In this document: positions 1-64,000 of the stretch, piece after piece
Position numbering within the stretch: the stretch's first letter is position 1
How the letters are laid out: every line of letters starts with the position of its first letter
Virus record (IMG/VR): IMGVR_UViG_3300022555_000010
Span: 87,774-151,773 of that record
From: a virus
DNA: 64,000 bases
Strand: one strand, 5' to 3'
The notes under the pieces: model-generated
Seen by the model: the letters and a program-made list of their open reading frames with translations, nothing else
The model's database searches: none
What the model was told of the DNA's origin: nothing
Made by a program: the position numbers and the translations under genes

Positions 1-663
1 GATGAGCAGGACTATCTTGTGACGTCAATTGACAATGCCATTCTGACTCGAATTCGGAGTATCACATTGAAGCATGATGCGAAGGAATGGGCGATTTGGG
101 CACAGGCGGACAATCTGGACCCTCGTGGGATCAACTTCCTGCTTCGGTATCCGGAGATGATGATTGGTAATGCTCGGACGAATCCCCGGACGCTGGCACA
201 ATGTTTCCGGGATATGCGTCGAATTCCCGAACTGAAGTCGAAGGAAGATCAGATGCGTTTCAAGACGATGGCGATGTCTCTTCTGGACGAGGAGACGGTT
301 TCATCGTTGATTGTCTTTATGGAGCGTGATGTCGAGTTAATCATCGAGCCGGATCAGATTCTGGCCGGTCAGGATTGGCAGTGGATTGAAGGGCATGTCG
401 CGAAACTGATGGGAAGTCGTGAGAAGCGTGTGGATGTCCTGGGGGTCATTTGTGACCGTTTGTTTGCTCACTTGGTTCAGCCGGGGACAAAGGCAGATGA
501 AACGTCAGTGAAGAACTTTCAGAGGTTCCTTACGATGGACGATATTCCGGAGGATTTGAGGCACAATCTCTGTATGAGGCTTTCACGGGTGAAGAACCAG
601 AAGGATCATCAGTGGATTCTGAGAAACGAAAAACTGACCAAACTTATTATGCAGGTCATTTGA
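1..663 (+). CDS. C-terminal part of MoxR-like AAA+ ATPase (5' end outside window)
   Basis: Frame open from base 1; YLVTSIDNAILTR resembles the sensor/Arg-finger region of AAA_5 ATPases, followed by W-x-x-W-A and NPRT. Confidence 0.55.
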   Translation, partial: DEQDYLVTSIDNAILTRIRSITLKHDAKEWAIWAQADNLDPRGINFLLRYPEMMIGNARTNPRTLAQCFRDMRRIPELKSKEDQMRFKTMAMSLLDEETVSSLIVFMERDVELIIEPDQILAGQDWQWIEGHVAKLMGSREKRVDVLGVICDRLFAHLVQPGTKADETSVKNFQRFLTMDDIPEDLRHNLCMRLSRVKNQKDHQWILRNEKLTKLIMQVI

Positions 664-1199
664 TGGATCGGAAAGAATATAATCGAGAATATCATTTAAT
701 CCATAAGAAAGAGCATAATATTCGATCAAAGGCATGGTATCAGGACCATAAGGATATTATCTCAATAGATGGAAAGGCATGGAGAGATTCTAATCCCGAA
801 GTTGTGAGCAAGAAGAATAAGTTGTATGTATTAAATAATAAAGAAAAGCATAAGAAGAGATGTCGAGATTATCAGAGAGATCGAAGGTCAGTAGATCCTT
901 GTTTTAAGTTGTTGTCAAATTTAAGAAGAAGGGTTTGTCATGCGATCACTGATGGGCATCGTTCTTTTCACACAAAAGAACTGGTCGGTTGCGATATTAA
1001 AGAATTGATGAGACATCTTGAGTCTAAATTTCAGTCGGGAATGACTTGGGAAAATTATGGAGAATGGCACGTTGATCATATCAAGCCTTGTTCTTCTTTT
1101 GATTTGACCGACATTAATCAACAAAAGATGTGTTTTAACTGGATGAATTTGCAACCATTGTGGGCATTAGAGAATATCAGGAAGAGTAATAAGATTTAA
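663..1199 (+). CDS. HNH-type endonuclease
   Basis: GMTWENYGEWHVDHIKPC...NLQPLWALENIRKSN; basic repetitive N-terminus; ATG overlaps upstream TGA. Confidence 0.75.
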   Translation: MDRKEYNREYHLIHKKEHNIRSKAWYQDHKDIISIDGKAWRDSNPEVVSKKNKLYVLNNKEKHKKRCRDYQRDRRSVDPCFKLLSNLRRRVCHAITDGHRSFHTKELVGCDIKELMRHLESKFQSGMTWENYGEWHVDHIKPCSSFDLTDINQQKMCFNWMNLQPLWALENIRKSNKI

Positions 1200-1202
1200 G
1201 GA

Positions 1203-2138
1203 GTGAATATGATTATCAAAAGTAGAGTGACGGGGAAGAATGTCTTGGAAGTCCTGGAGAATTTCAGGATGGATGTGACATTGCCGAAGTTTGCAAGGCC
1301 GAAGCAGGAGACGACTAATCATTCCAACTATAATGGGGCTGTGAAGATGTCCAGTATGTCCGGTATGGCAGGGTTCGGAATTGAACCGTCTGACGATGGA
1401 GTGTCAGAATCCTGGGACATAGCAACTACTCCGATGTTCTTCAATACAGCCCAGAGCATAAATGGAGACTCTAAGACGGCCTACAGTATTGGTTGGAAGC
1501 GTCGGTTGGTGAAGAGGCTTGAGAAGATGCTCAAGTTGAACAGGGAAGAGAAGAGGATTTACGGCAAGGTGAGTCCGATTGATATCTTCCTGTCGGCTCG
1601 TGGTTCCTTACAGGAGATCAAGGACTATATTGACCGGGTGAAGATCTATGACGCGGTCATCAAGGATGCAATGTTGGCTGGGCAAATTGGTCGGGCGGAT
1701 CAGTTGAAGAAGGCACGGAAGATTGTTCAACAGGAGAGTGTGCTTCGGGCAGCCGGGTTTAAGACCTTTCTGTCTGAGGAGACAGTCATTGACTTTGCGA
1801 TCAAGTGTGAGAAGGGGTTGAGATTGGATTGGGTTGCCAATTTTAATCGTCCCGTGCCGGCAGAGGTTTTGGCTAAGAAGGTTGAGGCAGATGCCTTGAA
1901 GATGTTTGACAACTATGCCATCCTGCATTATGACCCGAGTCAATCGGCGTTTGTCTTGACCCCGGCAGAGGTTCAAAAACGGAAGGACCCGATCTTGTTC
2001 GGACTCCTGGAGAATTCCCGGAAACTGTATTTCATTGGAGACTGGAAAGACGATGTCTGTCAGTTGACGATGGAGGAAGTTGCTCGGGTCCTGGGGCATC
2101 CGGCAGGGGAGATCCCGGAAGATCCCACGGCCATTTAG
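1203..2138 (+). CDS. hypothetical protein
   Basis: 311-aa ORF continuing the operon. Confidence 0.7.
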   Translation: MNMIIKSRVTGKNVLEVLENFRMDVTLPKFARPKQETTNHSNYNGAVKMSSMSGMAGFGIEPSDDGVSESWDIATTPMFFNTAQSINGDSKTAYSIGWKRRLVKRLEKMLKLNREEKRIYGKVSPIDIFLSARGSLQEIKDYIDRVKIYDAVIKDAMLAGQIGRADQLKKARKIVQQESVLRAAGFKTFLSEETVIDFAIKCEKGLRLDWVANFNRPVPAEVLAKKVEADALKMFDNYAILHYDPSQSAFVLTPAEVQKRKDPILFGLLENSRKLYFIGDWKDDVCQLTMEEVARVLGHPAGEIPEDPTAI

Positions 2139-2201
2139 CCGGATCGTCATATTAAAGTTGAAGTGCTCGACCTCGGGAAAACTGGGGGCGAGCATTTTCT
2201 T

Positions 2202-2240
2202 TTCCGTATTCTGGAGTTGTTTCTGCAATGTATAGATGTG
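2202..2240 (+). promoter_or_regulatory. bipartite phage promoter motif, copy 1
   Basis: TTCCGTATT-N14-GCAATG-N7-GTG. Confidence 0.7.
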
Positions 2241-2759
2241 CAGGTAACAAATAACAATAACGGAGAAGAAAAGATGACCTTGACTATAAATGACTTGAAG
2301 GTGGGTTCGTTGGTGGTTGGGATGAATGGTAAGATGGGTGTTGTGGTTGGGCATGAGTTGAATCGCCCGAAACATCCGATTATGTATAAGAACAGTCCGG
2401 ATGGGGCTACTTATATCGCCGGGGCGGATTATTTCAAGGCGATTCTCGGGTCGGTGGATATGGATGCCTTTAACAATGCGGCGATTAAAATGCCGATTTT
2501 CCCGAATATCCCTGCCTTTGTCCCGGCCTCACGAGAGCCTCTGTTTGGAACGGATATTGAGCACATCGGGATCGTTCCCGTCCAGATTGCAGAGATGAAA
2601 CTAAAGTCTGGCGACCAGATTCAGGTCAGACACGGGTCACGAGTGATTACGGTCGAGTTCTCGGGGTTCAACTGGAACCGTCCGAAATACCCGGTGTCTT
2701 ACACCATCAACGGGAAGAAATGGAAAGGGCCTTTGTCAGTAATCATCGGTAAGGCCTAA
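2238..2759 (+). CDS. hypothetical protein (start GTG 2238 or ATG 2274)
   Basis: Downstream of the promoter motif; internal duplicated RPK(H/Y)P(I/V)xY element. Confidence 0.65.
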   Translation: MQVTNNNNGEEKMTLTINDLKVGSLVVGMNGKMGVVVGHELNRPKHPIMYKNSPDGATYIAGADYFKAILGSVDMDAFNNAAIKMPIFPNIPAFVPASREPLFGTDIEHIGIVPVQIAEMKLKSGDQIQVRHGSRVITVEFSGFNWNRPKYPVSYTINGKKWKGPLSVIIGKA

Positions 2760-2780
2760 GAAGCCTTCAGAAGACGAGTT

Positions 2781-2829
2781 GTAAAGCCCTGTAGTCCAAC
2801 CTGATACGGGGCTTTATATTTTCACTTTT
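2781..2829 (+). terminator. intrinsic terminator
   Basis: TAAAGCCCTGTA/TACGGGGCTTTA hairpin followed by T-rich run. Confidence 0.6.
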
Positions 2830-2830
2830 C

Positions 2831-2869
2831 TTTCGTATTATAGTCAGGTTTCGGCAATGTATAGGTATG
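2831..2869 (+). promoter_or_regulatory. bipartite phage promoter motif, copy 2
   Basis: TTTCGTATT-N14-GCAATG-TATAGGT-ATG. Confidence 0.7.
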
Positions 2870-3013
2870 AACATTACATTCGATCTTGGACCGGACATTG
2901 AGGTTGAGGGTGACGAGTGGGAATCGCTAAAGATGGCCTTGGATGACATTGAACGGTTGGAAGATGAACGGAAATTGGGAGAGTTTCTCTCAGGATATCA
3001 GGTGCAATTATGA
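2867..3013 (+). CDS. small acidic hypothetical protein (48 aa, not in ORF track)
   Basis: MNITFDLGPDIEVEG...; starts at the motif ATG and its stop overlaps the next ATG (ATGA). Confidence 0.6.
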   Translation: MNITFDLGPDIEVEGDEWESLKMALDDIERLEDERKLGEFLSGYQVQL

Positions 3014-3225
3014 CCAATGAAAGACAGGCTTTTAAACAGGGTGAGATTATCTCGTATTGTGGAGACACCTTTGAGGTTATCGAGAACTTCGGGGATACTG
3101 GGACGGTTAAAGAGACCGGGAAGGGTGGCACAGTGGTCACTGGGTTCCATTGGAACTTTGCCGGGGAGAAGAGTGTCAGGTTGGATTCGTGTGAAGCCTT
3201 GAGGATTCTGGACGGTGTGAAATGA
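3010..3225 (+). CDS. hypothetical protein
   Basis: ATGA-coupled on both sides. Confidence 0.6.
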   Translation: MTNERQAFKQGEIISYCGDTFEVIENFGDTGTVKETGKGGTVVTGFHWNFAGEKSVRLDSCEALRILDGVK

Positions 3226-3518
3226 GTCAAATCGGTGAAATAGCGAAGGAATGGCTGAAAGTTAAAAAAGCCAGTTTGGGGACTCGGGATGGACTTCCTG
3301 GGGAATTTCATCAAGAATACCTGTTTGCCGGGATCAAGGTCGGTTCCAGGGTGGCTATCAAGACAACTCACGGCAGTCTTTTAGAGGGTCGGGCGGTAAT
3401 GAGGGGGCCGGCAGGGTGGGTCTTGAACCTGGGAGGGGATCACGGGACTCCTGGGATAGCTTCGGAACGGAATGTGGTTTGGGTGACTGGGGCAAGCAAG
3501 ATCCTGGGGTTCAAATAA
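3222..3518 (+). CDS. hypothetical protein
   Basis: ATGA-coupled ORF. Confidence 0.6.
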   Translation: MSQIGEIAKEWLKVKKASLGTRDGLPGEFHQEYLFAGIKVGSRVAIKTTHGSLLEGRAVMRGPAGWVLNLGGDHGTPGIASERNVVWVTGASKILGFK

Positions 3519-3523
3519 AAACC

Positions 3524-3562
3524 TTCCGTATTGGGGTGTAAATCTGGCAATGTATAGGTATG
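3524..3562 (+). promoter_or_regulatory. bipartite phage promoter motif, copy 3
   Basis: TTCCGTATT-N14-GCAATG-TATAGGT-ATG. Confidence 0.75.
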
Positions 3563-4246
3563 AAAAGGAACAACAACATGAAAGAGAATATCTTGAGAGT
3601 GACATTCGTCGTGCTGCTGTCGATTGTAGGATATGCCACCTATGACATCGCGGACTCGGTCTTCAACCCGGTGGTTGCTGATAAACCTGTTCTGACGAAC
3701 ACGGTTGCCAAAGTAACTGCGGTTCAAACCGTTGTAACGAACAAGCCTTTACCGGTGGTAGCACCAAAGAAGGTTTCACCTGTGGTCAAGCCGAAAAAGT
3801 TTCTGATGGTTGCGGCCGACTTTGATCTGCCAGGGATTGACGGGAATCGGTTGATTGACTGGTTGGAGACGGCAGAGAATCCTGATGGGGACCCGGACAT
3901 GGTTGGAGATACAAATCTTCGGCATCATGCTTATGGAACTTTACAGATTCGGCAACCTTATTTAACGGATGTGATTCGTTTCGCCAAGAAGGACATGATC
4001 AAGAAATATGGTCGGGTTCTGACGATTAAGGATATGAAGGACCGGCAGAAGGCACGATGGGTTGCTCGGGTTTATCTTCATTGTTACGGGAAAGAATACA
4101 CTCGGCGGACAGGTAAGATTCCGACCTACAAGATTTATGCGAAGATACACAATGGGGGACCGGAAGGTTGGCATCCTCGGAATCTTGACACGAAACGGTA
4201 TTGGGCGATGGTGGTTCGGGTGAATGGATTGGAAGGGACGGTATAA
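3560..4246 (+). CDS. membrane-anchored i-type (destabilase-like) lysozyme / transglycosylase
   Basis: N-terminal hydrophobic helix; E..GD...AYGTLQI; YAKIHNGGPEG...TKRYW. Confidence 0.6.
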   Translation: MKRNNNMKENILRVTFVVLLSIVGYATYDIADSVFNPVVADKPVLTNTVAKVTAVQTVVTNKPLPVVAPKKVSPVVKPKKFLMVAADFDLPGIDGNRLIDWLETAENPDGDPDMVGDTNLRHHAYGTLQIRQPYLTDVIRFAKKDMIKKYGRVLTIKDMKDRQKARWVARVYLHCYGKEYTRRTGKIPTYKIYAKIHNGGPEGWHPRNLDTKRYWAMVVRVNGLEGTV

Positions 4247-4645
4247 ATGTTGGACTTTTATAAAACAGGTGCAGGTCGAAGGTTCTGTGATTCGACGGTT
4301 CCAGATCTTGTGGAACAGATGAAGAGGCTCGCGGACGAGATGAGTCGGGCGAACAATCTGAAAGAGATGGAGTTGAAGAACATTGGACCGTTGTCTGCGA
4401 CGACTCCTGGGGATATCGCGAAGGAATTCATTCAGCCGACAAACAATTGGAATGAAGACACTCTGTTTGTGGAAAAGATATTAAAGAGTGTTGATTCCGA
4501 AGGAGGAAGTATCATTCTTCTCGGAGAAGATTATGAAAAGATCCGTGGCATAAATATTCGTGGAATGCTTTTGGCAGCCGGAGTCAAAATTGAACAAGAT
4601 GACGATATGAATGAGGCAACCTTAACAAAGGATGAAGGCGGTTGA
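4247..4645 (+). CDS. hypothetical protein
   Basis: ORF abutting upstream stop. Confidence 0.6.
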   Translation: MLDFYKTGAGRRFCDSTVPDLVEQMKRLADEMSRANNLKEMELKNIGPLSATTPGDIAKEFIQPTNNWNEDTLFVEKILKSVDSEGGSIILLGEDYEKIRGINIRGMLLAAGVKIEQDDDMNEATLTKDEGG

Positions 4646-4647
4646 TT

Positions 4648-5088
4648 ATGAATAAGACAGAAATAATGGCAGCGGTTATGAGGACGATGAACAAGGCGAA
4701 GTCGGCGGTAAAGCCGGTCCCTGTGGTTCCGGAGATTCAAGCAGTGGGTGGAACAGTCTCCCCGGCAATGAATCAACAGGAGATTCAAACAGTATTGAGA
4801 CAGGTCAAGGGAGCCTCGGGGATTCAGAATGTCCAGGACGGGACTCGGGTTCATATTCATTACAAATCATTTGGGGTTCCGACTCAACAGGGGATTCGAT
4901 GTGCCTCTCGTGCGGCTGAACTGGGATTGTCTCGGGATCGGTACACGGGCAGGATTCACCGGGTCTGGACTTCCTCTAAGGGTGATCAATGTGTCACGAT
5001 GTGGGTGGAACTGGAACGGGATCATATGTATCGAACATTGAACCTGGACAAGGGTGAAGTTTACAAGTTCATCATTCTCGGGGAGTAA
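4648..5088 (+). CDS. hypothetical protein
   Basis: ORF in operon. Confidence 0.6.
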   Translation: MNKTEIMAAVMRTMNKAKSAVKPVPVVPEIQAVGGTVSPAMNQQEIQTVLRQVKGASGIQNVQDGTRVHIHYKSFGVPTQQGIRCASRAAELGLSRDRYTGRIHRVWTSSKGDQCVTMWVELERDHMYRTLNLDKGEVYKFIILGE

Positions 5089-5106
5089 TCCTGGGTATAA
5101 TGGGTT

Positions 5107-5976
5107 ATGTATTCACTTCCGGTAGGCATCTCAGTATTGACGAATGGGCAGAGATTGTCGAAACTCAAGGAGACTCTCGACAGGTTTCTGTCCTATTGTT
5201 ATTACCGTCCGCTCGTTATCGGGATCTTCAATAACGGTTCAACAGATGATACAAAGCAGTGGTTGTATCAGTTACAGGCCAGTGATCCTCCCTATGGAGT
5301 GACTTACAAGATTGAACAGTCAGATGTGGACCTTGGTTGTGCGGAAGGCACGAATCGTGCATGTGGTCTGGTTCGTGCCTGTGAGTTCGCGATACACCTG
5401 GAGTCAGATTTCTATCCTCTGTCCAATGAGCAATCAGGAGAGGATAAGTTATGGTTGAGACGGGCGATAGAGTTTATGCAGACGGTGGATTGCAATTATC
5501 TCTATTTGAGAAGGATGGTCGGGGAGTGGGAGATGATGGCTCACTATTGGTCACAATGGATGCCCAGGATTACGGAGCAGAGGGGAAAGTATTTGAATTG
5601 TCCGGATTTCTGGTGGAGTAACAATCCGGCGATACGACGAAATGAGGCTCTTTACAAGAACGGGACATTGCCATTGGATGTCACGAAGGACGGTCCGAAG
5701 GGGACACCAGCATGGAGCCAGCCGGAATTGACAACGAAGGCACCTGGTCGAACCTGGATACATCAGTGGGGATTATTCATCCATGATCGGGAACTTCACG
5801 GGGATATTTTCGACAGACTGACTTGCAAGAAGATAGGAAAGCAGTGTAAGTATGGGTTTTTCAAGGATGGATCGAAAGAAGATCCGTTCTGTGAGTTGTG
5901 TGCGAATACTGAGGGTGGGTACAGGGAGATGCCGGAACACGAGGTTTGTTTCCGGGATTCATTAAGGGGTAAATGA
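5107..5976 (+). CDS. GT2-like glycosyltransferase
   Basis: FNNGSTDDT, LGCAEGTN, HLESD (DxD-equivalent); TATAAT at 5096-5101 just before ATG. Confidence 0.7.
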   Translation: MYSLPVGISVLTNGQRLSKLKETLDRFLSYCYYRPLVIGIFNNGSTDDTKQWLYQLQASDPPYGVTYKIEQSDVDLGCAEGTNRACGLVRACEFAIHLESDFYPLSNEQSGEDKLWLRRAIEFMQTVDCNYLYLRRMVGEWEMMAHYWSQWMPRITEQRGKYLNCPDFWWSNNPAIRRNEALYKNGTLPLDVTKDGPKGTPAWSQPELTTKAPGRTWIHQWGLFIHDRELHGDIFDRLTCKKIGKQCKYGFFKDGSKEDPFCELCANTEGGYREMPEHEVCFRDSLRGK

Positions 5977-8900
5977 AAGTTGTTTTCGTAAATACTGTTG
6001 ATTCTGACCAGCCTTCGGGTGGGGCCAAGCAGGCTTATCGGCATATTGATGTCCTCAATCAGTTGGGGATTGATTCCTGTTTCGCACATCCGACGCCGGG
6101 ATTCAGGTATACCTGGTTCGACAATAATACTCCTACGATTCACACGGATGATGTGGAATTGACGGCAGACGACTTTATGATCTTCGGGGAACTGGTTCAT
6201 GAGGTTCCCAGGGTCAAGGGGTGGGACAGGTGTGGAAAGGTCGTTCTATGTCAGAATGACTATAATGCTTTGGGTGGATTCAAGTTGGACTTGGCGAATA
6301 CCCGGCAGACCTATCGGGAGGCGGCAGCAATCTTGTGTCCTTCTGAGAATGCGGTCAGCAACATCCAATTCATATTTCCATCGGCCAGGGTGATGAGATT
6401 CAAGTATTCATTTGATCGGGCACCACTGGAATTTAGTGCTGAAAAGGAATCACTTGTCGCGGTGATGCCCCGGAAGAGAGGGCACGAGATTGACGCTGTG
6501 CTGGCAGTGATTGGGATTCGATGGGTTCCCCCAGGATGGAATCTGCTACGATTGGACAATATGTCTGAAAAGGATGTCGCCAGAGCATTGAAGAGATGTG
6601 CAGCATTTTTGTCTCTGGGAGAGAAGGAAGGATTTGGGATGCCACCGGCAGAGGCTATGGCCTGTGGGTGTATTACGGTCGGTTATACGGGGTATGGTGG
6701 AAATGAGTTTATGTTGCCGGGTATTTCATTCCCGGTGCCGGATGGGGACTTTATCGGGTTGTCTCGGGAGTTGATGAGGATTTTCAAGATGCCCCAAGAA
6801 GAACGGCTGGAGATTGCTCATAAGGCGTCAACCTTCATTCGGGCGACATATTCTACAAAGGATGAAGTGGAGAGTATCAAGGAGGCTTGGGGGAAGATTA
6901 CGAGGCCGGTGATAGATCTTCGTTCAGATGCCAGGTCAAGGATGAGGAAAGAGGTCGCGGCTTATGTCCCGGTATACAATGAGGGACCGTATCTGGAGAA
7001 CATCCTGAAGTGGCTGATACCGCGTGTGGGAGAGATCTTTGTGGCGGAGAGTATTATTCCATGGTCGCCGAATGCGAAGGCAGGAGGGGAATCGAAGGCT
7101 ATTGTGGACAAGGTGTTGGCTGAATGTCCGGAATCCAAGAATGTCATCCGTTATATGAGGGTTGGGGATCAGGAGGACAAGGATGACCCATTGCTTCGAG
7201 AGGCGAAGCAGAGGAATTCGATTTTGGAGAAGATCAGGGAATACGGATTCAAGTTCGTGTGGATGGTCGAGGCCGACGAGTTCTACCGTGACAATGAGGC
7301 AGAGGAGATGTGGAGTTGGTTCTTTGACCGGGTGACGGAAGGAGCCAGGACTGCGAATTGCCATTGGCATACTTATTGGCGGTCGATTCATTGGAGGATT
7401 GATCCACCGGAGAATTTCAGACCGAATGTCGCGTTTTTATCCGATTGCAAGTTCAGGCACGGAAGGATTCTGGAAGCCAAAGACGAGCAGATGTCTGTGG
7501 AAGTCCCGGACCGGGTTTGCATGATTAGGCATTATTCGTGGGCAAGGACTCCGGCTGACGTGAAGAACAAGTTGGCAGCCTGGGGACATTCAAAGGAATT
7601 GGACCCGGATTGGTATGAAAAGAAGTTCATGGCTTGGAAGCCAGGGGACGATATGTTCAATGTTCATCCGACGAATCCTGAGAGTTACAAGATGATTGTT
7701 CGGTGTGACTTGCCATTGCCGGAAGCGATGAAGGGTCATCCATTCATTGACATGGAGATTATTGAAGATAAGAATAAGGAAGTTTTCGTTATGCCAGAAG
7801 TAAAAGAGTCTGTGAAGGTTAGGACGAATCGGATTAAGGTGGTCATTATGCACCACAACAAGCCGGAGAATGCTGACAAACTCTGGGAGCAATTGTCTCC
7901 GGTGTTCGATGATGTTGAGATCTTTGACAATGGTTCTGATCCTGGGAAGGTTCCGATTCACACAACTCGTTCAAGGGAGAATGTTTATTGGACAGGGACT
8001 TGGAATGAGGTCATGGCAACTTGCCACGAGTATGATGCTGTCTGGGTCATTGGGTGTGATATCGAATTGATGTATCAGCCTGAAGACTATCGGACGGCGA
8101 TTGAGAGCAGTTTGCCGTTTGGATGTTGGAGTCCCTGCATTGATGGTCGGGCACACGACTTTATGCAGGAAAAACACTATGGAGACAAGCATCCAGAAGA
8201 GGTTAAGAACATTGAGGGAATGGCCTTGGCGATGTCTGGGAGTCTGATGAGACAGATCGGGGAACTGGTTCCAGGGAGTAAGATTGGTTTCGGGCAGGAT
8301 TTCTGGATGTGTTATCGTTCGAGGAAGGCCGGGATGAGGAACATCATTGATGGTCGGGTGTCGGTTCATCATCCTGAAGGGATAGGGTATAATGAGGCAG
8401 AGGCTCATCGGCAAATGGAGGAAACATTCGGCCGGGCGTATGGTCCAGACTTTAGAACCACTATTTTTGAATATGATCAGAGATTTGAGAAGAATATAAT
8501 CGGGGAGACGAAGATGCCAGAGGGAAAGAGATTTACGATTGTCACGGTCGATAATGGCTGGGGATTATCAGAGTTTATTCGGGTTACGTCGAAGTTTCCT
8601 GACATTCGCAGGATTGTGATGAGGAAGGGAGTGATTGACAACATTCAGATGCCTGGGATTGAGTTTGTCGAATACAATGAGGATTTGAAGGGACTTGTGG
8701 ATCAGGCGGATATCGCGTTATTCCCTCGGGTTGGCGTGGCGAATAAGGATGATTATCAGAAGTTATTGAAGGCGGGGGTTGCTACGGTCGTGAGGGAGTC
8801 TTGTTCTCAAGGGATGATCGAGCATATGAAGACCGGGTGGTTTTTCCGGGATGAACTCTGGGCAGAACATTGGTTGGCATTTTTGATGAACAACCCGAAA

Positions 8901-9581
8901 GAGATCTCCAGGATTCGTGAGGAGGCTGGACAGGCTCCCAAAGTGGAAATCAAGAAGGAAGAGAAGCCGGCCGTGATTCGATGCAAGGTGACAGTTATCA
9001 CTCCGACTTATAAGCGTGATCCGGCTGTGATTCGTCGGTGTCTGGGAAGCATGTTGATGCAGACGGAGACAGATTGGGAGCAATTCGTGTGTTCTGACGG
9101 TGCCTTGGAAGAACCCGCTCGTGATCTTGTAAATAAGATTGGAGATCCACGGATTCGGTATTTTTACACGGAAGGCAAGAAGGAAGGGGACTACGGGAAC
9201 ACGGTCAGATCGGAGATGATGAAGTATGCCAGGGGGAAATATGTCCTATTCCTTGATGACGACAACCTGATTCTTCCTCATTACCTGGCGACGATGGTAT
9301 CAAAGATGGAGAATTCCCCGGACTGTCAATTCGCAGTTTGCCAGATTATGCATTTTGGTCCATTGAATGAACAGGAAGAGGGGAAGGCTCCAAAAGTGTT
9401 GCTTGGGGACCCGGTAAAGTTGTATCATATTGATCCATTGCAGGTTCTGGTCCACCGGGATATAATGCAAAAGGTTGGTTGGGACACAAAAGTTGGGTAT
9501 TTATCTGATGGAGTGTCATTAGAACGATTAGCGTCCTACAAGCTCGTTCGGGTGAATGAGGTATTGGGGATTCATATGTAA
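5973..9581 (+). CDS. multidomain glycosyltransferase (GT4 plus several GT2 domains), 1202 aa
   Basis: SGG..; EGFGMPPAEAMACG (GT4); VPVYNE...EADE (GT2); FDNGS; ITPTYKR...CSDG...YVLFLDDDN (GT2). Confidence 0.85.
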   Translation: MKVVFVNTVDSDQPSGGAKQAYRHIDVLNQLGIDSCFAHPTPGFRYTWFDNNTPTIHTDDVELTADDFMIFGELVHEVPRVKGWDRCGKVVLCQNDYNALGGFKLDLANTRQTYREAAAILCPSENAVSNIQFIFPSARVMRFKYSFDRAPLEFSAEKESLVAVMPRKRGHEIDAVLAVIGIRWVPPGWNLLRLDNMSEKDVARALKRCAAFLSLGEKEGFGMPPAEAMACGCITVGYTGYGGNEFMLPGISFPVPDGDFIGLSRELMRIFKMPQEERLEIAHKASTFIRATYSTKDEVESIKEAWGKITRPVIDLRSDARSRMRKEVAAYVPVYNEGPYLENILKWLIPRVGEIFVAESIIPWSPNAKAGGESKAIVDKVLAECPESKNVIRYMRVGDQEDKDDPLLREAKQRNSILEKIREYGFKFVWMVEADEFYRDNEAEEMWSWFFDRVTEGARTANCHWHTYWRSIHWRIDPPENFRPNVAFLSDCKFRHGRILEAKDEQMSVEVPDRVCMIRHYSWARTPADVKNKLAAWGHSKELDPDWYEKKFMAWKPGDDMFNVHPTNPESYKMIVRCDLPLPEAMKGHPFIDMEIIEDKNKEVFVMPEVKESVKVRTNRIKVVIMHHNKPENADKLWEQLSPVFDDVEIFDNGSDPGKVPIHTTRSRENVYWTGTWNEVMATCHEYDAVWVIGCDIELMYQPEDYRTAIESSLPFGCWSPCIDGRAHDFMQEKHYGDKHPEEVKNIEGMALAMSGSLMRQIGELVPGSKIGFGQDFWMCYRSRKAGMRNIIDGRVSVHHPEGIGYNEAEAHRQMEETFGRAYGPDFRTTIFEYDQRFEKNIIGETKMPEGKRFTIVTVDNGWGLSEFIRVTSKFPDIRRIVMRKGVIDNIQMPGIEFVEYNEDLKGLVDQADIALFPRVGVANKDDYQKLLKAGVATVVRESCSQGMIEHMKTGWFFRDELWAEHWLAFLMNNPKEISRIREEAGQAPKVEIKKEEKPAVIRCKVTVITPTYKRDPAVIRRCLGSMLMQTETDWEQFVCSDGALEEPARDLVNKIGDPRIRYFYTEGKKEGDYGNTVRSEMMKYARGKYVLFLDDDNLILPHYLATMVSKMENSPDCQFAVCQIMHFGPLNEQEEGKAPKVLLGDPVKLYHIDPLQVLVHRDIMQKVGWDTKVGYLSDGVSLERLASYKLVRVNEVLGIHM

Positions 9582-9594
9582 TACTGGAGGTCTT

Positions 9595-9837
9595 ATGGCA
9601 AAGAAAGAGAAGAAGAGAGTTGTCAATGGACGATTGATCCGAGTCTTCGAGTCCAAGAGACCTAAGTTTACGCATGTGTCGAAGGAATGGGACGCAGTTC
9701 AGGTTGAGGATGTGAATGGACACAATAGTCGTTGTCTGTTGTTTACGGCCGGTGAGATTGCGGAAGCACAAAAGAGGGCTGCGAACAATGTTGAGGAGTT
9801 GACGAAGGAAGGTTTCATAATAGAGATTCTTGAATGA
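9595..9837 (+). CDS. hypothetical protein
   Basis: GGAGG RBS before ATG. Confidence 0.6.
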   Translation: MAKKEKKRVVNGRLIRVFESKRPKFTHVSKEWDAVQVEDVNGHNSRCLLFTAGEIAEAQKRAANNVEELTKEGFIIEILE

Positions 9838-9859
9838 TAGACCTGCATAATTTCTTGTT

Positions 9860-9892
9860 GTGCCAGGTCTGCGAACCTGGCACTTTTGTTTT
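9860..9892 (+). terminator. intrinsic terminator
   Basis: GTGCCAGGT/ACCTGGCAC stem plus TTTTGTTTT. Confidence 0.75.
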
Positions 9893-9893
9893 C

Positions 9894-9922
9894 GGGCCTT
9901 TAGCTCAGATGGTCAGAGCAGG
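9894..9922 (+). pseudogene. 5' fragment of a tRNA (Ile2/Met-CAT-like)
   Basis: GGGCCTT TAGCTCAGATGGTCAGAGC AG: acceptor strand plus D arm, then unrelated AT-rich sequence. Confidence 0.7.
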
Positions 9923-9971
9923 AAATTAAATTATACTTGAGGTCGCTCTTACCAATTGATATGCTGTAAGG

Positions 9972-10457
9972 ATGAAAAGAAATGATGCTTTGTTACCGTA
10001 TGACAATTATTGGATTTACAATCCAGTTGTAAGTGTGTCTTCAGGAAGAAGAGTTTGTGTTTTAGTTTCAAAGAAGGATGGATGTAAGACAAGTATTAGC
10101 TATGCTCGATATTTGATGTCAGTCGCTATCGGAAGAATATTGGATTCAAAAGAGTTTGTAGATCATAAAGATGAAGACAAGTTGAATGATGACATCTTGA
10201 ATTTACAAATATTGTCTCGTGGTGATAATAATCGAAAATATAGAATATGTGCTGGGATAAAGCCTGTTAGATTTAAATTTCGATGTCCCAGTTGTAAGTG
10301 TGTGTTCGAGAAAGATAAAAGACAGTCTCATCTTTCAAAAGGAGGAGTTTTTACGGCATGTTCAAGATCTTGTGCTGGAAAAATTCGGGCAATGATGGGT
10401 CATGGATTTTTTATTGATGTCTCAGGAAATGTAATAGGGGAAATCAAGGACCCGTAG
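9972..10457 (+). CDS. HNH homing endonuclease with C-terminal Zn finger
   Basis: VDHKDEDKLNDDILNLQILSRGDNN; CPSC...CSRSC; TAG stop lies inside the downstream tRNA. Confidence 0.8.
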   Translation: MKRNDALLPYDNYWIYNPVVSVSSGRRVCVLVSKKDGCKTSISYARYLMSVAIGRILDSKEFVDHKDEDKLNDDILNLQILSRGDNNRKYRICAGIKPVRFKFRCPSCKCVFEKDKRQSHLSKGGVFTACSRSCAGKIRAMMGHGFFIDVSGNVIGEIKDP

Positions 10458-10524
10458 CTTAATTGGTCAAAGCAGTTCTCTCATAAGGAATTGAGTCTCA
10501 GTTCGAGTCTGGGCGGGTCCACCA
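10448..10524 (+). tRNA. tRNA with CAT anticodon (probably Ile2)
   Basis: GGACCCG/CGGGTCC acceptor, CT-CAT-AA loop, TTCGAGT, ACCA; resembles bacterial tRNA-Ile2. Confidence 0.85.
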
Positions 10525-10569
10525 ATATGAAAAAAAGAAGAGACGGATAAGACTTGTCCTATTTGCAGG

Positions 10570-10968
10570 ATGATTCTTGGATTCAAACCCGGTCGCGGGG
10601 ACAGATGCCAGGAATGTAAAAACACGGTAGGTGTTGAAGATGCTTATGCCTGGTATAAGATGGAACGTCAGATGGAACTACAGTCGAAGGCTTATGTCTA
10701 CTTGTTTCCAGCATTGATGATTGTGGCGATGTTTGAAAGAATCTATGTTTACAAAGGTGGATACACCTTGAGGTCATTCTTGATTTACGACCTTGTTCCC
10801 TGGGGATTGTGGGTATTCAATGTATTCTTCTTATGGCCTGGGAAAGGGGTAAGTATCCCAGGGATGAAGGATAGATTAAAGAGGGCAAAGGATGATTTGT
10901 TTTTGAAGAAGTTGGGTGGCGAGCCAGTTCGTAAAAAAGGTGATTACGATGGGTTCGGGGAGTTGTGA
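10570..10968 (+). CDS. membrane protein with N-terminal Cys motif (true start possibly 10527 across an A7 run)
   Basis: Two hydrophobic segments; the upstream in-frame sequence encodes CPIC, pairing with CQEC. Confidence 0.55.
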   Translation: MILGFKPGRGDRCQECKNTVGVEDAYAWYKMERQMELQSKAYVYLFPALMIVAMFERIYVYKGGYTLRSFLIYDLVPWGLWVFNVFFLWPGKGVSIPGMKDRLKRAKDDLFLKKLGGEPVRKKGDYDGFGEL

Positions 10969-11000
10969 TACAGAAGGCATTTCAGGCGTTTTTGTATGGT

Positions 11001-11053
11001 AATAAAAATAGTTAAAAGATTTGTTGCATCGCGATTCGCGAATAGCGTATAGT
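11001..11053 (+). promoter_or_regulatory. sigma70-like promoter of the tRNA operon
   Basis: AT-rich UP region 11001-11020, TTGCAT 11024-11029, TATAGT 11048-11053; predicted +1 about 11060. Confidence 0.65.
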
Positions 11054-11059
11054 GAACGC

Positions 11060-11134
11060 ATGAAGACATCGTTGTCATATCTCTATCTGGTGAGTTGCTT
11101 ATTTAATAGCAACTTCCGTAGGGGTATGTCCTGA
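11060..11134 (+). CDS. leader peptide MKTSLSYLYLVSCLFNSNFRRGMS (24 aa, not in ORF track)
   Basis: ATG at predicted +1; 3' end overlaps the antiterminator strand; codons match downstream tRNAs. Confidence 0.75.
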   Translation: MKTSLSYLYLVSCLFNSNFRRGMS

Positions 11135-11200
11135 TCTGACTTCATAAAACAGGATGTAGACAAGCCCCACGGAGAGATCCGGAGGGGCTTTTGTGTTTTT
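11093..11200 (+). promoter_or_regulatory. transcription attenuator (pause hairpin / antiterminator / terminator)
   Basis: AGTTGCT/AGCAACT hairpin 11093-11114; TTCCGT(A)GGGGT 11114-11125 pairs with GCCCCACGGAG 11164-11174; ATGTCCTG/CAGGATGT nested inside; mutually exclusive terminator 11162-11200. Confidence 0.75.
11162..11200 (+). terminator. conditional intrinsic terminator
   Basis: AAGCCCC-A-CGGA-gaga-TCCG-GA-GGGGCTT followed by TTGTGTTTTT. Confidence 0.8.
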
Positions 11201-11277
11201 GGGATTTGGGTTTGTCGTGACAGAATGTCGTGAGAAGTGTCGCGAGATGATATTCGCGAATAGAGAATGAATAGATT

Positions 11278-11354
11278 GGTGGGGTAGCTCAGTCTGGTAG
11301 AGCGTCGGCCTGAAGAGCCGAGCGTCGGGGGTTCAATTCCCTCCCTCACCACCA
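11278..11354 (+). tRNA. tRNA-Phe(GAA)
   Basis: Full cloverleaf, TCGGC-CTGAAGA-GCCGA, CCA end. Confidence 0.95.
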
Positions 11355-11368
11355 AAGTTGAATAGATT

Positions 11369-11454
11369 GCTCGAATGGTGGAATGGCAGACACGTAGCCC
11401 TCAGAAGGCTATGGCCGTAAGGTTGTGGAGGTTCAAGTCCTCTTTCGAGCACCA
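11369..11454 (+). tRNA. tRNA-Leu(CAG)
   Basis: TAGCC-CTCAGAA-GGCTA, long variable arm, CCA. Confidence 0.95.
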
Positions 11455-11533
11455 GTGGATAGGGTGGAATTCCCTCGTGGGTCCGAATCCCACTCCGAGC
11501 AATCGGATGGCTGAGTGGTTTAAGGCAATCCAC
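11455..11533 (+). ncRNA. circularly permuted tRNA-like RNA (compact, YrlA-like module)
   Basis: Order: GTGGAT, variable arm, T arm GTGGG-TCCGAAT-CCCAC, acceptor TCCGA-GCAA-TCGGA closed by a tetraloop, D arm TGGCTGAGTGGTTTAAGGC, ATCCAC. Confidence 0.7.
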
Positions 11534-11539
11534 AGTTTT

Positions 11540-11576
11540 GGAAGGATGGCAGAGTGGTCTAATGCGGCGGTCTTGA
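11540..11576 (+). pseudogene. 5' half of interrupted tRNA-Ser(TGA)
   Basis: GGAAGGA TGGCAGAGTGGTCTAATGC GGCGGT CTTGA, then breaks. Confidence 0.85.
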
Positions 11577-11644
11577 TTATTGCAATTAAAAGTTGATAAT
11601 TCAACTCTTGTAGAGAGTAGTCAATACTATAAGGGAGAATTATT

Positions 11645-12106
11645 ATGCCAAGCAGGCTGTATTCGAGGGAAGTTCTTGAGCCGGTTGTTATAAATAGCAG
11701 ATCTTTTCGAGATTTGACGATAAGGCTGGGTAAGAAACCACATGGAGGGTTGATAAATCATATAAAAAAGATTGTTGTTGGATTGGGAATAGATTGTTCG
11801 CATTTCAATCGTGGGGCTTGGAATAAGGGAGTGGTTTGGACTGGAAGAAGATCGGCTGAGGAAATTTTTTCGGGAGGAAAGATAGAGCCTGCCTATCGGT
11901 TGAAGAGGGCGTTATTAGAGATAGGTCGTGAGTGGAGTTGCGAGGTTTGTGGAATTAAAGATTGGATGGGGAAAGAAATAGACTTTGAGATTCATCATAT
12001 TGATGGGGACAAAAAGAATAATACAATTGTAAATTTGAGGATTGTTTGTCCTAATTGTCATTCTCAGAGTGGAAATTCAAGATTCAAGGGAAGGAAACAT
12101 GGCTGA
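11645..12106 (+). CDS. HNH endonuclease
   Basis: CEVC...EIHHIDGDKKNNTIVNLRIVCPNCHS; TGA stop inside downstream tRNA. Confidence 0.9.
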   Translation: MPSRLYSREVLEPVVINSRSFRDLTIRLGKKPHGGLINHIKKIVVGLGIDCSHFNRGAWNKGVVWTGRRSAEEIFSGGKIEPAYRLKRALLEIGREWSCEVCGIKDWMGKEIDFEIHHIDGDKKNNTIVNLRIVCPNCHSQSGNSRFKGRKHG

Positions 12107-12181
12107 GTGGTCTAAGGCGGGTGTTTTGAAAACATCAGATGTTAATAGCATCCGTAGGTTCAAATCCTACTGTTTCCGCCA
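12093..12181 (+). tRNA. tRNA-Ser(TGA)
   Basis: GGAAACA/TGTTTCC, GGTGT-TTTGAAA-ACATC, long arm, GCCA. Confidence 0.92.
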
Positions 12182-12182
12182 G

Positions 12183-12237
12183 TTGAAAACCGGAGTACCG
12201 AGAGGTATCGGGGGTTCAAATCCCTCTCCTTCCGCCA
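12183..12237 (+). pseudogene. 3' half of interrupted tRNA-Ser(TGA)
   Basis: TTGAAAACCGG, variable arm, GGGGG-TTCAAAT-CCCTC, TCCTTCC-GCCA, which pairs perfectly with GGAAGGA at 11540. Confidence 0.85.
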
Positions 12238-12239
12238 GT

Positions 12240-12332
12240 TTTTCGAGGATCTTTTCGAGGCATTTAACTCGTTGAGATTCAAATGTTTGTGAGAATTTTC
12301 AGTCAAGATTTCGAGGATCTTTTCGAGGATCT
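12240..12332 (+). repeat. four copies of TTTCGAGG(ATC), in two tandem pairs
   Basis: Copies at about 12241, 12253, 12309 and 12321. Confidence 0.7.
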
Positions 12333-12438
12333 GATTGAAGACCTTATCCCTGGTGGATATTGTAATGGCAAATTGACAACTGAATAGTGAATAGCAAGGC
12401 GGCTGATCCGGGTTCTTGTACCGGGTCAGTCGTTGTAT

Positions 12439-12515
12439 GGGCGATTAGCTCAATTGGTCAGAGCGTCTGGTTTACACCCAGAAGGTTATCGGTTCGACCC
12501 CGGTATTGCCCACCA
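12439..12515 (+). tRNA. tRNA-Val(TAC)
   Basis: TCTGG-TTTACAC-CCAGA, CCA. Confidence 0.92.
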
Positions 12516-12525
12516 TTTTTTTTAT

Positions 12526-12564
12526 TTCCGTATTCTGGGGAAGTTATGGCAATGTGTAGGTATG
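12526..12564 (+). promoter_or_regulatory. bipartite phage promoter motif, copy 4
   Basis: TTCCGTATT-N14-GCAATG-TGTAGGT-ATG. Confidence 0.75.
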
Positions 12565-12843
12565 AACTACTACGATGAAATGAATAAAGTGCCGGAACAT
12601 CTCAAGGGGATTGCTGATGTCGTTAAGACACACACCCATCGAGATGTAAATGAGAAAGAGGCGTCCGAGATTGCCTTCGCACTCTTAGAGCTTGAAGGGA
12701 ATAAAGTCATAATCAAAAAGATTGCGGATTACATTCAGAGTCAGAATCAGCAGTTGCGATGGGCTTACGAGAGACACAACAAGTTCGCCGATGATGTTTT
12801 TCAATGGGTTCGCTGGGCGGCTAATTGGACATTGAGGAAATAA
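12562..12843 (+). CDS. hypothetical protein
   Basis: Starts at the motif ATG; the longer track start overlaps tRNA-Val. Confidence 0.65.
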   Translation: MNYYDEMNKVPEHLKGIADVVKTHTHRDVNEKEASEIAFALLELEGNKVIIKKIADYIQSQNQQLRWAYERHNKFADDVFQWVRWAANWTLRK

Positions 12844-12852
12844 GGGAAATAT

Positions 12853-13299
12853 ATGGCACACAAACGCAAAGACACTTTGACGAAGTCTCCGGACTGGTGG
12901 AGACATCTTCGGCCTTTCAACAAACGGAAGGTGGCCAAGGCGGAACGTCGTGCAGCCAGGGCGGAAATCACGGAAGAGGACTATGAGGATGCCAAGGGGC
13001 TTGGTCTTCACAAAGAGCCATCGAAGATGAGATGGTTGAGGGAGACGGATGGGGATTCGATTATTCCCCAGGGTTGTTACTGTTACGATCAGAAGGGAAT
13101 TTGTCCTTACTGGGACAAGGCGGAGAATAAACAGGAACAGAATAACGGGTATTGCTGGTTTCAGATGAGCGGGGATTGGGACGAGAAGGGCTGTGATCTT
13201 CTTTGGGATCAGTGTAAAAACTGCGGGAAGAACGATGTTGATGTTCCCGAGGGTATAATACAGGTGATAGCAGAGAAAGATGAGGAACCAAAATGTTAG
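12853..13299 (+). CDS. hypothetical Cys-rich protein
   Basis: ORF with CYCY, CPYW and CKNC. Confidence 0.6.
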   Translation: MAHKRKDTLTKSPDWWRHLRPFNKRKVAKAERRAARAEITEEDYEDAKGLGLHKEPSKMRWLRETDGDSIIPQGCYCYDQKGICPYWDKAENKQEQNNGYCWFQMSGDWDEKGCDLLWDQCKNCGKNDVDVPEGIIQVIAEKDEEPKC

Positions 13300-13568
13300 A
13301 AGTTGATTTAAGGAATGCTTTTGAGCCGGGGAGTAATGCTGACAATTTCTCGGTGTTGTTGCTTCGGTTGATTGCCAAGGCAGACGGGGACAACAAACTG
13401 AAGTTAAGTTTGGGTTATCCTGTTCATGTGAAGGCAGTTTGGATTTATCAGAATCAGTGTCCGTATCGGGATATGAATCGGAGTGTGGTTGACTGGGCGG
13501 CAATCGCAACCCAGGCTTCCGAAGGAAAGGATTGTGATGAATGTCAAAATCATTTGGAGAGGCTTTAA
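13293..13568 (+). CDS. hypothetical protein
   Basis: GAGG RBS; LIAKADGDNKLKL..GYP. Confidence 0.6.
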   Translation: MLEVDLRNAFEPGSNADNFSVLLLRLIAKADGDNKLKLSLGYPVHVKAVWIYQNQCPYRDMNRSVVDWAAIATQASEGKDCDECQNHLERL

Positions 13569-13894
13569 GCCAGGGCATCCCGATAGTGTTGCTTCGTAAG
13601 GGTGATTGTCCGGAGGTTATTGGTGAGCCGGGGAAGGAACCAGAGGCTTTGGATACTTTGGATAAGATGAAGATAGTGAAGTTGACACGACCCCAGGATG
13701 GTCGAAAACCGAAGGGTGCGATACAGAATTTCTCCGAGAAGCCGGTTCTGACAGATGAGGAACTTCTGGAAGAGTATGGTTGGGAGATGGAATGCTTGAG
13801 TCCGTTTGAGTTGAGGCATAAGGATGGGTCATTCTTATGCGGGAATCAGGCGAAAGATCTATTGAGGCAGTATCGAGAGGATGAGAAGAAATGA
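13541..13894 (+). CDS. hypothetical protein
   Basis: Overlapping ORF in operon. Confidence 0.5.
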   Translation: MSKSFGEALSQGIPIVLLRKGDCPEVIGEPGKEPEALDTLDKMKIVKLTRPQDGRKPKGAIQNFSEKPVLTDEELLEEYGWEMECLSPFELRHKDGSFLCGNQAKDLLRQYREDEKK

Positions 13895-13896
13895 TT

Positions 13897-13932
13897 CCCC
13901 GCATGGTGAAATTGGCAGACACAACGGACTTA
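13897..13932 (+). pseudogene. 5' half of tRNA-Leu (TAR anticodon, probably TAA)
   Basis: CCCCGCA TGGTGAAATTGGCAGACAC A ACGGA CTTA, then breaks. Confidence 0.8.
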
Positions 13933-13992
13933 CAATGCAGTGATGTCTTAATTATTATTTTATAATTCTTATCATAGTAGGGAGATACTACT

Positions 13993-14553
13993 ATGAAAAA
14001 GACTGATAATGAGATACGTGAGGCGGTTGTTGGATCTATTACGTATGCCGGGATTTTGATTAAATTAGGTCTTGTCCCAATGGGGGGAAATTACAAGACA
14101 ATAAAGAGAAGAATACGAATTCTTGGTATTTCGACAGAACATCTTAAGGGGAAGTCATGGAATCGGGGAGGAGTTGGAAAACGAAGTTATGCGAAGAAGT
14201 CCTTGGAGAGTGTAATGATAGAAGATTCTTCGTATTCGACTTTTAAACTCAAGAAGAGATTGTTCAGAGAGGGAATTTTTAAGAAAAAATGCAACAAGTG
14301 TGGAGGAGAACAGTGGCTGGGAAAGCCAATGCCATTAGAATTAGAACATAAAAATGGGAATAGTCACGATCACAGGATAGAGAATTTAGAGATACTTTGT
14401 CCCAACTGTCATTCTTTTACGGATACATATCGAGGTCGGAAGTCTCGTGGGAAAAAGATTATGAAGGAAGAACGACGATGTTCTAACTGTAATGGTCGGG
14501 TGTCGTTAGGGTCGAAATCTGGATTGTGCTATTTATGTTCTCCAAAGTTTTGA
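13993..14553 (+). CDS. HNH endonuclease (paralog of 11645-12106)
   Basis: CNKC...LELEHKNGNSHDHRIENLEILCPNCHS; C-terminal CxxC..CxxC. Confidence 0.9.
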   Translation: MKKTDNEIREAVVGSITYAGILIKLGLVPMGGNYKTIKRRIRILGISTEHLKGKSWNRGGVGKRSYAKKSLESVMIEDSSYSTFKLKKRLFREGIFKKKCNKCGGEQWLGKPMPLELEHKNGNSHDHRIENLEILCPNCHSFTDTYRGRKSRGKKIMKEERRCSNCNGRVSLGSKSGLCYLCSPKF

Positions 14554-14557
14554 AAAT

Positions 14558-14634
14558 GCCGGAGTGGTCCAATTGGCAGAGGCAACAGTTTTAAAAATTG
14601 TGTGTTGCGGGTTCGACTCCCGCCTTCGGCACCA
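14558..14634 (+). tRNA. tRNA with TAA anticodon (Leu) and short variable loop
   Basis: GCCGGAG/CTTCGGC, ACAGT-TTTAAAA-ATTGT, 5-nt variable region, ACCA; 77 nt. Confidence 0.85.
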
Positions 14635-14764
14635 AGGAGAAACAAGATGACGGACGAGGAGATCGGACGGAGGTTGTTGAATATTGACGCCATTGCATAT
14701 TCTCAATGGAGTTATTTGACAAGAACTTTGGGATGTATTGTGGTTGATGACGAAAGAGACTTTT

Positions 14765-15223
14765 ATGAAATTCAAGATACCGTGTGAGTGGACGGTGAGG
14801 ACGGTCGAGGTGATCGAAGCCAAAAATTTGGTAGATGCACAAGATAAGGCTTTCAAGTTGACTCGACCAAAGACATTGGAAGGCTGCAAGATTGAAGATC
14901 CTATTGGTGGGGGTCTGGATTGGAAGACATTCAACAAGATGTATCCACCAAAGCCTCCGGCTGATCCGATGGAGGGTTGGACAAGGACAACTGATCCTGG
15001 GCCGTATCAGGGCGGGCAATGGGTGAAGGAGGCGAATGGGTGTGAGGTATTTGTCACCGGGGATACTGGGCCGATAGAGGTCGGGATGGGAATGACAACC
15101 TATTCGTGGAGTGTGTCGAAGCCTGGTCGTAATGACACTCTAACCTCGAAGAAGGATTTCGATAGGATTGAAGAAGCTCGTGATGCGGCATTGAAGGCAT
15201 CGGAACGATGGAGTAAGATGTGA
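14765..15223 (+). CDS. hypothetical protein
   Basis: ORF in operon. Confidence 0.55.
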   Translation: MKFKIPCEWTVRTVEVIEAKNLVDAQDKAFKLTRPKTLEGCKIEDPIGGGLDWKTFNKMYPPKPPADPMEGWTRTTDPGPYQGGQWVKEANGCEVFVTGDTGPIEVGMGMTTYSWSVSKPGRNDTLTSKKDFDRIEEARDAALKASERWSKM

Positions 15224-15396
15224 AGCCTGAAGTGATTAAGGGGATCAGGAAGCAGTCTGGGATGACTCAGACGGAGTTTGCAAAGGCGATGAGAGTATCA
15301 TTCGCGACTGTAAACAGATGGGAGAAAGGACATTTTGTTCCACTCCCGGACAGACTGGATCGTTTGAAAGAGTTTAAACAAGGAATCGTGAAATGA
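15220..15396 (+). CDS. XRE-family helix-turn-helix regulator (58 aa, not in ORF track)
   Basis: IKGIRKQSGMTQTEFAKAMRVSFATVNRWEKG; GTGA and ATGA coupling to neighbours. Confidence 0.85.
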   Translation: MKPEVIKGIRKQSGMTQTEFAKAMRVSFATVNRWEKGHFVPLPDRLDRLKEFKQGIVK

Positions 15397-15764
15397 AAAA
15401 CAGGTTTGCGGAGATCGCGGAGAGAGTGGCGGCTAAGTATCAAGACATTGGTCATCAGCCTGGAGATAGACTCTGGTGGGTTGGCAATGATGGTAAGGTC
15501 AAGACCTTGGTGTCAACTGGTAAGGAGTTCCACCACGATATTGACGAGAATATCGATATGGATGCTCGGTGGCGTGGCCGTTTGGAAAAGGGTGGTATGT
15601 GTACTCTGTTACCACCGGTGCATCTGTATGCGAAGTTCAAGGATGTGGAGGATATGCCTCTCCCGGATTCAGCGATGACGAAGTTGGAGAAACTGGGAGC
15701 GAAGCACTTCTATCTGGATACTCAGCGGGGTATGAATCGGATCAGTAAGACGGTTGTCCGGTGA
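15393..15764 (+). CDS. hypothetical protein
   Basis: ATGA-coupled; N-terminal RFAEIAERVAA. Confidence 0.6.
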   Translation: MKNRFAEIAERVAAKYQDIGHQPGDRLWWVGNDGKVKTLVSTGKEFHHDIDENIDMDARWRGRLEKGGMCTLLPPVHLYAKFKDVEDMPLPDSAMTKLEKLGAKHFYLDTQRGMNRISKTVVR

Positions 15765-15776
15765 ACTGGAGATTTT

Positions 15777-15812
15777 GGAAGAATGCCGTAACTGGTAGCG
15801 GGTCTGATTCGA
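15777..15812 (+). pseudogene. 5' half of tRNA-Ser(CGA)
   Basis: GGAAGAA TG CCGT AACTGGTA GCGG G TCTGA TTCGA, then AT-rich sequence. Confidence 0.8.
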
Positions 15813-15857
15813 TTGTAATAATTGTTTGATATTTGCACCTAAAGTGGAGGTGCGAAT

Positions 15858-16706
15858 ATGAATAAGTGCAGATTTTGTGGAAAAGGCGGATTTGAAAAGC
15901 GGGGACTTCGAGAACACGAGAAGTATTGTCGGATAGTTCATCGTTATGTTGATATTGCGAAGGAAGAACTGGAAACAGGATTGTTGCTATGTGAGACGGG
16001 ATGTGGTCTGCCAGCCAGATTTACATTGAAAGTTGGAAAGGTTTGTTGTTCTGAGTTTGTTCAGTCTTGCCCGGAGACAAAACGAAAAAACAGCCTTTCA
16101 AAGAGTGGTGAGCATAATCCAAGAGGCATGTTGGGTAAAAAGACCGGAAGACTCGGAAGGAAGAATGTGGATGTCTTTGGTGTTGTCGTGGCAGGTCGAA
16201 TAAGTAAAAAGATTTCCAATAGGTTGACTGGTAAAGTTACAGGGATGGCATCAACAGTTGGAAATGAGATTGAGAGAGTTCGTAAGATTTCTGATGCGGC
16301 AAAAAAGAATACTTACGGAAATTATGGAGGATACAAGAGGGGAGCAGGAAGAGGGAGACACGGATGGTATAAAGGTATCTGGTTTGACTCTTCCTGGGAA
16401 TTAGCGTGGATCATATTCAATATTGATCACGGGATTCAGTTTGAGAGAAATAGTGATAGGTTTGAATATCAATGGGATGGAAAGACTCATAAGTATCTTC
16501 CAGACTTCAAAATGGCTGATGGGAAGTATGTAGAAGTTAAATCGTGGTTGAATGACAAGGTGGTTGCAAAATTAAAGGCGTGTCCAGGAGTTCTTGTTTT
16601 AATGAAGAAGGAGATGGAGCCGTTTATTCAGTATGCAATTAGAAAATATGGTAAAGACTTTGTTAAGGATTTTGAGATTAAAAGGAAGAATGTCCGAACT
16701 GGATAA
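15858..16706 (+). CDS. PD-(D/E)XK endonuclease (TnsA-N-like) with Zn-finger N-terminus
   Basis: DSSWELAW...YLPDF...YVEVKSW; CRFC..H..C; TAA stop inside downstream tRNA. Confidence 0.8.
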   Translation: MNKCRFCGKGGFEKRGLREHEKYCRIVHRYVDIAKEELETGLLLCETGCGLPARFTLKVGKVCCSEFVQSCPETKRKNSLSKSGEHNPRGMLGKKTGRLGRKNVDVFGVVVAGRISKKISNRLTGKVTGMASTVGNEIERVRKISDAAKKNTYGNYGGYKRGAGRGRHGWYKGIWFDSSWELAWIIFNIDHGIQFERNSDRFEYQWDGKTHKYLPDFKMADGKYVEVKSWLNDKVVAKLKACPGVLVLMKKEMEPFIQYAIRKYGKDFVKDFEIKRKNVRTG

Positions 16707-16771
16707 GGAGTCTGCCTCGAAAGCAGATGTACCGAAAGGTATTGGGGGTTCGAGTCCCTCTTCTTCCGCCA
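16684..16771 (+). tRNA. tRNA-Ser(CGA)
   Basis: TCTGC-CTCGAAA-GCAGA, long arm, GCCA. Confidence 0.92.
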
Positions 16772-16974
16772 CACCGAGTGAGATTGTTTATATCAGTAAG
16801 GGAGTTTTGTTGAAGGAGATGGCGGATCTGGGCATCAATATCAACAGTGTTACGGCTGATGGGATAGTGAGTTCGGCAAAGATGGTGATTGTTGATGGGA
16901 TTGTGGTGAAGAATCGGGATGGTAAGACCGGGGCGAATGTCTCGGGAACGATAGTGGTCGATGATGAGAAAGAT

Positions 16975-17049
16975 TGGCGAGTAGCTCAATGGTAGAGTAT
17001 CCGGCTGTTAACCGGGTTGTTGGAGGTTCAAGTCCTCTCTCGCCAGCCA
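16975..17049 (+). tRNA. tRNA-Asn(GTT)
   Basis: TCCGG-CTGTTAA-CCGGG, GCCA. Confidence 0.92.
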
Positions 17050-17055
17050 AATATT

Positions 17056-17379
17056 ATGAAACAAGAACTGATAGATCTATGGCAGCAGATGGCCGATCTG
17101 ACAAAGGAAAAGTGTCAGAAGTCCTGTAGGAATATGGGAGCATGTTGCAGTGGAGAATACTGTGAACTCGCCGCCGAGACGATGGAGAAGGCCGGTGAGA
17201 AGGTTCCCCCGATGCCTTTCGTAGTGGACGGGAAGTGTTCTATTCCTCCTCATTACAGGCCGATATGTGCATTACATCAGTGTGATATTGGCAGTCTTGG
17301 GTTTATGAAGGGGGACCCGGACTTGACAAAGAGATATTTTGATTTGAGATTCAAGTTGGAAGACTTGGCAGAATTTTAA
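17056..17379 (+). CDS. Cys-rich hypothetical protein
   Basis: CQKSC..GACC..YC...C...RPICALH. Confidence 0.6.
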   Translation: MKQELIDLWQQMADLTKEKCQKSCRNMGACCSGEYCELAAETMEKAGEKVPPMPFVVDGKCSIPPHYRPICALHQCDIGSLGFMKGDPDLTKRYFDLRFKLEDLAEF

Positions 17380-17542
17380 TTCCGATAGTACCTTCAGCAA
17401 TGGGATACTTCTAAAAAAACAGGTGCCCGAAAGGGCGTGAAGGTTCGAGTCCTTCCTCTGTGGCTAATAACTGCGGAGTGGTGGAATTGGCAGACACGCC
17501 TGCAAAAAAAGACCCATTGTGATTTTCGGTATTGTAGGAATT
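17378..17542 (+). ncRNA. YrlA/Y-RNA-like ncRNA: long bulged terminal stem plus permuted tRNA-Leu-like module
   Basis: AATTCCGATAGTACC/GGTATTGTAGGAATT and TCA(G)CAATGGG/CCCATTGTGA stems; A7 linkers; module 17420-17502 runs variable arm, T arm, loop-closed acceptor, D arm. Confidence 0.75.
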
Positions 17543-17546
17543 TTAT

Positions 17547-17582
17547 TTCCGTATTGAGACAAGACATCTGCAATGTATGTGC
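17547..17582 (+). promoter_or_regulatory. bipartite phage promoter motif, copy 5
   Basis: TTCCGTATT-N14-GCAATGTATG; here followed by an AGGAG RBS rather than an immediate ATG. Confidence 0.7.
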
Positions 17583-17598
17583 ATTAGGAGATGAGATT

Positions 17599-17817
17599 AT
17601 GTTGGGACTTAAAAAGAGGGCTGAGGATCGTAAACTGGAAAATGATCTATACTTATCTCGTCGTGGGTATGATTACGCGGCCGGGAGATTGTTACGAGGT
17701 GGGAATGTCAAGAATCTCTATGAGGAGGCGGCGAGATGTGATGATCATAGAGAGCCTTTTACGATTGGGGTTTGTGATGCAGTCAGGGACTGGGAGAAGA
17801 AAGGGAAAGTGGGATGA
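17599..17817 (+). CDS. small hypothetical protein, paralog of 19711-19926
   Basis: MLGLKKRAE...RRGYD..AG.LLRG...A(V/I)RDW shared with 19711. Confidence 0.65.
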   Translation: MLGLKKRAEDRKLENDLYLSRRGYDYAAGRLLRGGNVKNLYEEAARCDDHREPFTIGVCDAVRDWEKKGKVG

Positions 17818-18563
17818 AAGTGTTTTTAACGAGTGGGGGAACAAAGACCCCGATAGACAGTGTCAGGCACGTAGGGAATATGTCAAAGGGGACATTTGGT
17901 TGTCATCTCTGTAATGCCTTTTTGAAAATGGGGCATACGGTTCACTATTTTTACGCCAAGGACAGTAAGGCACCTCACGATTTCAGGCTGAATCTCAAAG
18001 AGGTTGGTTCGAGAGAAGCGATGGAGACATTATTGGAGAGCTATGATTTCCTCGATGATTTTGGGGATCGATACATACCAATGGAATATTCTGATTTCAA
18101 CTCCTATGCAGAAGGTCTGAAAAAGATGCTTGGTTCTGGTTTGTTTGATTTGCCGGATGTTGTGGTTTTAGCGGCGGCAGTAAGTGATTATGCCCCGGTA
18201 AAGCACGAAGGCAAGATCAGTTCGGATCTGGATAAGATGGTCATCGAGTTCGAGAAGACTCCGAAGTTGATCAGGCAGATTCGGGATTTCTGTCCGAAAA
18301 CATTCCTGGTGGGGTTCAAGTTGCTTGTTGGAAGCACCCAGGACGAGTTGCTGGAGGCGATGAAGAAGCAGATGAAAGTTGCGAAGACGGATATGGTTGT
18401 CGGGAATGACCTGAGGGATATCCGGGCGGACAAACATTCGTTGACTATTTTGAGGGCAGACGGGGGAATCTCCGGGTTCTCTGGGATGTCGGGTGATAAA
18501 TTGGCGGAATATCTTGTGGGATCTATTGATATCTTACAGGGAAGAAAGAAACGGTTGGCATGA
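17814..18563 (+). CDS. coaB: phosphopantothenate--cysteine ligase
   Basis: TSGGTKTPIDSVRHVGNMSKGTFG, AAAVSDY, KISS, LVGFKLL, VVGND. Confidence 0.9.
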   Translation: MKVFLTSGGTKTPIDSVRHVGNMSKGTFGCHLCNAFLKMGHTVHYFYAKDSKAPHDFRLNLKEVGSREAMETLLESYDFLDDFGDRYIPMEYSDFNSYAEGLKKMLGSGLFDLPDVVVLAAAVSDYAPVKHEGKISSDLDKMVIEFEKTPKLIRQIRDFCPKTFLVGFKLLVGSTQDELLEAMKKQMKVAKTDMVVGNDLRDIRADKHSLTILRADGGISGFSGMSGDKLAEYLVGSIDILQGRKKRLA

Positions 18564-19708
18564 ATATTTTACTTGGATTGACAGGAAGTGTGGCGACAAA
18601 GATTGCCCCGAAGATCATTGAGGCTTTGGAGGCGATTCCGAATTGTTCTGAGGTCAGGGTGATAATGACTGACAAGGCGGCAATGTTTTACAACCCGGAG
18701 GCATTGGCCAGGGTTTCAGGGGTCAAGGTCTACACGGAGGGAGACGAGTGGACCTGGCGGAAGGAAATCAAGGCGATCGGTCATGCTACGGTTCAATGTC
18801 TTGCAACAGACAAATGGGAAAAGGGACTACCCATTCAGCATATTGAGTTGGTGAAGTGGGCTTCTTGTCTGGTGATTGCTCCGGCGACGGCGAACACGAT
18901 TGGGAAGATGGCCAATGGGCTGTGTGACAATCTGCTGACTTCGGTGTTTACGGCCTGGGATCGGAATCGGCCGGTGATTATGGCACCGGCGATGAACACC
19001 ATGATGTTACATTCGCCTGCGGTAGTTCATAATATGGAGACGTTGCAGAAGATGGGTGTTCTGATGGTGCCGACAGTCAAGAAGGAATTGGCTTGTGGGG
19101 ACACAGGAGATGGGGCCTTGGCAGATGCCTCGGATATTGCTCGGGTGGCCGCCAGGGAGATTCAGTGGCTATTTCCGTTCAATCTGGTGTCACCGATCAG
19201 GGGAATCCCGGTTGGGAGTCACCCAGGAGCCTTTGGAGCAATGAGGAAGCATGACAGACATTGTGGAGTGGACTTGTATTGCAACAATGGGACGCCGGTT
19301 GTTTTGGTTGAAGATGGCCGGGTGGTAAGCATTGAACCATTCACCGGGAAAGATGCTGGATGTCCTTGGTGGCTGGATACGAAGGTTGTGAAGGTGGAAG
19401 GGGCCAGTGGGGTCGTTTGTTACGGAGAGATTGAGCCTCGGGACTATGTTCAGGTTGGAAAGGTGTATCGGAAGGGGTGTCAGATTGGGAATGTGATCCC
19501 GGTGTTGAAGCCGGAGAAGCATCGTCCGGATATCCCTGGGCATTCGTGTTGTATGCTTCATCTTCAGATGTTCAGTCACGGGACATATAATCTGAAGGAT
19601 GAGTTCAACAGTCACGAAGAATTGCCGGACTATATCATTGATCCGACACCGTATCTGTTGGGGGCGGTTGGGGCAAAGGATATTAAGAAGTTGGATGTGA
19701 AGGTGTAA
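18560..19708 (+). CDS. coaC: phosphopantothenoylcysteine decarboxylase fused to an M23-peptidase-like domain
   Basis: LTGSVA, HIEL, PATANTIGKMANGLCDNL, PAMN, LACGDTGDG; C-terminal HCGVDL..GTPV..DGRV...LHLQ. Confidence 0.85.
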   Translation: MNILLGLTGSVATKIAPKIIEALEAIPNCSEVRVIMTDKAAMFYNPEALARVSGVKVYTEGDEWTWRKEIKAIGHATVQCLATDKWEKGLPIQHIELVKWASCLVIAPATANTIGKMANGLCDNLLTSVFTAWDRNRPVIMAPAMNTMMLHSPAVVHNMETLQKMGVLMVPTVKKELACGDTGDGALADASDIARVAAREIQWLFPFNLVSPIRGIPVGSHPGAFGAMRKHDRHCGVDLYCNNGTPVVLVEDGRVVSIEPFTGKDAGCPWWLDTKVVKVEGASGVVCYGEIEPRDYVQVGKVYRKGCQIGNVIPVLKPEKHRPDIPGHSCCMLHLQMFSHGTYNLKDEFNSHEELPDYIIDPTPYLLGAVGAKDIKKLDVKV

Positions 19709-19710
19709 CA

Positions 19711-19926
19711 ATGTTTGGATTTAAGAAAAGAGCCGAGGCAAAGAGGCACGAAGAGAACCCGAGTCCTAGGAGGAGAGGATATGATTCTATCGCAGGGGGA
19801 ATATTGAGGGGTTGGAATATTGATTCACACATTGATAATTTTATGTTGGAGGGACCGGGAAGTGTTGAGGATGGCGAGGAAGAGGCGATAAGGGATTGGA
19901 TGAAAATGAGAGGATTTAAACAATGA
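19711..19926 (+). CDS. small hypothetical protein, paralog of 17599-17817
   Basis: MFGFKKRAE...RRGYDSIAGGILRG...AIRDW. Confidence 0.65.
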   Translation: MFGFKKRAEAKRHEENPSPRRRGYDSIAGGILRGWNIDSHIDNFMLEGPGSVEDGEEEAIRDWMKMRGFKQ

Positions 19927-20055
19927 GAAAGTCTACAGCGAGTCCAAAGAGTACGAAGATCAAGAATGGTTGCACTCGGACGAAGAGGAGTTCAGGGTGT
20001 GTCGGGTCGGCAATTGCTCGGACTCGTGAACGAAGGAAGTGTCGGTAAGTATTTT

Positions 20056-20087
20056 GACGGGTTAGCCAAGTGGTTAGGCAGGTCTTG
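20056..20087 (+). pseudogene. 5' fragment of a tRNA (Cys-like)
   Basis: GACGGGT TAGCCAAGTGGTTAGGC AGGTCTTG resembles the 5' half of bacterial tRNA-Cys. Confidence 0.65.
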
Positions 20088-20142
20088 AAAAAGCATTGAC
20101 TTGACAGGCCAGTAATAGCATTATTCAGGGAATGGAGGTGCT

Positions 20143-20856
20143 ATGAAAAAGAACGAAGAAATTAAAATCAAGGCAAGAGATTTGAGGTCGCTCGGATTAT
20201 CTGTTGGAGATATTTCAAAAAAACTTTCAGTCTCTTATGGCTCAGTTGGTAACTGGGTTCGTGACATTATTCTGGACGAAGAACAGAAGAAGAATATCTC
20301 AAATATTCGTCAAAAGGAAGTTCAGCGTGTTTTCGATCTTCCCTTAGAGATTTTTGATAAAATGATTGAAGACGGCTTAAGCCAGAAAATGATTGCTGAT
20401 AAATTGGGAGTATCTTTGGGAATAATGAGTCGAGTGTTCAAATCGAAGGGGCTATCAGGAAGAACGCCTAAAGGTCAGAGACCCGTATTTGGTTTGAGCG
20501 ATTGTAAGATTTGTGGAGTTCCCAGAAAAACATGGCGAGGAGGAACTTGTCCTACTTGTGTGTCGAAAATTAGACGTTTAAAAACGAAGATTAGGGCAGT
20601 AAAGGAGTTGGGTGGGAAATGTAAAAGTTGTTCGTGGGAACCAACAAGTCGTGAGGTTGCGGCGATGGAATTCCATCATAAAGGTGGAGATAAAAAAGAA
20701 TTTGAGATAGGTAAGAAGATGAATCATAAGTGGGAAACTTTACTTCCAGAAATCAGGAAGTGTAAATTGTTGTGTTCTCGATGTCACAGGATTGAGCACA
20801 GTCGAGTAGATCCATTGTTTGATTTTATATTTGATCAAGATGATAAGATGCGATGA
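20143..20856 (+). CDS. HTH + HNH-like endonuclease
   Basis: Two HTH segments; CKIC..CPTC; CKSC...MEFHH...KCKLLCSRCHRIEH; TGA stop inside downstream tRNA. Confidence 0.8.
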   Translation: MKKNEEIKIKARDLRSLGLSVGDISKKLSVSYGSVGNWVRDIILDEEQKKNISNIRQKEVQRVFDLPLEIFDKMIEDGLSQKMIADKLGVSLGIMSRVFKSKGLSGRTPKGQRPVFGLSDCKICGVPRKTWRGGTCPTCVSKIRRLKTKIRAVKELGGKCKSCSWEPTSREVAAMEFHHKGGDKKEFEIGKKMNHKWETLLPEIRKCKLLCSRCHRIEHSRVDPLFDFIFDQDDKMR

Positions 20857-20920
20857 CCGAGAGGTTAGGTGGTTCTCTGCAAAAGAACATAGGCTGGTTC
20901 GAGTCCAGTTCGCATCTCCA
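20847..20920 (+). tRNA. tRNA-Cys(GCA)
   Basis: GTTCT-CTGCAAA-AGAAC, U73 discriminator, CCA. Confidence 0.92.
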
Positions 20921-20929
20921 AAATTTTTC

Positions 20930-21016
20930 GGGGAGTTAGCCAAGCGGCAACGGCGGCAGACTGTAAATCTGTTTCTCTAACGAGGTTCAAAGGTTCGAGT
21001 CCTTTACTCCCCACCA
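20930..21016 (+). tRNA. tRNA-Tyr(GTA)
   Basis: GCAGA-CTGTAAA-TCTGT, long arm, ACCA. Confidence 0.95.
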
Positions 21017-21054
21017 ATTATTAGTGATCAGTAATATATCGGTGAACAGTAATA

Positions 21055-21300
21055 ATGAGCAGAAGGATCAGATACACCAAGCAGAGAGCCTTATTGGGAT
21101 CTTTGATTACAAGGGATGGTCTAAAATGTCACTGGTGTCATAGGGAATGTGACCCGAAGGCTAATAATGGAAGTCCTGGATATCCGACCGTGGAGCATCT
21201 GAAGAGGCAATGTGAGGGTGGAACGGATGACCCGGTGAATCTGGTGGTGGCTTGTTTGAAGTGTAATAGTGGGAGACATTTGCCTGGGTGGACTCCGTGA
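21055..21300 (+). CDS. small HNH endonuclease
   Basis: RDGLKCHWC...TVEHL...GGTDDPVNLVVACLKCNSGR. Confidence 0.85.
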   Translation: MSRRIRYTKQRALLGSLITRDGLKCHWCHRECDPKANNGSPGYPTVEHLKRQCEGGTDDPVNLVVACLKCNSGRHLPGWTP

Positions 21301-21520
21301 TTGATGGAGTGGTCAATGGATTGATTCAGGAAGCGTCCTACCCGGATTGCAGTTATTGGCAGTTGCATATTTGTGGATGTGGGCAGGCTTCGGTTCGGCA
21401 TCTTGTTGAGGGAGATCACAAGGGCTGGATCATGGGATGTAATTGTCGGACCGGGCTGGATTTGTTGGGATGGTTGCCGATAGGAGTTGTCCCGGCAGTG
21501 GATGAGGTAGATGAGTCGTT

Positions 21521-21610
21521 GGAAGGATGGCAGAGTGGTAATGCAGCGGTTTGCTAAACCGTACAAGGTGTAAAAGTCTTGCGTGAGTTCAAGTCTCACT
21601 CCTTCCGCCA
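21521..21610 (+). tRNA. tRNA-Ser(GCT)
   Basis: GCGGT-TTGCTAA-ACCGT, long arm, GCCA. Confidence 0.95.
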
Positions 21611-21772
21611 AAATGTGTTTGGGGTGGAACCCTGATATAACGGTCCGTGATGCTGAAAGCTGAAGCGGGTAGCTGTTGATTGCTTCCAAAGCGACACAGA
21701 AAGTCGGTTGACTGTAGTGCGAGGTCAGCCTTTTAAATAGGCAGTAAAAACCTGCATCGGACGCCAATTATC

Positions 21773-21811
21773 TTCCGTATTCTGTGGTACAATCTGCAAT
21801 GTCTTTATATG
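21773..21811 (+). promoter_or_regulatory. bipartite phage promoter motif, copy 6
   Basis: TTCCGTATT-N14-GCAATG-N7-ATG. Confidence 0.7.
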
Positions 21812-21979
21812 AAACTCCCAAACTACTTCTTAGATGATTGCTGTAAGAAGAAGCCGGGAGTCGAGTGGGATGGTGGGGAGATCACGGCTAAGTGCCGCAA
21901 GTGTGGGGACTTGGTCACAAATCGAGAGATGTGGAAATTGATGATTGCCTGGAATAAGAAAAAAAGAGGGTTGAAATGA
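21809..21979 (+). CDS. small Zn-finger protein (56 aa, not in ORF track; loosely Lar-like)
   Basis: CC...CRKCG...AWN; starts at the motif ATG, ATGA-coupled to next gene. Confidence 0.55.
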   Translation: MKLPNYFLDDCCKKKPGVEWDGGEITAKCRKCGDLVTNREMWKLMIAWNKKKRGLK

Positions 21980-22344
21980 AGGACCAATCGGACTGGATAT
22001 CGTTGATGAATGACAATGCTTTCATCTCTCTTGCAGATGTTAAGAAATGGTTGAATATTGGAACGGCCTGGCAAATGAGGAGATTGGTTGAGTATCAGTC
22101 GTTTCCGATGCCGGCATATGGGACTTCTCAAACGGCCAGGATGTCTCGGGGATGTCGGTGGAGAGTCGGAGATATCAGGGAATGGTTGAAGACGGGTAAA
22201 TGTGTGAATGGTTGTGCTGAGATGTCAGAAAGACTTACGACCAGGATTGCGTCGGCTGAACGCAGAAGGTTGAACGGGAATCGGATTGCGAAGATTTACA
22301 GGGATTTGGATAGTAAGGGGTTAAAGCTTGGCGATAGGCCTTAA
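21976..22344 (+). CDS. AlpA/excisionase-like HTH protein
   Basis: ISLADVKKWLNI...FPMP...RWRVGDIREWL. Confidence 0.6.
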   Translation: MKDQSDWISLMNDNAFISLADVKKWLNIGTAWQMRRLVEYQSFPMPAYGTSQTARMSRGCRWRVGDIREWLKTGKCVNGCAEMSERLTTRIASAERRRLNGNRIAKIYRDLDSKGLKLGDRP

Positions 22345-22354
22345 GGGATAATTT

Positions 22355-22549
22355 ATGAAAGCGTATGGAGTTCCTCGGATTTGTGATGCTGAGTATTGTG
22401 ACAAGGCGGATATCAAGAAGTACGGCAGGGCGACCGTGGATCGGTGTTCTCGGGCGGACAGGGGTAAGAACACGGCTCGTCGTATCTGGGCTAAAAAGGC
22501 TCGTCGTGATGGTAAAAAGGAAACGATTCTTTCCGTATCGGCAGCCTAA
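22355..22549 (+). CDS. small basic hypothetical protein
   Basis: 64-aa Arg/Lys-rich ORF. Confidence 0.5.
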   Translation: MKAYGVPRICDAEYCDKADIKKYGRATVDRCSRADRGKNTARRIWAKKARRDGKKETILSVSAA

Positions 22550-22569
22550 TTCGGCAATGTATAGGTATG
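22531..22569 (+). promoter_or_regulatory. bipartite phage promoter motif, copy 7
   Basis: TTCCGTATC-N14-GCAATG-TATAGGT-ATG. Confidence 0.75.
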
Positions 22570-22824
22570 AAAATGACAATACAAGGACAGGTTAAGGAAT
22601 GTGCGGTCGCGATTCTGTATGCAAACCGTGGCAAACTGGGTGGAATCAACTTCCGGTACAATCTGAATCATTTTGGTGAGGCGATGCGTAAACACATGGC
22701 AGGGATCAAAGAGGAAGGTCTTGCGGTTCCCCAGGCGACTCTCAAGCTCGTGGCACGGGCTGAGAAGGTCTTGAATGAAGAATGTGACGGTAAGGATTGT
22801 TCATTTCAGAAGGTGGCAGTATGA
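22567..22824 (+). CDS. hypothetical protein
   Basis: Starts at the motif ATG. Confidence 0.6.
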   Translation: MKMTIQGQVKECAVAILYANRGKLGGINFRYNLNHFGEAMRKHMAGIKEEGLAVPQATLKLVARAEKVLNEECDGKDCSFQKVAV

Positions 22825-23246
22825 GTAAATTAACGATAAAGGTGATGAGGCATGTTCGGGATCAGATTGAACAGGCGACCAAAGAACTTAAGGCGATGGA
22901 TGCCAAAAAGGGAAAGTATCATGGGGCACTTGCCTTCAGTCATTGGGCGGAATGGAATCTGATGGCTTATGTAAATCAAGAGGCTCGGTTGGCTGAATGG
23001 GAACAGTTCAAGGCGAGCATCGAGGCTCGGCTCAAAGAGGGATATGAGGACGATAACATTGTTCGTTGGATTGAGGGTTGGCGAGATGGTCTGGTGGAGA
23101 TAGTCATGGGTGGGTATGCTCAACACAGCACGAATCAGATCGCCAACATGATCGAGGCTGAGAAGATTGATGTGAAGCGAAAGATGGCCGGGATGAGGAT
23201 GATTGACTCGGGATCTTTGGAAGAACTGCTTTCAAATTTAAAATAA
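22821..23246 (+). CDS. hypothetical protein
   Basis: ATGA-coupled. Confidence 0.6.
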   Translation: MSKLTIKVMRHVRDQIEQATKELKAMDAKKGKYHGALAFSHWAEWNLMAYVNQEARLAEWEQFKASIEARLKEGYEDDNIVRWIEGWRDGLVEIVMGGYAQHSTNQIANMIEAEKIDVKRKMAGMRMIDSGSLEELLSNLK

Positions 23247-23285
23247 ACAATCTCGGGGATGTTCCGGGAGTGTATAATGTGACTT

Positions 23286-23570
23286 GGGAAAGAGACGAGC
23301 GTTCGCTTTGATGAGTCCGATAAATCATGGCTGCGAGTGTGAGTCTGGCACAAGCGGGGGCAATTAGAAGTTCCTGGGTTATCCCCAAAGGTGGTTCAGG
23401 ACAATAGACCAATGGCTATGAAGAATGAGAGTATATGTTCAAAAGACATATATAGCCATACCGTGCGAGAAGCGTCAGTCTGATAAACGGCATCTTTAGT
23501 CGGTGAACCGTGGCGTTGAAATAATACGTCAGCAAAAAGGACAGTGGAAAACCCACCTCGTCTCTTTCCT
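23286..23570 (+). ncRNA. candidate structured ncRNA (about 285 nt)
   Basis: TATAAT 23273-23278; terminal stem GGGAAAGAGACGAG/CTCGTCTCTTTCCT; several internal helices; U-rich tail; no + strand ORF in the track. Confidence 0.6.
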
Positions 23571-23610
23571 TTTCTGTTTTCGTTTTTATGATATTGTGGG
23601 TGAGTAGATT

Positions 23611-23693
23611 GCAGGTATGGCGAAATTGGCAGACGCACCAGACTCAAAATCTGGCGAGAAATCATGTGGGTTCAAGTCCCTCTACCTGTACCA
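23611..23693 (+). tRNA. tRNA-Leu(CAA)
   Basis: CCAGA-CTCAAAA-TCTGG, ACCA. Confidence 0.92.
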
Positions 23694-23820
23694 AAGTTAT
23701 TCGGAGGAGAGGATAATCCGTTAGGACGGGAGATAGTAAACGGACCCTCATGAGAATACGAAAGCGTCGGTCGCACCCCGTATGCGGACTTCGGCTAACC
23801 AGTTACACTCAGGAGAAAAT

Positions 23821-24453
23821 ATGAACGTAAAATTAGTATGGATCACACCGGACGCCGAGAAATTTATCGCTTATTGTGCAAGGGTTTCGAATCCGGCCAA
23901 CCAGGATAACCCGGATATTGAAGGTCTGATTCGGTATTGCATCAAGCACAAGCATTGGTCACCATTTCAGATGGCGAATGTCTGTGTCGAGGTAAATACG
24001 AGCCGGGCGATTACGGCTCAGATTGCCAGACACTCATCGTTGTCTATTCAGGAATTCAGTCAACGGTATGCCAAGGTTCAATCATTTGAGCCGATAGAAA
24101 TCAGGAGACAGGACACGAAGAACCGGCAGAATTCGATTGATGACTTGCCTGTTGACCTCAAGGAATGGTGGAAGACAGAATGTGATAAGGTCCTGGAAGG
24201 GGCATCAAAGTTGTATTCTGAGGCGGTGGCGAAGGGGATAGCGAAAGAGTGTGCCAGGTTTGTTCTCCCGATGGCGTCTTCGAGTCGTATGTATTTGAAT
24301 GGGAACGTCAGATCGTGGTTGCACTATCTTGAAGTGAGGACAGGGCCTGACACACAGAAGGAGCATCGGGATATTGCTTTTGCGATTAAGGACATTATGA
24401 CAGAACAGATGCCGTTGATAGCGAGGGCGACCGGGTGGACCGTTGATCATTAA
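23821..24453 (+). CDS. thyX: FAD-dependent thymidylate synthase
   Basis: HWSPF, QIARHSSLSIQEFSQRY, ECARFVLP, NVRSWLHYLEVR..TQKEHR; AGGAGA RBS. Confidence 0.93.
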   Translation: MNVKLVWITPDAEKFIAYCARVSNPANQDNPDIEGLIRYCIKHKHWSPFQMANVCVEVNTSRAITAQIARHSSLSIQEFSQRYAKVQSFEPIEIRRQDTKNRQNSIDDLPVDLKEWWKTECDKVLEGASKLYSEAVAKGIAKECARFVLPMASSSRMYLNGNVRSWLHYLEVRTGPDTQKEHRDIAFAIKDIMTEQMPLIARATGWTVDH

Positions 24454-24467
24454 TTATGAGATAATTT

Positions 24468-24553
24468 GCTCGGGTGGTGAAATGGCAGACACATCAGTTT
24501 GAGGGGCTGATGACCGCAAGGTCGTGGGGGTTCAAGTCCCCCTTCGAGCACCA
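24468..24553 (+). tRNA. tRNA-Leu(GAG)
   Basis: TCAGT-TTGAGGG-GCTGA, long arm, ACCA. Confidence 0.93.
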
Positions 24554-24562
24554 GGTTGAATT

Positions 24563-24646
24563 GCCGGTATGGTGAAATTGGCAGACACGTTAGCCTTAGA
24601 AGCTAATGCCGTAAGCGTGGGGGTTCAAGTCCCTCTACCGGCACCA
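24563..24646 (+). tRNA. tRNA-Leu(TAG)
   Basis: TTAGC-CTTAGAA-GCTAA, long arm, ACCA. Confidence 0.93.
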
Positions 24647-24847
24647 TTTAGAAAGAGAAGGTAAAGATGAAATGCTGTATATGTAACGAAGAAGTGGACA
24701 CAACGGTCAGTCAGATTCCTCCGACATGGTATGGAACATTTCGAGGTGAGAAGATGTTGGCAGTTATACACGACAAGTGTATTGAGGAGCCTGGAGTCCG
24801 TGATCGCTGGATCAAGGGAGAGTTTTACGACCTTGCTAAAGAGTAAT

Positions 24848-24935
24848 GGAAGAATGCTGTAATTGGTTAGCAGGCATCGTTGGAAACGATGTGTGGTGAA
24901 AGCCATTGTGAGTTCGAGTCTCACTTCTTCCGCCA
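24848..24935 (+). tRNA. tRNA-Ser(GGA)
   Basis: CATCG-TTGGAAA-CGATG, long arm, GCCA. Confidence 0.92.
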
Positions 24936-25276
24936 CAAAAAGGATGATATGAATAACACTTACGATATTAAGGTTTCTTCTCCCCTATTAAGACCAGGGA
25001 TGGTCATCAGGACAACGTGTAGTGAGAAATATGTTGTCCCGGTCGTCAATAAAATGATGGATATGGTTCGGGAGATTAATACTCCGAAGCCGGAGAAAGG
25101 GAAGAAGAAATGACATACGAACAAGTATTTACAAAAGAGGCTGTGGAACAGATGGTCAAGGATGAGTTGACTGTTCCGACGAAGGAAAGGATGACCTGCA
25201 CGACTTGTGCGGATAATCAGACCTGTGAATTCGCCTGGGATCTTTATAATACGGATGGGGATTGTCTGGCGGTAAA

Positions 25277-25570
25277 ATGAAGACCGAGGAAAGACAAGAA
25301 TGGGTTTATCGTTCCGGGCTTAAGCCTGAATGGGTTTATTGTGTCTATCTCTTGGAGTGTAAGGACAAGACTCTGTATTGTGGGATCACCAAGGACATTG
25401 TGAGGCGTTTAAGACAGCACAATGCCGGCAAGGGGGCCAAATACACTCGGGGCCGACTACCAGTCAGTATTTTAAGACGGAGTGTCCTGATGGGGCACGG
25501 AGATGCCTTGAGGCTTGAAATGAAGATCAAGAAGCTGCCTCGGGATCAGAAATTGGCCGCCTTGTTGTGA
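25277..25570 (+). CDS. GIY-YIG nuclease (UPF0213-like)
   Basis: VYLLECKDKTLYCGITKDIVRRLRQHNAGKGAKYTRGRLP. Confidence 0.9.
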   Translation: MKTEERQEWVYRSGLKPEWVYCVYLLECKDKTLYCGITKDIVRRLRQHNAGKGAKYTRGRLPVSILRRSVLMGHGDALRLEMKIKKLPRDQKLAALL

Positions 25571-25827
25571 AAAGTAAGTTCGAGATTGCTCACGTCTTTG
25601 GGAAGTCTTGCAGAAAGTGTAGAAAAATTTACAGTTCTTGCAAGGTTTGTCCTGATTGTCAGGGAGATGTGGTTGTTGTGATGTGTCCGGTAAAGGTTCC
25701 CAGGGGTTGCATTTTGGTGTGGGATGATGGTACAGTACCCGGAAATGATTTTTGGGCTGAGATGTCTGATCTCGAATTTGGGATGTTTCAAGAGGCGATT
25801 GTTCATAAGAGGCCTGGAAGAAGTTGA
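25567..25827 (+). CDS. Zn-finger hypothetical protein
   Basis: CRKC...CPDC. Confidence 0.5.
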   Translation: MKSKFEIAHVFGKSCRKCRKIYSSCKVCPDCQGDVVVVMCPVKVPRGCILVWDDGTVPGNDFWAEMSDLEFGMFQEAIVHKRPGRS

Positions 25828-25834
25828 TTTTTTT

Positions 25835-25909
25835 GCGTCGTTAATTCAGTGGTAGAATGACTCGTTGCCAACGAGTATGTCATCGGTTCAAGCCCGATAC
25901 GACGCTCCA
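25835..25909 (+). tRNA. tRNA-Gly(GCC)
   Basis: ACTCG-TTGCCAA-CGAGT, TCCA. Confidence 0.95.
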
Positions 25910-25931
25910 AAACTAAAAGGAGAAACAAGGT

Positions 25932-26456
25932 ATGAAGAAGATTGGCACATTGATTGGATGGGGTTGGTTGGGTGGGGTTGTATTGGCTGGAATTCTGATG
26001 GTTGGGTGTACTCAGCCACAGGTGCAAGCCGTTGCTACGCAGGCAGGTATGGTGGCATCGGTTCTCTGGATTGGGGCGGACAATCCGACTCCGGATCAGA
26101 AAATGGTGGCAGCAACTATTGTCTCTCAGATCAAAAAGAGTTCAGCGACTATTTCGGCAAGTAATAGTACATATTACGCGGTGTTGTCCCCGGTGATTGA
26201 TGCTTACATTGCGAAGAATGTTGTGTCGAATCAGGTCGCGATCGCGAAGATTACTGAGATCTGGGTATTGACGAGTATTGACACGATGTTTGCGATGAAT
26301 ACATCCTGGATGGGAAATGTTTCGATGGTATCGATAGGGGTGACATCTTTTTGTGATGGGGCACAGGTTGGTTTGGGATTACCGGCAGACAGTCCGGCGA
26401 TCAAGGCGATTACCCAGGGATCGAAAGCTCGGAAGGTGGCTCTCAAATTGAAATAG
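25932..26456 (+). CDS. putative lipoprotein
   Basis: MKK plus hydrophobic stretch plus lipobox-like MVGC; AGGAG RBS. Confidence 0.6.
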   Translation: MKKIGTLIGWGWLGGVVLAGILMVGCTQPQVQAVATQAGMVASVLWIGADNPTPDQKMVAATIVSQIKKSSATISASNSTYYAVLSPVIDAYIAKNVVSNQVAIAKITEIWVLTSIDTMFAMNTSWMGNVSMVSIGVTSFCDGAQVGLGLPADSPAIKAITQGSKARKVALKLK

Positions 26457-26480
26457 CCTTTTCTGGGTGATGATGGATTG

Positions 26481-26519
26481 AAGGCCGGCAGGTGGGAACA
26501 CTTGTCGGCTTTTTGTTTT
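26481..26519 (+). terminator. intrinsic terminator
   Basis: AAGGCCGGCAGGTG-ggaa-CACTTGTCGGCTTT plus T run. Confidence 0.8.
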
Positions 26520-26605
26520 ACTGTGCGGAATCTTTTATATTTCTCTCATAGTTGAAGGCCAAACTCCGGGATCGGGGTGGGGCATAATTCTATTTAAGGA
26601 CGACC

Positions 26606-28564
26606 ATGAGAGTATATCGAAGTAAGATGCGGTTCTTCTGTGCTCCGCTAAAGGCTTATATTCCTGTCGGGGCGACAATTGCTCGATATGAATATGCTGT
26701 CCGTTTGGTCATCAATTTAGATCCTACCGGGATTACAACGGATGAGCTTCTTGGCATTGGGATGGTTGTTGAGGACCCGGAAGAAGTCAAGTGGTTCTAC
26801 AAACTTGAGCCGCCACCGTTTGGAGATGACACGGGGCATTTTGTCTATCTTGAATCTTATCCTGAAGATTCTTATGGAAATGTGGAAGCTGGTGGGGCCG
26901 GATTCCAAGGACCTCAAGGTCCGGCAGGTTCAGGCGGTGGTGGGGTACAAGGACCTCAAGGTCCGGCAGGTTCAGGCGGTGGTGGGGTACAAGGACCTCA
27001 AGGTGTTCGTGGGGTGAATGGATCGGCTGGCACTCAAGGCACTCAGGGATTTCAAGGTCATCAAGGTAATCAGGGTTCACAGGGCAATCAAGGCGTTGGG
27101 GGTTCACCCGGATCTATTGGGACACAAGGCAATCAGGGTTTTGTGGGAGTTATTGGTCTTCAGGGTCTTCAAGGAAATCAAGGTTTGGTTGGAACTGGAA
27201 CACAAGGGCCGGCTGGCAATCCAGGAGGACCACAAGGTAATCAGGGACTACAAGGTATTACTGGTAATGATGGTAGTCCTGGCGGGTATCAGGGGCCGCA
27301 AGGCAAGCAAGGTATTCAAGGATTACAAGGTAATGGGATTCAAGGATTCCAAGGTCTTCAGGGAACAACGGGATCGTCTGGTGGTTCTGGTTCACAAGGG
27401 TCACAAGGTAATCAAGGTTTGGTTGGAACTGGAACACAAGGTTCTCAGGGGACACAAGGTTCTCAGGGGAATCAAGGTTCTCAGGGGAATGTCGGTATTC
27501 AGGGAAATGCAGGCTTTACAGGTGCTACTGGTCTTCAAGGTTCTCAGGGGCCACAAGGACTGCAAGGTTCTACTGGTCTTCAAGGCTTCCAAGGGCATCA
27601 GGGATTCCAGGGAAATCAGGGGTTTCAGGGAAATCAAGGTCTTCAAGGATTTCAGGGACTTCAAGGGTTGCAAGGGTTGCAAGGTGCTGATGGTCAGCAA
27701 GGTTTTCAAGGTAATCGGGGAGTTGTGGGATCATCCGGATCTCAAGGCAACCAGGGATCTCAAGGATTTCAGAGTTCTGTTGGTGTTCAAGGAAACCAAG
27801 GATTTCAGGGTATTCCAGGGACTGTGGCAGGACCACAAGGTGTTCAAGGGAACACGGGATCTGCGGGAGGCACCGGTCTTCAAGGTAATCAAGGATTTCA
27901 AGGATATCAGGGAACTGGGGTTCAAGGAACGACAGGTGCTACTGGGGTTCAAGGTAATCAAGGTTTCCAAGGTTTTCAGGGAACAACGGGATTAATAGGT
28001 CCTCAAGGATTTCAGGGATTCCAAGGTTATCAGGGATTCCAAGGATTACAAGGAACAGGTCCTCAAGGTGTTCAGGGATTCCAAGGTTATCAGGGATTCC
28101 AAGGATTACAAGGAACAGGTCCTCAAGGTGTTCAAGGATTCCAAGGGCTACAGAGTAGTGTTGGATTACAAGGACTTCAGGGGCCATTAGGCACTCAGGG
28201 TAATGTTGGTACGACAGGACCGCAGGGTGGCGTAGGATTTTCTTCAATTGTGCCTTTGGGAAGTGTTTCGGGGAATGTCAATACGGACATGAGGCTGGGG
28301 AACATTTTCAAGGCAACGCTTACGGGTAATATAACATTGATGAATCCGACCGGGTATGTTGATGGGCAATCTATCAGTTGGTATTTGAAACAGGATGGTT
28401 CTGGAGGACATGGAATCACCTTAGATTCGAAAATCAATATCCCGACGAGTGCTTCTAGCCCACTTTCGTTTTCAACTGATCCAGGCAAGATGGATATTTT
28501 AGTTGTCAGGTACGATGGTGCCGCAGACAAGTTTCAAGTTCTATCTATGGTCCCAGGGTATTGA
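26606..28564 (+). CDS. collagen-like fibre protein (module 1)
   Basis: Long G-x-Q triplet run with internal 42- and 60-nt duplications; C-terminal domain ending FQVLSMVPGY. Confidence 0.85.
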   Translation: MRVYRSKMRFFCAPLKAYIPVGATIARYEYAVRLVINLDPTGITTDELLGIGMVVEDPEEVKWFYKLEPPPFGDDTGHFVYLESYPEDSYGNVEAGGAGFQGPQGPAGSGGGGVQGPQGPAGSGGGGVQGPQGVRGVNGSAGTQGTQGFQGHQGNQGSQGNQGVGGSPGSIGTQGNQGFVGVIGLQGLQGNQGLVGTGTQGPAGNPGGPQGNQGLQGITGNDGSPGGYQGPQGKQGIQGLQGNGIQGFQGLQGTTGSSGGSGSQGSQGNQGLVGTGTQGSQGTQGSQGNQGSQGNVGIQGNAGFTGATGLQGSQGPQGLQGSTGLQGFQGHQGFQGNQGFQGNQGLQGFQGLQGLQGLQGADGQQGFQGNRGVVGSSGSQGNQGSQGFQSSVGVQGNQGFQGIPGTVAGPQGVQGNTGSAGGTGLQGNQGFQGYQGTGVQGTTGATGVQGNQGFQGFQGTTGLIGPQGFQGFQGYQGFQGLQGTGPQGVQGFQGYQGFQGLQGTGPQGVQGFQGLQSSVGLQGLQGPLGTQGNVGTTGPQGGVGFSSIVPLGSVSGNVNTDMRLGNIFKATLTGNITLMNPTGYVDGQSISWYLKQDGSGGHGITLDSKINIPTSASSPLSFSTDPGKMDILVVRYDGAADKFQVLSMVPGY

Positions 28565-28575
28565 GGAGGCTAATT

Positions 28576-31032
28576 ATGGCAACTCTCTACTTTCAGGATA
28601 CGAGATCACCGGGTCCAGCAGATTATGCGTGGGATACTGCTGGAAACTGGTGGCATAGTTGTGACAATTTAGGGGTCGTTTCAAATCCCAATGGGGCGAT
28701 CCCGCTTGTAAATGACAACATCTATATTGTCGGACAAATGGACCACGGACCATCAGTTCCTATAAGTCTTATCGCGATTAATGTTGGAGCAATAAGGTAT
28801 GGTGGTGCTTATGTGCCAGTAGGAGGAACATTCCAAGTCGATTGCACTCGTGCATCAACTGATGAAATCATGTTTAGGGGATGGTCGAGTAATAAGGGGT
28901 CAATCTATCATTCTTCGTTTTACGATTATGCTGGAAATCAACCAACCGGAATAATTTACGGTTGGGGATATTTCAATCAAGGGTCATTTAACGAAGGAGA
29001 GATCATTGGAGATGGTGGATATTTCGCAAACGACTCCATGAATGGAACTTTGGCACATATCAATGGAAGTGGAAGTTTTGACAATAACTCGGCGAATCTG
29101 GGACTCATAGACTTTTTCTCAGTCTTCTATGAAAACACTTTCAATGATGCCACAGGATCAATTGGAAGCGGGGAGTTTTTCGACACTTCGTTTAATGCTG
29201 GTATTTGCCTGAAGAGAATTGTAGGAGGAATCCCATTCAGTTCCGGGGATGCTATTTTCTATAGCACTTCATACAATCACACCACGGGGGATGTTCAGGG
29301 AACAGCATCCTATTACAATGACACAATCAATTATTCAAATACATATCCAAGTGTCCGGCACGCAGAGTTCTATGACTCGTCAATAAATGAGTATGGTTCG
29401 AGCATATCGGATGCTCTTTTCTATAACAATTCCAATAACAATGGCCAGGTAGGGTCATCACAATTTTGGAATAACTCGTTTAATGCCAACTATGGGGTGC
29501 TTATAACGACTTCGGAATTCCATGACTCGGCATACAATCAAACATTGAATTCGGGCGGGACCGAGGTTGTTTATTTTTATGATTATTCGTTCAACAATGG
29601 GAGAGCGGGAACTTGTTATTTTGAAAACTATTCCGTAAATCATGGTTATGGATTGTATGTTTACTTTGACGATTATTCATACAACTACAGTTATGGTGCT
29701 GCGGCGACAGGCGTGTTCAGGAGTGGAGACACATATAATTCTGGTGAAGTTGATACCGGGTATTTTCATCTGTCGTCTCAGAACTTTGGATACCTTTGGA
29801 ATTATGCGGAATTTTACGATACTTCGGAAAATCACGGTCCGTATGTGTATGGATTGACTACGACTTGTTATTTCTACAATGCTTCAAAGAACTTTGCACA
29901 TGAATATGCTGGATATTTCTATTCAACATCTGAGAACCAAGGTTCTGTAGACCATGCAGAGTTTCACGATAGTTCATACAACACAGTGGATGTTGGATAT
30001 GATGTTTCATTCTTTGACACGTCACATAATGCTGTGGGTGGATGGATCGGGTCAAGGGGATGGGGGACTGTCAATTTTTATGGATCATCGGTAAATTATG
30101 GTTATGTCCAATATGAGGCATATTTTGAAAACACCTCAATTAATGACACGACAGGGTTAGTCGTAACTGGGCATTTTGACACGACATCTTACAATTTGGG
30201 AACAGTAACTACGGGAACATTCAATAATAGTTCGTCGAATCGTTTGGGTGGCCATGTGTCTACGGGGGATTTCCACAATACGACTTACAATGCGGGGATA
30301 ACTGATTCCGGGTCGTTTTATGATACGGCCTACAATTCACATCAGGTGGGTTCTGGTTATTTTCATAATTCTTCTAAAAATACTGGGAGTGTTGAGACGG
30401 GGGAATTTCACGATTCGGCGTATAATGACACGACAGGAACTTGTAGTCCAAATGATGCCCTGTTTTATGACACTTCTCAAAATCGCGGTATCGCGGATTC
30501 AGCCGATTTTTACGACTCATCGCAAATGACGGCTCCGGGATCTTGTAGTACTGCCAACTTTTGGGCATCCTCAAAGAATTACGGAAGTGGCAACTCTTGT
30601 TCTTTTCACGACACTTCTGAGAATCACGGGACGATTCCGACACTTGCCGGTTTCTATGATTCGTCGTTGAATAAGCACTTAATACCTACAGGGGTTTTCC
30701 ATCATAATTCAACCAATCATACGAGTGGAACGGTTACGGCTGCGACATTCTATGATTTTTCAGGAAACAATGGAGCGGTCAACAATTCGGTATTCAATAA
30801 TGACTCATACAATGGATTGACCGGGAATGTTTCAGGGACGGCGACGATGAGGGATTCAAGTTATTCGATGAATACATCAGGAATGACGACAAAGGTATGG
30901 AGAGATACCGGGAATGTAATCGTTCCAGAACTTCATCAGGTAGCACCAGGAGTTCATTATGGGACGGGGCTGGCTCAAGTTGGGACAGCGAAGAATGGAA
31001 TAAGGGGGACAGGAGTCCTCGGATTTTTATAA
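28576..31032 (+). CDS. beta-solenoid repeat protein (putative fibre/receptor-binding)
   Basis: Repeats of about 17-19 aa, N-x-G-x-V...F-Y/H-D-x-S-x; GAGGAGG RBS. Confidence 0.7.
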   Translation: MATLYFQDTRSPGPADYAWDTAGNWWHSCDNLGVVSNPNGAIPLVNDNIYIVGQMDHGPSVPISLIAINVGAIRYGGAYVPVGGTFQVDCTRASTDEIMFRGWSSNKGSIYHSSFYDYAGNQPTGIIYGWGYFNQGSFNEGEIIGDGGYFANDSMNGTLAHINGSGSFDNNSANLGLIDFFSVFYENTFNDATGSIGSGEFFDTSFNAGICLKRIVGGIPFSSGDAIFYSTSYNHTTGDVQGTASYYNDTINYSNTYPSVRHAEFYDSSINEYGSSISDALFYNNSNNNGQVGSSQFWNNSFNANYGVLITTSEFHDSAYNQTLNSGGTEVVYFYDYSFNNGRAGTCYFENYSVNHGYGLYVYFDDYSYNYSYGAAATGVFRSGDTYNSGEVDTGYFHLSSQNFGYLWNYAEFYDTSENHGPYVYGLTTTCYFYNASKNFAHEYAGYFYSTSENQGSVDHAEFHDSSYNTVDVGYDVSFFDTSHNAVGGWIGSRGWGTVNFYGSSVNYGYVQYEAYFENTSINDTTGLVVTGHFDTTSYNLGTVTTGTFNNSSSNRLGGHVSTGDFHNTTYNAGITDSGSFYDTAYNSHQVGSGYFHNSSKNTGSVETGEFHDSAYNDTTGTCSPNDALFYDTSQNRGIADSADFYDSSQMTAPGSCSTANFWASSKNYGSGNSCSFHDTSENHGTIPTLAGFYDSSLNKHLIPTGVFHHNSTNHTSGTVTAATFYDFSGNNGAVNNSVFNNDSYNGLTGNVSGTATMRDSSYSMNTSGMTTKVWRDTGNVIVPELHQVAPGVHYGTGLAQVGTAKNGIRGTGVLGFL

Positions 31033-31051
31033 GTAAAAAGGAGAAGAGACA

Positions 31052-31489
31052 ATGCAAGTAGACATCAATAAGACAGTAAGTTACGAGGTTGCAAAGGTTG
31101 AGGTAATGGGGGTCAACATCGGCAAGAATGCAGACGGAAGCATGATCTTCATGGTCCCGTATTGTTGGTTGGCAGCAGATGGTTCTGTCATTCGGCAGAA
31201 TACTGGTCGTTATTCCGCTGCGGAATTGACCGCAGCCCTGGGTGGAGGCCAAGATGCGATAGATATGATGACAAAGATTGCATCTCTATTCCCGGAAGGA
31301 GATCGTCCTTCTTTGAGTATTAGGACAATGCTGGACAAGGTTGTGGTATATGCAGGGCACAATGAGACGGTAGACGGCAAGCCGAAGCCCGTTGTCGTTC
31401 AGTACACTGACGCGGATCTTACGGCCAAGGGTGTGACTGAGGCGATGATTGTCGCTGTGATTCAACAGTTGGCAGTGGTATTGGTATAA
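31052..31489 (+). CDS. fibre-module small protein, paralog of 54771-55214
   Basis: TVSY.VA.V.V...I.K..DG...M.PY.WL shared. Confidence 0.65.
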   Translation: MQVDINKTVSYEVAKVEVMGVNIGKNADGSMIFMVPYCWLAADGSVIRQNTGRYSAAELTAALGGGQDAIDMMTKIASLFPEGDRPSLSIRTMLDKVVVYAGHNETVDGKPKPVVVQYTDADLTAKGVTEAMIVAVIQQLAVVLV

Positions 31490-31543
31490 TAAATCGGTCA
31501 GGACTTCAGGCATCTAAATGGTGCCTGGGGACTGAGGAGAATT

Positions 31544-32755
31544 ATGGCTAATATATACTTTGAGGATAAACAGGGATCACCAGACTACAAATGGGACACG
31601 GTTGTTAATTGGTGGACAGATACTGCTCGGACTATTTCAGCAGGAGCACTCCCTATTGCGGGAGACTCAATATTCATTGCAGGTGGAATACATCATGGTC
31701 CTTCTGTTTCTCTGACATTCTCAAGTATTAAGGTTGCAGATGTTTCAACTGGCGGTGGGTCTTTTAATGCATTATTTACCGGGGCACTTGGACCAGTGTT
31801 TTTTTATGATCATACCTATAATTATGGAACACTCGACGATGCTACTTTCTATGATTACTCTGTGAACAATGGAACGGTAACTAATGGGGTTTTTAACAAT
31901 GATTCTTCGAATTTGCTGTATGCGACGAATGGAATATTTAACAACCAATCATTTAATAATGGTTTTTCGACGACAGGCACTTTTAATTCCGGTTCCAAAA
32001 ACTATTTCAATGTAACTACCGGAATTTTCAATGATTCGGCACGGAATATGGGTTCAGTATCTTCCGCAAAGTTTTATTTTATTGCAATCAACAACTCTTT
32101 TTTTGTATTGCCCGAAGGGGATTTTTACGGAATATCCTGGAATGAAAGTCAGGTGACTATTGGAAATTTTCATGATTCGGCTTCAAACCAGAATGGGGGA
32201 GGTTTGGTTACAACGGCCAATTTACATAACACTTCTTACAATATTGGGACAATTACAACTGGAAACTTTTACAATTCATCGTTGAATCATGTGATCTTCA
32301 CGATTCGTGGGATTGTAGGAACAGGTAATTTCTATGACACATCTGTAAATCAAGCAGATGCGACAACGGCGAATTTCCATAACAACTCTTATTACGATAT
32401 TGGATCTACAGCAACAACTGCAAATTTCTACGATATAACTTACAACTTGGGGACAGTTCCAACTGCAAATTTCTACGATGTGTCATATAATCTGGGAACG
32501 GTCACAACTGCGTTTTTTTACAACAATTCCTATAATGATATGGGAGGGACAGTTTCAGGGACTGCAACTTTTAGAGACTCAAGTTATGTAAAGGACACCA
32601 GTTCTGTCACGACGAAGGTATGGAGAGACACCGGGTTTATCACGCAGCCTGACCCAAGTAATGTTGTTGGAGGAACAGCATATGGGACAGGTTCAAGTTT
32701 GATGGGAACCAGGGGTAGTGGGATCAATGGGACCGGGTTTTCCGGAACATATTGA
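31544..32755 (+). CDS. beta-solenoid repeat protein, paralog of 28576-31032
   Basis: Shared N-terminus (YFED..G.PDY.WDT..NWW) and C-terminus (VSGTAT.RDSSY...TTKVWRDTG). Confidence 0.75.
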   Translation: MANIYFEDKQGSPDYKWDTVVNWWTDTARTISAGALPIAGDSIFIAGGIHHGPSVSLTFSSIKVADVSTGGGSFNALFTGALGPVFFYDHTYNYGTLDDATFYDYSVNNGTVTNGVFNNDSSNLLYATNGIFNNQSFNNGFSTTGTFNSGSKNYFNVTTGIFNDSARNMGSVSSAKFYFIAINNSFFVLPEGDFYGISWNESQVTIGNFHDSASNQNGGGLVTTANLHNTSYNIGTITTGNFYNSSLNHVIFTIRGIVGTGNFYDTSVNQADATTANFHNNSYYDIGSTATTANFYDITYNLGTVPTANFYDVSYNLGTVTTAFFYNNSYNDMGGTVSGTATFRDSSYVKDTSSVTTKVWRDTGFITQPDPSNVVGGTAYGTGSSLMGTRGSGINGTGFSGTY

Positions 32756-32833
32756 TTCTACCGCTTGACGGATATTGAATAGTGTTAGTAGACTAATTAG
32801 GTCGGAAGAGGCAAGTTTCTTGGACTAAATCTG

Positions 32834-33610
32834 ATGAGGTGGAATATGTTTGGAATAGAATTTTCGAGTGGTGTGTTGAAGGATAGGGCGGCCGGAGGTA
32901 TCATCGCCTCCATAATTCTTATTCTCCTATTGGTCGTCAAAAGATCGTGGAGAAAGATACGGATGGCATTTAGCCGGTTTGACACCACACATCCTGTTAT
33001 TTTAGAGGTGGAACAAAATTGGGATGTATACACAGACATCGTAGAGTTGAGAGCACTTGCGAATGCTGACCGGGCTTATGTCTTAGGATTTCATAACGGA
33101 ACGGAATTTCTGCCAAGTCGTCCGGTTTGGAAGCTAAGTTGCACTCATGAGGTTGTTAGACCGGGTGTATCCTATCAGGCGGCAAGGCTTCAGGGTATTC
33201 TCGTTTCATTGATTCCGGAAATCATTAGTGCGGTTCTTGCAGGTTCTTCTCATCATACAGGGATTATGACTCCGGAATGCACAGAGTGTAATCACAAAAT
33301 TCTTTGTCGGAAGAACAATAAGAGGGTTGTGGTATTCCAGGTCGAGGATATGGATGACAGTTTCAGCAAACACCATTTCGAGGAAAAGAACATCAAGACT
33401 ACGATTCTTGGCGGAATTACAAAGAATGGTTCAGTCAATGCGATGGTTGGCATAGATTATTGCGGTACAAGGCTTTCTGACGATCTGGTGAAAAAAATGA
33501 TAGCAATTGTTTGTCATTCAACAGATGTGGTTCAGTATCACTTACAATCAAAGAAAGATCAGGCTGGGACCAATAGTCCTGAACGTCCGATTCCTTCTTA
33601 TCCTGTTTAA
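32834..33610 (+). CDS. single-TM membrane protein with possible GAF-like domain
   Basis: N-terminal TM helix; ADRAYVLGFHNG...SCTHEVV; a holin role is speculative. Confidence 0.45.
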   Translation: MRWNMFGIEFSSGVLKDRAAGGIIASIILILLLVVKRSWRKIRMAFSRFDTTHPVILEVEQNWDVYTDIVELRALANADRAYVLGFHNGTEFLPSRPVWKLSCTHEVVRPGVSYQAARLQGILVSLIPEIISAVLAGSSHHTGIMTPECTECNHKILCRKNNKRVVVFQVEDMDDSFSKHHFEEKNIKTTILGGITKNGSVNAMVGIDYCGTRLSDDLVKKMIAIVCHSTDVVQYHLQSKKDQAGTNSPERPIPSYPV

Positions 33611-33649
33611 TTTTTGTCAAACAATTCTCATTCCGGCGTATAATGGGGA

Positions 33650-33946
33650 ATGGCAGCAATTGGTTGGACAGAAATAAGAGGACAGAAATTCTCCGAATCG
33701 GAAGCACGAGAGGCTTCCGACTTTAACGAGATTCTGTCCAATTTTGCTCTTGACCCCCAAATGGTATACACGTTATTTCATCAGGAGAACTTATCAGTGG
33801 CGAAACGGTTAGTTCTGGCTGAGACAATCCCACTGGATGAAGCATCGGCCATGTTATTTACGGATTCAGATTCAAGGATTAGAGAAGTTATTCAAGTTCG
33901 ATTACGGGAGGACAGGCTCAATGCCACCGGCAATATTATCTGTTGA
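33650..33946 (+). CDS. hypothetical protein
   Basis: TATAAT shortly before ATG (possibly leaderless). Confidence 0.55.
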   Translation: MAAIGWTEIRGQKFSESEAREASDFNEILSNFALDPQMVYTLFHQENLSVAKRLVLAETIPLDEASAMLFTDSDSRIREVIQVRLREDRLNATGNIIC

Positions 33947-33954
33947 GAGTAGTT

Positions 33955-34737
33955 ATGAGTATATTTACGACAAAAGATGTTGATGCGGCTGGGGTTGTTC
34001 GTCCAGGTACGGGGACTTGTGGGGTTTACGGCATTGGGAATATTGTCAATGGCAAGTGGTATATTGGTAGTAGCAAACATATTTGGCACAGGTGGAAGGC
34101 ACATATTTCTTCTCTTCGGTGTGGTAAACATCGTAATAATTTTCTCCAAAATGCTTGGAATAAACATGGAGAGGGATGTTTTGAATTTATTATTCTCGAA
34201 GAGTGTCTGGCCAGCGAAAGAATGATACGTGAGAATATATGGATGGGAACTCATCGTTCTTTGGTTGAACTATCTGGGTATAATCTAAAGACGGCTGATC
34301 CTGAAAATACGGTTTATTCGGAGAAGGCCAAGATTAAGATGCGGCTGACAAAGAGCACTCCGGAGTGGAAGGCAAAGGCTAGTGCAGCACAGATGGGACA
34401 TAAAACGAGTCAAGAGACCAAGGACAGGATTCGTGAAGCCCATATTGGTCAAAAGGCTTCAGCGGCAACTAGGGAAAAGATGAGTAAGGCCAGGTTGGGT
34501 AAAAAACATTCAGAAGAATGGAAACTCAAGCAGAGTGTTGCCATGAATACTTCTGAATATAAGGATAAGATGAGTTCATCTTTGAGGGTTCAATGGAAGA
34601 AGCCGGAATTTAGGGATAAGGTGATGGCTGGACGCAATACGCCAGAGTGTAAAGCAAAAATCAGAAGCCCGAAATCTGACAAGCATCGGGAAAATATGAG
34701 GGCATCGTGGGTTCAGAGGAGACTGAAGATAAAATAG
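33955..34737 (+). CDS. GIY-YIG homing endonuclease with NUMOD3 repeats
   Basis: GVYGIGNIVNGKWYIGSS...RWKAH...H.N..LQNAWNKHG; repeats such as GKKHSEEWKLK and ETKDRIREA. Confidence 0.9.
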   Translation: MSIFTTKDVDAAGVVRPGTGTCGVYGIGNIVNGKWYIGSSKHIWHRWKAHISSLRCGKHRNNFLQNAWNKHGEGCFEFIILEECLASERMIRENIWMGTHRSLVELSGYNLKTADPENTVYSEKAKIKMRLTKSTPEWKAKASAAQMGHKTSQETKDRIREAHIGQKASAATREKMSKARLGKKHSEEWKLKQSVAMNTSEYKDKMSSSLRVQWKKPEFRDKVMAGRNTPECKAKIRSPKSDKHRENMRASWVQRRLKIK

Positions 34738-34779
34738 TTGGTGTAATGGGATTGGAGAGCATCCTGTCGGGATGATATT

Positions 34780-35988
34780 ATGGCAAGTAATTCTATAAAT
34801 ATTTCGAAAGAGTTGATAAAAGGGATTGTAGACATTGCTCGTCACAAAGAGTTTTACGGGCATATCATACAACAAATGGAACGGATCTTCGTGGAGGATG
34901 ATCATACCGTTCAGACGGCAGCGGTCGGACGGGTTCCAGGGGACAGATTCGTTAAGATGTATCTGAGCCGAAAATTCTTTAGAGACATTTTCGAGGAACA
35001 CGGTAAAACAAAAGGATGGACCTTTATGTTGGGAGTCCTTGAACACGAAATCATTCATATCGTTTTTGGACACCTATTTCTAATTTTCGAGGACCATACC
35101 AGGGGGAATGTGGCAAAGGACCTCGTGGTCAATGGGATTATTCCCAATGACACTTTGCCGGGGAATTATGTCATTCCGGAACATTACGGATTTGAACGAG
35201 GTAAATCTTCGATGTGGTATTACACCCATCTTCAAGACAATCCGAAATATAAAAAGCAGTGTGCTGATGGACAATTTGGAAAGGGCGGGATTCTGTCTCA
35301 CATTATGTCTTCACATGGAATGTGGGAGGATATTAAGGACGATCTTGTGGCCAAGGAGTTTGCAAAGGATATTGTTCGCAAGGCACAAGATCTTTGCAAT
35401 AATAGTTACGATAATATTCCTGGGGCTGTTCTGGCACAGATTGAAGACTTGCTCAAGAAGGAAAAGTCTATCATTCCTTGGGCAAAGGTGCTGAGGATGT
35501 TTGTGGCGTCTTGTGCCGAGAGCATTCTGGACTATACGGTTAAGAGAATCAGTAGAAGGTTCAATACAAGGCCTGGGACTCGCAAGGGGGACGTCTTGAA
35601 CCTTGCCGTGGGGGTTGACACCTCCGGATCAATATCCGATCAGGAATTGGCCATATTTTTTAATGAGATCAAGTGGCTATGGAAAAATGGGGTTACGGTT
35701 ACGGTTTATGAAGCTGACTGTGCGGTTTGTGCTGTGTATAAGTACAAGGGCAAATTCACAGGGAAGGTTCATGGGAGAGGTGGTACTAACCTGGAGCCGG
35801 TGCTGAAGGAGACGGAAGGCAAGTATGATGCTCTGATTTACTTCACCGACTTCGAGGCCCCGACCATCACCAAGAGGTACAGGATTCCGATATTGTGGGT
35901 TTTGAGATCGGATATGGGTCCGGATCGTTATCCCTATAAATGGGGCAGATGTATTCGGATTAACAATGACAAAGCAGTGGCGGCATAA
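34780..35988 (+). CDS. putative metallopeptidase with VWA-like domain (DUF2201-like)
   Basis: HEIIH (HExxH); VDTSGSI; GRGGT; YFTD. Confidence 0.85.
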   Translation: MASNSINISKELIKGIVDIARHKEFYGHIIQQMERIFVEDDHTVQTAAVGRVPGDRFVKMYLSRKFFRDIFEEHGKTKGWTFMLGVLEHEIIHIVFGHLFLIFEDHTRGNVAKDLVVNGIIPNDTLPGNYVIPEHYGFERGKSSMWYYTHLQDNPKYKKQCADGQFGKGGILSHIMSSHGMWEDIKDDLVAKEFAKDIVRKAQDLCNNSYDNIPGAVLAQIEDLLKKEKSIIPWAKVLRMFVASCAESILDYTVKRISRRFNTRPGTRKGDVLNLAVGVDTSGSISDQELAIFFNEIKWLWKNGVTVTVYEADCAVCAVYKYKGKFTGKVHGRGGTNLEPVLKETEGKYDALIYFTDFEAPTITKRYRIPILWVLRSDMGPDRYPYKWGRCIRINNDKAVAA

Positions 35989-36012
35989 AGCCGGGAATAA
36001 AGGGAGAACAGT

Positions 36013-36381
36013 ATGAAAAGTATGTTTGTAGTATCAGGGTCGTTTGTGAATAAGCATGTTGGGAAAGAGTATGATGTGATCGTCGAGGTTGCCGATGAGC
36101 CTACGACTGAGAACATTCAGGTCTATGCTGATCAGGTGATGGGAAAGATCAAGGAGTTGTGGGATATGGAGGTTGCGACACCTTATTCTGATTTAGCAGA
36201 ACGAAAGGTTGTGGTTCATCTTCATGCGGCACCGCCTTTTGCGGCGATGCTTGTCAATCTCCAGATCATTCTGAAGGCACAGAGTGGGATTGTTGTGGAA
36301 CTTCCGTGGGAAACACCTCCGGATGTGACGAAGTTGGATGCAGAGTCCCAGGAGATTCTGAGGAAGTTGGAGAACAAATGA
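36013..36381 (+). CDS. hypothetical protein
   Basis: GGGAGA RBS. Confidence 0.6.
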   Translation: MKSMFVVSGSFVNKHVGKEYDVIVEVADEPTTENIQVYADQVMGKIKELWDMEVATPYSDLAERKVVVHLHAAPPFAAMLVNLQIILKAQSGIVVELPWETPPDVTKLDAESQEILRKLENK

Positions 36382-36863
36382 AGATAAACCAAGTTGGGAT
36401 TACGGAGTTTGCTCTCCCTGTTGGGGCTATCGCAATCATTTCTGGTAACACGTTAGAACTTCACATGGGCAAGTCGGTTGATGGGTATAAATTACCCAGT
36501 GAGCCAAAGTGTACCAGGACGGAACTGGGAAAGATGATTCCGATAAAACAAACTCGGAATCGCAAGGTGTTTATTCCGTTCTATGAATTGGCCGTGAATG
36601 CTGTGATTCCAGGAGAGAGGCTCCAGGACATTATGAGGCGACTGGAGAAGAAGAATAAGAAAGAGATTGCCGCCGCCGTTCTGGATATGGCGAGGTTCAG
36701 TCTCTTGTTTGAAGATCAGAAGCAAACATCAGAAATGATGAGAGCTGGTAAATGTTCTTGGGTTCTCAAGGTGTTTCGCAGTTGGCCTATGGCTATTCGG
36801 GCTGATGGTAGCGGTAATTTGGGGGCCTGTGCGTATCAGCAGTTGTTAGTGATTGGTGGATGA
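36378..36863 (+). CDS. hypothetical protein
   Basis: ATGA-coupled. Confidence 0.55.
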   Translation: MKINQVGITEFALPVGAIAIISGNTLELHMGKSVDGYKLPSEPKCTRTELGKMIPIKQTRNRKVFIPFYELAVNAVIPGERLQDIMRRLEKKNKKEIAAAVLDMARFSLLFEDQKQTSEMMRAGKCSWVLKVFRSWPMAIRADGSGNLGACAYQQLLVIGG

Positions 36864-36893
36864 GTCGGTAAACAAAATAAGGAGTAATTAGGT

Positions 36894-37472
36894 ATGTCGA
36901 AGTTTGTAGATTTCTATAGTGACCGTGAAGTTCAAGACATCATGGAGGCGTTTGTCGAGCGTTTCCCGTCGATGTTTGAGGGGTTTGATGCCTCCAAGAT
37001 TGGGTTCGTAACCACGAAGAAGAAGGGCAAGAAGACTGGGCCGGCATTGAAGATGCATAAGGTGGCCTATCCTCAAAACGTGTGGCTCTCGAAGGCCTAC
37101 ATTTGTGAGGCTCAAGACGGGGCCTGGAAGCGGTTGGATGCCAAGAAGAAGAATCTGTCGGTGTTCCGTTCTATGTGTGCGGTTCCGGCGGGTGGATTCG
37201 ATGAGCAGTCGAAGTCTTACGGGAAATTGCTTACCCCGGACATCAAGATGTTTATGCGGGAATTCGCGGCATCTGGTGGTGTTCCGAACTGGGAAGAGAA
37301 TCCTTCGGCAACTGACCCGATGGAGCAGACGGTGGAAGGAATTGCCAAGGCGATGCCTATCGTTGAAGCGATCCCGGCCGAAGACGGTGTTGAACGCAAG
37401 GCTGTCACGGCGGCTGATGTGGCGTCGGTGGTGCCCAAGGGCAAGGGTGCCGCGATGCCTGTCAAGAAGTAG
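36894..37472 (+). CDS. hypothetical protein (possible phage metallopeptidase-like fold without HExxH)
   Basis: AAGGAG upstream; W..LD..KK..V pattern. Confidence 0.5.
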   Translation: MSKFVDFYSDREVQDIMEAFVERFPSMFEGFDASKIGFVTTKKKGKKTGPALKMHKVAYPQNVWLSKAYICEAQDGAWKRLDAKKKNLSVFRSMCAVPAGGFDEQSKSYGKLLTPDIKMFMREFAASGGVPNWEENPSATDPMEQTVEGIAKAMPIVEAIPAEDGVERKAVTAADVASVVPKGKGAAMPVKK

Positions 37473-37495
37473 GATAACATCCAAGGGGGACAGCG

Positions 37496-38104
37496 ATGCC
37501 TGTTAATAGGCCAGACGATTATCTGGAAATGCCGGATTACAAACGCAGACAACTACGTTTGCAGAAGAAAATCAGGCACTACGAGAAACATGATCGTCCA
37601 GAGCTGTCTCCCGAGGATCTCTTGAAATATCTCAGGGATCATAAGATTCGATCATCCAAAGTCCTTGAAAAGACTCGTGCTCCAACAGATCCAAATACCA
37701 ATGATTTCCGGAAGGCTTTTGGCAGTTGGTCCGAAGCAGTGAGAAAAGCGTTTGGAAGTGGTATTGCTTTTGATGTGGATAAGGACTACATTCTCAAATC
37801 TGTTCCCCAGTTTAATTTATGGTCGGTGAAAAGATTTAGGGAAGCTCGTAAAGTAGACCCGGTGAGTGTGCCTTCTTGGAGGTCCATAAGAAAGAACTGG
37901 GGAACTTACAAAAATTTGATAGAGTGTGCTCGCCGTCAGAATTTGAAACTGCTTTTGTATGAATACTTGAAGTTGAAACGGAAGTTAGGACACATCCCGA
38001 GCCTTGAAGAACTCCGGGAAGCCAATATAAGGATGGACGAAGCAATCCTCTTTTACGGAAGTAAAAAGCAGATGGATGAGTTTGTCGTCACTATGGAAGG
38101 ATAA
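37496..38104 (+). CDS. homing-endonuclease-associated repeat protein
   Basis: FGSWSEAVRKA, WGTYKNL, KLGHIPS repeats. Confidence 0.6.
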   Translation: MPVNRPDDYLEMPDYKRRQLRLQKKIRHYEKHDRPELSPEDLLKYLRDHKIRSSKVLEKTRAPTDPNTNDFRKAFGSWSEAVRKAFGSGIAFDVDKDYILKSVPQFNLWSVKRFREARKVDPVSVPSWRSIRKNWGTYKNLIECARRQNLKLLLYEYLKLKRKLGHIPSLEELREANIRMDEAILFYGSKKQMDEFVVTMEG

Positions 38105-38105
38105 T

Positions 38106-38555
38106 ATGAGAGACCGACAAGAAGTTGTTGACAGGTATATTGAATTGAGAGACAGGTATCTCAAGGAACGTAAGGAACAGTATCTTGGTAAACTACCTAT
38201 CAATTGTTCCCATAATGTCAGACTTCGAGTGAAGGGCAAGGGGCAACTGGGATTCTGTCAGAACCCCCAAGTGTTATCCAAGTGTGGTCCCCACAAAATG
38301 TTTTTATGTAATGAGCCAGATACGGCACAACGATGTCGTGTCTTCAATTGCCGGAACACAGAGGTTACAGTGGAGGCCGAGATGAAAGAGATCATGGGAT
38401 CTCCGGCCAGGTGTGGTAATGATTATCCGAAATTGGCGATGTTGATCTGGTTTCTTCAGGAGGATGTTGTCGGGAAAACAAAGAGTTTTTGGAAGAAGGC
38501 TGATAAAATTCTCTGGAAAATCCCAAGACTGATAGCCACAGGGCGTTGGAAATGA
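38106..38555 (+). CDS. Cys-rich hypothetical protein
   Basis: ORF in operon. Confidence 0.55.
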   Translation: MRDRQEVVDRYIELRDRYLKERKEQYLGKLPINCSHNVRLRVKGKGQLGFCQNPQVLSKCGPHKMFLCNEPDTAQRCRVFNCRNTEVTVEAEMKEIMGSPARCGNDYPKLAMLIWFLQEDVVGKTKSFWKKADKILWKIPRLIATGRWK

Positions 38556-39136
38556 ATAAAATTTGGGTATGTCTTATGGTGAGTAGGACATTGTCCAACA
38601 CCAACCTGAAAGCCATCTCCAGGGAACTAACAGTAGTTTTCAGGGATGATCTTTTGGGTTTTAAAGTTGTTTGCAATGACCAGATGTCGGCTTCTGGGGA
38701 GTATTACATTTTCGTAAATTGTGATAATTACCGGGAACATATTGAGGCGATCAATCGTTGTCATTTTATTACGAGTGTGGTTCCTGACCGTGAATCTCCA
38801 CATCCTTTTACTCCAAAAGAAATTGTTGAATTTTTAACTTCCGCTGGATTAAAGGAAGAACCGAGTGGCACCCTGGAGAACGGAGATGTCGTTTTAGTAA
38901 AGGATGGATATCTCAAGGGATTGTATGGGGTTGTTACAAAAGAAATGCCACGCAAAAAGTTCAAAGTTTTCTTCAGTTTTTATGTTCGACAATTTACCGA
39001 GTCTTTACGCGTGACATCATTGGAATTTATCGGTAAGGTATCTGGATATGAATTTCCGTCGGAAGTCGTTGGTAAACCAATTGTTATAGGGGCTCACGTT
39101 GTCCACCACCGTAAGTTACATAGGCCAGAAAGTTGA
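38552..39136 (+). CDS. NusG-like transcription factor (NGN + KOW)
   Basis: YYIFV in the NGN-like part; KOW ENGDVVLVKDGYLKGLYGVV. Confidence 0.65.
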   Translation: MNKIWVCLMVSRTLSNTNLKAISRELTVVFRDDLLGFKVVCNDQMSASGEYYIFVNCDNYREHIEAINRCHFITSVVPDRESPHPFTPKEIVEFLTSAGLKEEPSGTLENGDVVLVKDGYLKGLYGVVTKEMPRKKFKVFFSFYVRQFTESLRVTSLEFIGKVSGYEFPSEVVGKPIVIGAHVVHHRKLHRPES

Positions 39137-39677
39137 TAATCTCAGATCGTCAAATACGACTGAAGAAGGTATTCTTCCATATTTCAGTGTCGAGCAGGTT
39201 AGAGCTTTCAGGTCAGTTTTTGGCTTTTTGAATGATAAGGACCGGGATATTCTATATCTCATCTTTGTCTCTCGAAAGAAGCAGAAGGACGTTCAGCGGA
39301 TCATGAACCGGTCCCAGCCGTCACTTTGCTATGATATCAAGCGTATTCGTCGCCGGCTTCGATATATCTTCTACATTCACTCCGTATTTGACATCTTCGT
39401 GAACTTTACCCAGGAGAAGGTTTCTTTCTTTACCCCGGAAGAGATGGAGATTCTCACATTGATGTTCTACACCAGTAGTTTCACAGTTACGGCCGAGATG
39501 ATGAATCTGTCCCAGGTGAGGACTCGATATGCCTATAATAAGTGCCTACGGAGGATGGAAGCCCTGGGAATGTGGGAGTCTTACGAGATCTTCATGGTCA
39601 TCCGGGAGAACTTGAATGCCATAAGAAGGGTCTATAAGGGAGATTCTTGTGGTTTAAAGGCTCTTGAGTTGGTGTAA
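39099..39677 (+). CDS. protein with two sigma70-region-4-like HTH domains
   Basis: LNDKDRDILYL...QKDVQRIMNRSQPSL..IKR; FTPEEMEILTL...TAEMMNLSQVRTR. Confidence 0.55.
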   Translation: MSTTVSYIGQKVDNLRSSNTTEEGILPYFSVEQVRAFRSVFGFLNDKDRDILYLIFVSRKKQKDVQRIMNRSQPSLCYDIKRIRRRLRYIFYIHSVFDIFVNFTQEKVSFFTPEEMEILTLMFYTSSFTVTAEMMNLSQVRTRYAYNKCLRRMEALGMWESYEIFMVIRENLNAIRRVYKGDSCGLKALELV

Positions 39678-39717
39678 GTTTTTATTGATATTCTGGTGTT
39701 AGTAGGAGGACATTGCT

Positions 39718-39990
39718 GTGAACGAAGAAATTTTTGAGGGCTTTTGCTGGCATAGTTCCATCGGAATCGATTCGACTCTGGATGGAAATAAGAAGTTTGT
39801 GACTCGACTCCCAAACAGTCGTCAGGCCCTGTCTATGTTCACAGCGTCCGGGAATAACCTGTTGATCCATAAGACAACGAGGTGTTTATGGAAAATGTCC
39901 GAGGATAAGAAGACCATCGAACCTGTATTCAGCTCAGATGTTCTTTCAACTGACGAGGTTAAGGCGGCTATGGAGGGATCTGAACAATGA
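39718..39990 (+). CDS. hypothetical protein
   Basis: AGGAGG RBS, GTG start. Confidence 0.6.
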   Translation: MNEEIFEGFCWHSSIGIDSTLDGNKKFVTRLPNSRQALSMFTASGNNLLIHKTTRCLWKMSEDKKTIEPVFSSDVLSTDEVKAAMEGSEQ

Positions 39991-41513
39991 ATTTAGAAGC
40001 TATTTTTAGAAAAGATGCGGCGATTGAAGATCACTCACTTGTGGACCATTCCTGGCTAAAGGACGGATCAATCTTGAATATCGAGTCAATGAGGAACCCG
40101 AACAACATTAAGCCACAGGTTGAGGTTGAATGGGGTCTGGGCGGTCCAGATATCGATATCGACGAGCCTGCGGGTGCAGTCAAGCGTAACATCCCGGAAG
40201 AGAACCTGGGGGATGCTGGGGCCGTTATTCTCTTTGCCAGGGACAAGATGAACCGGGGATTGCGTGGAAGTCAGGTCGTGGCGGCTCTCCGGGCTAAATA
40301 TCCGGCAGCTTTGTTGGCTTCTGCCTCTACAGGTCTTCGTCAGATGTTCGCGATGGAAGGGATTATTGGTCGAATTGCCATTGATGCCAGGGGATACAAG
40401 AATTGTCAGGCGGCTGTCAAAGCGGCAAGTAATTCCCCCTACAAGCGGTTTATCAAGTATGTCTATGGGTGTTCTTGTGGTGATCACCACATTTTGCCAA
40501 TGAATGACACCAGCATCATCGGTTCTGATGTTGCATCCTGCGGGAACGGATTTGACGATTTCTTGGCCGGGGACAAGACAACAGCCAAGACTGCGGCTTA
40601 TTGCCGGACAACAATGCTACCTGTTATGGCGGCAGGAGACTTGGATAAGTCGTTGCTGGACAGCACTTTAATCGATATGGGGGATCTTACCCCGGTGCCC
40701 CAGGAAGTCGTGAAGAAGGTCGGGGCGATGAAGGCGAGCAATCTTCGTAAGATTCAGGCTGCTTTCAAGTGGCTGGATAAGAAGGCTGATGCGACAGAAT
40801 CGTCGAGATATGCTGGTAAAGTGGACGCCAGTTCGTTCCAATTGAAGAAGGCGGATAACGAGATTGATTTCTTCAATGGACCGGAGGCGGAGATAGAGGT
40901 GGACGGAACTAATCCGTATTTGATGACGGACATTGATCCTCGTGCTCCTTTCAAGACAAACTTCGATGGTCCGACATCATTGCCGGGACTTCTGGATGAT
41001 TTGGAAGCGATGACTCCCCAGGGAGAGGGTGAAGCCCAGATCCCGATTGAATTGATGGACGAACGTGGCGGGGCAACTCAGGTTCAGATTGATCAGCCGG
41101 CTCAACCGATCAAGAGGCAGGTTGTTGAACAACGTCCGTGCAATATGGATGTTGATTTCTTCGCTCCGGGGAATATGGACATTAACTTGGATGGCGAACA
41201 GGAACTGCCAATTGATGAGATGAGCAAGATTTTCGAGCCTTTGGATGTTAATCCGAATGGTGGTGACATGGATGGGACAGCCCTGGAACTGGGAGCCATT
41301 GATGTTGATATGGCGGACAAACTTCCGCCAGGGTTTGAAGGAACGGATGAGATATCATTCGACGAACAACCTGTAAAGGATGGTTTGATTGACATCGATT
41401 TACTTCCTCGGGCTGATGATATTGACTTTGATTTGACTGCGAAAGTTGAGAAGAGAGTCCCATATCATAATCCGAGCAGACCTTCCGGGATGCAGAACAG
41501 ACGACATGGATGA
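39987..41513 (+). CDS. hypothetical protein with acidic C-terminal half
   Basis: 508-aa ORF, ATGA-coupled. Confidence 0.7.
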   Translation: MNLEAIFRKDAAIEDHSLVDHSWLKDGSILNIESMRNPNNIKPQVEVEWGLGGPDIDIDEPAGAVKRNIPEENLGDAGAVILFARDKMNRGLRGSQVVAALRAKYPAALLASASTGLRQMFAMEGIIGRIAIDARGYKNCQAAVKAASNSPYKRFIKYVYGCSCGDHHILPMNDTSIIGSDVASCGNGFDDFLAGDKTTAKTAAYCRTTMLPVMAAGDLDKSLLDSTLIDMGDLTPVPQEVVKKVGAMKASNLRKIQAAFKWLDKKADATESSRYAGKVDASSFQLKKADNEIDFFNGPEAEIEVDGTNPYLMTDIDPRAPFKTNFDGPTSLPGLLDDLEAMTPQGEGEAQIPIELMDERGGATQVQIDQPAQPIKRQVVEQRPCNMDVDFFAPGNMDINLDGEQELPIDEMSKIFEPLDVNPNGGDMDGTALELGAIDVDMADKLPPGFEGTDEISFDEQPVKDGLIDIDLLPRADDIDFDLTAKVEKRVPYHNPSRPSGMQNRRHG

Positions 41514-41541
41514 GATTGGAGTTCGGACATAGTCCGATAAT

Positions 41542-42126
41542 ATGAGCGATAACGACTTTGACAAGACGGATAGAGAGGCCGGAGTAACATCTGAGGTACA
41601 GGTTTTGCCTCCTTGGCAATCCAGTGGTCTGTCTACGGTAAAGCCGGCATCTGATGTAATTCAATTCCGGCAGAAACTTGTGGAAGAGTATCATAAGGGT
41701 GCTCCAAGTCTTGCTGCTCGGCTGAAAATAGCTGGGAAGGAAGACCTCGAATCATACATTGTCGCGATGATTGATGAGGTTATCCAGGAGACAGATCACT
41801 TGCTGGGTAATGAGTTGGTTGCAACTCATAACGGTGATTTGCGTGACGCTTCCGTCATTTCATTTAAAAGGGCCGAGGTCTTGGAGAAGGCAATCAAGGC
41901 GGCTCAAACGAAACAGCAGTTTGAGAAGCAGGGCGGGGTAGATGTTGATTCCCCGGCAATGATTATCATCTTCCGGTTCTTTATGGGCAAGGCGAAAGAG
42001 ACATTTGACAAGATGGGCGTGGATACGGAAATACCGGATCTATTCTTTAGAAGGTTCGGTGAGGTGACTACGGACTGGAAGAAGGATCTACGACAGAGTT
42101 TTGAGCAGGTAAGGAACCAAAGGTGA
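41542..42126 (+). CDS. putative terminase small subunit
   Basis: Helical 194-aa ORF directly upstream of TerL (position only). Confidence 0.4.
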   Translation: MSDNDFDKTDREAGVTSEVQVLPPWQSSGLSTVKPASDVIQFRQKLVEEYHKGAPSLAARLKIAGKEDLESYIVAMIDEVIQETDHLLGNELVATHNGDLRDASVISFKRAEVLEKAIKAAQTKQQFEKQGGVDVDSPAMIIIFRFFMGKAKETFDKMGVDTEIPDLFFRRFGEVTTDWKKDLRQSFEQVRNQR

Positions 42127-42133
42127 GGTTCGG

Positions 42134-45100
42134 ATGGCGAATAATCTTCTTGCAGAACTTTCCAAAGAGTTCGTCACCGGGACGACAGAAATCACGGATG
42201 TCATTACTTTCTCGGAATCGTCCTGGGGGCTTGGAATCACCTTGTCTCCCGTTCAGAAGTTTACCCTAAAATGTGCATCTGGTGACAATCTCATTGTGGG
42301 AGACTCTGGAATACCCATTACTCTTCGTCAATACTTTGATGATAAACATTCTCTTGTTGAAACATATGACGAGACCACTGGTGAAATTAAATGGACATCA
42401 TCGAATGGGGTATTTCAAAACGGAATTAAGGAAGTCTATCGTTTAACAGGGAAATTGACAAAAAGGTGGGTAGAATTGACGGGGGATCATCTTGTAAAGG
42501 TTCCTTATGGATATCGACGGTTAGATGAATTAAAGAAGGGAGATCGATTTGTAATTACCGAATTAGAGCCATTTGCGAAGGTAAACTCCGGATTAGAGGA
42601 CTGGGAGGCAGGATTTCTCGGTTTGATGGTAGGTGATGGTTCATGTTCTTGTGCCAATATCGGATTAGTGGTGGCAGATGGAGAATGGGAGATTCAAAGA
42701 TATTTCGAAGACTGTGTTCTTCGAATGGATTCAAATATGATATTTCGTTCTCGTGCTGGGGAAGGATGTTTTACTCATTATGCGGCACGACCGAAGGGTT
42801 GGGACCGAAACACCAAAAGTGCTGTTGGAATATTTTTAGATAAACATGGTGTTTTGGGAAAGACTTGTCATGAAAAGAGAGTACCAAATGCCGTGTTCCA
42901 ATCGTCATCATCGGCCCAGAAGGAATTCCTTAAGTGCGTTTTCGCGACAGATGGAGGAATTTCGGTACATCGAGGGAAAACACTTGGAATTACACTTTTA
43001 TACACTTCTTGTAATCGGGTATTGATAGATGATATTGGGCTATTATTGAGGAGATTTGGAGTCAGAAGCACGGTTGTTCATCTTGACACGGATACAAACT
43101 TTGGGAAACAGGACGCTTGGCAAATTATTATTAACAGTGTGTCTGAGATGAGACGTTTCTTTTCCAGGGTTGGAGTCCCAATGGGTTGGGAAAGAAGATA
43201 TGATGAGTCTTGGCCAATAATCAATAGTCGTAAGAGGTCTTTCTCCCACGTTGATTGTTTACCAGTAGAGGTGAGGGAATTTGCGACAGGAGTTAGAAGT
43301 GAATTTTTAAAAGGAGGAGGAAGGATTCCAAGATCTGCTCCATCTGTTATTAGGGCTCAAACGACTAATAAGTCTTCTTTATTGGCGTTGGCGAATTGGA
43401 CGAAGAATGTGGAGGCCAGGAGAATATCTGACGGGGATATTTGTTGGGACAGGGTTTTATCAATAGAATCACAGGGAGAAAAAGATGTCTATGATATCTC
43501 CGTTCCCGTTACTAACAATTTCGTATTAAATGGGATCGTGGTTCATAATTGTTTGTATGGAATGCCTCTTGATAAAGGGGAGAAGACGATTGATGTTCCA
43601 GACATTGTCAATGAGCACATCCTTTATCGTTTCAATGAGGCGGAATTTCTTCATTGGCTCTATGCCGAGAAGAGGTGCAATGTTGAATTTACAGAGGGGA
43701 AAATCTGGCAGAACTTGATATTAGCCTGGGGGCGTCGTAGTGGTAAATCAACCTTGTCGGCTTGTATCTCAAACTATGAGATGTATAAACTTCTGAAGCA
43801 TGGGGACCCGGCGAAGTTTTATGATCAGAATCCTGGGGCGGTCATCTCAATATTGAACGTGGCACCTACTGATGAGCAGGCCGAGGTTGTCTTTGATATG
43901 ACACAGAATATGGCGACGAGATGTCCGTTCATCAAAGATCGAATGAACCATCTTACACAGACCTATTTCGATATTCAGACAGATGAGGATATGAAATTCA
44001 CCGGAAAGAAGAAGGCCAGTTTGTTGTCAATCTCCGGGGGATGTTCTTCCAACGCACTTCGTGGACAAAATGCCATAATGATCATTATGGATGAGATGGC
44101 CCATTTTATTGACAACAATGGACGTTTCTCAGGATCTGAAGTCTACAACGCTTTGGAACCTTCTCGTTTGACATTCAGGAGAGATGGAAAGGTTATCTGC
44201 ATTTCATCTCCATATGCCAAGTTCGGAAAGTTCTACGAGTTATGGCAGGACGCTTTTCAGAATCCTGAAATCACCCTCGGGTTCAAGATGTATTCGGCGA
44301 TGGTTAATCCGACAAAGTGTCCAACGGAGATTCTTAAGGCCGCAAGAAAGGCAGACAGAACCAAGTTCATGTGTGAGTACGGGGGAGAGTTCTCGGATAC
44401 AATTACAGCATGGATTGAGGATGAGGCAGAATTTAAACAGTGTGTTGTAAGTTCTCCGGCACCTTCTCGGGGTGTTCATGATGTTCCATATTATTACGGG
44501 ATTGACTTGGGATTCAAGAATGACGGTTCATCGGTGGCAGTGGTCCATAAAGACACTACAACTAATAAAATCGTTCTTGATTATGCCAACGTGTGGTATT
44601 CTGGTTCTTCCGATATTTGGGACATTGATGATAGTCCATATCGTCTATGCAATAAATTCGCCAAGATGGATCTGATTCGGATGAATGATATCGTAGCGGA
44701 GATCAAGGATCTGACAAAATGGTTTCCAGCTAAAGAGGGAATATTCGATCAGCACAATGGATACGCCCTGGCAGAACTTTTCTTGAACGAACACATGGCT
44801 CAATTTGAAATGCAGAACTTTTCAGACTCGTTGAATAGTGAAGTCTATCAGCTTGTTAAGAGGCTTTATGCTGAACAGTTGCTTGTCCTGTTTGACCATC
44901 CCGTGTTGATTCCGGAGATGCTGACATTAGAGGCAGAGAAGAGGTCGAAGGATAAAACGATTGTTCGTGCCCCGGTTCGGAGAGGGGCACATGACGATAT
45001 TTCGGATGCTTACTGCCGGGCGGTTTGGAAATGCTATAACGGGTTCAAAGAGCGTCCGGCCAATATTTCGACAGGAACGGGTGGCCGGGTTACTCCGGCA

Positions 45101-45220
45101 ATGGGTGGAAAGGTAGAGACGGCAGCGTCTTTCATCGTTGGCCGGCTGAAGAAACACGGGGAACATCCTCGTGGTTTGTATAGTGTCGGGCGAAGACGGT
45201 CTACGACAATGATTCGGTAA
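42134..45220 (+). CDS. terL: terminase large subunit containing an intein
   Basis: Walker A GRRSGKS, Walker B IMIIMDE, ISSP, nuclease GIDLG and HDDISDA. Confidence 0.9.
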   Translation: MANNLLAELSKEFVTGTTEITDVITFSESSWGLGITLSPVQKFTLKCASGDNLIVGDSGIPITLRQYFDDKHSLVETYDETTGEIKWTSSNGVFQNGIKEVYRLTGKLTKRWVELTGDHLVKVPYGYRRLDELKKGDRFVITELEPFAKVNSGLEDWEAGFLGLMVGDGSCSCANIGLVVADGEWEIQRYFEDCVLRMDSNMIFRSRAGEGCFTHYAARPKGWDRNTKSAVGIFLDKHGVLGKTCHEKRVPNAVFQSSSSAQKEFLKCVFATDGGISVHRGKTLGITLLYTSCNRVLIDDIGLLLRRFGVRSTVVHLDTDTNFGKQDAWQIIINSVSEMRRFFSRVGVPMGWERRYDESWPIINSRKRSFSHVDCLPVEVREFATGVRSEFLKGGGRIPRSAPSVIRAQTTNKSSLLALANWTKNVEARRISDGDICWDRVLSIESQGEKDVYDISVPVTNNFVLNGIVVHNCLYGMPLDKGEKTIDVPDIVNEHILYRFNEAEFLHWLYAEKRCNVEFTEGKIWQNLILAWGRRSGKSTLSACISNYEMYKLLKHGDPAKFYDQNPGAVISILNVAPTDEQAEVVFDMTQNMATRCPFIKDRMNHLTQTYFDIQTDEDMKFTGKKKASLLSISGGCSSNALRGQNAIMIIMDEMAHFIDNNGRFSGSEVYNALEPSRLTFRRDGKVICISSPYAKFGKFYELWQDAFQNPEITLGFKMYSAMVNPTKCPTEILKAARKADRTKFMCEYGGEFSDTITAWIEDEAEFKQCVVSSPAPSRGVHDVPYYYGIDLGFKNDGSSVAVVHKDTTTNKIVLDYANVWYSGSSDIWDIDDSPYRLCNKFAKMDLIRMNDIVAEIKDLTKWFPAKEGIFDQHNGYALAELFLNEHMAQFEMQNFSDSLNSEVYQLVKRLYAEQLLVLFDHPVLIPEMLTLEAEKRSKDKTIVRAPVRRGAHDDISDAYCRAVWKCYNGFKERPANISTGTGGRVTPAMGGKVETAASFIVGRLKKHGEHPRGLYSVGRRRSTTMIR
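42272..43549 (+). mobile_element. intein with LAGLIDADG endonuclease (426 aa)
   Basis: K|CASGD...LTGDH...LMVGDG...FATDGG...VYDISV..NNFVLNGIVVHN|C. Confidence 0.92.
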
Positions 45221-45237
45221 CTCCAAAAGGAGATAAT

Positions 45238-45804
45238 ATGACAGTATTAAAGATAGTAAAGAAGATCGGGATAAGTGGTGGAATGCTTTCATCTGCGAAA
45301 GATGCCGAGGCGTCTTTGGCACGGGAGGAGGCCAAGGGGCTTGAGAATGGGCTTCCGGAAGGACATCCACTACGGAATGAGGCCGAGAAGCAAAAGGCAC
45401 TTCTGGGGGATCTAAGCGGTCTTCCTCCTGGTCATCCATTGATCAGGGCTATGCAGGATGCCAAGGCGAGATATGATCAGCAACAGGAGCAAAAAGTTGA
45501 AGAACAGGCTAATGCTTCTGAGGTAAAGAAGGTTCAAAAGGTTGCTTCGGATAGGGCAAGAGTGGCAGCCAGGAGAGCTGAAGAAGATCAGGCGATAAAG
45601 ATTAATGTTTCGGCTAAAGTGGTCAATTCGGGGATAGATGGGGCATTAGGGGAAGTCAGGAAAATTTACAAGATGCTGGCAGACAATGAAGAAATATTGA
45701 ATATTGATCCCTTAAGTAGAGCGAAGGTTGGAAGACTGAAGAGATTACTCTATGCGTCGGAACGTGGGTTGTCTGAGTGTAAGATCTCGAAAGTGGTGGT
45801 ATAA
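45238..45804 (+). CDS. hypothetical coiled-coil protein
   Basis: AGGAG RBS; two LP.GHPL repeats. Confidence 0.65.
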   Translation: MTVLKIVKKIGISGGMLSSAKDAEASLAREEAKGLENGLPEGHPLRNEAEKQKALLGDLSGLPPGHPLIRAMQDAKARYDQQQEQKVEEQANASEVKKVQKVASDRARVAARRAEEDQAIKINVSAKVVNSGIDGALGEVRKIYKMLADNEEILNIDPLSRAKVGRLKRLLYASERGLSECKISKVVV

Positions 45805-45807
45805 TTT

Positions 45808-47877
45808 ATGGCAACTGTAAAAAAAATCAAGACGGCGTCAACGGTAGGGGGGATACCTCGTCCGGAAGTAACTGTTGGACCGGCCGATCCTGTTCGGGCT
45901 CGAATTGCCAGAAAAGCAACTGGTTCCGGCGGATTTGGTTCAAGGTCGGCATCTGGTGGGCGTGAACGTGAAGCCGGAATGTTGATTGATACAAGTCAAG
46001 TCGCAGCTCCATATAGCACCGGATACAAGTTGGAAGCCTACAGGACTTCGTATGCCTATGGTTTGAGCGATCGCACAGGGGCGTATGACATCCCGACTTA
46101 CTTCGTTCAGATGAATGAGCAGAATGGTGGGATGCTCTATTGGCCAGTAACACTTCATGAAAAATACTCCTGGTATCGGTATTGGGCCAGGACAGACTCT
46201 TATATCGGCCGGGCTTTGGAGTTACTCTCAGATTTGCCGATGTCGAAGCTCACTTTGAATATGCCGAAGATGCCAAAGGAAAAGGCAGAATTGAGCGAGG
46301 AGATCCTCAACTTCTTCACCTATCAACTTGAGGTAATCAATGCCTTTGAGTTGTGTCAAAATGTCTTGTGGGAAACCAATATGATTGGGAATACCTACAT
46401 CTTCCACGAATGGGATGACAAGAAGAAGATGTGGAGTCGGGCAATCATGCTTCCCCCGGAGGAAGTCTATGTTTTCCAATTTCCATTCACGGACAACAAG
46501 AGGGTTGAATATAGGCCTCAAAGGTTGATTTCATTGATTAAGGCAGATGGAGGAGAGACGGCAAGTTCTACTCCCACTGGAGATTTTGATCGGTCTTCGA
46601 TGAATAATCAGATCGTTGAAGGGGTGCCGAAAGAACTGCGGGATATGGTTAAAAAAGAAGGCTGTATTGTAATGGATACAGACCCGTTGACCGGATCTTT
46701 CGTTCATCATATTGCTCGTCGCCGGTCGCCATATATGGATTTAGGATCATCGGTACTGGAGCGGGTATTGGTTCCTATGCTTCAGAAGGAGCATTACCGG
46801 TATACTCAGTTGAGTTTGGCCAGTCGGAATATGACTCCGAAGAATTTGATCACAGCTCCTGGGCTAATGCCAGATGAACTTAATGATTTGAGGACTCAGG
46901 TTGACTTGTCATATATGGACCCTGAATACTCGATTATTACCAACTACGAAGTGAACTGGCAACAGATCGGTGTCCAGGAACGTATGCTGGACTTCAGCCG
47001 GGAATACGAACAGATTGAGAATCAGGTGTTCGCTGCTCTTGGGGTAACTCGGGAATTGTTGACAGGTGAGGGAGCGTTTTCCGGAACGAAGATCACCGTT
47101 GAGATCCTGAACACGATGTTCTTATTGACTCGGGAAGTGCTTCGGAACTACATCGAGAAGCAGTTGTTTATCCCGATTTGTGAGGCTCATAAATGGTTTG
47201 ATGAGGATAAGAATGGGGCCAAGAAGTATTGGTATCCTACCATTGGATTCAATCGTTTGACGATTCGAGATAATGCCGAAGTATTTGACAGTCTGTTCCA
47301 GTTATACAGTAAGGGAAGTTTGCCGGTCGAGGTCATTTACGAGTTGTTCAACTTGAATGCGGACGAGATGGATTCGAAGTTGAGGGCGGCATTGTTTACT
47401 GTCAAGGATTCGACATTCAATCGTGCATCCGAAGAAGTTAATATCGAGGTTGGTCGGGCTTTGGTCACGCAGACGGATGTTGTCCAGAGGGCGGCGAAGT
47501 ATCTTGGTTTGACTTACAAGGGTCCGCCGGAAGGTGGAGATGGGACAGACGGTGGAGGCGATCCTGGCGGAGGTGGTGCTCCAGGAGAAGATGCCGCTGG
47601 TGCAGAAACATCTGAGGGTAATGGCGGATTCCAGGAGGGATATGGAGAGGCCCCTGAGACTGATGGTGGGACTGTTACGGGTGAGGGCGGGGAACAAGTC
47701 ACCAAGGATAATGACAAGCAAGAGAAGAAACCGGAAGACAAGAAGCCGGAAGAGAAGAAACCGGATCTTGATGCCTTGTCTAAGGAATTGGTAGACGCTT
47801 TGCCGCCGAATGCCACGGAACAGGACATTGCAGAGGCGGTAGAAGAGGCTGATAAGGCACATGGAGAAAAGAAATGA
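45808..47877 (+). CDS. putative portal protein
   Basis: Position after TerL; GNTYIF..., ALGVTRELLTGEG; acidic Gly-rich tail. Confidence 0.6.
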   Translation: MATVKKIKTASTVGGIPRPEVTVGPADPVRARIARKATGSGGFGSRSASGGREREAGMLIDTSQVAAPYSTGYKLEAYRTSYAYGLSDRTGAYDIPTYFVQMNEQNGGMLYWPVTLHEKYSWYRYWARTDSYIGRALELLSDLPMSKLTLNMPKMPKEKAELSEEILNFFTYQLEVINAFELCQNVLWETNMIGNTYIFHEWDDKKKMWSRAIMLPPEEVYVFQFPFTDNKRVEYRPQRLISLIKADGGETASSTPTGDFDRSSMNNQIVEGVPKELRDMVKKEGCIVMDTDPLTGSFVHHIARRRSPYMDLGSSVLERVLVPMLQKEHYRYTQLSLASRNMTPKNLITAPGLMPDELNDLRTQVDLSYMDPEYSIITNYEVNWQQIGVQERMLDFSREYEQIENQVFAALGVTRELLTGEGAFSGTKITVEILNTMFLLTREVLRNYIEKQLFIPICEAHKWFDEDKNGAKKYWYPTIGFNRLTIRDNAEVFDSLFQLYSKGSLPVEVIYELFNLNADEMDSKLRAALFTVKDSTFNRASEEVNIEVGRALVTQTDVVQRAAKYLGLTYKGPPEGGDGTDGGGDPGGGGAPGEDAAGAETSEGNGGFQEGYGEAPETDGGTVTGEGGEQVTKDNDKQEKKPEDKKPEEKKPDLDALSKELVDALPPNATEQDIAEAVEEADKAHGEKK

Positions 47878-50501
47878 TCACACAAGTTCTTCGACGGGCA
47901 CAGCTTGATGAGAAAATCAAGAAACAGATTCGACAACGGGTCAAGAAACTCCTGAAGCAGAAGCAAAAGGATGATCCTGAACAGTCGGATTCCGGCGATG
48001 AACAATCTGATGCCTCGGAAACCAATACTGAGGGGACAGTCTACTTGTTTGATGCTTCGGATCATTCTTCGAGGAGTATGGTTGCCATCGAATTCGACAC
48101 CCAGAAAGAGTTCGAGATTTATAAAAAGGATCACGATATTGAACCCGGAACGAAGGTAAAGATTCTGGATGAGGGAAAGAGCAAATCCAAGAAGCCTGAT
48201 GAGACTGGGAAGAAGCGTGGTCCTGGGGAAGATGAGGAAAAGGCAAAGCCTTCTAAGAAAAAAGAGGATGACAAGGGCAAGGAGAAGAAGCCCGAGGATG
48301 AGGGAAAGAAGACTGAAGGACAGAAGCCAGAGCAGAAGGAGCCTGGGGAGCCTTTGGAACATTCACATCCGGCCAGGATACCCGAGGGAATGCATCGTCA
48401 GGTCGCGATCAAAGACAGGTTGATTGATGAATTCGGTGCAGAGGCGAAGGACTGGAAGGTTCATAAACTTGATCCATCACAGCTTTCGATTGGGGTTGAG
48501 ATCAAGTTCCCGGACGGTTCGAGTAAGAAGTATGGACAGCTTTCACCGGACGAGAAGACGAGGGTGGATAAGGCGGTATCTGAGGGTTTGGCGGCCACAA
48601 AGGGATTGGGAGATTATACCAGTGTCTCTCCGGCAGCGTTTCAGGAAAACATGGCGGTGAATCTGGGCCGGTATGATGATGACTCCGTCGAGGAATCCAA
48701 GATTGACAGCACAGAGCCGGTCACAAAAGAGAATGTGGGACAATTGTCTTCAGCTCTCCGGGAGAATGGTCGGACGCTTCTGAAGAAATATTCCAAGAGC
48801 ATGTCCAGTGTCTCTCGTCCAATGGCCGAGAAATTTGTGGATGATATGTCTGATTCAGTCATTGAAGGTGTTCGTGACGGGTCCCTGGCAGGGATCAAAG
48901 AGGCGGATGTTGATGAGTTCGTTCGGGAAAGCGTTAAACGGTTGATTGGACAGGAAGTTGAGACACGTCGCAGATCCCTGGGAGATCATGGTATCAGGCA
49001 TGTGGCTTCAAACGTAAGAAGTTCGATGACAATGCTTAATGACTTACAGAGCAACGGGATACCAATTACCGGGAAACAGAAGTTAATGGCAGCGGGGATA
49101 ATGGCGGATCACGACATTGGTTATATGGTCGGGGATGTCGGCATAGACATTTCAAAGGGTAAAAAGCACAAGGAGTATTCCAAGGAAATCGTAGACCAGG
49201 AGAGGGAACGATTTGATAAGGTATTTGGGAAAGAAGATGGGGATAAGGCTCGGGTTATTATTGCGACTCACGATGACCCCATCTTTGACTGGGAGAAAGA
49301 CCCGGTTGGTTCTTCAGTAAGGCTTGCAGATAATGCTTCTCTTTTTGGTGCGGAGAAGGTTCAGGATTTATTCCTTCGTAGCCCCAAGGCTACAAACTTG
49401 GCTTGTAAATTGAGATTGGCGGCAGAGGGTAAGCCGGATGACAAGAAACTCCAGGAAGATATCAAGGGCCAGATGCACGAAGTCGTTGATGGTGGGGAGT
49501 TTGAGGAAGCTGACCGGGATTCCTTACATCACCAGATTGACGAGATGACTGAGGAGAAATTCAGCACAACGACAGATATCTTGAGCCGGTTCAGTGGGGA
49601 AACAAATGGTTTCAAGTATGACTCGGCGAAGAAGGTCATGAATGTGGATATGAAGTATTCTTCCGAAGGACAGATGGTGGATCAGTTATTCGGGGATGCT
49701 GTGGCTTGTAAGCAATTTGAGAAGTTCACCAAGGACCTCGGGGGACAGCCTATTCGTGGCAAGCGTGGAAACACGATGTTTAAGAGTCAGGACGGGAAGC
49801 CGGCCTTCCAATTGAACATTGATGGGTTTGATGAGCAGGACAATCCACAGACGGCAGCGATGCGGGATTTTGCCGGGAAGACAGCCAGGACGGAACTTCG
49901 CCGGGCATCGATGATGATGTCTCCTCCACCGGTAGCGACTGAAAAGGATATGAACAAGGCTAAGAAGGCGTTGGAACCGGCCAAGGACAAGTTCAGCAAG
50001 GATGAGTGGAACAAGTTGATGAAGGCTTTTGATGAGGGGACTAAGGACCCGGAAGCCTTGTCCAAACAGATCGGTATGTGGCCTTTATTGAAATCGGAAT
50101 TCGACTTTCTGGAGAGTAAGTCAGCTTCTGACCGTATAGTCCGGAGACTGGTAGTTTCGATGATAGCGGACCGGGTGGCTGATTCTGTCCTGGAAGATGT
50201 TTTCGAGGGAGACACAACACTTCAGGAAGGGGTGATTGTGGCAGGGAGAGGGCATCAGACCCAGAGGAAGGATAAGGATTTGATGAGGGACACGGGTGGG
50301 ATATCCAAAAACAGGCGGAAAGAGCCGGATATAAAGCCTCCCCGGTCGGATTCAGCTAATCGGTATCGGACTAAGGACAAGCCATCGGATGAGCGTGACC
50401 CGGATGTGGACAGAAAGGCATCGACTAATTTTGAGTCTATGGCCAGAGCGGAGTTGTCCAGGACTCCTGGGACATTCCGAGAAGCTGTTCACAGGGGTTA
50501 A
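47874..50501 (+). CDS. large charged protein with HD-like domain
   Basis: DHGIRHV...HDIGY...HD...LADN. Confidence 0.55.
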   Translation: MITQVLRRAQLDEKIKKQIRQRVKKLLKQKQKDDPEQSDSGDEQSDASETNTEGTVYLFDASDHSSRSMVAIEFDTQKEFEIYKKDHDIEPGTKVKILDEGKSKSKKPDETGKKRGPGEDEEKAKPSKKKEDDKGKEKKPEDEGKKTEGQKPEQKEPGEPLEHSHPARIPEGMHRQVAIKDRLIDEFGAEAKDWKVHKLDPSQLSIGVEIKFPDGSSKKYGQLSPDEKTRVDKAVSEGLAATKGLGDYTSVSPAAFQENMAVNLGRYDDDSVEESKIDSTEPVTKENVGQLSSALRENGRTLLKKYSKSMSSVSRPMAEKFVDDMSDSVIEGVRDGSLAGIKEADVDEFVRESVKRLIGQEVETRRRSLGDHGIRHVASNVRSSMTMLNDLQSNGIPITGKQKLMAAGIMADHDIGYMVGDVGIDISKGKKHKEYSKEIVDQERERFDKVFGKEDGDKARVIIATHDDPIFDWEKDPVGSSVRLADNASLFGAEKVQDLFLRSPKATNLACKLRLAAEGKPDDKKLQEDIKGQMHEVVDGGEFEEADRDSLHHQIDEMTEEKFSTTTDILSRFSGETNGFKYDSAKKVMNVDMKYSSEGQMVDQLFGDAVACKQFEKFTKDLGGQPIRGKRGNTMFKSQDGKPAFQLNIDGFDEQDNPQTAAMRDFAGKTARTELRRASMMMSPPPVATEKDMNKAKKALEPAKDKFSKDEWNKLMKAFDEGTKDPEALSKQIGMWPLLKSEFDFLESKSASDRIVRRLVVSMIADRVADSVLEDVFEGDTTLQEGVIVAGRGHQTQRKDKDLMRDTGGISKNRRKEPDIKPPRSDSANRYRTKDKPSDERDPDVDRKASTNFESMARAELSRTPGTFREAVHRG

Positions 50502-50503
50502 AA

Positions 50504-51991
50504 ATGGATATTGTTGCAGAACTCAACGCTATTGCCAGGGAAATTAAGGCTTCACCTTCTGAGAAGGAAGTGGAGCGTCTGATGAAAAGTGTTCTACGTG
50601 GAACGGTTTTTGCCAATAAGACTCACGCGGTCGGTGGCTATGTGAGAGACGAGTTGTTGGGAATTGACGCAAAAGACCTGGATATTGTCGTTGAAATGAA
50701 GGATGGGGCTGAGAAACTAACCAATTGGTTGCATCAGTTATTTCCGGTTGAGACATCTACCCCGAGAAGATTGGGTGCCGGGTATCCTATCTGGCAGATC
50801 GTTTTCAAAGCCAATGTTGTCCATAACGATGAGGAATATGCCACAGAAGGGGCAACAATCGAGTTCGTTGATACTCAGAAGGAATCATTCCCGGACCCTA
50901 AAAGTCGGCAGAGAGTTGTTGAGTATGGGACTTTGAAGGAGGATATTGAGCGGAGAGATTTCACAGTCAATATGTTGCTCAAGGATTTGTCCACAGGGGA
51001 GGTTGTAGACCTGACGGGGACGAGTAGACAGGATCTTCAGGATGGTGTCCTACGCGGGCACCCAGGGGTTGATTTTGACAAGATACTGAGGGATGACCCG
51101 CTTCGGATGCTTCGGCTTGTCAGGTTCCAGGCAAAATACGGTTGGAATATTCCAATGGACGTTTTGAAGGCGGTCAGGAGGAATGCTTCCAGGATTGAGA
51201 TAATGTCCGGGGAGAGGATTCAGGGCGAGTTGGTCAAGATGATGGAATTGGGAAAGTTAGCACAGGGAATCAGGATGATGAAGGCTGTAGGGTTACTTCA
51301 GTATGTTTTACCCGAGGTCCAGGCGATGTCCGGGGTAGAACACGAATATTCCAAGGGATCACACCAAGAGGGGGACGTTCTCCGGCACACTCTGATGGTG
51401 CTTCAAAATGCTAAGCCGGGGGTTGAAAGTCAACTTGCGGCCTTATTGCATGATGTTGGCAAGCCAGATTCTCAGGATATTTTAGATGGGACGATTCGGT
51501 TTATAGGTCACGAGAAGGTATCCGGGGAGATAGCCGAAGCGATCTTGAGACGGCTGAAGTTCGATTCTTCGACGATTACGAGGGTGAGAGGGATAGTCGA
51601 GGGACATATGAGGCCACACCAATTGTCGAGGTCTGAAGCCGGGCCTTCAGCACTTCGGAGATTCATACGGGATGTTGGAGCCGAACTGGTGGGAGCAATC
51701 ATGGATTTAGCGGAAGCCGATTGTTTGGGGACAATCCCTCCGAGAAATTTGATACCAGATTTACGAAAGGAAATTGATGCTTTAATGGCCCCGGTTCAAA
51801 AGGCCGAAGAATTACCGATTGATGGTAAGGATATCCAAAGGATTTTAAAGATAGGTCCAGGCAAGCAGATAGGAGATATGCTTAAGTTGTTGAAGGACAA
51901 GAAGTTCGAGATGGGGCAAGACGGTATAGAAATGACCAAAGACATTGCGGAAAATTTTATAATCGAACGCTATAGCGGAGGGGCACGATGA
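50504..51991 (+). CDS. cca: CCA-adding tRNA nucleotidyltransferase with HD domain
   Basis: VGGYVRD..DLDIV, EDIERRDFTVN, DDPLRMLR..RF, SGERI, LLHDVGKP. Confidence 0.9.
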   Translation: MDIVAELNAIAREIKASPSEKEVERLMKSVLRGTVFANKTHAVGGYVRDELLGIDAKDLDIVVEMKDGAEKLTNWLHQLFPVETSTPRRLGAGYPIWQIVFKANVVHNDEEYATEGATIEFVDTQKESFPDPKSRQRVVEYGTLKEDIERRDFTVNMLLKDLSTGEVVDLTGTSRQDLQDGVLRGHPGVDFDKILRDDPLRMLRLVRFQAKYGWNIPMDVLKAVRRNASRIEIMSGERIQGELVKMMELGKLAQGIRMMKAVGLLQYVLPEVQAMSGVEHEYSKGSHQEGDVLRHTLMVLQNAKPGVESQLAALLHDVGKPDSQDILDGTIRFIGHEKVSGEIAEAILRRLKFDSSTITRVRGIVEGHMRPHQLSRSEAGPSALRRFIRDVGAELVGAIMDLAEADCLGTIPPRNLIPDLRKEIDALMAPVQKAEELPIDGKDIQRILKIGPGKQIGDMLKLLKDKKFEMGQDGIEMTKDIAENFIIERYSGGAR

Positions 51992-52302
51992 ATGAGAGGA
52001 TCGCAAAGATGACAGAAACTGTTGCATCAGAAGTAATTGGTGATGAATCGCCAAGGGTATCTGTTCCTCAATTCAGGACGGCGGCCGTGACTCCCGATGA
52101 GGATGAGGCATTATCGAATGTTGATCAGGCTTTTGATGCGATCCTGGCGGCGGCAGCGGTGATCGACGACAATCTTCCGAATATTAAGACAGGGAATGTC
52201 CCGGAGAAGGCAGCGGTTGATGCAATCAAAGACCTGATGGAAACGGCTATAAAGCCTTACCTGGCTGATGCACTCAAGGCGATGCAGATTTTTGGAAAAT
52301 AG
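51988..52302 (+). CDS. hypothetical protein
   Basis: ATGA-coupled. Confidence 0.6.
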   Translation: MNERIAKMTETVASEVIGDESPRVSVPQFRTAAVTPDEDEALSNVDQAFDAILAAAAVIDDNLPNIKTGNVPEKAAVDAIKDLMETAIKPYLADALKAMQIFGK

Positions 52303-52312
52303 GAGAATAATT

Positions 52313-52711
52313 ATGGCAGTCAATGACAGAGTTCAGATAGACAGTGGAGACATCTCTGCGGGTCAACTTGCCCCATCACAGGCGGCACGGACGAATTTCA
52401 CCCCAGGGAAAGCGACAGCCAAGCCAGGAGATATGAATTGGCCGAAGGATTTCAGGCTTCCTACCGGGACACCGGCATTTGATGGTGAGGCAGCGGGTCC
52501 AGTGGAAATGAATCGGACGAGAGTTATCAAATTGGGTCGCAATATTGTTTCAGACCAAACTGTTTTAGCCCCGGTGGTTACAGGGACGAGGGTAGAGACT
52601 CGGGATGGTCAAGGGATTCACGGGGTAGATACGGTTACTGATACTGTTAATCCTCCAAATTTAGCCAATCGGGAACGGCAGGCTGGGAATGATTCGATTA
52701 AGGGGGCATAA
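52313..52711 (+). CDS. hypothetical protein
   Basis: AGGAG RBS. Confidence 0.6.
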   Translation: MAVNDRVQIDSGDISAGQLAPSQAARTNFTPGKATAKPGDMNWPKDFRLPTGTPAFDGEAAGPVEMNRTRVIKLGRNIVSDQTVLAPVVTGTRVETRDGQGIHGVDTVTDTVNPPNLANRERQAGNDSIKGA

Positions 52712-52714
52712 TTT

Positions 52715-53677
52715 ATGGACATCTATGTCGTCACAAAAGAATTTTCCTCACCACAACTCGGAGTTAGATTAAACTTGTCGGATACTGTTGGCCATTACAG
52801 TTCCCAGGTTATAGACCTTGTTGGTGGGACTCAATATTCAAGTCAGGCTTTTTATGATTGGGTTGGTTCTCCAGACAGTTTCAATTATTTGTCTTATACT
52901 GGGTCTATTCCAGACCCGTCTTCCGGTGGCGGCGGTGGCGGGGCTCAGGGCTATCAGGGAGTTCAAGGGTTTAGGGGGTTTCAAGGAGTTACTGGTCCAC
53001 AAGGATCTCAAGGTTTAGGGACTCAGGGTAATCAAGGTGTTGTCGGAATTGGGAATCAGGGGGTTCAAGGTAATCAGGGTAATATTGGACCGCAAGGTAA
53101 TCAGGGAGTTCAGGGAGTTACGGGATCTCAGGGAGCTGTTGGGACACAAGGACATCAAGGATTTCAGGGAAATATAGGAGTTGGAACACAAGGATTTCAG
53201 GGTGTCACTGGTTCAGGATCTCAAGGAGTTACGGGCTCCCAAGGATTTCAGGGTCCTCTAGGTTCTACGGGATCTCAGGGTGTTGTAGGATTACAAGGCT
53301 CTACAGGATCTCAGGGTGTTGGATTGCAAGGTGTTCAGGGTTCAGCAGGTGGTGGACTTGTTGTTACCCCTCTCACTTATGCTGCCACTCTTAACACTGA
53401 TGCTTCTACGGGCAATCTATTCAGGGTCACACTCACGGGTAATGTGACTCTTGCCAATCCCACAAATGCGACAGACGGGAAAGCAATCACTTGGGAAATA
53501 AAGCAGGATGGAGTTGGAAGCAGAACGGTTACGCTGGGTAGCAAATTTGTTATCCCGACGAATGCCACAACGCCTTTGGCGTGGTCAACGGCGGCCAATG
53601 CAATGGACATTCTGGCAGTCCGATACAATGCGGGTGCCGACAAGTTTTATGTCCTGTCAATGGTAGGAGGTTACTAA
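52715..53677 (+). CDS. collagen-like fibre protein (module 2)
   Basis: G-x-Q repeats; C-terminal domain paralogous to 26606, ending FYVLSMVGGY. Confidence 0.85.
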   Translation: MDIYVVTKEFSSPQLGVRLNLSDTVGHYSSQVIDLVGGTQYSSQAFYDWVGSPDSFNYLSYTGSIPDPSSGGGGGGAQGYQGVQGFRGFQGVTGPQGSQGLGTQGNQGVVGIGNQGVQGNQGNIGPQGNQGVQGVTGSQGAVGTQGHQGFQGNIGVGTQGFQGVTGSGSQGVTGSQGFQGPLGSTGSQGVVGLQGSTGSQGVGLQGVQGSAGGGLVVTPLTYAATLNTDASTGNLFRVTLTGNVTLANPTNATDGKAITWEIKQDGVGSRTVTLGSKFVIPTNATTPLAWSTAANAMDILAVRYNAGADKFYVLSMVGGY

Positions 53678-53678
53678 A

Positions 53679-54761
53679 ATGGCAACAATCAACTGGACTG
53701 GAAATATAGACGGCGACTTGACCAATGTCGGCAACTGGGATACCGCAGTGCCAACAACAGGCGATGCAGTTGTCATTGATGTTGCCAATTTTACGGGGGC
53801 TTCAGCCAATCCATCAACAGGGACATGTACATCCGATACGGTGGTAATCAACTATGCGACCCAAATTGACGGCGGGACATATTCGGGTACTCCTAACAAT
53901 TCGGGAGCTATCACAGGTGGCACATGGAACGGCGACAACGCACTTAATGCTGGGACTATCTCAGGCGGAACCTTCACCGGGACTAATTTCAATAATGGTT
54001 ATAACGGTAACATAACAGGCGGAGCCTTCACGGGCTCAGGCTTTACTGTTGATTATGGTGGCGTCATAACAGACGGTCATTTCACGGGCTCAGGGCTTGT
54101 CATTACGCCAAGCGGAGGATCGGCTGGGGCAATCTATGGCGGGACTTTTGACGGGGATGTAAGTTCTGGCTCATTCAATGTGATGTTTTTGATTTACGGC
54201 GGAACATTCAACAGCACCGTCAATATTGCTGTAATTGTCGTAGGAGGAACTTTCAATGATGGACTGACTACCCAGAATGATATTTCAGGTGGTGAAGTCT
54301 TTGGAGGTTTTCTGACTTACTACAATATCTCAGGAGGCACATTCCACGGGGCGGTAAACGAATATGGTTATAGTTATGCCAATGTAATCTCAGGGGGGAC
54401 TTTCAATTCTACTGTATACACGCAAGTCCCTATCACAGGAGGCACTTTTGTTGGAGCTATCAGTTTGTCAAATGTACAAGTCTCAGGCGGAAACTTTTAC
54501 GGCGATGTAGTCTTTGGCTCAGGCTCAGGCACTCCAACAGGTCAGTATCCTTACTTCCTTGGCCATGTCGAAGTTCAATCATATGCCGACATTGAAAGCG
54601 GTACATTCGTCGGGACATTGCAGGTCAACCCTGGAAGCACATTCAATTTTGCAAGTACCTACATTTCCATGTGGGGTTTACAGGGGTTAAAAATGTATGA
54701 CAGCCCGGTCTTTACACTGGCTAAAGGTATCAACGGGAGTGGAATATTGGGTCTTTTATAA
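53679..54761 (+). CDS. Gly-rich beta-solenoid repeat protein
   Basis: I-(S/T)-GG-T-F repeats; ends KGINGSGILGLL. Confidence 0.7.
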   Translation: MATINWTGNIDGDLTNVGNWDTAVPTTGDAVVIDVANFTGASANPSTGTCTSDTVVINYATQIDGGTYSGTPNNSGAITGGTWNGDNALNAGTISGGTFTGTNFNNGYNGNITGGAFTGSGFTVDYGGVITDGHFTGSGLVITPSGGSAGAIYGGTFDGDVSSGSFNVMFLIYGGTFNSTVNIAVIVVGGTFNDGLTTQNDISGGEVFGGFLTYYNISGGTFHGAVNEYGYSYANVISGGTFNSTVYTQVPITGGTFVGAISLSNVQVSGGNFYGDVVFGSGSGTPTGQYPYFLGHVEVQSYADIESGTFVGTLQVNPGSTFNFASTYISMWGLQGLKMYDSPVFTLAKGINGSGILGLL

Positions 54762-54770
54762 GGGGGAATT

Positions 54771-55214
54771 ATGAACATAACAGTTGGACAAACAGTTAGC
54801 TATTCGGTGGCTTCGGTGCAGGTTAAGAATGTTTTGATCAGCAAGGGGTCAGATGGGAAGCTCAGAATAATGGCTCCCTATGCCTGGCTTGACTCTGCCA
54901 ATGTCGTACTTCGTACTGGCACCAATGTTTACACGGAAGCCCAGTTGACCACCGCTCTTGGCAGTAATGCCCCTTCGGCAATCGCCTTGATGGGTTCACT
55001 TGTTCCTTCAACGGGCACCAGCGGTAATTGCAGCATTTTGCTGGGGGATAGCGTGACGGCCATTAAGGGGTACAGCGGCAGGGACGATGCCGGCAAGGGT
55101 AAGTGGTTCAGTACCACATTGGATGCCGCAGCATTTGCCACAGCTATCAGCCCTATGACTGTTGACCAGTTGAAGGCAATGATTCAGGCTTTTACGGCAA
55201 CCGTCTTTACCTGA
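54771..55214 (+). CDS. fibre-module small protein, paralog of 31052-31489
   Basis: TVSYSVASVQV...KGSDG...MAPYAWL. Confidence 0.65.
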   Translation: MNITVGQTVSYSVASVQVKNVLISKGSDGKLRIMAPYAWLDSANVVLRTGTNVYTEAQLTTALGSNAPSAIALMGSLVPSTGTSGNCSILLGDSVTAIKGYSGRDDAGKGKWFSTTLDAAAFATAISPMTVDQLKAMIQAFTATVFT

Positions 55215-55222
55215 TCGGGTTT

Positions 55223-55690
55223 GTGGAGGCAATTATGATTTTCCGGCAACGAAAGACATTTCTATTCTCAGGAACAGTAACTGGGTCTACAGGCCTTCTC
55301 AAGAAACAGATTATCGGAAAGCCTGTTCTCGGGATAATAACCGTTCTTGGAAACAAGGAAGATCTGGATTCTCCAATTCATCGGGTATTCAAGGTTGGAG
55401 GTAAAATAACTCAGGGGCCATTAATGGGTCTTTGCCCAGGAAATGATTTTGGAGGGGAAGATTATCCATACGTTCTTCGGAATCTTCAAATCAATGACAT
55501 GATGAGTTCCCAGTCTGGGGACGCAAACATATCTCTTACAGTTGTGCCTTGGAAGAGGCTGGATGACATTGTGGTGTGTGTAATGCCAAAGGGCTGGTTC
55601 ATGAATAGGATGGTGGGAGGAATCGTCGTGAAGGGCACCGCAGAGCTTCTCAGTTCAGAGGATCTTCCAGATGCAATAAGAAAGAGGTAG
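55223..55690 (+). CDS. hypothetical protein
   Basis: ORF in operon. Confidence 0.55.
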   Translation: MEAIMIFRQRKTFLFSGTVTGSTGLLKKQIIGKPVLGIITVLGNKEDLDSPIHRVFKVGGKITQGPLMGLCPGNDFGGEDYPYVLRNLQINDMMSSQSGDANISLTVVPWKRLDDIVVCVMPKGWFMNRMVGGIVVKGTAELLSSEDLPDAIRKR

Positions 55691-55694
55691 AACA

Positions 55695-56012
55695 TTGTCT
55701 TTTTCTTTTCCATATCCTGTAAATGCGGCAAGTCCAAGACCTCCCGGTCAAGGATGTCTGTCTTGTGTCCATAAACAGTATTGTCCGGCGATGTATTGGT
55801 TGAAAAGGTATCAGATAGAGGGCCGGACAATAGATGACCATAACGGGATTCTTTGTGCTTCTTGGTCGAATAATATGGCAGACCAGGTAAAGGCTCACGC
55901 AACGCAGACGGACATGGATGAGTCAGATTATATGTATATCCAGGGGATTATGACCGAACCTGACAGATGTGGTCTGACTGATTCCGTAACAGCATCGAAC
56001 AGGAAACCTTAA
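55695..56012 (+). CDS. Cys-containing hypothetical protein
   Basis: CLSCVH..YC; GAGGT RBS, TTG start. Confidence 0.55.
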   Translation: MSFSFPYPVNAASPRPPGQGCLSCVHKQYCPAMYWLKRYQIEGRTIDDHNGILCASWSNNMADQVKAHATQTDMDESDYMYIQGIMTEPDRCGLTDSVTASNRKP

Positions 56013-56013
56013 T

Positions 56014-56421
56014 ATGCCACTTTCATTTGCAGAAGCCATTAAGAAGGACATAAACAGGATCTCCTTCATTGAGACACAGGAAAAGAAGGCACCCAAGAGG
56101 AAACCAAAGAAGGTGGGCAAGACACCGGCTTATGGGACATTGTATGCCTTGAGGAACACCAGGATGTCTATTCGGGAGGGTGCTTTAAGATTGGTCCAGG
56201 TGATTTTGACCTATCAGAAGGAAACCTCTGGGGAAGTAAAGAAATATATTGTTGCTCCATATAGTTATAGGTATCGGAGATTGAAGGGTGGGCTACGGAA
56301 GATGCTTTACGCTTATGACATGGAAGATAAGCACATAAAGGGCTTTGTTATCGGGAACGTGAAGAGGGTAGCCCTGACGGATCGTAAATTCCGACCGATG
56401 TGGCCTGTTGAGATCAGTTGA
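56014..56421 (+). CDS. stand-alone WYL-like domain protein
   Basis: LTY.K..GEVKKYIVAPYS...LYAYD....IKGF...V.....DRKF. Confidence 0.6.
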   Translation: MPLSFAEAIKKDINRISFIETQEKKAPKRKPKKVGKTPAYGTLYALRNTRMSIREGALRLVQVILTYQKETSGEVKKYIVAPYSYRYRRLKGGLRKMLYAYDMEDKHIKGFVIGNVKRVALTDRKFRPMWPVEIS

Positions 56422-56470
56422 TCAAAGTGTAATTAAATTTCAATATTTTGATTATAAGTGGAGGACATCT

Positions 56471-57418
56471 ATGAAGAATCGAAGAGGAAGCCTGTTGAAT
56501 GGCACAACTTTTGGTGATGCAATTTTAATGTATAAGCCTGGGGACATTGTGAAGCCCGTTGTGGTAACGGATCTGTATTTCACCGGGGTTGTTCGTTCTG
56601 TTGATACGAAAACCAATAAGATCACGGTTGCCTGGGGTGGTGGTCCCGAGAGTCAGCATGATGTGGACGAATTGATGCCTATGCCTTCTTTTGAGGGTGC
56701 GAGTGTTATGGCTTCGGTTCGGAGAATGCGTGCGGATGTGGAAGATCTGTTGACGGATGTTCAGGCGACTTCGGGAGATGAACCACCAGCACAAAGATCG
56801 GTTTTTGAAGAAACTGCGAAAATTTCTTCAGTTTCTGACGGAATGAGATCTCGCAGGGCGATGTACTGGTGTGGGCCTGAGAGGACATATCGGTTGACTC
56901 AGCAGGAACAGGAGAGTGGGGTAGGAACTTGTCCGAAGTGCAAGGTTGAGATGAATAAGGAGAAGTTCACTCGGTCTGACAAGTTGCTGACTTGCCCGTC
57001 ATGTGGTTTCAAGGTGCCGACAAGTAAGGCTGTCACTCAGGTTGAGGTTAAGGTTCCGGAAGGTGTTTCGGTTCAGGTGACACAGCAGGACAGCCAGGGA
57101 CAGGATGTTTCGAGTCAGGAGATTATGGCAGGGGCAGGTCGAGGTCGCAGGGCTGCGGTTGACCCGAAGGATCTTGAGGATCTTCCCAGGCTGACTTTGG
57201 GGATGATCGCGTCTTTGGTTTATCAGGACTGGAAGAATGGGAATTATGCGGCCAAGCCTTATCTGGAGGCGATGTCCACATTGAACAACGTCAGTGATAT
57301 GTATGGGCAGGATAGTGGGACATCGATTGTGGCCTATTTCTTGTCGAATGCGACGACCTGGAGGGGAGAGGTGGCCAAGGTGGTCAAGAAGGAACTTCAG
57401 CGGAGAATTCGCCGATGA
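56471..57418 (+). CDS. hypothetical protein with Zn ribbon
   Basis: GGAGG RBS; CPKC...CPSC. Confidence 0.65.
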   Translation: MKNRRGSLLNGTTFGDAILMYKPGDIVKPVVVTDLYFTGVVRSVDTKTNKITVAWGGGPESQHDVDELMPMPSFEGASVMASVRRMRADVEDLLTDVQATSGDEPPAQRSVFEETAKISSVSDGMRSRRAMYWCGPERTYRLTQQEQESGVGTCPKCKVEMNKEKFTRSDKLLTCPSCGFKVPTSKAVTQVEVKVPEGVSVQVTQQDSQGQDVSSQEIMAGAGRGRRAAVDPKDLEDLPRLTLGMIASLVYQDWKNGNYAAKPYLEAMSTLNNVSDMYGQDSGTSIVAYFLSNATTWRGEVAKVVKKELQRRIRR

Positions 57419-57861
57419 ATGAGTTAGATCCAAATCTCAGGAAGAAGTTTGAGGATCTAACGAATCAGTTGAGTCCGGAGAATTTGACTTGTGATGGGGA
57501 ATGTAGCCAGTCACAGGTACAGATGAGGGTGAGAAGGATTCATCAGGAATGGGCGGTATTGGAACGTAAAGCTGGTCGTAAGGTTTCGCAGGCAGAGATT
57601 GATGAATATCAATACAAGAGGTGGAGAAGCAGCTCTATGAATGATATCCAGGCTTCAAAAGAGGTAATGATTGCTGCGAAGATCTTGGCAGATGATGAGG
57701 GATGGATTGATGTTAAAACGGCATTACCGCCACCGGTTGATATTGGTATGGGTTTCAAGGTTCAGTCGTATCCGGATGGAATGATTGGAATCGTGAGGAA
57801 AGAGAAGACAGTCTTGTTGCTTGAGAAAGAACAGGCACAGAGATTGAAAAGATTATTGTAA
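57415..57861 (+). CDS. hypothetical protein
   Basis: ATGA-coupled; LSPENLTCDGE. Confidence 0.6.
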   Translation: MNELDPNLRKKFEDLTNQLSPENLTCDGECSQSQVQMRVRRIHQEWAVLERKAGRKVSQAEIDEYQYKRWRSSSMNDIQASKEVMIAAKILADDEGWIDVKTALPPPVDIGMGFKVQSYPDGMIGIVRKEKTVLLLEKEQAQRLKRLL

Positions 57862-57893
57862 GAGTTCAGGTAATCACAAACAGGAGAAAAAGT

Positions 57894-58148
57894 ATGGCAT
57901 ACAGTAAAGCGTATCAGACGGTAACGGCAGGTCGTGTTCGTGAAGACGAATCGATTGCCTTTTTGGGTAAGAACAAGATTGCAACCCCGGCTCGCGTAAC
58001 GAGCTTCACATCTATGGGCGGCCAGAAGCAGCCACAGTTAGTTGAGGAAGCAAACGAATTCGTCGGGAAGAATGTTGACCTCGGTGGCAAGACGAGCACA
58101 AAGCGGAACAAGTCTGCTTATCGTCCGCCGTCGGTTCAAATCTCGTAA
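57894..58148 (+). CDS. hypothetical protein
   Basis: AGGAG RBS. Confidence 0.6.
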   Translation: MAYSKAYQTVTAGRVREDESIAFLGKNKIATPARVTSFTSMGGQKQPQLVEEANEFVGKNVDLGGKTSTKRNKSAYRPPSVQIS

Positions 58149-58224
58149 TCAGGTTCGTTGCACCCGGAGGGGAGATGGTTTCAGGGTGATCCCGCCATCT
58201 CTCCTCATCTCGTTTGGAGAATCT

Positions 58225-59172
58225 ATGAACGAAGCTCGAATAGCCGATATTGTCACCAGGAAATACGTTGCTGGAGAAGACTGGGAAGTAACTGATGCTG
58301 TGAAGCATCTTGTTCCTCAAGTCGTTCAGGAGATCAAGCGTCGTGGTGGTTCAGTTGGTTCAGTTCGAGATAATAAGATTCAGGTGAGTAATTTGGTCTT
58401 GGATGAGGATCACGGTATTCCATTGGAAATCGCTTTATATGAGGGTTCACATTATCCCGGTAAAGTTCTTATCAATGAGACATTTAGTGGGATACATCCA
58501 GTCCCGGTGAAAGATCGGATTCCTTTTAATGCAAAGGGTGTTGTGGATGCGGTCGTTGACGGGTTTATGTCTTTGGTGAACTACCGTAAGGCGTCGAAGA
58601 CGGGAGGGATGAGTTATCCCACGAGGCAGCAGGTCGAACACGCAACCCTGTATCAGTTGGTTCGTTGGGGTCGGTATCTACCAAGCCCCGGAGAGAACTT
58701 CATCGATCAGGATAATTTTGAAGAGATGATGGAGAAGGAAGTTCCGATTATGAATCGGATTATTCAGAGACGGGATGAGATTGGGATTACTCCTGAAGTC
58801 AGTAAGGCAGTGGGTTGGGAGAGACGGTCTGACGACTTGTGTTTGAGACCTGACTCGGCTGATGCTGCAATAGACATTGGGCTGAATGAGGCTATGGACG
58901 AATTGGAATATCAGGGCCATAAAATGTGGACAGCGTCCAAGGACTTTATGGCTGGGAAGATGGAAGACGAGGTTGCGGATCAGATAAGATCTGTTCTCAT
59001 TCATAGCAAGAAGGTTGTCACTGAAAAACAAATGTTGGGTTTGATTACTTTTAATGGGCCTAAGTCTGTATTCGAAAAGACATGGGACAGTATGATTCGG
59101 GATGAATATCTGATTAAGGATTCTCCTGGACACTACAAGTGGAATGATGAGGGGTCGTTCACGGAGAAATAA
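58225..59172 (+). CDS. hypothetical multi-segment protein
   Basis: GGAGA RBS before MNEARIAD. Confidence 0.6.
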   Translation: MNEARIADIVTRKYVAGEDWEVTDAVKHLVPQVVQEIKRRGGSVGSVRDNKIQVSNLVLDEDHGIPLEIALYEGSHYPGKVLINETFSGIHPVPVKDRIPFNAKGVVDAVVDGFMSLVNYRKASKTGGMSYPTRQQVEHATLYQLVRWGRYLPSPGENFIDQDNFEEMMEKEVPIMNRIIQRRDEIGITPEVSKAVGWERRSDDLCLRPDSADAAIDIGLNEAMDELEYQGHKMWTASKDFMAGKMEDEVADQIRSVLIHSKKVVTEKQMLGLITFNGPKSVFEKTWDSMIRDEYLIKDSPGHYKWNDEGSFTEK

Positions 59173-59175
59173 CAA

Positions 59176-62100
59176 ATGAACAGACGATGCACAGGAGATA
59201 GTTGTTTGGCGGAAGCAGGGGCACGGTCAGTCTCCCTGGATATGCCCGTTGCTACTGTCCTGTTGAATCCACGGCAGGAGTGGAGTCGTTTGGCTACAGG
59301 TAACGGGCGTATGCGTATCGCTCGGGATCTCGAAGTGGATTGGAAACAGTTCACCCCGGATAACTATTTGTTCTCCCATTGCACAATCGTCGCTTCAGTC
59401 GCCACAGAAGATAACGGATTTCATATCAAGCCGGCCTGTAATGACCTGGTGAACAATAATGGTAACGCCTGGACGAATGAAGTTCTCCTGGCGACCTTCA
59501 GGACATTCGTGGGTGGTGAGAACTATCTGGAACACGTCCAGGTGCCTGAGTTGTCCAAGGGGAAGTTGTTGGATGCAGTTCTGAGGCCTTTGACTTACAC
59601 GGACAAGATGGGTCAGACGGCCGATATTTATTACTGTTTCACCGGGGACGCTCGGGTATTGATGTCAGATGGGACGGAAAATAATATTCAGGATATTGTG
59701 GTTGGAGATTTTGTTTTTTCTGGAGAAGGAAAAATCAGAGAAGTCTTGGCTGTTTCGAAGAAATATGCTTCCGACATTGTCAAGTTGAAGATTCGGGGTG
59801 AATTGGATGTTGTAGGATGTACTGCTGGACATCGTATTTGGGCGAAAGAAAACATTGAAGATGAATGGAAAATTACAGAGGTGGGTTCTGTAGGTAGGAA
59901 CTGGTGGGTACTTCAGCCTAAACCAATATGTAGTGGTGATATTGAAATTAGCAAGGATTTGGCTTGGTTGTCTGGATTTTATGCCGCAGAGGGATCTATT
60001 GTAGAACGAGCAGATAAGGATGGGGTTAAGCATCCAAAGGTAACACAGTTTACTTGTCATCAGGACGAGGAGACTATTGCTCGTCAAGCTATTGATTCGG
60101 TTTTAAAGGAAATCGGTCCTTATAAGGTGCCATTTTTTACTCAGAGATATTCTGGTGAGAAACTAATGAGAAACGTAAATGGGAGTGTCGATAGTCGTGA
60201 TACTTCTGAATTCGGATGTAATATTCGAGTTGGACACGAGACTCTTGCCGAGATGATGATTTCACTTTGTGGTAGGGGATCGGCTACAAAGAAGTTTCAT
60301 ACTGACATTTTAATGGAATGGAATGATGAGGCAAAATTAGGATTTTTAGCTGGGTTAATCGATGGAGATGGATGTTCCAGAAGGGATGTCGTCAGCTTTA
60401 AGTCTGCCAGTAACGATATGATTCGTGGTGTTGAATTCTTATTGGCTTCTCTTGGGATGGCATATTCCACTACTGGCAATTGGCATGATGGTCCATACAG
60501 TGGATGTGCGACAGTGGAGCTTGATTGTCAGTCGAGCGATCTTCTTCGTCCATATCTACGGGTGAAGAATTCCTTTGATGTGTGGTCTGGAGATTTAAGA
60601 TTAAACAACAGGGCTTCAATTGCTTGCAAGGAAGGTATTGCTCGCAGGGTTGAGTCTATTGATAGGATCGCAGATACGATTGAAGTTCCAGTATATAACA
60701 TTGAAGTTGAGGAAGATCACAATTATATCGTTTCTGGTATCAAGGTGAAAAATTGCGATATTTTGGTTGCTACGGATCGTAAGCATGACCGGTTGGTCAA
60801 GAAGATTGGCAAGGGTGAGTTGACCACGATGAGCATGGGTTGTGCTATTTCTGGTACTCCGGTGACGATGCTGGATGGAGCGACTAAAACCGTCGAGATG
60901 GTGCGGGTTGGAGATAAGGTGAGGACGCATACGGGAGGAGTTGCCGAAGTCGAATCCATACGGACGAGACAGACTGTTCCGGGAGAATTGAGAAGGCTTT
61001 CATTGACGGGAATTCCAGATACTTATGTGACTGGCGAGCATCCATATTGGGCATTGATCGGATACGATGTTTGTATTGGATGCGGCAAGGAGATGGGACG
61101 GAGTATCTCAAAGCCGTGGAAGTTGGATCAGATTCTTCACCATTGGTGTTCTGAGTCGTGCAAGCAAAAGCACTCGAATTCTAATCCGAAATGCAGTTCG
61201 GTCTTTGAGCCTGTGGTTCAAAAGGTGAAGTTTGGATGGGTTCCAGTGGCGGAATTGAGGAAGGGTGATTATGTTGCCGTTCCGATGGGACGAAAAGAAG
61301 CAAATAGGGCAGGGCTGGATAAGTTCAAGTGCGTGCTGTTGGGATATTACGCCGCCGAGGGCAATTTGCAGAAGTCGGACAAGGGAGAGCCGATGTCTGT
61401 TGAATTTTCTCTTCATGCTGATGAACCGGCTGGAGATGAAATTATGGCTGCCGCTCGTGAGTGGGGCATTTCCGAGTCCAGTATTTACTCTCAAGAACGG
61501 AACAGGAAAAGCGGTAGAAGTCGCAGGATTGTGATTCACGATAGGGAGATGGCAGAGTGGATGCAGAAGACCTGTGGTGAATACTGTGATGAAAAGAGAT
61601 TTGCTGGATGGGTGATGGATCTCGACGATGAAAGTCTGTTGAGCATTCTCGGAGCATACATCAGCGGAGACGGGCATTGCCGGAAGGATTCGGCTCGGTT
61701 TACGACGGCGAGTTGCAGTCGAGCATTGAGCGAACAAGTGTTATCAATGCTGATGTTCTTGAGTGTTCCGTCCAATATCTCCGAGTCCAAGGTGAATGGT
61801 AAGAAGCCAGCGTGGTATGTCAATACGAGAAAGGGACACGCTGGAATTTTAGCTGGGAGAACTTTTAAGTTCAGAAATCAACAGGCGAATCATTCAGGAG
61901 TATCGAATGTTGGTGGGTATATGCTTCGCAGGGTGACAAGGAACGATCCTACAGATTTAATCTGTGATGTTCATAATGTGCATGTCAAGAACGAGGATGG
62001 CGATCATTCGTATATCTTGAATGGCGTGGCGGTTCACAACTGTTTGGCGGACTGGGTGACTTGCTCCCGTTGTGGGAAGGTCCTGGGTGACAATATGCCG

Positions 62101-62490
62101 AACTGCCAACATCTTGATAATGAGCTTCTGTCTCGGTTCCGGGATAAGAAGGGAGTTGAGAGGGTGGTCGCAGAGTTGTGTGGTCGCTCGATAATGAAGG
62201 ATGGGAAGAGGGTTGGAGACGGCAAGAGCGTCAAGTTCATCGAGGCATCGTGGGTTGAGAAGCCGGCGTTCTATGGTGCGGTCTTGAATCATTATGTCAG
62301 TGAGTTACCCAAGGAGGCGGCAAGGATTCTTGAGATGCCGACAAGCAGGCTTCAATTGGCGATGGATGACATCTTCAAACTGAGGGTGGCGGACAAGAAT
62401 GGGATGATGATCATTCGGGTAGCCCAGGCCGAGATTGCTCGTCGTATGCAAGAAGACAGGTATAACAAGATTGCGAGGATGATCGGATGA
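59176..62490 (+). CDS. putative prohead (capsid maturation) protease with two inteins; 331 aa after splicing
   Basis: Exteins NNNGNAW...YLEH...GKLLDA...MSMG|C...CSRCG...CQH...FIEASWVEKPA. Confidence 0.65.
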   Translation: MNRRCTGDSCLAEAGARSVSLDMPVATVLLNPRQEWSRLATGNGRMRIARDLEVDWKQFTPDNYLFSHCTIVASVATEDNGFHIKPACNDLVNNNGNAWTNEVLLATFRTFVGGENYLEHVQVPELSKGKLLDAVLRPLTYTDKMGQTADIYYCFTGDARVLMSDGTENNIQDIVVGDFVFSGEGKIREVLAVSKKYASDIVKLKIRGELDVVGCTAGHRIWAKENIEDEWKITEVGSVGRNWWVLQPKPICSGDIEISKDLAWLSGFYAAEGSIVERADKDGVKHPKVTQFTCHQDEETIARQAIDSVLKEIGPYKVPFFTQRYSGEKLMRNVNGSVDSRDTSEFGCNIRVGHETLAEMMISLCGRGSATKKFHTDILMEWNDEAKLGFLAGLIDGDGCSRRDVVSFKSASNDMIRGVEFLLASLGMAYSTTGNWHDGPYSGCATVELDCQSSDLLRPYLRVKNSFDVWSGDLRLNNRASIACKEGIARRVESIDRIADTIEVPVYNIEVEEDHNYIVSGIKVKNCDILVATDRKHDRLVKKIGKGELTTMSMGCAISGTPVTMLDGATKTVEMVRVGDKVRTHTGGVAEVESIRTRQTVPGELRRLSLTGIPDTYVTGEHPYWALIGYDVCIGCGKEMGRSISKPWKLDQILHHWCSESCKQKHSNSNPKCSSVFEPVVQKVKFGWVPVAELRKGDYVAVPMGRKEANRAGLDKFKCVLLGYYAAEGNLQKSDKGEPMSVEFSLHADEPAGDEIMAAAREWGISESSIYSQERNRKSGRSRRIVIHDREMAEWMQKTCGEYCDEKRFAGWVMDLDDESLLSILGAYISGDGHCRKDSARFTTASCSRALSEQVLSMLMFLSVPSNISESKVNGKKPAWYVNTRKGHAGILAGRTFKFRNQQANHSGVSNVGGYMLRRVTRNDPTDLICDVHNVHVKNEDGDHSYILNGVAVHNCLADWVTCSRCGKVLGDNMPNCQHLDNELLSRFRDKKGVERVVAELCGRSIMKDGKRVGDGKSVKFIEASWVEKPAFYGAVLNHYVSELPKEAARILEMPTSRLQLAMDDIFKLRVADKNGMMIIRVAQAEIARRMQEDRYNKIARMIG
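59635..60753 (+). mobile_element. intein 1 (373 aa, LAGLIDADG; ends K-N rather than H-N)
   Basis: Y|CFTGD...CTAGH...FYAAEG...FLAGLIDGDG...VYNIEVEEDHNY..SGIKVKN|C. Confidence 0.9.
60841..62040 (+). mobile_element. intein 2 (400 aa, LAGLIDADG with Zn-finger insertion)
   Basis: G|CAISGT...VTGEH...CIGC..WCSESC...YYAAEG...YISGDG...HSYILNGVAVHN|C. Confidence 0.9.
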
Positions 62491-62969
62491 ACGAAAAAAG
62501 AATAGCCGACAGAATTGCCACGAGTTTTACTGCTTCTAATAATAGTGTTGAGGCAAAGAAGGCCTTGGATAAGGCTTGGGGTGACTTGTCTTTAGCCAGA
62601 CAGAGACTCCAGATGGTTCTGAGAGAAGATAGTCCGGAGAATGAAGACGAGATTATCGAGATGATCAGAACTCTTGAACAGATGACTTGGCAAATCAGTG
62701 TTTATAAGAGGGCTACCTATATTATTAAAGCTAGTAATCCTGATCTCGATGCGGTGGTTGAAGTTGTAAAGGCCAACAGTTTTATGTCTCTGCGGGGGCC
62801 ATTGACGAAACTCAACATTGGCAAGGTGGATTATTTCAGTGGGGATATGGGGCCGTCTCATTGGAGCATCAAAACTCGTCGTGGAACCATCGTGATTGTT
62901 AGCAAGACCGGGGCAGACATTGGTCCTAATGACATTGTAGTTGGAAATTTCGTGGTTGGATATATTTGA
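62487..62969 (+). CDS. hypothetical protein
   Basis: ATGA-coupled; MNEKRIADRIA. Confidence 0.6.
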   Translation: MNEKRIADRIATSFTASNNSVEAKKALDKAWGDLSLARQRLQMVLREDSPENEDEIIEMIRTLEQMTWQISVYKRATYIIKASNPDLDAVVEVVKANSFMSLRGPLTKLNIGKVDYFSGDMGPSHWSIKTRRGTIVIVSKTGADIGPNDIVVGNFVVGYI

Positions 62970-62978
62970 GGGATTTTT

Positions 62979-63617
62979 ATGAAACTCCACAAAGCAGGTG
63001 ATGTCGGGATTGAAATTGTAGGTTTGGATGTCCAAGCGTTGATAGGACGTTTACGGACGGCCTATTCTGATGAGTGGATGGCTCATTATCAATATTGGGT
63101 CGGGGCTCAGTTGTTGGTGGGAGGAATGAGAAAGAGTGTTGAGCCGGAATTGTTACAACACGCTGAGGATGAGAAGAATCATGCCGGGATGATTGCAAAT
63201 CGAATTATCCAATTGGGAGGGTGTTTGGTTCTTCATCCTTCAGATTGGGAATCGAATGGGGCGTGTGGGTTTGCCCCGGCAGTAGATCCGTCAGTTCGTG
63301 GGATTTTGAAAGACAACATTCACGGGGAACAGTGTGCCATTCGGTATTATCAGGAACTTTTGAATTTTGTCAGGGGCAAGGATGATGTGACTTTTGAGAT
63401 GATTCGGGAGATCCTGGCAGATGAGGTCGAGCATGAAGAAGATCTTCAGATGTTGATGGATGATGAAGATACTGGGCTTGATGGTCGGGGAAGAGTTGCT
63501 GGTGCGGGAATGGCTCCGGCCGAATTTCAATCAAAGGTTCGTAGTCTGATTCGGAAGATTGCCTTTAAGTATGGGGGGGACTGCCAAAGGGCAGGAGGCT
63601 TCCGGAACAACGGTTGA
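62979..63617 (+). CDS. ferritin-like / DPS-like protein
   Basis: DEWMAHYQYW, EDEKNH...RIIQLGG, GEQCAI..Y, ILADEVEHEEDL. Confidence 0.85.
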   Translation: MKLHKAGDVGIEIVGLDVQALIGRLRTAYSDEWMAHYQYWVGAQLLVGGMRKSVEPELLQHAEDEKNHAGMIANRIIQLGGCLVLHPSDWESNGACGFAPAVDPSVRGILKDNIHGEQCAIRYYQELLNFVRGKDDVTFEMIREILADEVEHEEDLQMLMDDEDTGLDGRGRVAGAGMAPAEFQSKVRSLIRKIAFKYGGDCQRAGGFRNNG

Positions 63618-63861
63618 TGGGACTTACTGGTTTGCGACGATTCTGAGACAGAATGCCAGTAACGGGGAATGTGCTGGAGTATTGAACCTGACTGTGGACG
63701 GCAAGACGGTTAAGGAAGTTTGGAACTGGGATAAGGTATTTGAGAGTTCCGGGATTCCAATTGTTAATGCTGGAGCGAAGATTTCTCGTGAGTCTTCGAT
63801 TGTTGAAAAAATTTGTTAAAAGATAACAGCGGCGGTAGTCGCTAAAAAAGGGAGAACGCAT

Positions 63862-64000
63862 ATGAGTAGGGAAAGAATGACGAGTCGGGAAGTGAACGCT
63901 GCTGAAATTCTGAAGGCTGTTGAAAGTCTGGAGATCGCGGCAAAGGAAAATGATGACGCTGGATTGGTCAAAGAGGCCGATGCTATTGCCAGTGACGATA
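63862..64000 (+). CDS. partial CDS (runs off window)
   Basis: GGGAGA RBS; frame open to the end of the window. Confidence 0.55.
   Translation, partial: MSRERMTSREVNAAEILKAVESLEIAAKENDDAGLVKEADAIASDD

Follow-up and report, generated by a model that had tools for sequence, protein, structure and literature searches.

Nuclease cassettes in the anticodon loops of phage tRNA genes that probably replace the interrupted tRNA rather than splice it

How can a phage carry nuclease genes in the anticodon loops of its own tRNA genes? In the tRNA array of a freshwater phage, this question is raised five times. A sequence-only reading of the window (the whole stretch of DNA analyzed here, 64,000 nucleotides) had described five units, each made of a tRNA fragment, a nuclease gene, and an intact tRNA, and we confirmed all five at the coordinates it gave, all on the plus strand. 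In every unit (n = 5), a tRNA 5' piece is followed by an A+T-rich spacer, a nuclease open reading frame (ORF), and an intact tRNA that matches the piece in isotype, and the cassettes are 0.6 to 1 kb in size. Three syntenic metagenome relatives (L001, L006, and L007) were the comparison set for empty sites. The features of the five units and a sixth HNH gene are as follows.

9894..9925, + strand: remnant 1, the acceptor strand, D arm, and 5' strand of the anticodon stem of a displaced resident tRNA(CAT)
9926..9971, + strand: spacer 1, 46 nt, 65% A+T, with a ribosome-binding-like site 5' of the ORF
9972..10457, + strand: nuclease 1, a 161-aa HNH_3 endonuclease (Pfam PF13392, E 1e-05, above the curated cut-off)
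10448..10524, + strand: carried tRNA(CAT), intact (ARAGORN; Rfam tRNA, 65.2 bits), 10-nt ORF overlap
11540..11576, + strand: remnant 2a, 5' half of the resident tRNA-Ser(TGA), its last bases being the anticodon TGA
11577..11644, + strand: spacer 2, 68 nt, 74% A+T, sharing an identical 23-nt block with the L001 cassette
11645..12106, + strand: nuclease 2, a 153-aa HNH endonuclease of the N2/N3 family (Pfam PF01844 and PF13392, both above cut-off)
12093..12181, + strand: carried tRNA-Ser(TGA), intact (ARAGORN, Rfam), 14-nt ORF overlap
12187..12237, + strand: remnant 2b, 3' half of the resident tRNA-Ser(TGA), aligning to the intact L006 gene
13897..13932, + strand: remnant 3, 5' part of the resident long-arm tRNA-Leu(TAA), broken within the anticodon
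13933..13992, + strand: spacer 3, 60 nt, 73% A+T
13993..14553, + strand: nuclease 3, a 186-aa HNH paralogue of nuclease 2 (Pfam HNH matches below cut-off)
14558..14634, + strand: carried tRNA(TAA), 77 nt, with a Leu-type D arm, A73, and a 5-nt variable loop (Rfam, 51.8 bits)
15777..15812, + strand: remnant 4, 5' part of a tRNA-Ser(CGA), its last bases being the anticodon CGA
15813..15857, + strand: spacer 4, 45 nt, 67% A+T, homologous to the L098/L099 cassette spacer
15858..16706, + strand: nuclease 4, 282 aa, with an N-terminal part rich in Cys and, C-terminally, a PD-(D/E)XK-like domain (PD...EVK motif)
16684..16771, + strand: carried tRNA-Ser(CGA), intact (ARAGORN, Rfam), 23-nt ORF overlap
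20056..20086, + strand: remnant 5, 5' part of the resident tRNA-Cys, broken just before the anticodon, after position ~33
20087..20142, + strand: spacer 5, 56 nt, 57% A+T, homologous to the L108 cassette spacer
20143..20856, + strand: nuclease 5, 237 aa, with two helix-turn-helix (HTH) regions and a C-terminal HNH domain
20847..20920, + strand: carried tRNA-Cys(GCA), intact (ARAGORN, Rfam), 10-nt ORF overlap
21055..21300, + strand: sixth HNH gene, 81 aa, between tRNA-Tyr and tRNA-Ser(GCT) (Pfam PF01844, above cut-off)

The 5' pieces are identical to the 5' half of a same-anticodon tRNA, from a relative or from the window, at 22 to 31 of their 31 to 37 bases. At best, a piece outscored every one of 3,000 segments taken at random from the window, and the best p for the Cys piece was ~0.003 to 0.009. 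Besides, the best matches of each piece among 551 tRNAs were of the expected isotypes (CAT, Ser, Leu, Ser, and Cys). Thus, fragment and downstream tRNA share their isotype in all five units, as had been claimed, with the isotype of pieces 1 and 5 resting on homology and not on the anticodon, because both stop before it. Remnant 1, which ends after position ~31, is 28/32 identical to the resident tRNA(CAT) of L001 and 26/32 to that of L006 (p ≤ 0.0003); its top matches are CAT tRNAs, and the alignment diverges at the anticodon loop. Remnant 2a shares 31/37 bases with the uninterrupted tRNA-Ser(TGA) of L006 and gives a marginal, truncated Rfam tRNA match (model positions 1 to 35), while remnant 3 shares 27/36 bases with the Leu(TAA) genes of both L001 and L006 (p ≤ 0.0003) and is the top nhmmer match in the whole window (E 9e-4). 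Remnant 5 is 22/31 identical to the L001 tRNA-Cys (p ~0.009), five of its eight best matches are Cys tRNAs, and the ORF upstream of it is the same as that upstream of the L001 Cys gene. The top matches of remnant 4 are Ser tRNAs, and it shares 30/36 bases with the carried Ser(CGA) and 25/36 with that of L006; since no Ser(CGA) from a relative is as similar to it as the carried tRNA, it could equally be a local duplication of the 5' half.

All five breaks fall between tRNA positions ~31 and 36, in accordance with the proposed breakage in the anticodon arm, although pieces 1 and 5 end before the anticodon itself. The top half-tRNA matches in the 64-kb window lie on the plus strand directly 5' of a nuclease, with one exception in a permuted tRNA-like element. 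Other tRNA-like pieces are located at 11455-11533 and 17440-17498.

The spacers are 45 to 68 nt long, within the 45 to 70 nt previously given, and their A+T content ranges from 57% (unit 5) to 74%, versus 54% for the window. Promoter-like matches, which are consensus matches only, were found at spacer 1 (9910-9937), around spacer 2 (11573-11600 and 11618-11646), at spacer 3 (13929-13958), and in spacer 5 (20096-20124). None of the five nuclease ORFs is interrupted, and their translations show conserved nuclease residues (HNH histidines and the Asn/Cys motif, or PD...EVK). At least three architectures had been recognized; we found four unrelated families, i.e., HNH_3, the two paralogous HNH nucleases of units 2 and 3 (32% identity, E 2e-22), PD-(D/E)XK-like, and HTH-HNH. 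Nuclease 4 matched PHROG endonuclease/resolvase families (E 1e-6 to 6e-8) and, below the cut-off, Pfam Phage_endo_I (E 0.002), and its weak Foldseek neighbors were mostly PD-(D/E)XK nucleases. Nuclease 5 matched PHROG HNH endonuclease families (E 3e-17), with sub-threshold Pfam HTH matches.

The carried tRNAs are intact in all five units, and the ORF stops 10 to 23 nt inside the carried tRNA in four of them; ORF 3 ends 4 nt before it. The tRNA that had been called an intact Leu-TAA is indeed intact and Leu-type in its D arm, but its variable loop has only 5 nt in a total of 77 nt. The same short shape adjoins related HNH genes in L077, L033, and L054 and in the phages mistaenkt and GodonK. The intact tRNA had been said to differ in sequence from the fragment. 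The carried tRNA(CAT) has the acceptor stem of the L006 allele and not that of remnant 1, and the carried tRNA-Cys resembles the L007 Cys and not remnant 5; in unit 4, the fragment and the carried tRNA agree at 30 of 36 bases. The 3' half of the carried tRNA-Ser(CGA) resembles the resident Ser(CGA) of L006. In this genome, Leu is served by five isoacceptors (only AAG is missing) and Ser by four (only ACT is missing), and an RtcB RNA ligase is also encoded.

Four units retain the 5' piece only, as had been described for all five, whereas unit 2 keeps the 3' half as well. Lacking a 3' remnant, those four have undefined right junctions, which might stem from ordinary recombination of diverged arrays. 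In unit 2, TTGA is present at both junctions (12183-12186 repeats 11573-11576), and 11540-11576 joined to 12187-12237 gives a normal 88-nt tRNA-Ser(TGA) according to ARAGORN. The halves flanking cassette 2 in L001, when rejoined, also form a normal tRNA-Ser(TGA), i.e., they still pair in a diverged allele. No tRNA remnant was found beside the sixth HNH gene, and the Tyr and Ser(GCT) genes are 5 nt apart in L001.

Empty alleles, the existence of which had been predicted, were found in all three relatives. Uninterrupted genes are present at sites 1 to 4 in L006 (CAT, Ser-TGA, Leu-TAA, and Ser-CGA) and at sites 1, 3, 4, and 5 in L001 (CAT, Leu-TAA, Ser-CGA, and Cys), and L007 is likewise empty, the Cys site included. 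Furthermore, one lake metagenome contained both the window's phage and a contig with an uninterrupted Ser(TGA) gene. The tRNA array varies among relatives, with ORFs present in some and missing from others and a duplicated Asn in L001. The same cassettes are present in all of the near-identical strains L100-L106, with no sign of a recent presence/absence polymorphism in the species itself.

Cassette 2 is common to the window and L001 and absent from L006. Amino acid identity is 55% between the window and L001, and 61% and 59%, respectively, between each of them and the empty L006. The halves flanking the cassette differ between the window and L001 by compensatory changes at acceptor pair 7:66 and in the whole variable arm, with both folding, and the junctions also differ (TTGA repeats in the window and GAA repeats in L001). 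Taken together, these features fit separate entries of cassette 2 into already diverged live alleles in the two lineages, although one ancient gain and one precise loss would also be possible, as the three relatives are about equally distant.

The search for a half-tRNA, nuclease, and tRNA elsewhere, which the sequence-only reading had suggested, revealed pairs of a homologous nuclease and a tRNA, with 5' and/or 3' remnants, in L077, L098/L099, and L108. Each nuclease and its tRNA were found jointly in other contigs, often with remnants, and the spacers were conserved along with each nuclease, as listed below.

L107: nuclease-1 homologue (62% identical), also ending inside a tRNA(CAT), with this CAT tRNA
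L001: nuclease-2 homologue (69% identical, same setting) with Ser-TGA, its acceptor and anticodon stems identical to those of the carried tRNA in the window; both resident halves present
L077: related HNH with a short Leu-TAA, 3' of a Leu 5' piece that has GGACTT at its end
L099 and L098: nuclease-4 homologue with Ser-GGA; 5' piece in L099 and 3' piece in L098
L108: nuclease-5 homologue (62% identical) with Cys; 5' piece and 3' remnant

In the N2/N3 family, tRNAs lie within 2.5 kb at 70 of 80 IMG/VR loci, and a tRNA starts -45 to +60 nt from the ORF end at 28 of the 80. At no fewer than eight loci, the ORF lies inside a tRNA-Leu(UAA) gene split after U34, and the region 3' of the ORF matched Rfam Intron_gpI in both loci tested (L026, 50.2 bits; L035, 31.7 bits). 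Such tRNA-Leu(UAA) introns with an N2/N3 HNH between U34 and A35 occur in L012, L014, L018, L026, L035, L050, and L086/87. L054, with an ORF-less intron, a neighboring HNH, and a short tRNA-Leu, looks like a collaborative-homing form of the family. No ribozyme was found in the window, and sensitive Rfam searches of small regions detected none in units 2 and 3, which supports the view that no intron is needed here, while the same HNH family is intron-borne in other phages.

We therefore consider it likely that the five units are free-standing homing-endonuclease cassettes that replace, and do not splice, tRNAs. In each cassette, the spacer is followed by the nuclease gene and by a complete tRNA gene, which is fused to the nuclease stop codon or abuts it. 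The break position in the remnants suggests that the nucleases cut in the anticodon loop, and in a cassette-free phage genome the nuclease would thus break the matching tRNA gene in or near this loop. By analogy with intronless homing, repair of the break may copy the cassette from a co-infecting donor. The resident gene would be left as a dead 5' piece, or as both halves in one case, and the 5' piece in the donor and the downstream sequence may serve as homology arms for further homing. Nothing is lost on insertion because the cassette supplies a same-anticodon tRNA, all carried genes being intact. This tRNA gene may itself be resistant to cutting. The anticodon stem-loop of the CAT tRNA carried in L107 equals that of resident alleles, and the resistance, if real, need not lie in the anticodon stem.

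The units might instead be decayed group I introns with an HNH gene, in which the ribozyme was lost and the tRNA killed, a same-anticodon tRNA compensates, and the nucleases are perhaps immobile. Such an origin would be consistent with the N2/N3 occupation of tRNA-Leu(UAA) introns between U34 and A35, with the break of remnant 3 at exactly this position, and with both "exons" being retained in unit 2. We find it unlikely, since the small-region searches detected no ribozyme remnant in units 2 and 3 and intron-borne relatives were absent for three of the four nuclease families in the data examined. Moreover, fusion of the tRNA to the ORF stop in the window, L001, L077, L098, L107, and L108 implies a conserved module and not a chance neighbor. 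Intron decay concerns origin, and may hold for units 2 and 3 without contradicting the replacement cassettes. Far less credible is the idea that the interrupted tRNAs, at least Ser-TGA, are expressed, with the insert cut out (e.g., by tRNA-processing enzymes) and the halves sealed by the RtcB that the genome encodes. The halves do pair perfectly in the window and in L001 despite many differences, but recent, separate insertions explain this pairing, the 3' half is wholly absent in four of the five units, and an intact isoacceptor is supplied in every unit. Besides, processing at the embedded tRNA ends would not yield ligatable ends, as the 5' half would keep a tail of ~530 nt and the 3' half would have 5 additional bases.

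It is also conceivable, though doubtful, that the carried tRNAs were selected because they help the phage, through escape from host anticodon nucleases or SegB-like amplification, with the remnants as by-products of recombination in its own array. SegB amplifies a segment of tRNA-Tyr and segB to beat Septu (PMC13096335). The anticodon stems of the carried tRNAs differ from those of resident alleles, the long variable arm is missing from the carried Leu(TAA), and RtcB is encoded together with five Leu and four Ser isoacceptors, all of which would suit this explanation. However, tandem amplifications are absent from the window, the empty alleles work in relatives, and no host defense is known for this uncultured phage; such a benefit would be compatible with replacement cassettes, adding to them and not supplanting them. 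Finally, the tRNA pieces would be mere scars of illegitimate recombination, sharing gaps with nucleases by chance, only by an improbable coincidence. The array is variable among relatives (ORFs, and the Asn duplication in L001) and contains the further pieces at 11455-11533 and 17440-17498, but in five of five units the remnant agrees in isotype with the tRNA that follows the nuclease and is broken in the anticodon loop. In addition, the best half-tRNA matches, with the one exception, directly precede nucleases on the plus strand, and the same pairing occurs with homologous nucleases in unrelated contigs.

Integrative elements at tRNA-gene att sites are large islands or prophages that use a site-specific recombinase and restore only the displaced 3' end, so that the gene stays single and chimeric. 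As in these elements, insertion into a tRNA gene is made harmless here by DNA that the element brings, whereas the window cassettes are units of 0.6 to 1 kb that supply a whole gene and imply a nuclease together with host or phage recombination. In collaborative or trans homing (mobE/I-TevIII in T4; F-CphI and the psbA intron in S-PM2), a free-standing endonuclease likewise targets the interruption site, and the interruption itself protects the donor genome (PMC2790892, PMC6083498); however, the ORF-less intron splits its target yet splices out, whereas the target gene in the window is destroyed and replaced. Anticodon-loop group I introns with a homing endonuclease (I-Ssp6803I in cyanobacterial tRNA-fMet; the tRNA-Leu(UAA) intron; PMC3984707) share the insertion point and an endonuclease with specificity for the anticodon region, and the N2/N3 family itself is found inside phage tRNA-Leu(UAA) introns (L026, L035, and others). 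The window units differ in having no ribozyme and, in four cases, no 3' exon, and it is a second complete gene copy, not RNA splicing, that gives harmlessness.

SegB of T4/T6 cuts tRNA genes and drives the inheritance of itself and of neighboring tRNA genes (PMC2330249, PMC13096335). Like the nucleases here, SegB and other T-even free-standing homing endonucleases are encoded inside a phage tRNA cluster and target tRNA genes (PMC2330249, PMC13096335, PMC2988022); the nuclease and adjacent tRNA genes are co-inherited, the tRNA markers of the rival phage are excluded, and relatives show presence/absence polymorphism. SegB is, however, a GIY-YIG enzyme that recognizes the T-loop region, cleaving many tRNA genes close to the 3' end, and it sits between intact tRNA genes, with no broken resident or ORF-fused same-anticodon replacement described. 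The window units have HNH and PD-(D/E)XK-like nucleases, anticodon-loop breaks, and one isotype per cassette, and we found no published description of the same cassette architecture in the literature.

Since the N2/N3 family also occurs in group I introns at the same tRNA position, the replacement tRNA appears to do the job that the ribozyme does there. Insertion would thus be made cost-free without a self-splicing intron, and four unrelated nuclease families would have converged on one layout.

The tRNA array of this phage contains five cassettes in which a nuclease gene stands between the 5′ piece of a broken tRNA gene and an intact tRNA gene, an arrangement that we read as homing-endonuclease cassettes replacing, and not splicing, the gene that they break.

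Nuclease genes of the five cassettes
ORF start 9972, plus strand: nuclease 1, with tRNA(CAT)
ORF start 11645, plus strand: nuclease 2, with tRNA-Ser(TGA)
ORF start 13993, plus strand: nuclease 3, with tRNA-Leu(TAA)
ORF start 15858, plus strand: nuclease 4, with tRNA-Ser(CGA)
ORF start 20143, plus strand: nuclease 5, with tRNA-Cys

All five ORFs are preceded, across spacers of 45 to 68 nt, by tRNA pieces that start at position 1 and stop at about positions 31 to 36. Four of the five ORFs end 10 to 23 nt inside the intact tRNA gene downstream, and the third ends 4 nt short of it. The pieces are identical at 22 to 31 of their 31 to 37 bases to a same-anticodon tRNA in a relative or in the window, random window segments reached such scores never or almost never in a permutation test, and the best matches of the pieces among 551 tRNAs were of the expected isotype; these resemblances are therefore not due to chance. 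Since pieces 1 and 5 end before the anticodon, their isotype was assigned through homology. The sequence-only reading had proposed that it would fail if a fragment differed in isotype from the downstream tRNA, and in the 551-tRNA comparison the isotypes agreed in all five cassettes. In line with its statement that the carried tRNA differs from the fragment, the carried tRNA is of another allele type at sites 1, 3, and 5; at site 4, 30 of 36 bases are identical.

Run on segments trimmed to the breaks, the Rfam tRNA model recognized remnant 2 alone, and that match was truncated (15.9 bits, E 1.6); we used homology and permutation tests because half tRNAs are beyond the power of this generic model. 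With half-tRNA profiles, nhmmer recovered four of the five remnants at modest E values (9e-4 to 9.5) and missed remnant 1. A promoter scan gave 26 matches versus 18.3 ± 4.2 expected, which is no significant excess, and promoter-like matches in the spacers are thus leads only. On the 3′ side of the carried tRNA(CAT), at 10525-10570, the next ORF begins abnormally, with a stop 7 codons past an ATG, and the same ORF start in two relatives (L001 and L006) is the uninterrupted start of a Cys-x-x-Cys protein; the disturbance is perhaps the scar that cassette 1 left on its right-hand side.

The nucleases carry intact site-specific endonuclease domains of families known from homing enzymes, that of nuclease 4 being a putative PD-(D/E)XK domain. 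Nuclease 1 is an HNH_3 protein, nucleases 1 and 2 exceed the Pfam cut-off for HNH or HNH_3, and nucleases 2 and 3, HNH proteins with 32% identity (E 2e-22), are paralogues, referred to here as the N2/N3 family. In nuclease 5, an HNH domain (PHROG HNH families, E 3e-17) is combined with two helix-turn-helix regions. Nuclease 4 is Cys-rich in its N-terminal part, and its C-terminal domain bears a PD...EVK motif and weakly matches phage endonuclease and resolvase profiles. Within its motif LPDF...YVEVK, residues P215, D216, E226, and K228 are invariant or nearly so among 11 homologues, and the AlphaFold model has a pLDDT of 78 to 92 over residues 168 to 265. Nuclease 4 scored 18.4 bits against Pfam Phage_endo_I, under the cut-off of 29.1; by sequence, T7 endonuclease I was its only match in the PDB (E 0.18), and a Foldseek search with the model returned nothing at an E of ≤0.001, its weak top matches being mostly PD-(D/E)XK enzymes. 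The GIY-YIG catalytic domain of the SegB family matched none of the five. Where at least three nuclease architectures had been supposed, we count four unrelated families in one 11-kb array.

The virus record is linear, 151,773 bp long, and 72% complete by CheckV, and the window is its final 64 kb, with nearly all genes on the plus strand. The phage was found in freshwater and lake metagenomes among public sequencing runs. Near-identical strains (L100 to L106), with nuclease 5 100% identical, occur in at least 22 contigs from several metagenome studies, and the strains with DNA all have the same set of nuclease genes. Sixteen tRNA genes lie between 9.8 and 25.9 kb, including five Leu and four Ser isoacceptors and Tyr. 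An RtcB-type RNA ligase (PF01139, 161.6 bits) is encoded in the same genome outside the window (G000:C1:1107-2522), and together with the five Leu, four Ser, and one Tyr tRNA genes it looks like a kit against host tRNA-cutting enzymes. RNA ligase family PF09414 had no match; neither had PF09511, for which the controls were equally without a match, so that this search is uninformative. A sixth HNH gene (81 aa, 21055-21300) lies between tRNA-Tyr and tRNA-Ser(GCT) with no tRNA remnant adjoining, and in L001 the gap between these tRNA genes is only 5 nt. Immediately 3′ of tRNA-Leu(CAG) we observed a permuted tRNA-like element (window 11455-11533 and L001:9777-9870) in which the variable arm comes first, followed by the T arm, an acceptor that a small loop closes, and the D arm; its sequence differs between the window and L001, it does not occur in L006, and a similar element is found at window 17440-17498.

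The phage collection contained no cultured relative: megablast with 9500-21700 gave a single 63-nt, tRNA-sized match, and tblastn with a 508-aa structural protein gave none. Scans of IMG/VR with a 1,202-aa neighbor, nuclease 1, and nuclease 5 returned no relatives. Syntenic metagenome relatives were reached via the closest nuclease 2 homologue (L001, 69% identity) and via a conserved array protein (L006 and L007); a further related contig, L005, has no tRNAs. L001 is collinear with the window, with identical tRNA order. The sequence-only reading had suggested looking in relatives for empty alleles, and we found them: nuclease genes are missing at the matching array positions of L006, L001, and L007. 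L006 has no nuclease genes in the corresponding stretch. The uninterrupted genes are CAT, Ser(TGA), Leu(TAA), and Ser(CGA) in L006; CAT, Leu(TAA), Ser(CGA), and Cys in L001; and Leu(TAA), Ser(CGA), and Cys in L007. In alignments, the window tracks the resident genes, i.e., those originally at each site, to the anticodon loop and then diverges into the spacer. A contig from a lake run in which the window's phage is also present joins 11558 to 12183 by L006-type sequence, giving an uninterrupted Ser(TGA) gene. Contigs at 85% likeness were mostly unrelated tRNA genes, and only the joint labeled X6 and loose ends at 11576 were counted.

Cassette 2 has kept both sides of its scar. Downstream of the carried tRNA-Ser(TGA), the 3′ half of the resident Ser(TGA) gene occupies 12187-12237; each junction has TTGA, and 11540-11576 rejoined to 12187-12237 makes an 88-nt tRNA-Ser(TGA) according to ARAGORN. 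L001 has the same kind of arrangement, and its rejoined halves make a 94-nt tRNA-Ser(TGA). Only in unit 2 can both exons form a tRNA; units 1, 3, 4, and 5 have no 3′ exon. Although the halves in the window and L001 are unlike in acceptor pair 7:66 (A-T versus C-G) and over the whole variable arm, both pairs still fold. The two cassettes also have different junction repeats; they share an identical 23-nt spacer block and the acceptor and anticodon stems of the carried tRNAs. Most simply, the cassette would have inserted at one place into two alleles that were functional and had already diverged. Amino acid identity is 55% between the window and L001, 61% between the window and L006, and 59% between L001 and L006 (1,070 to 1,970 aligned residues); thus, the three phages are about equidistant while two have cassette 2, and its distribution departs from the backbone. 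The same near equidistance leaves the order of gain and loss without a root, and one old gain followed by precise loss is possible; recent entry is favored because dead halves would not stay paired across such distances. The presence of the cassette in two diverged alleles, with a third, equally related phage empty, is an indirect hint of what may be biased inheritance in mixed infection.

Nuclease, spacer, and tRNA are inherited together, as seen in contigs elsewhere. The unit in the unrelated IMG/VR contig L077 comprises a long-arm Leu 5′ piece with GGACTT at its end, an A+T-rich spacer, an N2/N3-family HNH gene, and a 75-nt short-arm tRNA-Leu(TAA), with the 3′ exon absent. In L107, a nuclease 1 homologue (62%) ends inside a CAT tRNA gene in a different neighborhood. 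L108 combines an L001-type Cys 5′ piece, a spacer homologous to spacer 5, a nuclease 5 homologue (62%), and a carried Cys tRNA, with a 3′ remnant matching the Cys 5′ piece farther downstream. In L099, tRNA-Ser(GGA) follows a nuclease 4 homologue (49%), which is preceded by a homologue of spacer 4 and, before that, a Ser 5′ piece (GGAAGGA...); L098, whose nuclease protein is identical, has kept a 3′ remnant that pairs with the L099-type 5′ piece. In L076, the tRNA after the HNH gene is the product of a crossover inside the gene: its 5′ strand is a poor partner for its 3′ acceptor strand, which forms perfect pairs with the upstream piece. In the window, the odd D arm and anticodon stem of tRNA-Ser(GGA) at 24848-24935 are those of the tRNA in the L098/L099 cassette, and no nuclease gene adjoins; this may be a cassette minus its nuclease. 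A Leu-anticodon tRNA of 75 to 77 nt, with a Leu-type D arm (TAGCCCAAYNGGNAGAGGCA-like), A73, and a variable loop of only 5 nt, often adjoins N2/N3-family HNH genes, including those of the cultured phages mistaenkt and GodonK.

Short-arm tRNA genes with Leu anticodon
14558-14634, window
2950-3024, contig L077
3414-3490, contig L054
2946-3021, contig L009
2422-2497, contig L008

Among 80 IMG/VR loci of the N2/N3 family, 70 have tRNAs within 2.5 kb, and in 28 a tRNA starts between -45 and +60 nt from the ORF end, 14 of these being Leu. At several loci of the family (L012, L014, L018, L026, L035, L050, and L086/87), a Leu(UAA) 5′ exon ending in U34 precedes the ORF and a 3′ exon starting with AAAA follows it, with G as the final base of the insert about 200 nt past the ORF. 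Both loci tested matched the Rfam group I intron model (L026, 50.2 bits, E 1e-11; L035, 31.7 bits, E 5e-6).

Phage tRNA-Leu(UAA) genes bearing an intron with HNH
2384-3230, locus L026
2352-3250, locus L035

At the same position of tRNA-Leu(UAA), an ORF-less insert occupies L054:2175-2364, and a free-standing HNH gene comes after it. According to a 2014 review, every phage intron known by then lay in protein genes (PMC3984707), and Lak megaphage tRNAs were later said to hold introns (PMC8346664). In mobile group I introns, a ribozyme core flanks the ORF; such a core is absent from the window's units. Intron_gpI had no match in 9000-27000 at an E of ≤1, or around the ORFs of units 2 and 3 (11520-12260 and 13880-14700) at an E of ≤5; a like search does detect the intron in L026 and L035. 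This agrees with the earlier proposal that no intron is needed. The N2/N3-type HNH proteins, occurring in both settings, form a natural series along which the rise or decay of mobile introns could be traced.

By analogy with intronless homing, the nuclease would cut the resident tRNA gene in its anticodon region, the break positions of the remnants (about tRNA positions 31 to 36) being the one pointer to where the cut may fall, and repair from the donor would copy the cassette into the break. The carried gene presumably escapes cutting; caution is due here because in L107 the anticodon stem-loop of the carried CAT tRNA equals that of the resident alleles. In T-even phages, SegB cuts tRNA genes and takes neighboring tRNA genes along (PMC2330249), and it is the driver of a tRNA-Tyr amplification directed against Septu (PMC13096335); SegB belongs to the GIY-YIG family, unlike the nucleases studied here.

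Other explanations fit parts of this picture. Units 2 and 3 may have originated by decay from introns, given the relatives of their nucleases, but decay leaves the fused tRNA module and the other nuclease families unaccounted for. Splicing together of the tRNA halves is unlikely, since four units have no 3′ half, and plain recombination debris is disfavored because it fails to account for five isotype matches and the recurrence in other contigs. A benefit of the carried tRNAs to the phage, hinted at by the RtcB ligase gene and the short-arm tRNA-Leu, is compatible with replacement of the broken gene by homing. The SegB, intron, and phage-tRNA papers found in the full-text literature include none describing a nuclease and same-anticodon tRNA inserted in a tRNA gene, and we rate the five-unit layout as a variant of intronless homing for which no published description was found.

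To our knowledge, homing endonucleases are thought to persist in essential genes only via self-splicing introns or inteins, or else between genes. The cassettes attain harmlessness another way, by bringing a replacement gene along, and four unrelated families sharing the layout side by side in an 11-kb array speak for a general strategy and against an accident. It is quite possible, though we hold this tentatively, that "split-and-replace" homing cassettes are a distinct and widespread class of mobile elements, a third way beside introns and inteins that works through a spare gene copy. If so, several nuclease families would have reached the layout independently, and one of them would switch between the cassette form and group I introns of phage tRNA-Leu(UAA). 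The nucleases are small and probably specific for 20 to 30 bp of tRNA gene sequence; with mapped sites, they are potentially useful as tools. Through such cassettes, phage tRNA sets would be made to turn over, and noncanonical tRNAs such as the 75- to 77-nt short-arm tRNA-Leu would spread. The cassettes explain the tRNA pieces and odd tRNAs in phage arrays and the quick turnover of tRNA alleles among related phages, which bears on how phages cope with host tRNA-cutting enzymes.

Follow-up and report, generated by a model that had tools for sequence, protein, structure and literature searches.

A likely leader-peptide transcription attenuator, inferred in silico, ahead of a phage tRNA array

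What is a short open reading frame doing between a promoter and an intrinsic terminator at the head of an array of phage tRNA genes? We examined this question in a window of 64 kb, the last part of a 151,773-b IMG/VR virus record that is 72% complete; near-identical DNA was present in lake and freshwater metagenomes from several studies. Our reading, which we hold to be likely (probability of about 0.75), is that the element is a ribosome-mediated (leader-peptide) transcription attenuator. The transcription start site, the translation of the frame and the link between translation and transcription are inferred, as are the direction in which the switch works and its reach into the array, because there are no transcript or ribosome data.

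As summarized in Table 1, the promoter and leader occupy the interval between a 132-aa ORF (10570-10968) and the tRNA-Phe gene (11278). The -10 element TATAGT is followed by 6 nt and then by the ATG at 11060, and the frame reads ATG AAG ACA TCG TTG TCA TAT CTC TAT CTG GTG AGT TGC TTA TTT AAT AGC AAC TTC CGT AGG GGT ATG TCC TGA. The promoter matches the consensus at 8 of 12 positions, which is below the threshold of a consensus scan, and the terminator was missed by the consensus scan because its stem is bulged. The gap between terminator and tRNA-Phe is 77 nt in this phage, and the region is bracketed by strong plus-strand terminator-like sites at 9860-9883 and 26480-26513. The initial annotation had proposed the TTGCAT/TATAGT promoter, the ATG and the 24-codon frame, which the sequence bears out exactly, and a U-tailed terminator (11162-11200) lying 77 nt before tRNA-Phe, which also held; the antiterminator strand that it placed at the 3′ end of the ORF (11114-11133) was recovered by folding as 11114-11137. 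Its +1 position remains an inference. The promoter puts the transcription start at or near the A of the ATG, so that the mRNA would be leaderless, a conclusion drawn from sequence alone for a host whose promoter and terminator rules are unknown.

Table 1. Features of the leader and of the tRNA array behind it (window coordinates)
Feature	Position	Strand	Details and basis
Sigma-70-like promoter	11024-11053	+	-35 TTGCAT 11024-11029, 18-nt spacer, -10 TATAGT 11048-11053; sequence read
Leader ORF	11060-11134	+	24 codons plus TGA (11132-11134); MKTSLSYLYLVSCLFNSNFRRGMS
Regulatory codon run, codons 4-19	11069-11116	+	16 consecutive codons, 12 different array tRNAs
Region 1, 5′ strand of the long 1:2 hairpin (putative pause / anti-antiterminator)	11074-11090	+	RNAfold MFE; RNAalifold compensatory changes
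Central hairpin inside the ORF	11092-11115	+	GAGTTGCT / AGCAACTT; RNAfold; RNAalifold
Region 2, 3′ end of the ORF and stop codon	11114-11137	+	Predicted to pair with region 1 or region 3; ribosome-mask folding
Region 3, 3′ strand of the antiterminator	11152-11174	+	Includes the 5′ strand of the terminator, AAGCCCCACGGA (11162-11173)
Intrinsic terminator	11162-11200	+	Bulged GC-rich stem 11162-11190, GAGA loop, tail TTTTGTGTTTTT; RNAfold -18.7 kcal/mol
Inferred regulated unit	11278-25909	+	15 tRNA genes among HNH and other ORFs; ARAGORN, Rfam
Terminator-like site, strong, 15 pairs	26480-26513	+	After the last tRNA gene; possible end of the transcription unit

Some neighboring features are recorded in their own right. 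The 12-mer ATTCGCGAATAG (core palindrome ATTCGCGAAT) occurs in exactly two copies, at 11034-11045 within the promoter spacer and at 11252-11263, 15 nt before tRNA-Phe, and the pair brackets the leader. It is possible that the two copies form an operator for some regulator; the 12-mer was not found in the homologous leaders described below, and it was rejected as a general phage motif, there being only the two leader-flanking copies and matches no more frequent than chance. The 132-aa ORF lies on 20 contigs, and as the longest of them measures 342 kb, the phage genome is perhaps well above 300 kb. The 132-aa protein had no relative other than itself in a set of 5.8 billion proteins. Farther along the window, a 1028-aa ORF (42134-45220) has a large-terminase (PHROG) match only over residues 524-974, about the C-terminal half of the protein. 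A CCA-adding tRNA nucleotidyltransferase of phage type is encoded at 50504-51991.

Using ARAGORN and Rfam, we located 15 tRNA genes downstream of the leader and one CAT tRNA gene upstream (10448), all as initially annotated, and detected no other tRNA gene in the whole 151,773-b record; since the record is incomplete, further tRNA blocks may exist. The array runs Phe, Leu-CAG, Ser-TGA, Val-TAC, Leu-TAA, Ser-CGA, Asn, Cys, Tyr, Ser-GCT, Leu-CAA, Leu-GAG, Leu-TAG, Ser-GGA, Gly-GCC, and 10 of the 15, those for Leu, Ser and Tyr, are of the long-arm (class II) type. Promoter-like sites occur inside the array, and because of these and of its 15-kb span, the leader may govern the first tRNAs only.

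Other observations concern the tRNA genes of this phage and its relatives. The motif GAATAGATTG stands directly 5′ of tRNA-Phe (11267-11276) and of tRNA-Leu(CAG) (11359-11368), possibly as a context for 5′ processing. Bacterial tRNA-Leu normally has a long variable arm; tRNA-Leu genes of just 77 nt, without that arm, are present at 14558-14634 of the window and at 4601-4677 of contig L019. An amber-suppressor-type tRNA with a CTA anticodon lies upstream of the leader, outside the regulated block, in L033 (15726-15799) and L036 (6564-6641), and ARAGORN called tmRNA genes in three phage relatives (L025, 1820-2214; L026, 1511-1918; L033, 23360-23510), one of them within the tRNA array. In L034 (16541-16575) and L032 (23443-23455) the terminator is followed directly by a 5′ part of tRNA-Phe and then by an HNH gene; an intact tRNA-Phe follows the HNH gene in L034, and the L032 sequence ends too early to show one. 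In L033 a degenerate tRNA-Phe-like sequence (20668-20745) comes right after the terminator, with an intact tRNA-Phe 70 nt further.

For the codon content of the leader, the 24 codons read by array tRNAs were grouped into 15 classes, one per tRNA, and the whole record was scanned in six frames. The leader ORF samples 14 of the 15 array tRNAs, lacking only CTA (Leu-TAG), and nowhere else in the record are 14 classes found in 24 open codons. Within 13 of its codons, 12 different tRNAs are represented; among 303,000 six-frame windows of 13 codons no other reaches 11 or 12, the maximum elsewhere being 10. Run length alone is not unique, as an in-set run of 22 codons, low in diversity, lies on the antisense strand of a gene; it is diversity, not run length, that sets the leader apart in the record. 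Neither the window nor the arrays yielded a second leader-like frame. The counts of the initial annotation (14 of 15 tRNAs, no CTA, a 16-codon run of 12 tRNAs) thus held. Its chance estimate of about 1e-6 was crude, given the 22-codon run, and its conclusion that the match is improbable is upheld by the diversity.

Array-set codons make up 32.5% of all codons in the genes of this phage. When leaders were redrawn synonymously by phage codon usage with the peptide kept, 10.5 to 12 classes were expected versus the 13 to 14 observed, with p = 0.003 in this phage and 0.03 to 0.34 in the homologues, and 12 of 12 leaders exceeded their own recoding mean; these p-values are not independent, since the leaders are related. 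These data showed that the codon signal resides mostly in the amino acid set (Leu, Ser, Val, Phe, Tyr, Cys, Asn and Gly) together with the presence of several Leu and Ser residues, and that the choice of isoacceptor adds modestly. The earlier description of the frame as a "roll-call" of isoacceptors therefore held only in part, being largely a match of amino acid sets.

Is the arrangement peculiar to this phage? Related metagenomic phages yielded 13 homologous leaders, and behind every one lies a syntenic array whose first gene is tRNA-Phe or the HNH-interrupted 5′ half of it. G003/L007 was reached via the portal protein, and the G003 contig, which ends in the syntenic array (Phe, Leu-CAG, Ser-TGA, Val, Leu-TAA and onward), carries homologues of the promoter, the short ORF and the terminator directly before tRNA-Phe. 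A DNA-pattern search of metagenomes returned L019, L020 and an identical copy of this phage. A 1202-aa glycosyltransferase encoded 1.5 kb upstream of the leader was used as bait and gave 25 relatives at 44-72% identity (45-72% in the leader-yielding contigs L027-L036); leaders were present in L027, L028, L029, L030, L033, L034, L035 and L036. The leaders of L031 and L032 were found blind by the codon statistic alone, which flagged one window per locus, and both flagged windows contained a promoter, a short ORF and a terminator along with tRNA-Phe or the 5′ half of it.

The statistic gave the leader as the six-frame maximum in the ten loci tested (with a tie in L030), and loci of relatives without an array scored 9-11. 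Among 321,824 background windows of 17 codons, none reached 13 classes and two reached 12, and the leaders had 11-14. Across the 14 phages the leader ORF is 24 to 28 codons long, and TTGnnn-N17/18-TAnAnT sites precede the other leaders, a count that leaves out L028, whose upstream region was not read.

Other searches had narrower returns. In phage GenBank records, megablast of 10400-12600 gave just a 63-nt tRNA match, and IMG/VR searches with the 132-aa protein, the terminator pattern or the glycosyltransferase alone gave nothing. L017 and L018, reached via a tRNA-Leu pattern, were rejected as unrelated phages with very large arrays and no leader-like window under this tRNA set, and the metagenome match L022 was rejected as a chance match. 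The portal relatives G001, G002, G004 and G005 had no array on their partial contigs. In contigs of four lake and freshwater DNA runs the leader was identical, without population variation, and no RNA run carrying the phage was found.

The 12 tabulated leaders each sample 13 or 14 of the 15 tRNA classes, and L032, in addition to these, samples 14 by our own count. In a codon alignment of 12 leaders, 181 of the 190 codons of the sensing window belonged to the tRNA-matched set, and the residues encoded were Ser (59), Leu (43), Val (21), Asn (18), Phe (15), Tyr (14), Cys (12), Gly (5), Thr (2) and Met (1); Ile, Ala, Pro, Trp and charged residues were absent, despite the frequency of Val and Leu. 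Counted as distinct codon states by column, 70 of 77 lay in the set, which implies at least 54 substitutions. The probability of such in-set constraint is 1e-26 at phage codon usage and 4e-9 even if composition places 61% of codons in the set. The columns flanking the window (codon 3 on one side and, on the other, three or four codons ahead of AGG GGT) were mostly outside the set.

A given codon has no fixed place in the leaders. The leader peptides share only about half their residues, and TCG, at codon 4 here, stands at codon 6, 10, 11, 12, 14, 15 or 16 elsewhere. A signal at the level of codons is present in boxes of which the array covers only half: Gly used GGY in 4 of 4 window states (37% in usage) and Val used GTR in 10 of 14 (42% in usage). 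Leader codons and tRNA genes do not correspond one to one: no sensing window has CTA, and the G003 leader has TCC and lacks TCG, when its array as fetched has Ser-CGA and lacks Ser-GGA. The co-variation of codons with tRNA genes that the initial annotation suggested testing is thus imperfect, with the qualification that the complete tRNA sets of most relatives were not in hand.

Several features of the alignment are signs of translation, which is itself inferred. The leader frame is open in 14 of 14 phages, and the other two frames have 1 to 4 stops in the 12 leaders compared; in-set codons number 18-24 in frame 0 versus 6-13 in the other frames; and MAFFT gaps within the ORF measure 3, 6, 9 or 12 nt, whereas those past the stop are not multiples of three. 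In most leaders having a 5′UTR, an AGGAG-like site lies 5-10 nt before the start, which is often GTG. This phage is the only leaderless case, with an ATG start and no Shine-Dalgarno site; leaderless translation requires an ATG start.

These data bear on the alternative that the element is a non-coding structured RNA, or simply a terminator or insulator of the upstream unit, in which the open frame is incidental to a conserved hairpin. In its favor, the ORF lies wholly within a stable conserved hairpin, nucleotide conservation is largely structural, and no Shine-Dalgarno site is found in this phage. Against it stand the frame open in all 14 phages with ORF indels in multiples of three, the Shine-Dalgarno sites of the leaders having a 5′UTR, the frame specificity of the codon set and the conserved promoter directly upstream. 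We regard this explanation as very improbable.

Similarly, the ORF could be a small peptide gene with its own terminator, encoding a short membrane- or lipoprotein-like product (MK, a hydrophobic stretch and an invariant Cys), with the tRNA match a by-product of composition. The invariance of the Cys, the lipobox-like L-V-S-C or L-V-G-C of some leaders and the conservation of the frame, which is consistent with translation, would fit. However, residues swap freely within the eight-residue set (Ser/Leu/Tyr/Val/Phe), and there is almost no Ile, Ala, Met or Thr, although peptides of that kind commonly contain them. The lipobox [LVI][ASTVI][GAS]C is not conserved (S-L-C, S-S-C, S-L-S-C; N-V-S, S-L-S, F-S-L and F-S-S at positions -3 to -1), and a peptide gene leaves unexplained both the 2:3/3:4 covariation described next and the site directly before tRNA-Phe. 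There is thus very little to recommend this rival over the attenuator.

The attenuator reading requires alternative RNA pairings, and these were examined by folding. RNAfold gave the transcript from 11060 a minimum free energy (MFE) of -53.3 kcal/mol (z = -4.56), with a long hairpin that takes in the entire ORF (region 1 at 11074-11090, the central hairpin at 11092-11115, region 2 at 11116-11130, with further pairs outside these) and the terminator (11162-11190) next to it. Full-length folds of G003, L019 and L020 gave the same picture, and RNAalifold recovered both helices from eleven leaders, with compensatory change in 19 of 40 consensus pairs; in L034 the central-hairpin stem is wholly replaced and pairing is retained. 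Terminator stems of -17 to -23 kcal/mol with a T tract were obtained in the 9 leaders folded, and in the other five a terminator-like hairpin and T tract were identified by reading.

In the antiterminator, 11114-11137 pairs with 11152-11174. This 2:3 duplex has an energy of -22.4 kcal/mol, the best of its row and column in a matrix in which regions 2 and 3 were swapped among leaders, and the duplex is -17 to -30 kcal/mol in 7 of 8 lineages, with L030 weak (-9.7 kcal/mol). Region 3 varies by lineage (AAGCCCCACGGA, GAAGCCCCTCTCC, GGCCCTTCCCGGA, GAACCTCACCCGGA, ACCCCTTCCTCGGC) and region 2 changes alongside, such that cognate duplexes averaged -21.3 versus -16.1 kcal/mol for swapped ones (permutation p = 5e-5).

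The effect of a ribosome was modeled by masked folding, in which the transcript was cut before region 4 and a footprint was laid from -15 to +13 relative to the A site. With the A site at codons 2-15 in this phage, the 5′ strand of the terminator was predicted to pair with 11114-11137, with a gain of up to -15 kcal/mol, which shrank to -3 to -6 kcal/mol once the A site lay between codon 17 and the stop, because region 2 was then under the ribosome. A footprint at codons 4-16 left region 3:2 pairing of -10 to -20 kcal/mol in 8 of 9 leaders, and one at codon 19 or later, or at the stop, left about -1 to -5 kcal/mol, except in L029, where about -10 kcal/mol remained with the ribosome at the stop. 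The model thus predicts attenuator logic in 8 of 9 leaders, an early stall freeing the antiterminator and a ribosome at the stop masking it, and the codons at which a stall would permit antitermination (about 4-16) coincide with the in-set run (4-19).

Without a ribosome, and with the transcript cut before region 4, the 2:3 pairing was the MFE structure here and in L019 and L020, so the untranslated default may be read-through rather than termination. In G003, L019, L020 and L035 the T tract is followed by tRNA-Phe within less than 10 nt; this leaves no room for another promoter, and transcripts from the leader promoter must therefore cross the terminator to reach the tRNAs.

The in silico evidence shows the parts and how they are conserved, the constraint on codons, and the alternative pairings; the attenuator would operate as follows. 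Transcription would begin at the conserved promoter, yielding in this phage a leaderless mRNA that starts with AUG, and a ribosome would translate the 24-codon frame while RNA polymerase advances. Nearly all of codons 4 to about 16-19 would be read by tRNAs encoded downstream. If reading is slow, because the total supply of charged tRNA (host plus phage) is short, the ribosome would sit on region 1, regions 2 and 3 would pair, no terminator would form, and the polymerase would enter tRNA-Phe and the rest of the array. If reading is fast, the ribosome would reach codons 17-24 or the stop and cover region 2, regions 3 and 4 would pair, and transcription would stop at 11200. As the array tRNAs would speed the very step that is sensed, the circuit would be a negative feedback on decoding capacity.

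In this scheme the leader would sum ribosome dwell times over about 13 tRNA species. Having just one to three codons for each tRNA, it probably integrates transit time rather than answering to one species, and its sensitivity to any single tRNA may be low because each is sampled only once to three times. This differs from hisL and pheL, which have tandem codon runs and hence far more codons per tRNA.

A closer rival accepts the attenuator but holds that the signal is amino acid starvation (Leu, Ser and others), or ribosome availability and the coupling of transcription to translation, the codon set being that of host-slow codons. The same structural evidence fits this version; classical attenuators read charged tRNA, and hence amino acids as much as tRNA; and single codons per tRNA suit an integrated measure of speed. 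On the other hand, the codon set equals the set of the array right behind the terminator in 14 phages, the codons of upstream phage tRNAs (CAT, CCT, CTA) are excluded from it, and extra tRNA genes do not relieve amino acid starvation. We therefore consider this rival unlikely and favor tRNA supply as the signal.

How does the proposed element compare with known systems? The multivalent attenuators of enterobacteria include the ilvGMEDA leader, which senses Leu, Val and Ile, and the thr leader, which senses Thr and Ile. The phage element resembles them in its short leader (translated, as we infer, in the phage), several kinds of regulatory codon, alternative 1:2, 2:3 and 3:4 hairpins, an intrinsic terminator, and the position of the stop codon, at which a ribosome that terminates would cover region 2. 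It is unlike them in that they sense two or three amino acids through tandem runs and control enzyme genes, whereas the phage leader covers eight amino acids and about 13 tRNA species, mostly by one to three codons each, stands before tRNA genes and is inferred to lie on a leaderless mRNA here. The trpL, hisL, pheL, leuL and pheM (pheST) leaders work by the same mechanism, and pheM controls a gene of the translation apparatus, but each responds to a single amino acid and, by the Rfam search described below, none is related in sequence to the phage leader. T-boxes likewise regulate translation-related genes through a terminator/antiterminator switch that reads out tRNA status, but they do so without a ribosome, by direct binding of one uncharged tRNA, whereas the sensor inferred here is a translated frame. 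Over 9500-27000 and at E values up to 1, no Rfam leader family or T-box was matched, only tRNAs and sub-threshold plastid UTR families.

The layout of the trp/his/pheM attenuators, which the initial annotation recognized in this locus, is thus supported here and in the 13 homologous leaders, these being the equivalent short-ORF-plus-terminator units that it suggested seeking before related arrays; its switch, with an early stall freeing the antiterminator and a ribosome at the stop masking it, is supported as a prediction of masked folding. The marks of an attenuator are met in a short ORF past a promoter, a matched codon cluster, an intrinsic terminator, an antiterminator overlapping the ORF and, in the model, position-dependent masking; the mark not met is that the genes behind the terminator are tRNA genes rather than biosynthesis or synthetase genes. 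A leader-peptide attenuator is not known to control genes other than those for amino acid biosynthesis or aminoacyl-tRNA synthetases. A search of the full-text literature found no paper on leader-peptide control of tRNA genes, and the earlier statement that no multi-isoacceptor attenuator has been described for a phage tRNA array held within that literature. The mechanism is thus probably textbook attenuation, and what would be new is that tRNAs are the regulated product and that the sensing is so broad.

A bolder reading, which takes up the anticodon-nuclease trigger named in the initial annotation, makes the leader an OR-gate alarm for the loss of host tRNAs. A tRNA nuclease, from the host or from a rival, or a phage-induced decay of host tRNAs would remove any one class II tRNA, the ribosome would stall in the leader, and the stall would switch the replacement tRNA set on until recovered decoding switched it off. 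The anticodon-nuclease idea is attractive because class II species (Leu, Ser and Tyr) account for 10 of the 15 tRNAs. Nevertheless, the host-nuclease trigger is speculation without supporting evidence, class II tRNA targeting was not reported for the bacterial enzyme studied in a paper on Schlafen proteins (PMC13056530), and we judge this reading unlikely. If true, it would make the leader a virus-encoded sensor of translational damage that drives counter-defence.

The role of phage tRNAs has been argued for decades, with codon compensation, replacement of degraded host tRNAs and escape from anticodon nucleases as the proposals. A leader that reads the codons served by the array behind it would offer a directly testable circuit, in which tRNA genes are placed under feedback from decoding speed. 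Since the codon statistic found two leaders blind, it could serve as a search rule for more. Attenuation would reach beyond the supply of amino acids to that of tRNAs, with eight amino acids covered instead of one to three, and the leader would constitute a compact natural sensor of decoding capacity.

What the first reader, a model, noticed from the sequence alone, without database searches (positions are those of the whole stretch)
11455..11533. Second, minimal permuted tRNA packed directly behind tRNA-Leu(CAG)
Seen: begins at the base after the Leu CCA: GTGGAT, arm AGGG..CCCT, T arm GTGGG-TCCGAAT-CCCAC, a 5-bp acceptor TCCGA/TCGGA capped by a GCAA (GNRA) tetraloop, D arm TGGCTGAGTGGTTTAAGGC, ATCCAC closing a 6-bp stem. 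The 79-nt unit has no anticodon, no CCA and no long Ro-type stem. The shortened, tetraloop-capped acceptor argues against a chance join of two tRNA remnants. Inference: released by processing of flanking tRNAs as an elbow mimic, under control of the attenuator.
Basis: partly seen in the sequence, partly recalled or inferred. Interest (0 to 1): 0.7.

Follow-up and report, generated by a model that had tools for sequence, protein, structure and literature searches.

The report
Conserved back-to-front tRNA mimic in phage
A large uncultured phage carries, wedged between two genes of its tRNA operon, a 79-base RNA gene built like a serine-type tRNA with its acceptor end sealed and its anticodon loop missing; a related phage keeps the same fold with quite different letters, so it is a working RNA, most likely a tRNA look-alike that binds a tRNA-recognising protein.

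Summary
Window 11455-11533 (+) folds as described: a 6-bp closing helix, a variable arm, a T arm, a 5-bp acceptor capped by GCAA, and a Ser-type D arm. It has no anticodon loop and no acceptor CCA.

It is not a rearrangement scar. A related phage (G003, portal 72% identical) has a 91-nt counterpart at the same place, between tRNA-Leu(CAG) and tRNA-Ser(TGA).
- 19 of the 38 paired bases differ between the two copies, yet none of the 19 comparable pairs is broken. Nine pairs changed on both sides (P<1e-6 under random substitution).
- The acceptor there is 7 bp and is capped by UUCG.
- U8, A14, G15-C48 and G18G19 are kept in both.

The closest known design is the tRNA-like domain of bacterial YrlA Y RNAs. 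This unit lacks the Ro60-binding stem and motif, and scores 16 bits against Rfam YrlA (threshold 69).

Relatives encode Ro60. This phage encodes RtcB and a CCA-adding enzyme.

The function is inferred, not shown. My best reading is a handle-less tRNA-body decoy or adaptor cut out of the tRNA precursor.

Only two independent copies were found. The scan has already noted related permuted tRNA mimics in other phages. I rate it a new variant of a known kind.

The parts
11455..11460 (+). 5' strand of the 6-bp closing helix (GTGGAT), the equivalent of the 3' strand of a tRNA anticodon stem plus the 38/32 pair
   Evidence: In G003 it is GACGGG/CCCGTC, with 4 of 6 pairs changed on both sides.
11461..11475 (+). 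Long (class II) variable arm: AGGG-TGGAATT-CCCT
   Evidence: G003 has a longer arm capped by UUCG.
11476..11476 (+). C48, the partner of G15 (Levitt pair)
   Evidence: Read. It is C in both phages, and G15 is also kept in both.
11477..11493 (+). T arm GTGGG-TCCGAAT-CCCAC, with C instead of U at position 55
   Evidence: G003 has GGGGG-TTCAAAT-CCCTC; pair 50-64 changes from T-A to G-T.
11494..11507 (+). Closed acceptor stem: TCCGA / TCGGA capped by the GNRA tetraloop GCAA
   Evidence: G003 has CTTGTCC / GGACGAG capped by UUCG. Three pairs changed on both sides and one on one side.
11508..11509 (+). U8 and G9 connector
   Evidence: Identical (TG) in both phages.
11510..11526 (+). Ser-type D arm GCT-GAGTGGTTTAA-GGC, with A14, G15 and G18G19
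   Evidence: the best match is the D arm of the phage's own tRNA-Ser(TGA), 19 of 20 bases. In G003, pair 12-23 changes from T-G to A-T.
11527..11527 (+). Position 26 (A; G in G003)
11528..11533 (+). 3' strand of the closing helix (ATCCAC)
11369..11454 (+). Upstream neighbour tRNA-Leu(CAG). Its encoded CCA abuts the unit.
   Evidence: G003 has the same neighbour, with a 2-nt spacer.
11534..11539 (+). 6-nt spacer AGTTTT between the unit and the resident tRNA-Ser(TGA)
   Evidence: The spacer is GTAT in G003.
11540..11577 (+). Downstream neighbour: the 5' half of the resident tRNA-Ser(TGA), split in this phage by an HNH + tRNA-Ser cassette. The 3' half is at about 12186-12237.
   Evidence: The two halves joined are 82% identical to G003's intact tRNA-Ser(TGA); the cassette's own tRNA is 63% identical.

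Best explanation
Shown:
- The 79 nt are a gene for a small structured RNA that is a circularly permuted, tRNA-Ser-derived cloverleaf.
- The order is anticodon-stem 3' strand, long variable arm, T arm, acceptor stem closed by a stable tetraloop, D arm, anticodon-stem 5' strand.
- There is no anticodon loop and no CCA end.
- Selection has kept the fold.

Inferred:
- It is transcribed as one cistron of the phage tRNA operon (leader, tRNA-Phe, tRNA-Leu(CAG), unit, tRNA-Ser(TGA), tRNA-Val).
- It is freed by the enzymes that mature its neighbours. RNase P cutting at the 5' end of tRNA-Ser would leave a 4-6-nt 3' tail. An endonucleolytic cut and trimming at the CCA of tRNA-Leu would set the 5' end.
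- It folds into an L-shaped tRNA body.
- It acts in trans by occupying a protein that recognises the tRNA elbow or class-II body but cannot process it, because the sites of chemistry (anticodon loop, CCA end) are absent.
- The most likely target is a tRNA-cleaving or tRNA-sensing host factor, with the RNA acting as a competitive inhibitor or decoy. Alternatively the target is a tRNA-binding partner of the phage's own RNA-repair or Ro60 machinery.

The confidence given (0.45) is for the whole statement including the inferred decoy/adaptor mechanism. That the unit is a real, selected, permuted tRNA-like RNA gene I hold at about 0.9.
For: Structure:
- The fold of the unit and of its G003 counterpart gives the same architecture.
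- The two copies sit in the same position in a fully collinear tRNA cluster.
- The two units are 58% identical. That lies inside the 56-82% range of the real tRNAs of the two clusters.
- 19 of 38 paired bases differ, and 0 of 19 pairs are broken. Nine pairs are compensatory on both sides. About 10.6 broken pairs would be expected by chance (P<1e-6).
- Both acceptors are closed by extra-stable tetraloops (GCAA, UUCG).
- U8, A14, G15-C48 and G18G19 are kept.

Ancestry:
- The D arm matches the phage's tRNA-Ser.
- G003's variable and T arms match phage tRNA-Ser genes.

Context:
- There is no promoter-like site of its own.
- The phage invests in tRNA supply and repair: 16 tRNAs, 10 of them class II; RtcB; a CCA-adding enzyme.
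- Ro60/TROVE genes are present in relatives, including G003.

Precedent:
- The YrlA tRNA-like domain is a circularly permuted tRNA with a closed acceptor and a true L-shape (10.1101/312249; PMC4201824).
- Hughes et al. proposed that this domain, which is not cut by the anticodon nuclease, could act as its competitive inhibitor (PMC7790460).
Against: - There is no expression, end-mapping or binding datum.
- Only two independent sequences are known. More distant relatives with about 30 tRNAs each (G008, G009) lack it.
- No partner protein is encoded next to it.
- No sequence outside the universal tRNA core is conserved that would point to a specific binder.
- Acceptor length (5 versus 7 bp), variable-arm length and T-loop position 55 (C versus U) all differ between the two copies.
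- The host and its defences are unknown.
Confidence: 0.45

Rival explanations
1. A cis-acting element of the tRNA precursor. The compact tRNA-shaped fold serves only as a spacer or processing guide. It keeps tRNA-Leu and tRNA-Ser folding independently and positions the cuts that create the Leu CCA end and the Ser 5' end. The excised RNA has no function of its own.
For: It is packed 0-2 nt after the Leu CCA and 4-6 nt before tRNA-Ser in both phages. The two spacers sum to 6 nt in each. It has no promoter of its own. Phage tRNA clusters are known to be matured as multi-tRNA precursors by RNase P (general knowledge from T4).
Against: Other tRNA pairs in the same cluster lie 9-15 nt apart with no such element (Phe/Leu, Cys/Tyr, Leu/Leu). 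A spacer would not need the complete set of tRNA core contacts, a class-II variable arm and a sealed acceptor, all of which are kept through about 40% sequence change.
Confidence: 0.17
2. A Y-RNA-type partner of the phage Ro60 protein (a YrlB-like companion of the longer YrlA-like RNA at 17378-17542). It would be bound through its terminal helix and single-stranded 3' tail.
For: TROVE/Ro60 genes are present in three relatives, including G003, which carries the unit. A longer permuted tRNA module on a roughly 25-bp stem lies 6 kb downstream in this window. Bacteria with Ro60 usually have two or more Y RNAs (PMC4201824).
Against: The closing helix is only 6 bp, and its sequence is not conserved (4 of 6 pairs changed). 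There is no GNCGAAN0-1G motif in either copy. Rfam YrlA gives 16.2 bits against a threshold of 69. In G003 the Ro60 gene is about 65 kb away. G008 has Ro60 but no unit. No Ro60 gene is found in the G000 record, though that region is simply not in the record.
Confidence: 0.15
3. A precursor of a two-piece or re-joined tRNA-like molecule. The acceptor cap would be opened by RNase P and a CCA added by the phage enzyme, as in Mycobacterium smegmatis YrlA. Alternatively the two ends would be ligated across the anticodon stem. Either route would give an RNA that can be charged or otherwise used.
For: G003's acceptor is 7 bp, starts G1-C72, G2-C71, A3-U70, and is capped by only 4 nt. A 7-bp acceptor is what makes M. 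smegmatis YrlA an RNase P substrate (PMC4201824). The phage encodes a CCA-adding enzyme and RtcB.
Against: In this window the acceptor is only 5 bp plus GCAA, which by the same paper's argument is a poor RNase P substrate. No anticodon-like loop would arise: the joined spacers would read AGUUUU or GUAUGA, without U33. RtcB needs 3'-phosphate and 5'-OH ends, which RNase P does not make. RtcB was not found in the relatives' records.
Confidence: 0.07
4. A non-functional scar. It would be the inner halves left from a tandem duplication of tRNA-Ser, or from endonuclease-driven rearrangement in a cluster full of HNH cassettes.
For: Duplication followed by loss of the outer halves is the natural origin of any circular permutation. 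In this window the 3' strand plus cap reads TCCGAGCA, like an intact Leu-type 3' end without CCA.
Against: It is conserved at the same site in G003, with zero broken pairs despite 50% change in paired bases. Both copies have stable tetraloop caps. It diverges at the same rate as the working tRNAs around it.
Confidence: 0.03

Closest known systems
YrlA Y RNAs of bacteria and mycobacteriophages (Rfam RF02553; Chen et al. 2014, PMC4201824; Wang et al. 2018, bioRxiv 10.1101/312249)
   Same: The effector domain is a circularly permuted tRNA in the order variable arm, T arm, loop-closed acceptor stem, D arm. It keeps the tRNA core contacts and its two ends lie in the anticodon stem. It probably evolved from tRNA and is sometimes encoded beside tRNAs. 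Ro60 genes occur in this phage clade.
   Different: There is no Ro60-binding stem and no GNCGAAN0-1G motif. The RNA is only 79-91 nt. The Rfam model scores it 16 bits against a threshold of 69. It is not encoded next to a Ro60 gene; it is one cistron inside a tRNA operon, touching the CCA of the preceding tRNA. It has a class-II (Ser-type) long variable arm.
Mycobacterium smegmatis YrlA processing (PMC4201824)
   Same: A permuted tRNA mimic with a 7-bp acceptor, as in the G003 copy. It is cut by RNase P in the acceptor loop and then receives CCA.
   Different: The copy in this window has a 5-bp acceptor plus GCAA, so such cutting is unlikely to be the conserved feature.
Circularly permuted tRNA genes of Cyanidioschyzon merolae and other algae (Soma et al. 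2007; from my own knowledge, cited in PMC4090602)
   Same: The 3' half is encoded upstream of the 5' half, and the two are joined through the acceptor ends.
   Different: Those genes yield complete tRNAs with an anticodon, through a circular intermediate made by the splicing endonuclease and ligase. This unit has no anticodon loop and no bulge-helix-bulge motif.
Permuted tRNA mimics beside Ro60-like or DUF7873 genes in phages, noted earlier in this scan (e1-4038101, e1-3433650, e1-2703945)
   Same: Phage-encoded, closed-acceptor, permuted tRNA look-alikes, some of them inside tRNA clusters. One member of the double-module family turned up here by chance (L145).
   Different: Those RNAs carry a conserved 'handle' helix or repeat track and sit beside a partner protein gene. 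This unit has neither.
Stable non-tRNA small RNAs of the phage T4 tRNA cluster (species 1 and 2 / rnaC, rnaD; from my own knowledge, not checked here)
   Same: Small stable RNAs of unknown function, co-transcribed and co-processed with phage tRNAs.
   Different: They are not, to my knowledge, permuted tRNAs with sealed acceptors.

Membership tests
YrlA (Rfam RF02553) | tRNA-like domain in the order V arm, T arm, closed acceptor stem-loop, D arm, with tRNA core nucleotides | tested here: met
YrlA (Rfam RF02553) | GNCGAAN0-1G motif near the 5' end, and an extended stem that binds Ro60/Rsr | tested here: not met
   Reading of both copies finds no such motif. The terminal helix is 6 bp and not conserved in sequence.
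YrlA (Rfam RF02553) | Covariance-model score at or above the curated threshold (69 bits) | tested here: not met
   16.2 bits, E = 0.1, model positions 29-81 only. YrlA is not listed at E <= 10.
YrlA (Rfam RF02553) | Encoded within about 4 kb of a Ro60/TROVE gene on the same strand | tested here: not met
   In G003 the TROVE gene (about 59 kb) and the unit (about 124.2 kb) are on the same strand but about 65 kb apart. The G000 record has no TROVE match, and the relevant region is missing from the record.
Ordinary tRNA, or a tRNA dimer giving a false positive | One or two complete cloverleaves with anticodon loops, detectable by tRNA finders | tested here: not met
   ARAGORN and Rfam tRNA call nothing in 11455-11533. 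The 3' half abuts the CCA of tRNA-Leu, and the 5' half is followed after 6 nt by another tRNA start.
Permuted tRNA gene (algal type) | A complete tRNA, including the anticodon loop, is recovered once the ends are joined | tested here: not met
   Joining the ends with the flanking spacers gives AGUUUU or GUAUGA, with no U33-NNN-purine loop.
tmRNA (including two-piece permuted forms) | Alanine-type acceptor with CCA, plus a tag reading frame | tested here: not met
   ARAGORN finds no tmRNA in the window or in G000. The acceptor is sealed.

The most novel reading that the evidence does not exclude
A free-standing, Ro60-independent 'anticodon-less' tRNA body that phages express from their tRNA operons as an RNA decoy. 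It would soak up a host tRNA-cleaving or tRNA-sensing defence protein, or divert a class-II tRNA-binding enzyme, and cannot itself be cut or charged. That would be an RNA-based anti-defence tool working alongside spare tRNAs, RtcB and the CCA-adding enzyme.
Probability: 0.25. Interest if true: 0.8.

Novelty: new variant of a known kind. Interest (0 to 1): 0.55.

Why it matters
Phage tRNA clusters are usually read as codon-supply or anti-nuclease spare parts. A conserved cistron in such an operon that is tRNA-shaped but cannot decode or be charged suggests these clusters also make regulatory or decoy RNAs.

This unit is the smallest form of the YrlA design that I know of. It isolates the tRNA-like 'effector' domain, whose binding partner is still unknown even for bacterial YrlA (10.1101/312249). 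It is therefore a clean bait for finding that partner, and a direct test of the published idea that such domains inhibit anticodon nucleases (PMC7790460).

It also shows how a permuted RNA can arise from a tRNA-Ser duplicate and then be refined: the acceptor trimmed and capped with a tetraloop.

Tried and rejected
Searches that found no further copies:
- Exact 25-mer of the unit in IMG/VR: none.
- T-loop/short gap/Ser-type D-loop pattern: 20 hits, almost all tRNA dimers.
- A wider pattern: swamped by dimers and stopped at 120 rows. It missed even G003 and gave only unrelated candidates L145 and L158.
- The 3' end of tRNA-Leu(CAG) as an anchor. In IMG/VR it found only G003. In metagenomes it found 40 loci, of which 39 were bacterial tRNA-Leu genes and one was an identical copy of this phage.
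- The 5' end of tRNA-Leu in prokaryote genomes: none.
- The CoaC protein as an anchor: no relatives.
- An alignment of the neighbouring 148-aa ORF family: only N-terminal motif matches in unrelated phages.
- GenBank phages by blastn: only tRNA matches.

About 25 homologues of the neighbouring ORF in Logan/ENA/JGI, on contigs up to 342 kb, could therefore not be inspected.
- The single-sequence covariance model R1 found G003 only weakly and misaligned its closing helix. I counted the pairs with a hand-segmented alignment in a script instead. No count of structure pairs or R-scape-type test was run.

Readings rejected:
- A scar (see rivals).
- A link between the GGUCCGA string in the T arm and the vertebrate Ro60 contact motif, because the string is absent from G003.
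- Meaningful pairing between the unit's TCCGAGC and the 5' acceptor strand of tRNA-Leu seen in a long-context fold (z = 0.65, and not conserved in G003).
- A homologue of the protein next to the L145 double mimic: none in G000.

Full report
**What is there.**

The window is part of an IMG/VR virus record (G000, 151.8 kb, estimated 72% complete). It comes from a large uncultured phage with terminase, portal, many HNH endonucleases and 16 tRNA genes at window 10.4-25.9 kb.

RNAfold returns that architecture as the minimum-free-energy and centroid structure:
- a 6-bp closing helix
- a 4-bp variable arm with a 7-nt loop
- one unpaired C
- a 5-bp T arm with a 7-nt loop
- a 5-bp acceptor closed by GCAA
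- UG
- a 3-bp D stem with an 11-nt loop
- one A
- the closing strand

The folding energy alone is not unusual (z = -1.3), so energy is not the argument. No tRNA finder calls a tRNA here. A strict descriptor for 'closing helix, T arm, hairpin, D arm' finds two places in the genome: this unit and the module inside the longer YrlA-like RNA at 17378-17542. It finds none in 30 shuffled genomes.

**Ancestry.**

The 5' half is closest to the D arm of the phage's own tRNA-Ser(TGA), with 19 of 20 bases matching. The 3' half is closest to tRNA-Ser 3' halves. The variable and T arms of the G003 copy match tRNA-Ser genes of Caulobacter jumbo phages. The unit is therefore a permuted derivative of a class-II, Ser-type tRNA. 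It most simply arose by tandem duplication of the neighbouring tRNA-Ser and loss of the outer halves (inference).

**The decisive comparison.**

Relatives were found through the portal protein. One of them, G003 (IMGVR_UViG_3300047491_000255, portal 72% identical), has a collinear tRNA cluster: Phe, Leu-CAG, Ser-TGA, Val, Leu-TAA, Ser-CGA, Asn, Cys, Tyr, Ser-GCT, Leu-CAA, Leu-GAG, Leu-TAG.

Between its tRNA-Leu(CAG) and its tRNA-Ser(TGA) lies a 91-nt sequence (L028:19184-19274, minus strand) that folds into the same architecture. That tRNA-Ser is intact, with no HNH cassette. The G003 unit consists of:
- closing helix GACGGG/CCCGTC
- a longer variable arm capped by UUCG
- T arm GGGGG-TTCAAAT-CCCTC
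- a 7-bp acceptor CTTGTCC/GGACGAG capped by UUCG
- UG
- D arm GCA-GAGCACGGTTGAA-TGC

The two units are 58% identical. That is within the range of the bona fide tRNAs of the two clusters, 56-82%.

Of the 19 base pairs that can be compared:
- 9 are unchanged
- 1 changed on one side (C-G to U-G)
- 9 changed on both sides
- none is broken

With 19 of 38 paired bases substituted at random, 10.6 broken pairs are expected. No trial in a million kept all pairs. U8, A14, G15-C48 and G18G19 are kept in both copies. Both acceptors end in an exceptionally stable tetraloop, though of a different class.

**Limits of the comparative evidence.**

Only two independent copies are known. An identical copy of the G000 version occurs in another metagenome contig (L066).

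More distant relatives (portal about 60% identical) with about 30 tRNAs each, G008 and G009, have no such unit. This holds by descriptor and by a covariance model built from the unit, both on their clusters and on their whole records. Other relatives are fragments without the cluster.

**Context that bears on function.**

The unit has no promoter-like site of its own. It lies downstream of a leader with a terminator-like hairpin that is also present in G003. It is therefore probably one cistron of the tRNA operon (inference).

It abuts the CCA of tRNA-Leu (0 nt here, 2 nt in G003) and precedes tRNA-Ser by 6 nt here and 4 nt in G003.

The phage encodes:
- RtcB (G000:1107-2522)
- a CCA-adding enzyme (window 50504-51991)
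- a tRNA set dominated by class-II species: five Leu, four Ser and Tyr

No TROVE/Ro60 gene is in the G000 record. Three relatives, including G003, encode one; in G003 and G002 it lies next to a tmRNA and a tRNA-Met. That whole neighbourhood is simply missing from the incomplete G000 record.

**How it most likely works.**

Shown: a conserved, tRNA-shaped fold without an anticodon loop or a free CCA end.

Inferred: it is excised from the precursor by the enzymes that mature its neighbours, and it acts by binding a factor that recognises the tRNA elbow or the class-II body.

The closed acceptor and the missing anticodon loop remove both sites at which tRNA enzymes and tRNA-directed toxins act. 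The simplest role is therefore a non-consumable competitor. For the YrlA tRNA-like domain the same idea has been put forward: it is not a substrate of the anticodon nuclease and could be its competitive inhibitor (PMC7790460). Its true partner is still unknown (10.1101/312249).

I give this decoy/adaptor reading about 0.45. The rivals are:
- a purely cis-acting processing element (0.17)
- a Ro60 partner (0.15)
- a precursor of an opened or re-joined tRNA-like molecule (0.07)
- a scar (0.03)

**Comparison with what is known.**

The design is that of the YrlA effector domain (PMC4201824). Membership in YrlA fails on three tested features:
- no Ro-binding motif or stem
- an Rfam score of 16 bits against a threshold of 69
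- no adjacency to Ro60

It is not an algal-type permuted tRNA gene, because no anticodon can be recovered. It is not a tRNA dimer artefact, which Chen et al. warn about, because neither half belongs to a complete tRNA.

Earlier notes of this scan describe permuted tRNA mimics beside Ro60-like or DUF7873 genes in many phages. Those carry a handle or repeat track and a neighbouring protein gene, and this unit has neither.

I therefore class it as a new variant of a known kind: a handle-less, minimal, operon-embedded permuted tRNA mimic.

Noticed in passing
window 17378-17542 (module 17420-17502); L028:15786-15925 (-): A longer YrlA-like RNA: a permuted Leu-type tRNA module on a long bulged stem (fold z = -3.7). 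In G003 the homologous spot, after the homologue of ORF 17056-17379, has a structured 140-nt region (z = -3.4). That region contains GGCGAAG but has no recognisable tRNA module.
   Followed up: partly
window 11540-12237; L028:19092-19179 (-): The resident tRNA-Ser(TGA) is split in its anticodon loop by an HNH endonuclease gene plus a second tRNA-Ser(TGA). G003 has the intact gene. The joined halves are 82% identical to G003's gene; the cassette's tRNA is only 63% identical.
   Followed up: partly
G000:1107-2522 (L110) and window 50504-51991: The phage encodes RtcB RNA ligase (228 bits) and a tRNA nucleotidyltransferase (CCA-adding enzyme). Together with 16 tRNAs this amounts to a tRNA repair and supply kit. 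RtcB was not found in the records of five relatives.
   Followed up: partly
G003:58945-59751 (L235:3277-5112, -), G002:91901-92137, G008:76121-76894: Ro60/TROVE genes are present in three related phages. In G003 and G002 (G008 was checked and has neither nearby) the gene sits next to a tmRNA gene and a tRNA-Met. No Y RNA was seen immediately downstream of the G003 gene, which ends at a terminator.
   Followed up: partly
L029:7224-7307 (+) (G001): A tRNA-like gene with a normal acceptor stem and CCA, but with its anticodon arm replaced by a long stem capped by UUCG (ARAGORN 'tRNA-???'). It is the mirror image of the unit studied here. It sits after tRNA-Met, where G003 has its Ro60 gene.
   Followed up: no
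L145:11604-11671 and about 11735-11800 (IMGVR_UViG_3300010413_000002): Two tandem permuted tRNA-like modules in an AT-rich phage, separated by repeats of TTCCTAT and followed by a 468-aa ORF with no Pfam match. The first module has a 7-bp acceptor capped by TTAA. It resembles the 'double tRNA mimic' family noted earlier in the scan.
   Followed up: partly
L158:1448-1519 (IMGVR_UViG_3300031784_000059): A possible second minimal permuted unit between tRNA-Arg and tRNA-Ile in an AT-rich phage tRNA cluster: T arm, 5-bp hairpin, Ser-type D arm. Its closing helix is weak, so a decayed tRNA pair is not excluded.
   Followed up: no
L019:10892-10951 (IMGVR_UViG_3300029780_000150): A T-loop plus a Ser-type D-loop mounted on a perfect 12-bp stem, with almost no acceptor. 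It may be another kind of elbow mimic in an unrelated virus contig.
   Followed up: no
L235:8762-8850 (-); L030:6216-6286 (-): A twister-P5 ribozyme match above threshold (48.6 bits) in G003. A near-threshold HDV-like ribozyme match (37.8 versus 44 bits) directly beside the tmRNA gene in G002.
   Followed up: no
window 11454-11540; L028:19180-19276: The spacers on the two sides of the unit sum to 6 nt in both phages (0+6 and 2+4). This may be chance or a processing constraint.
   Followed up: no
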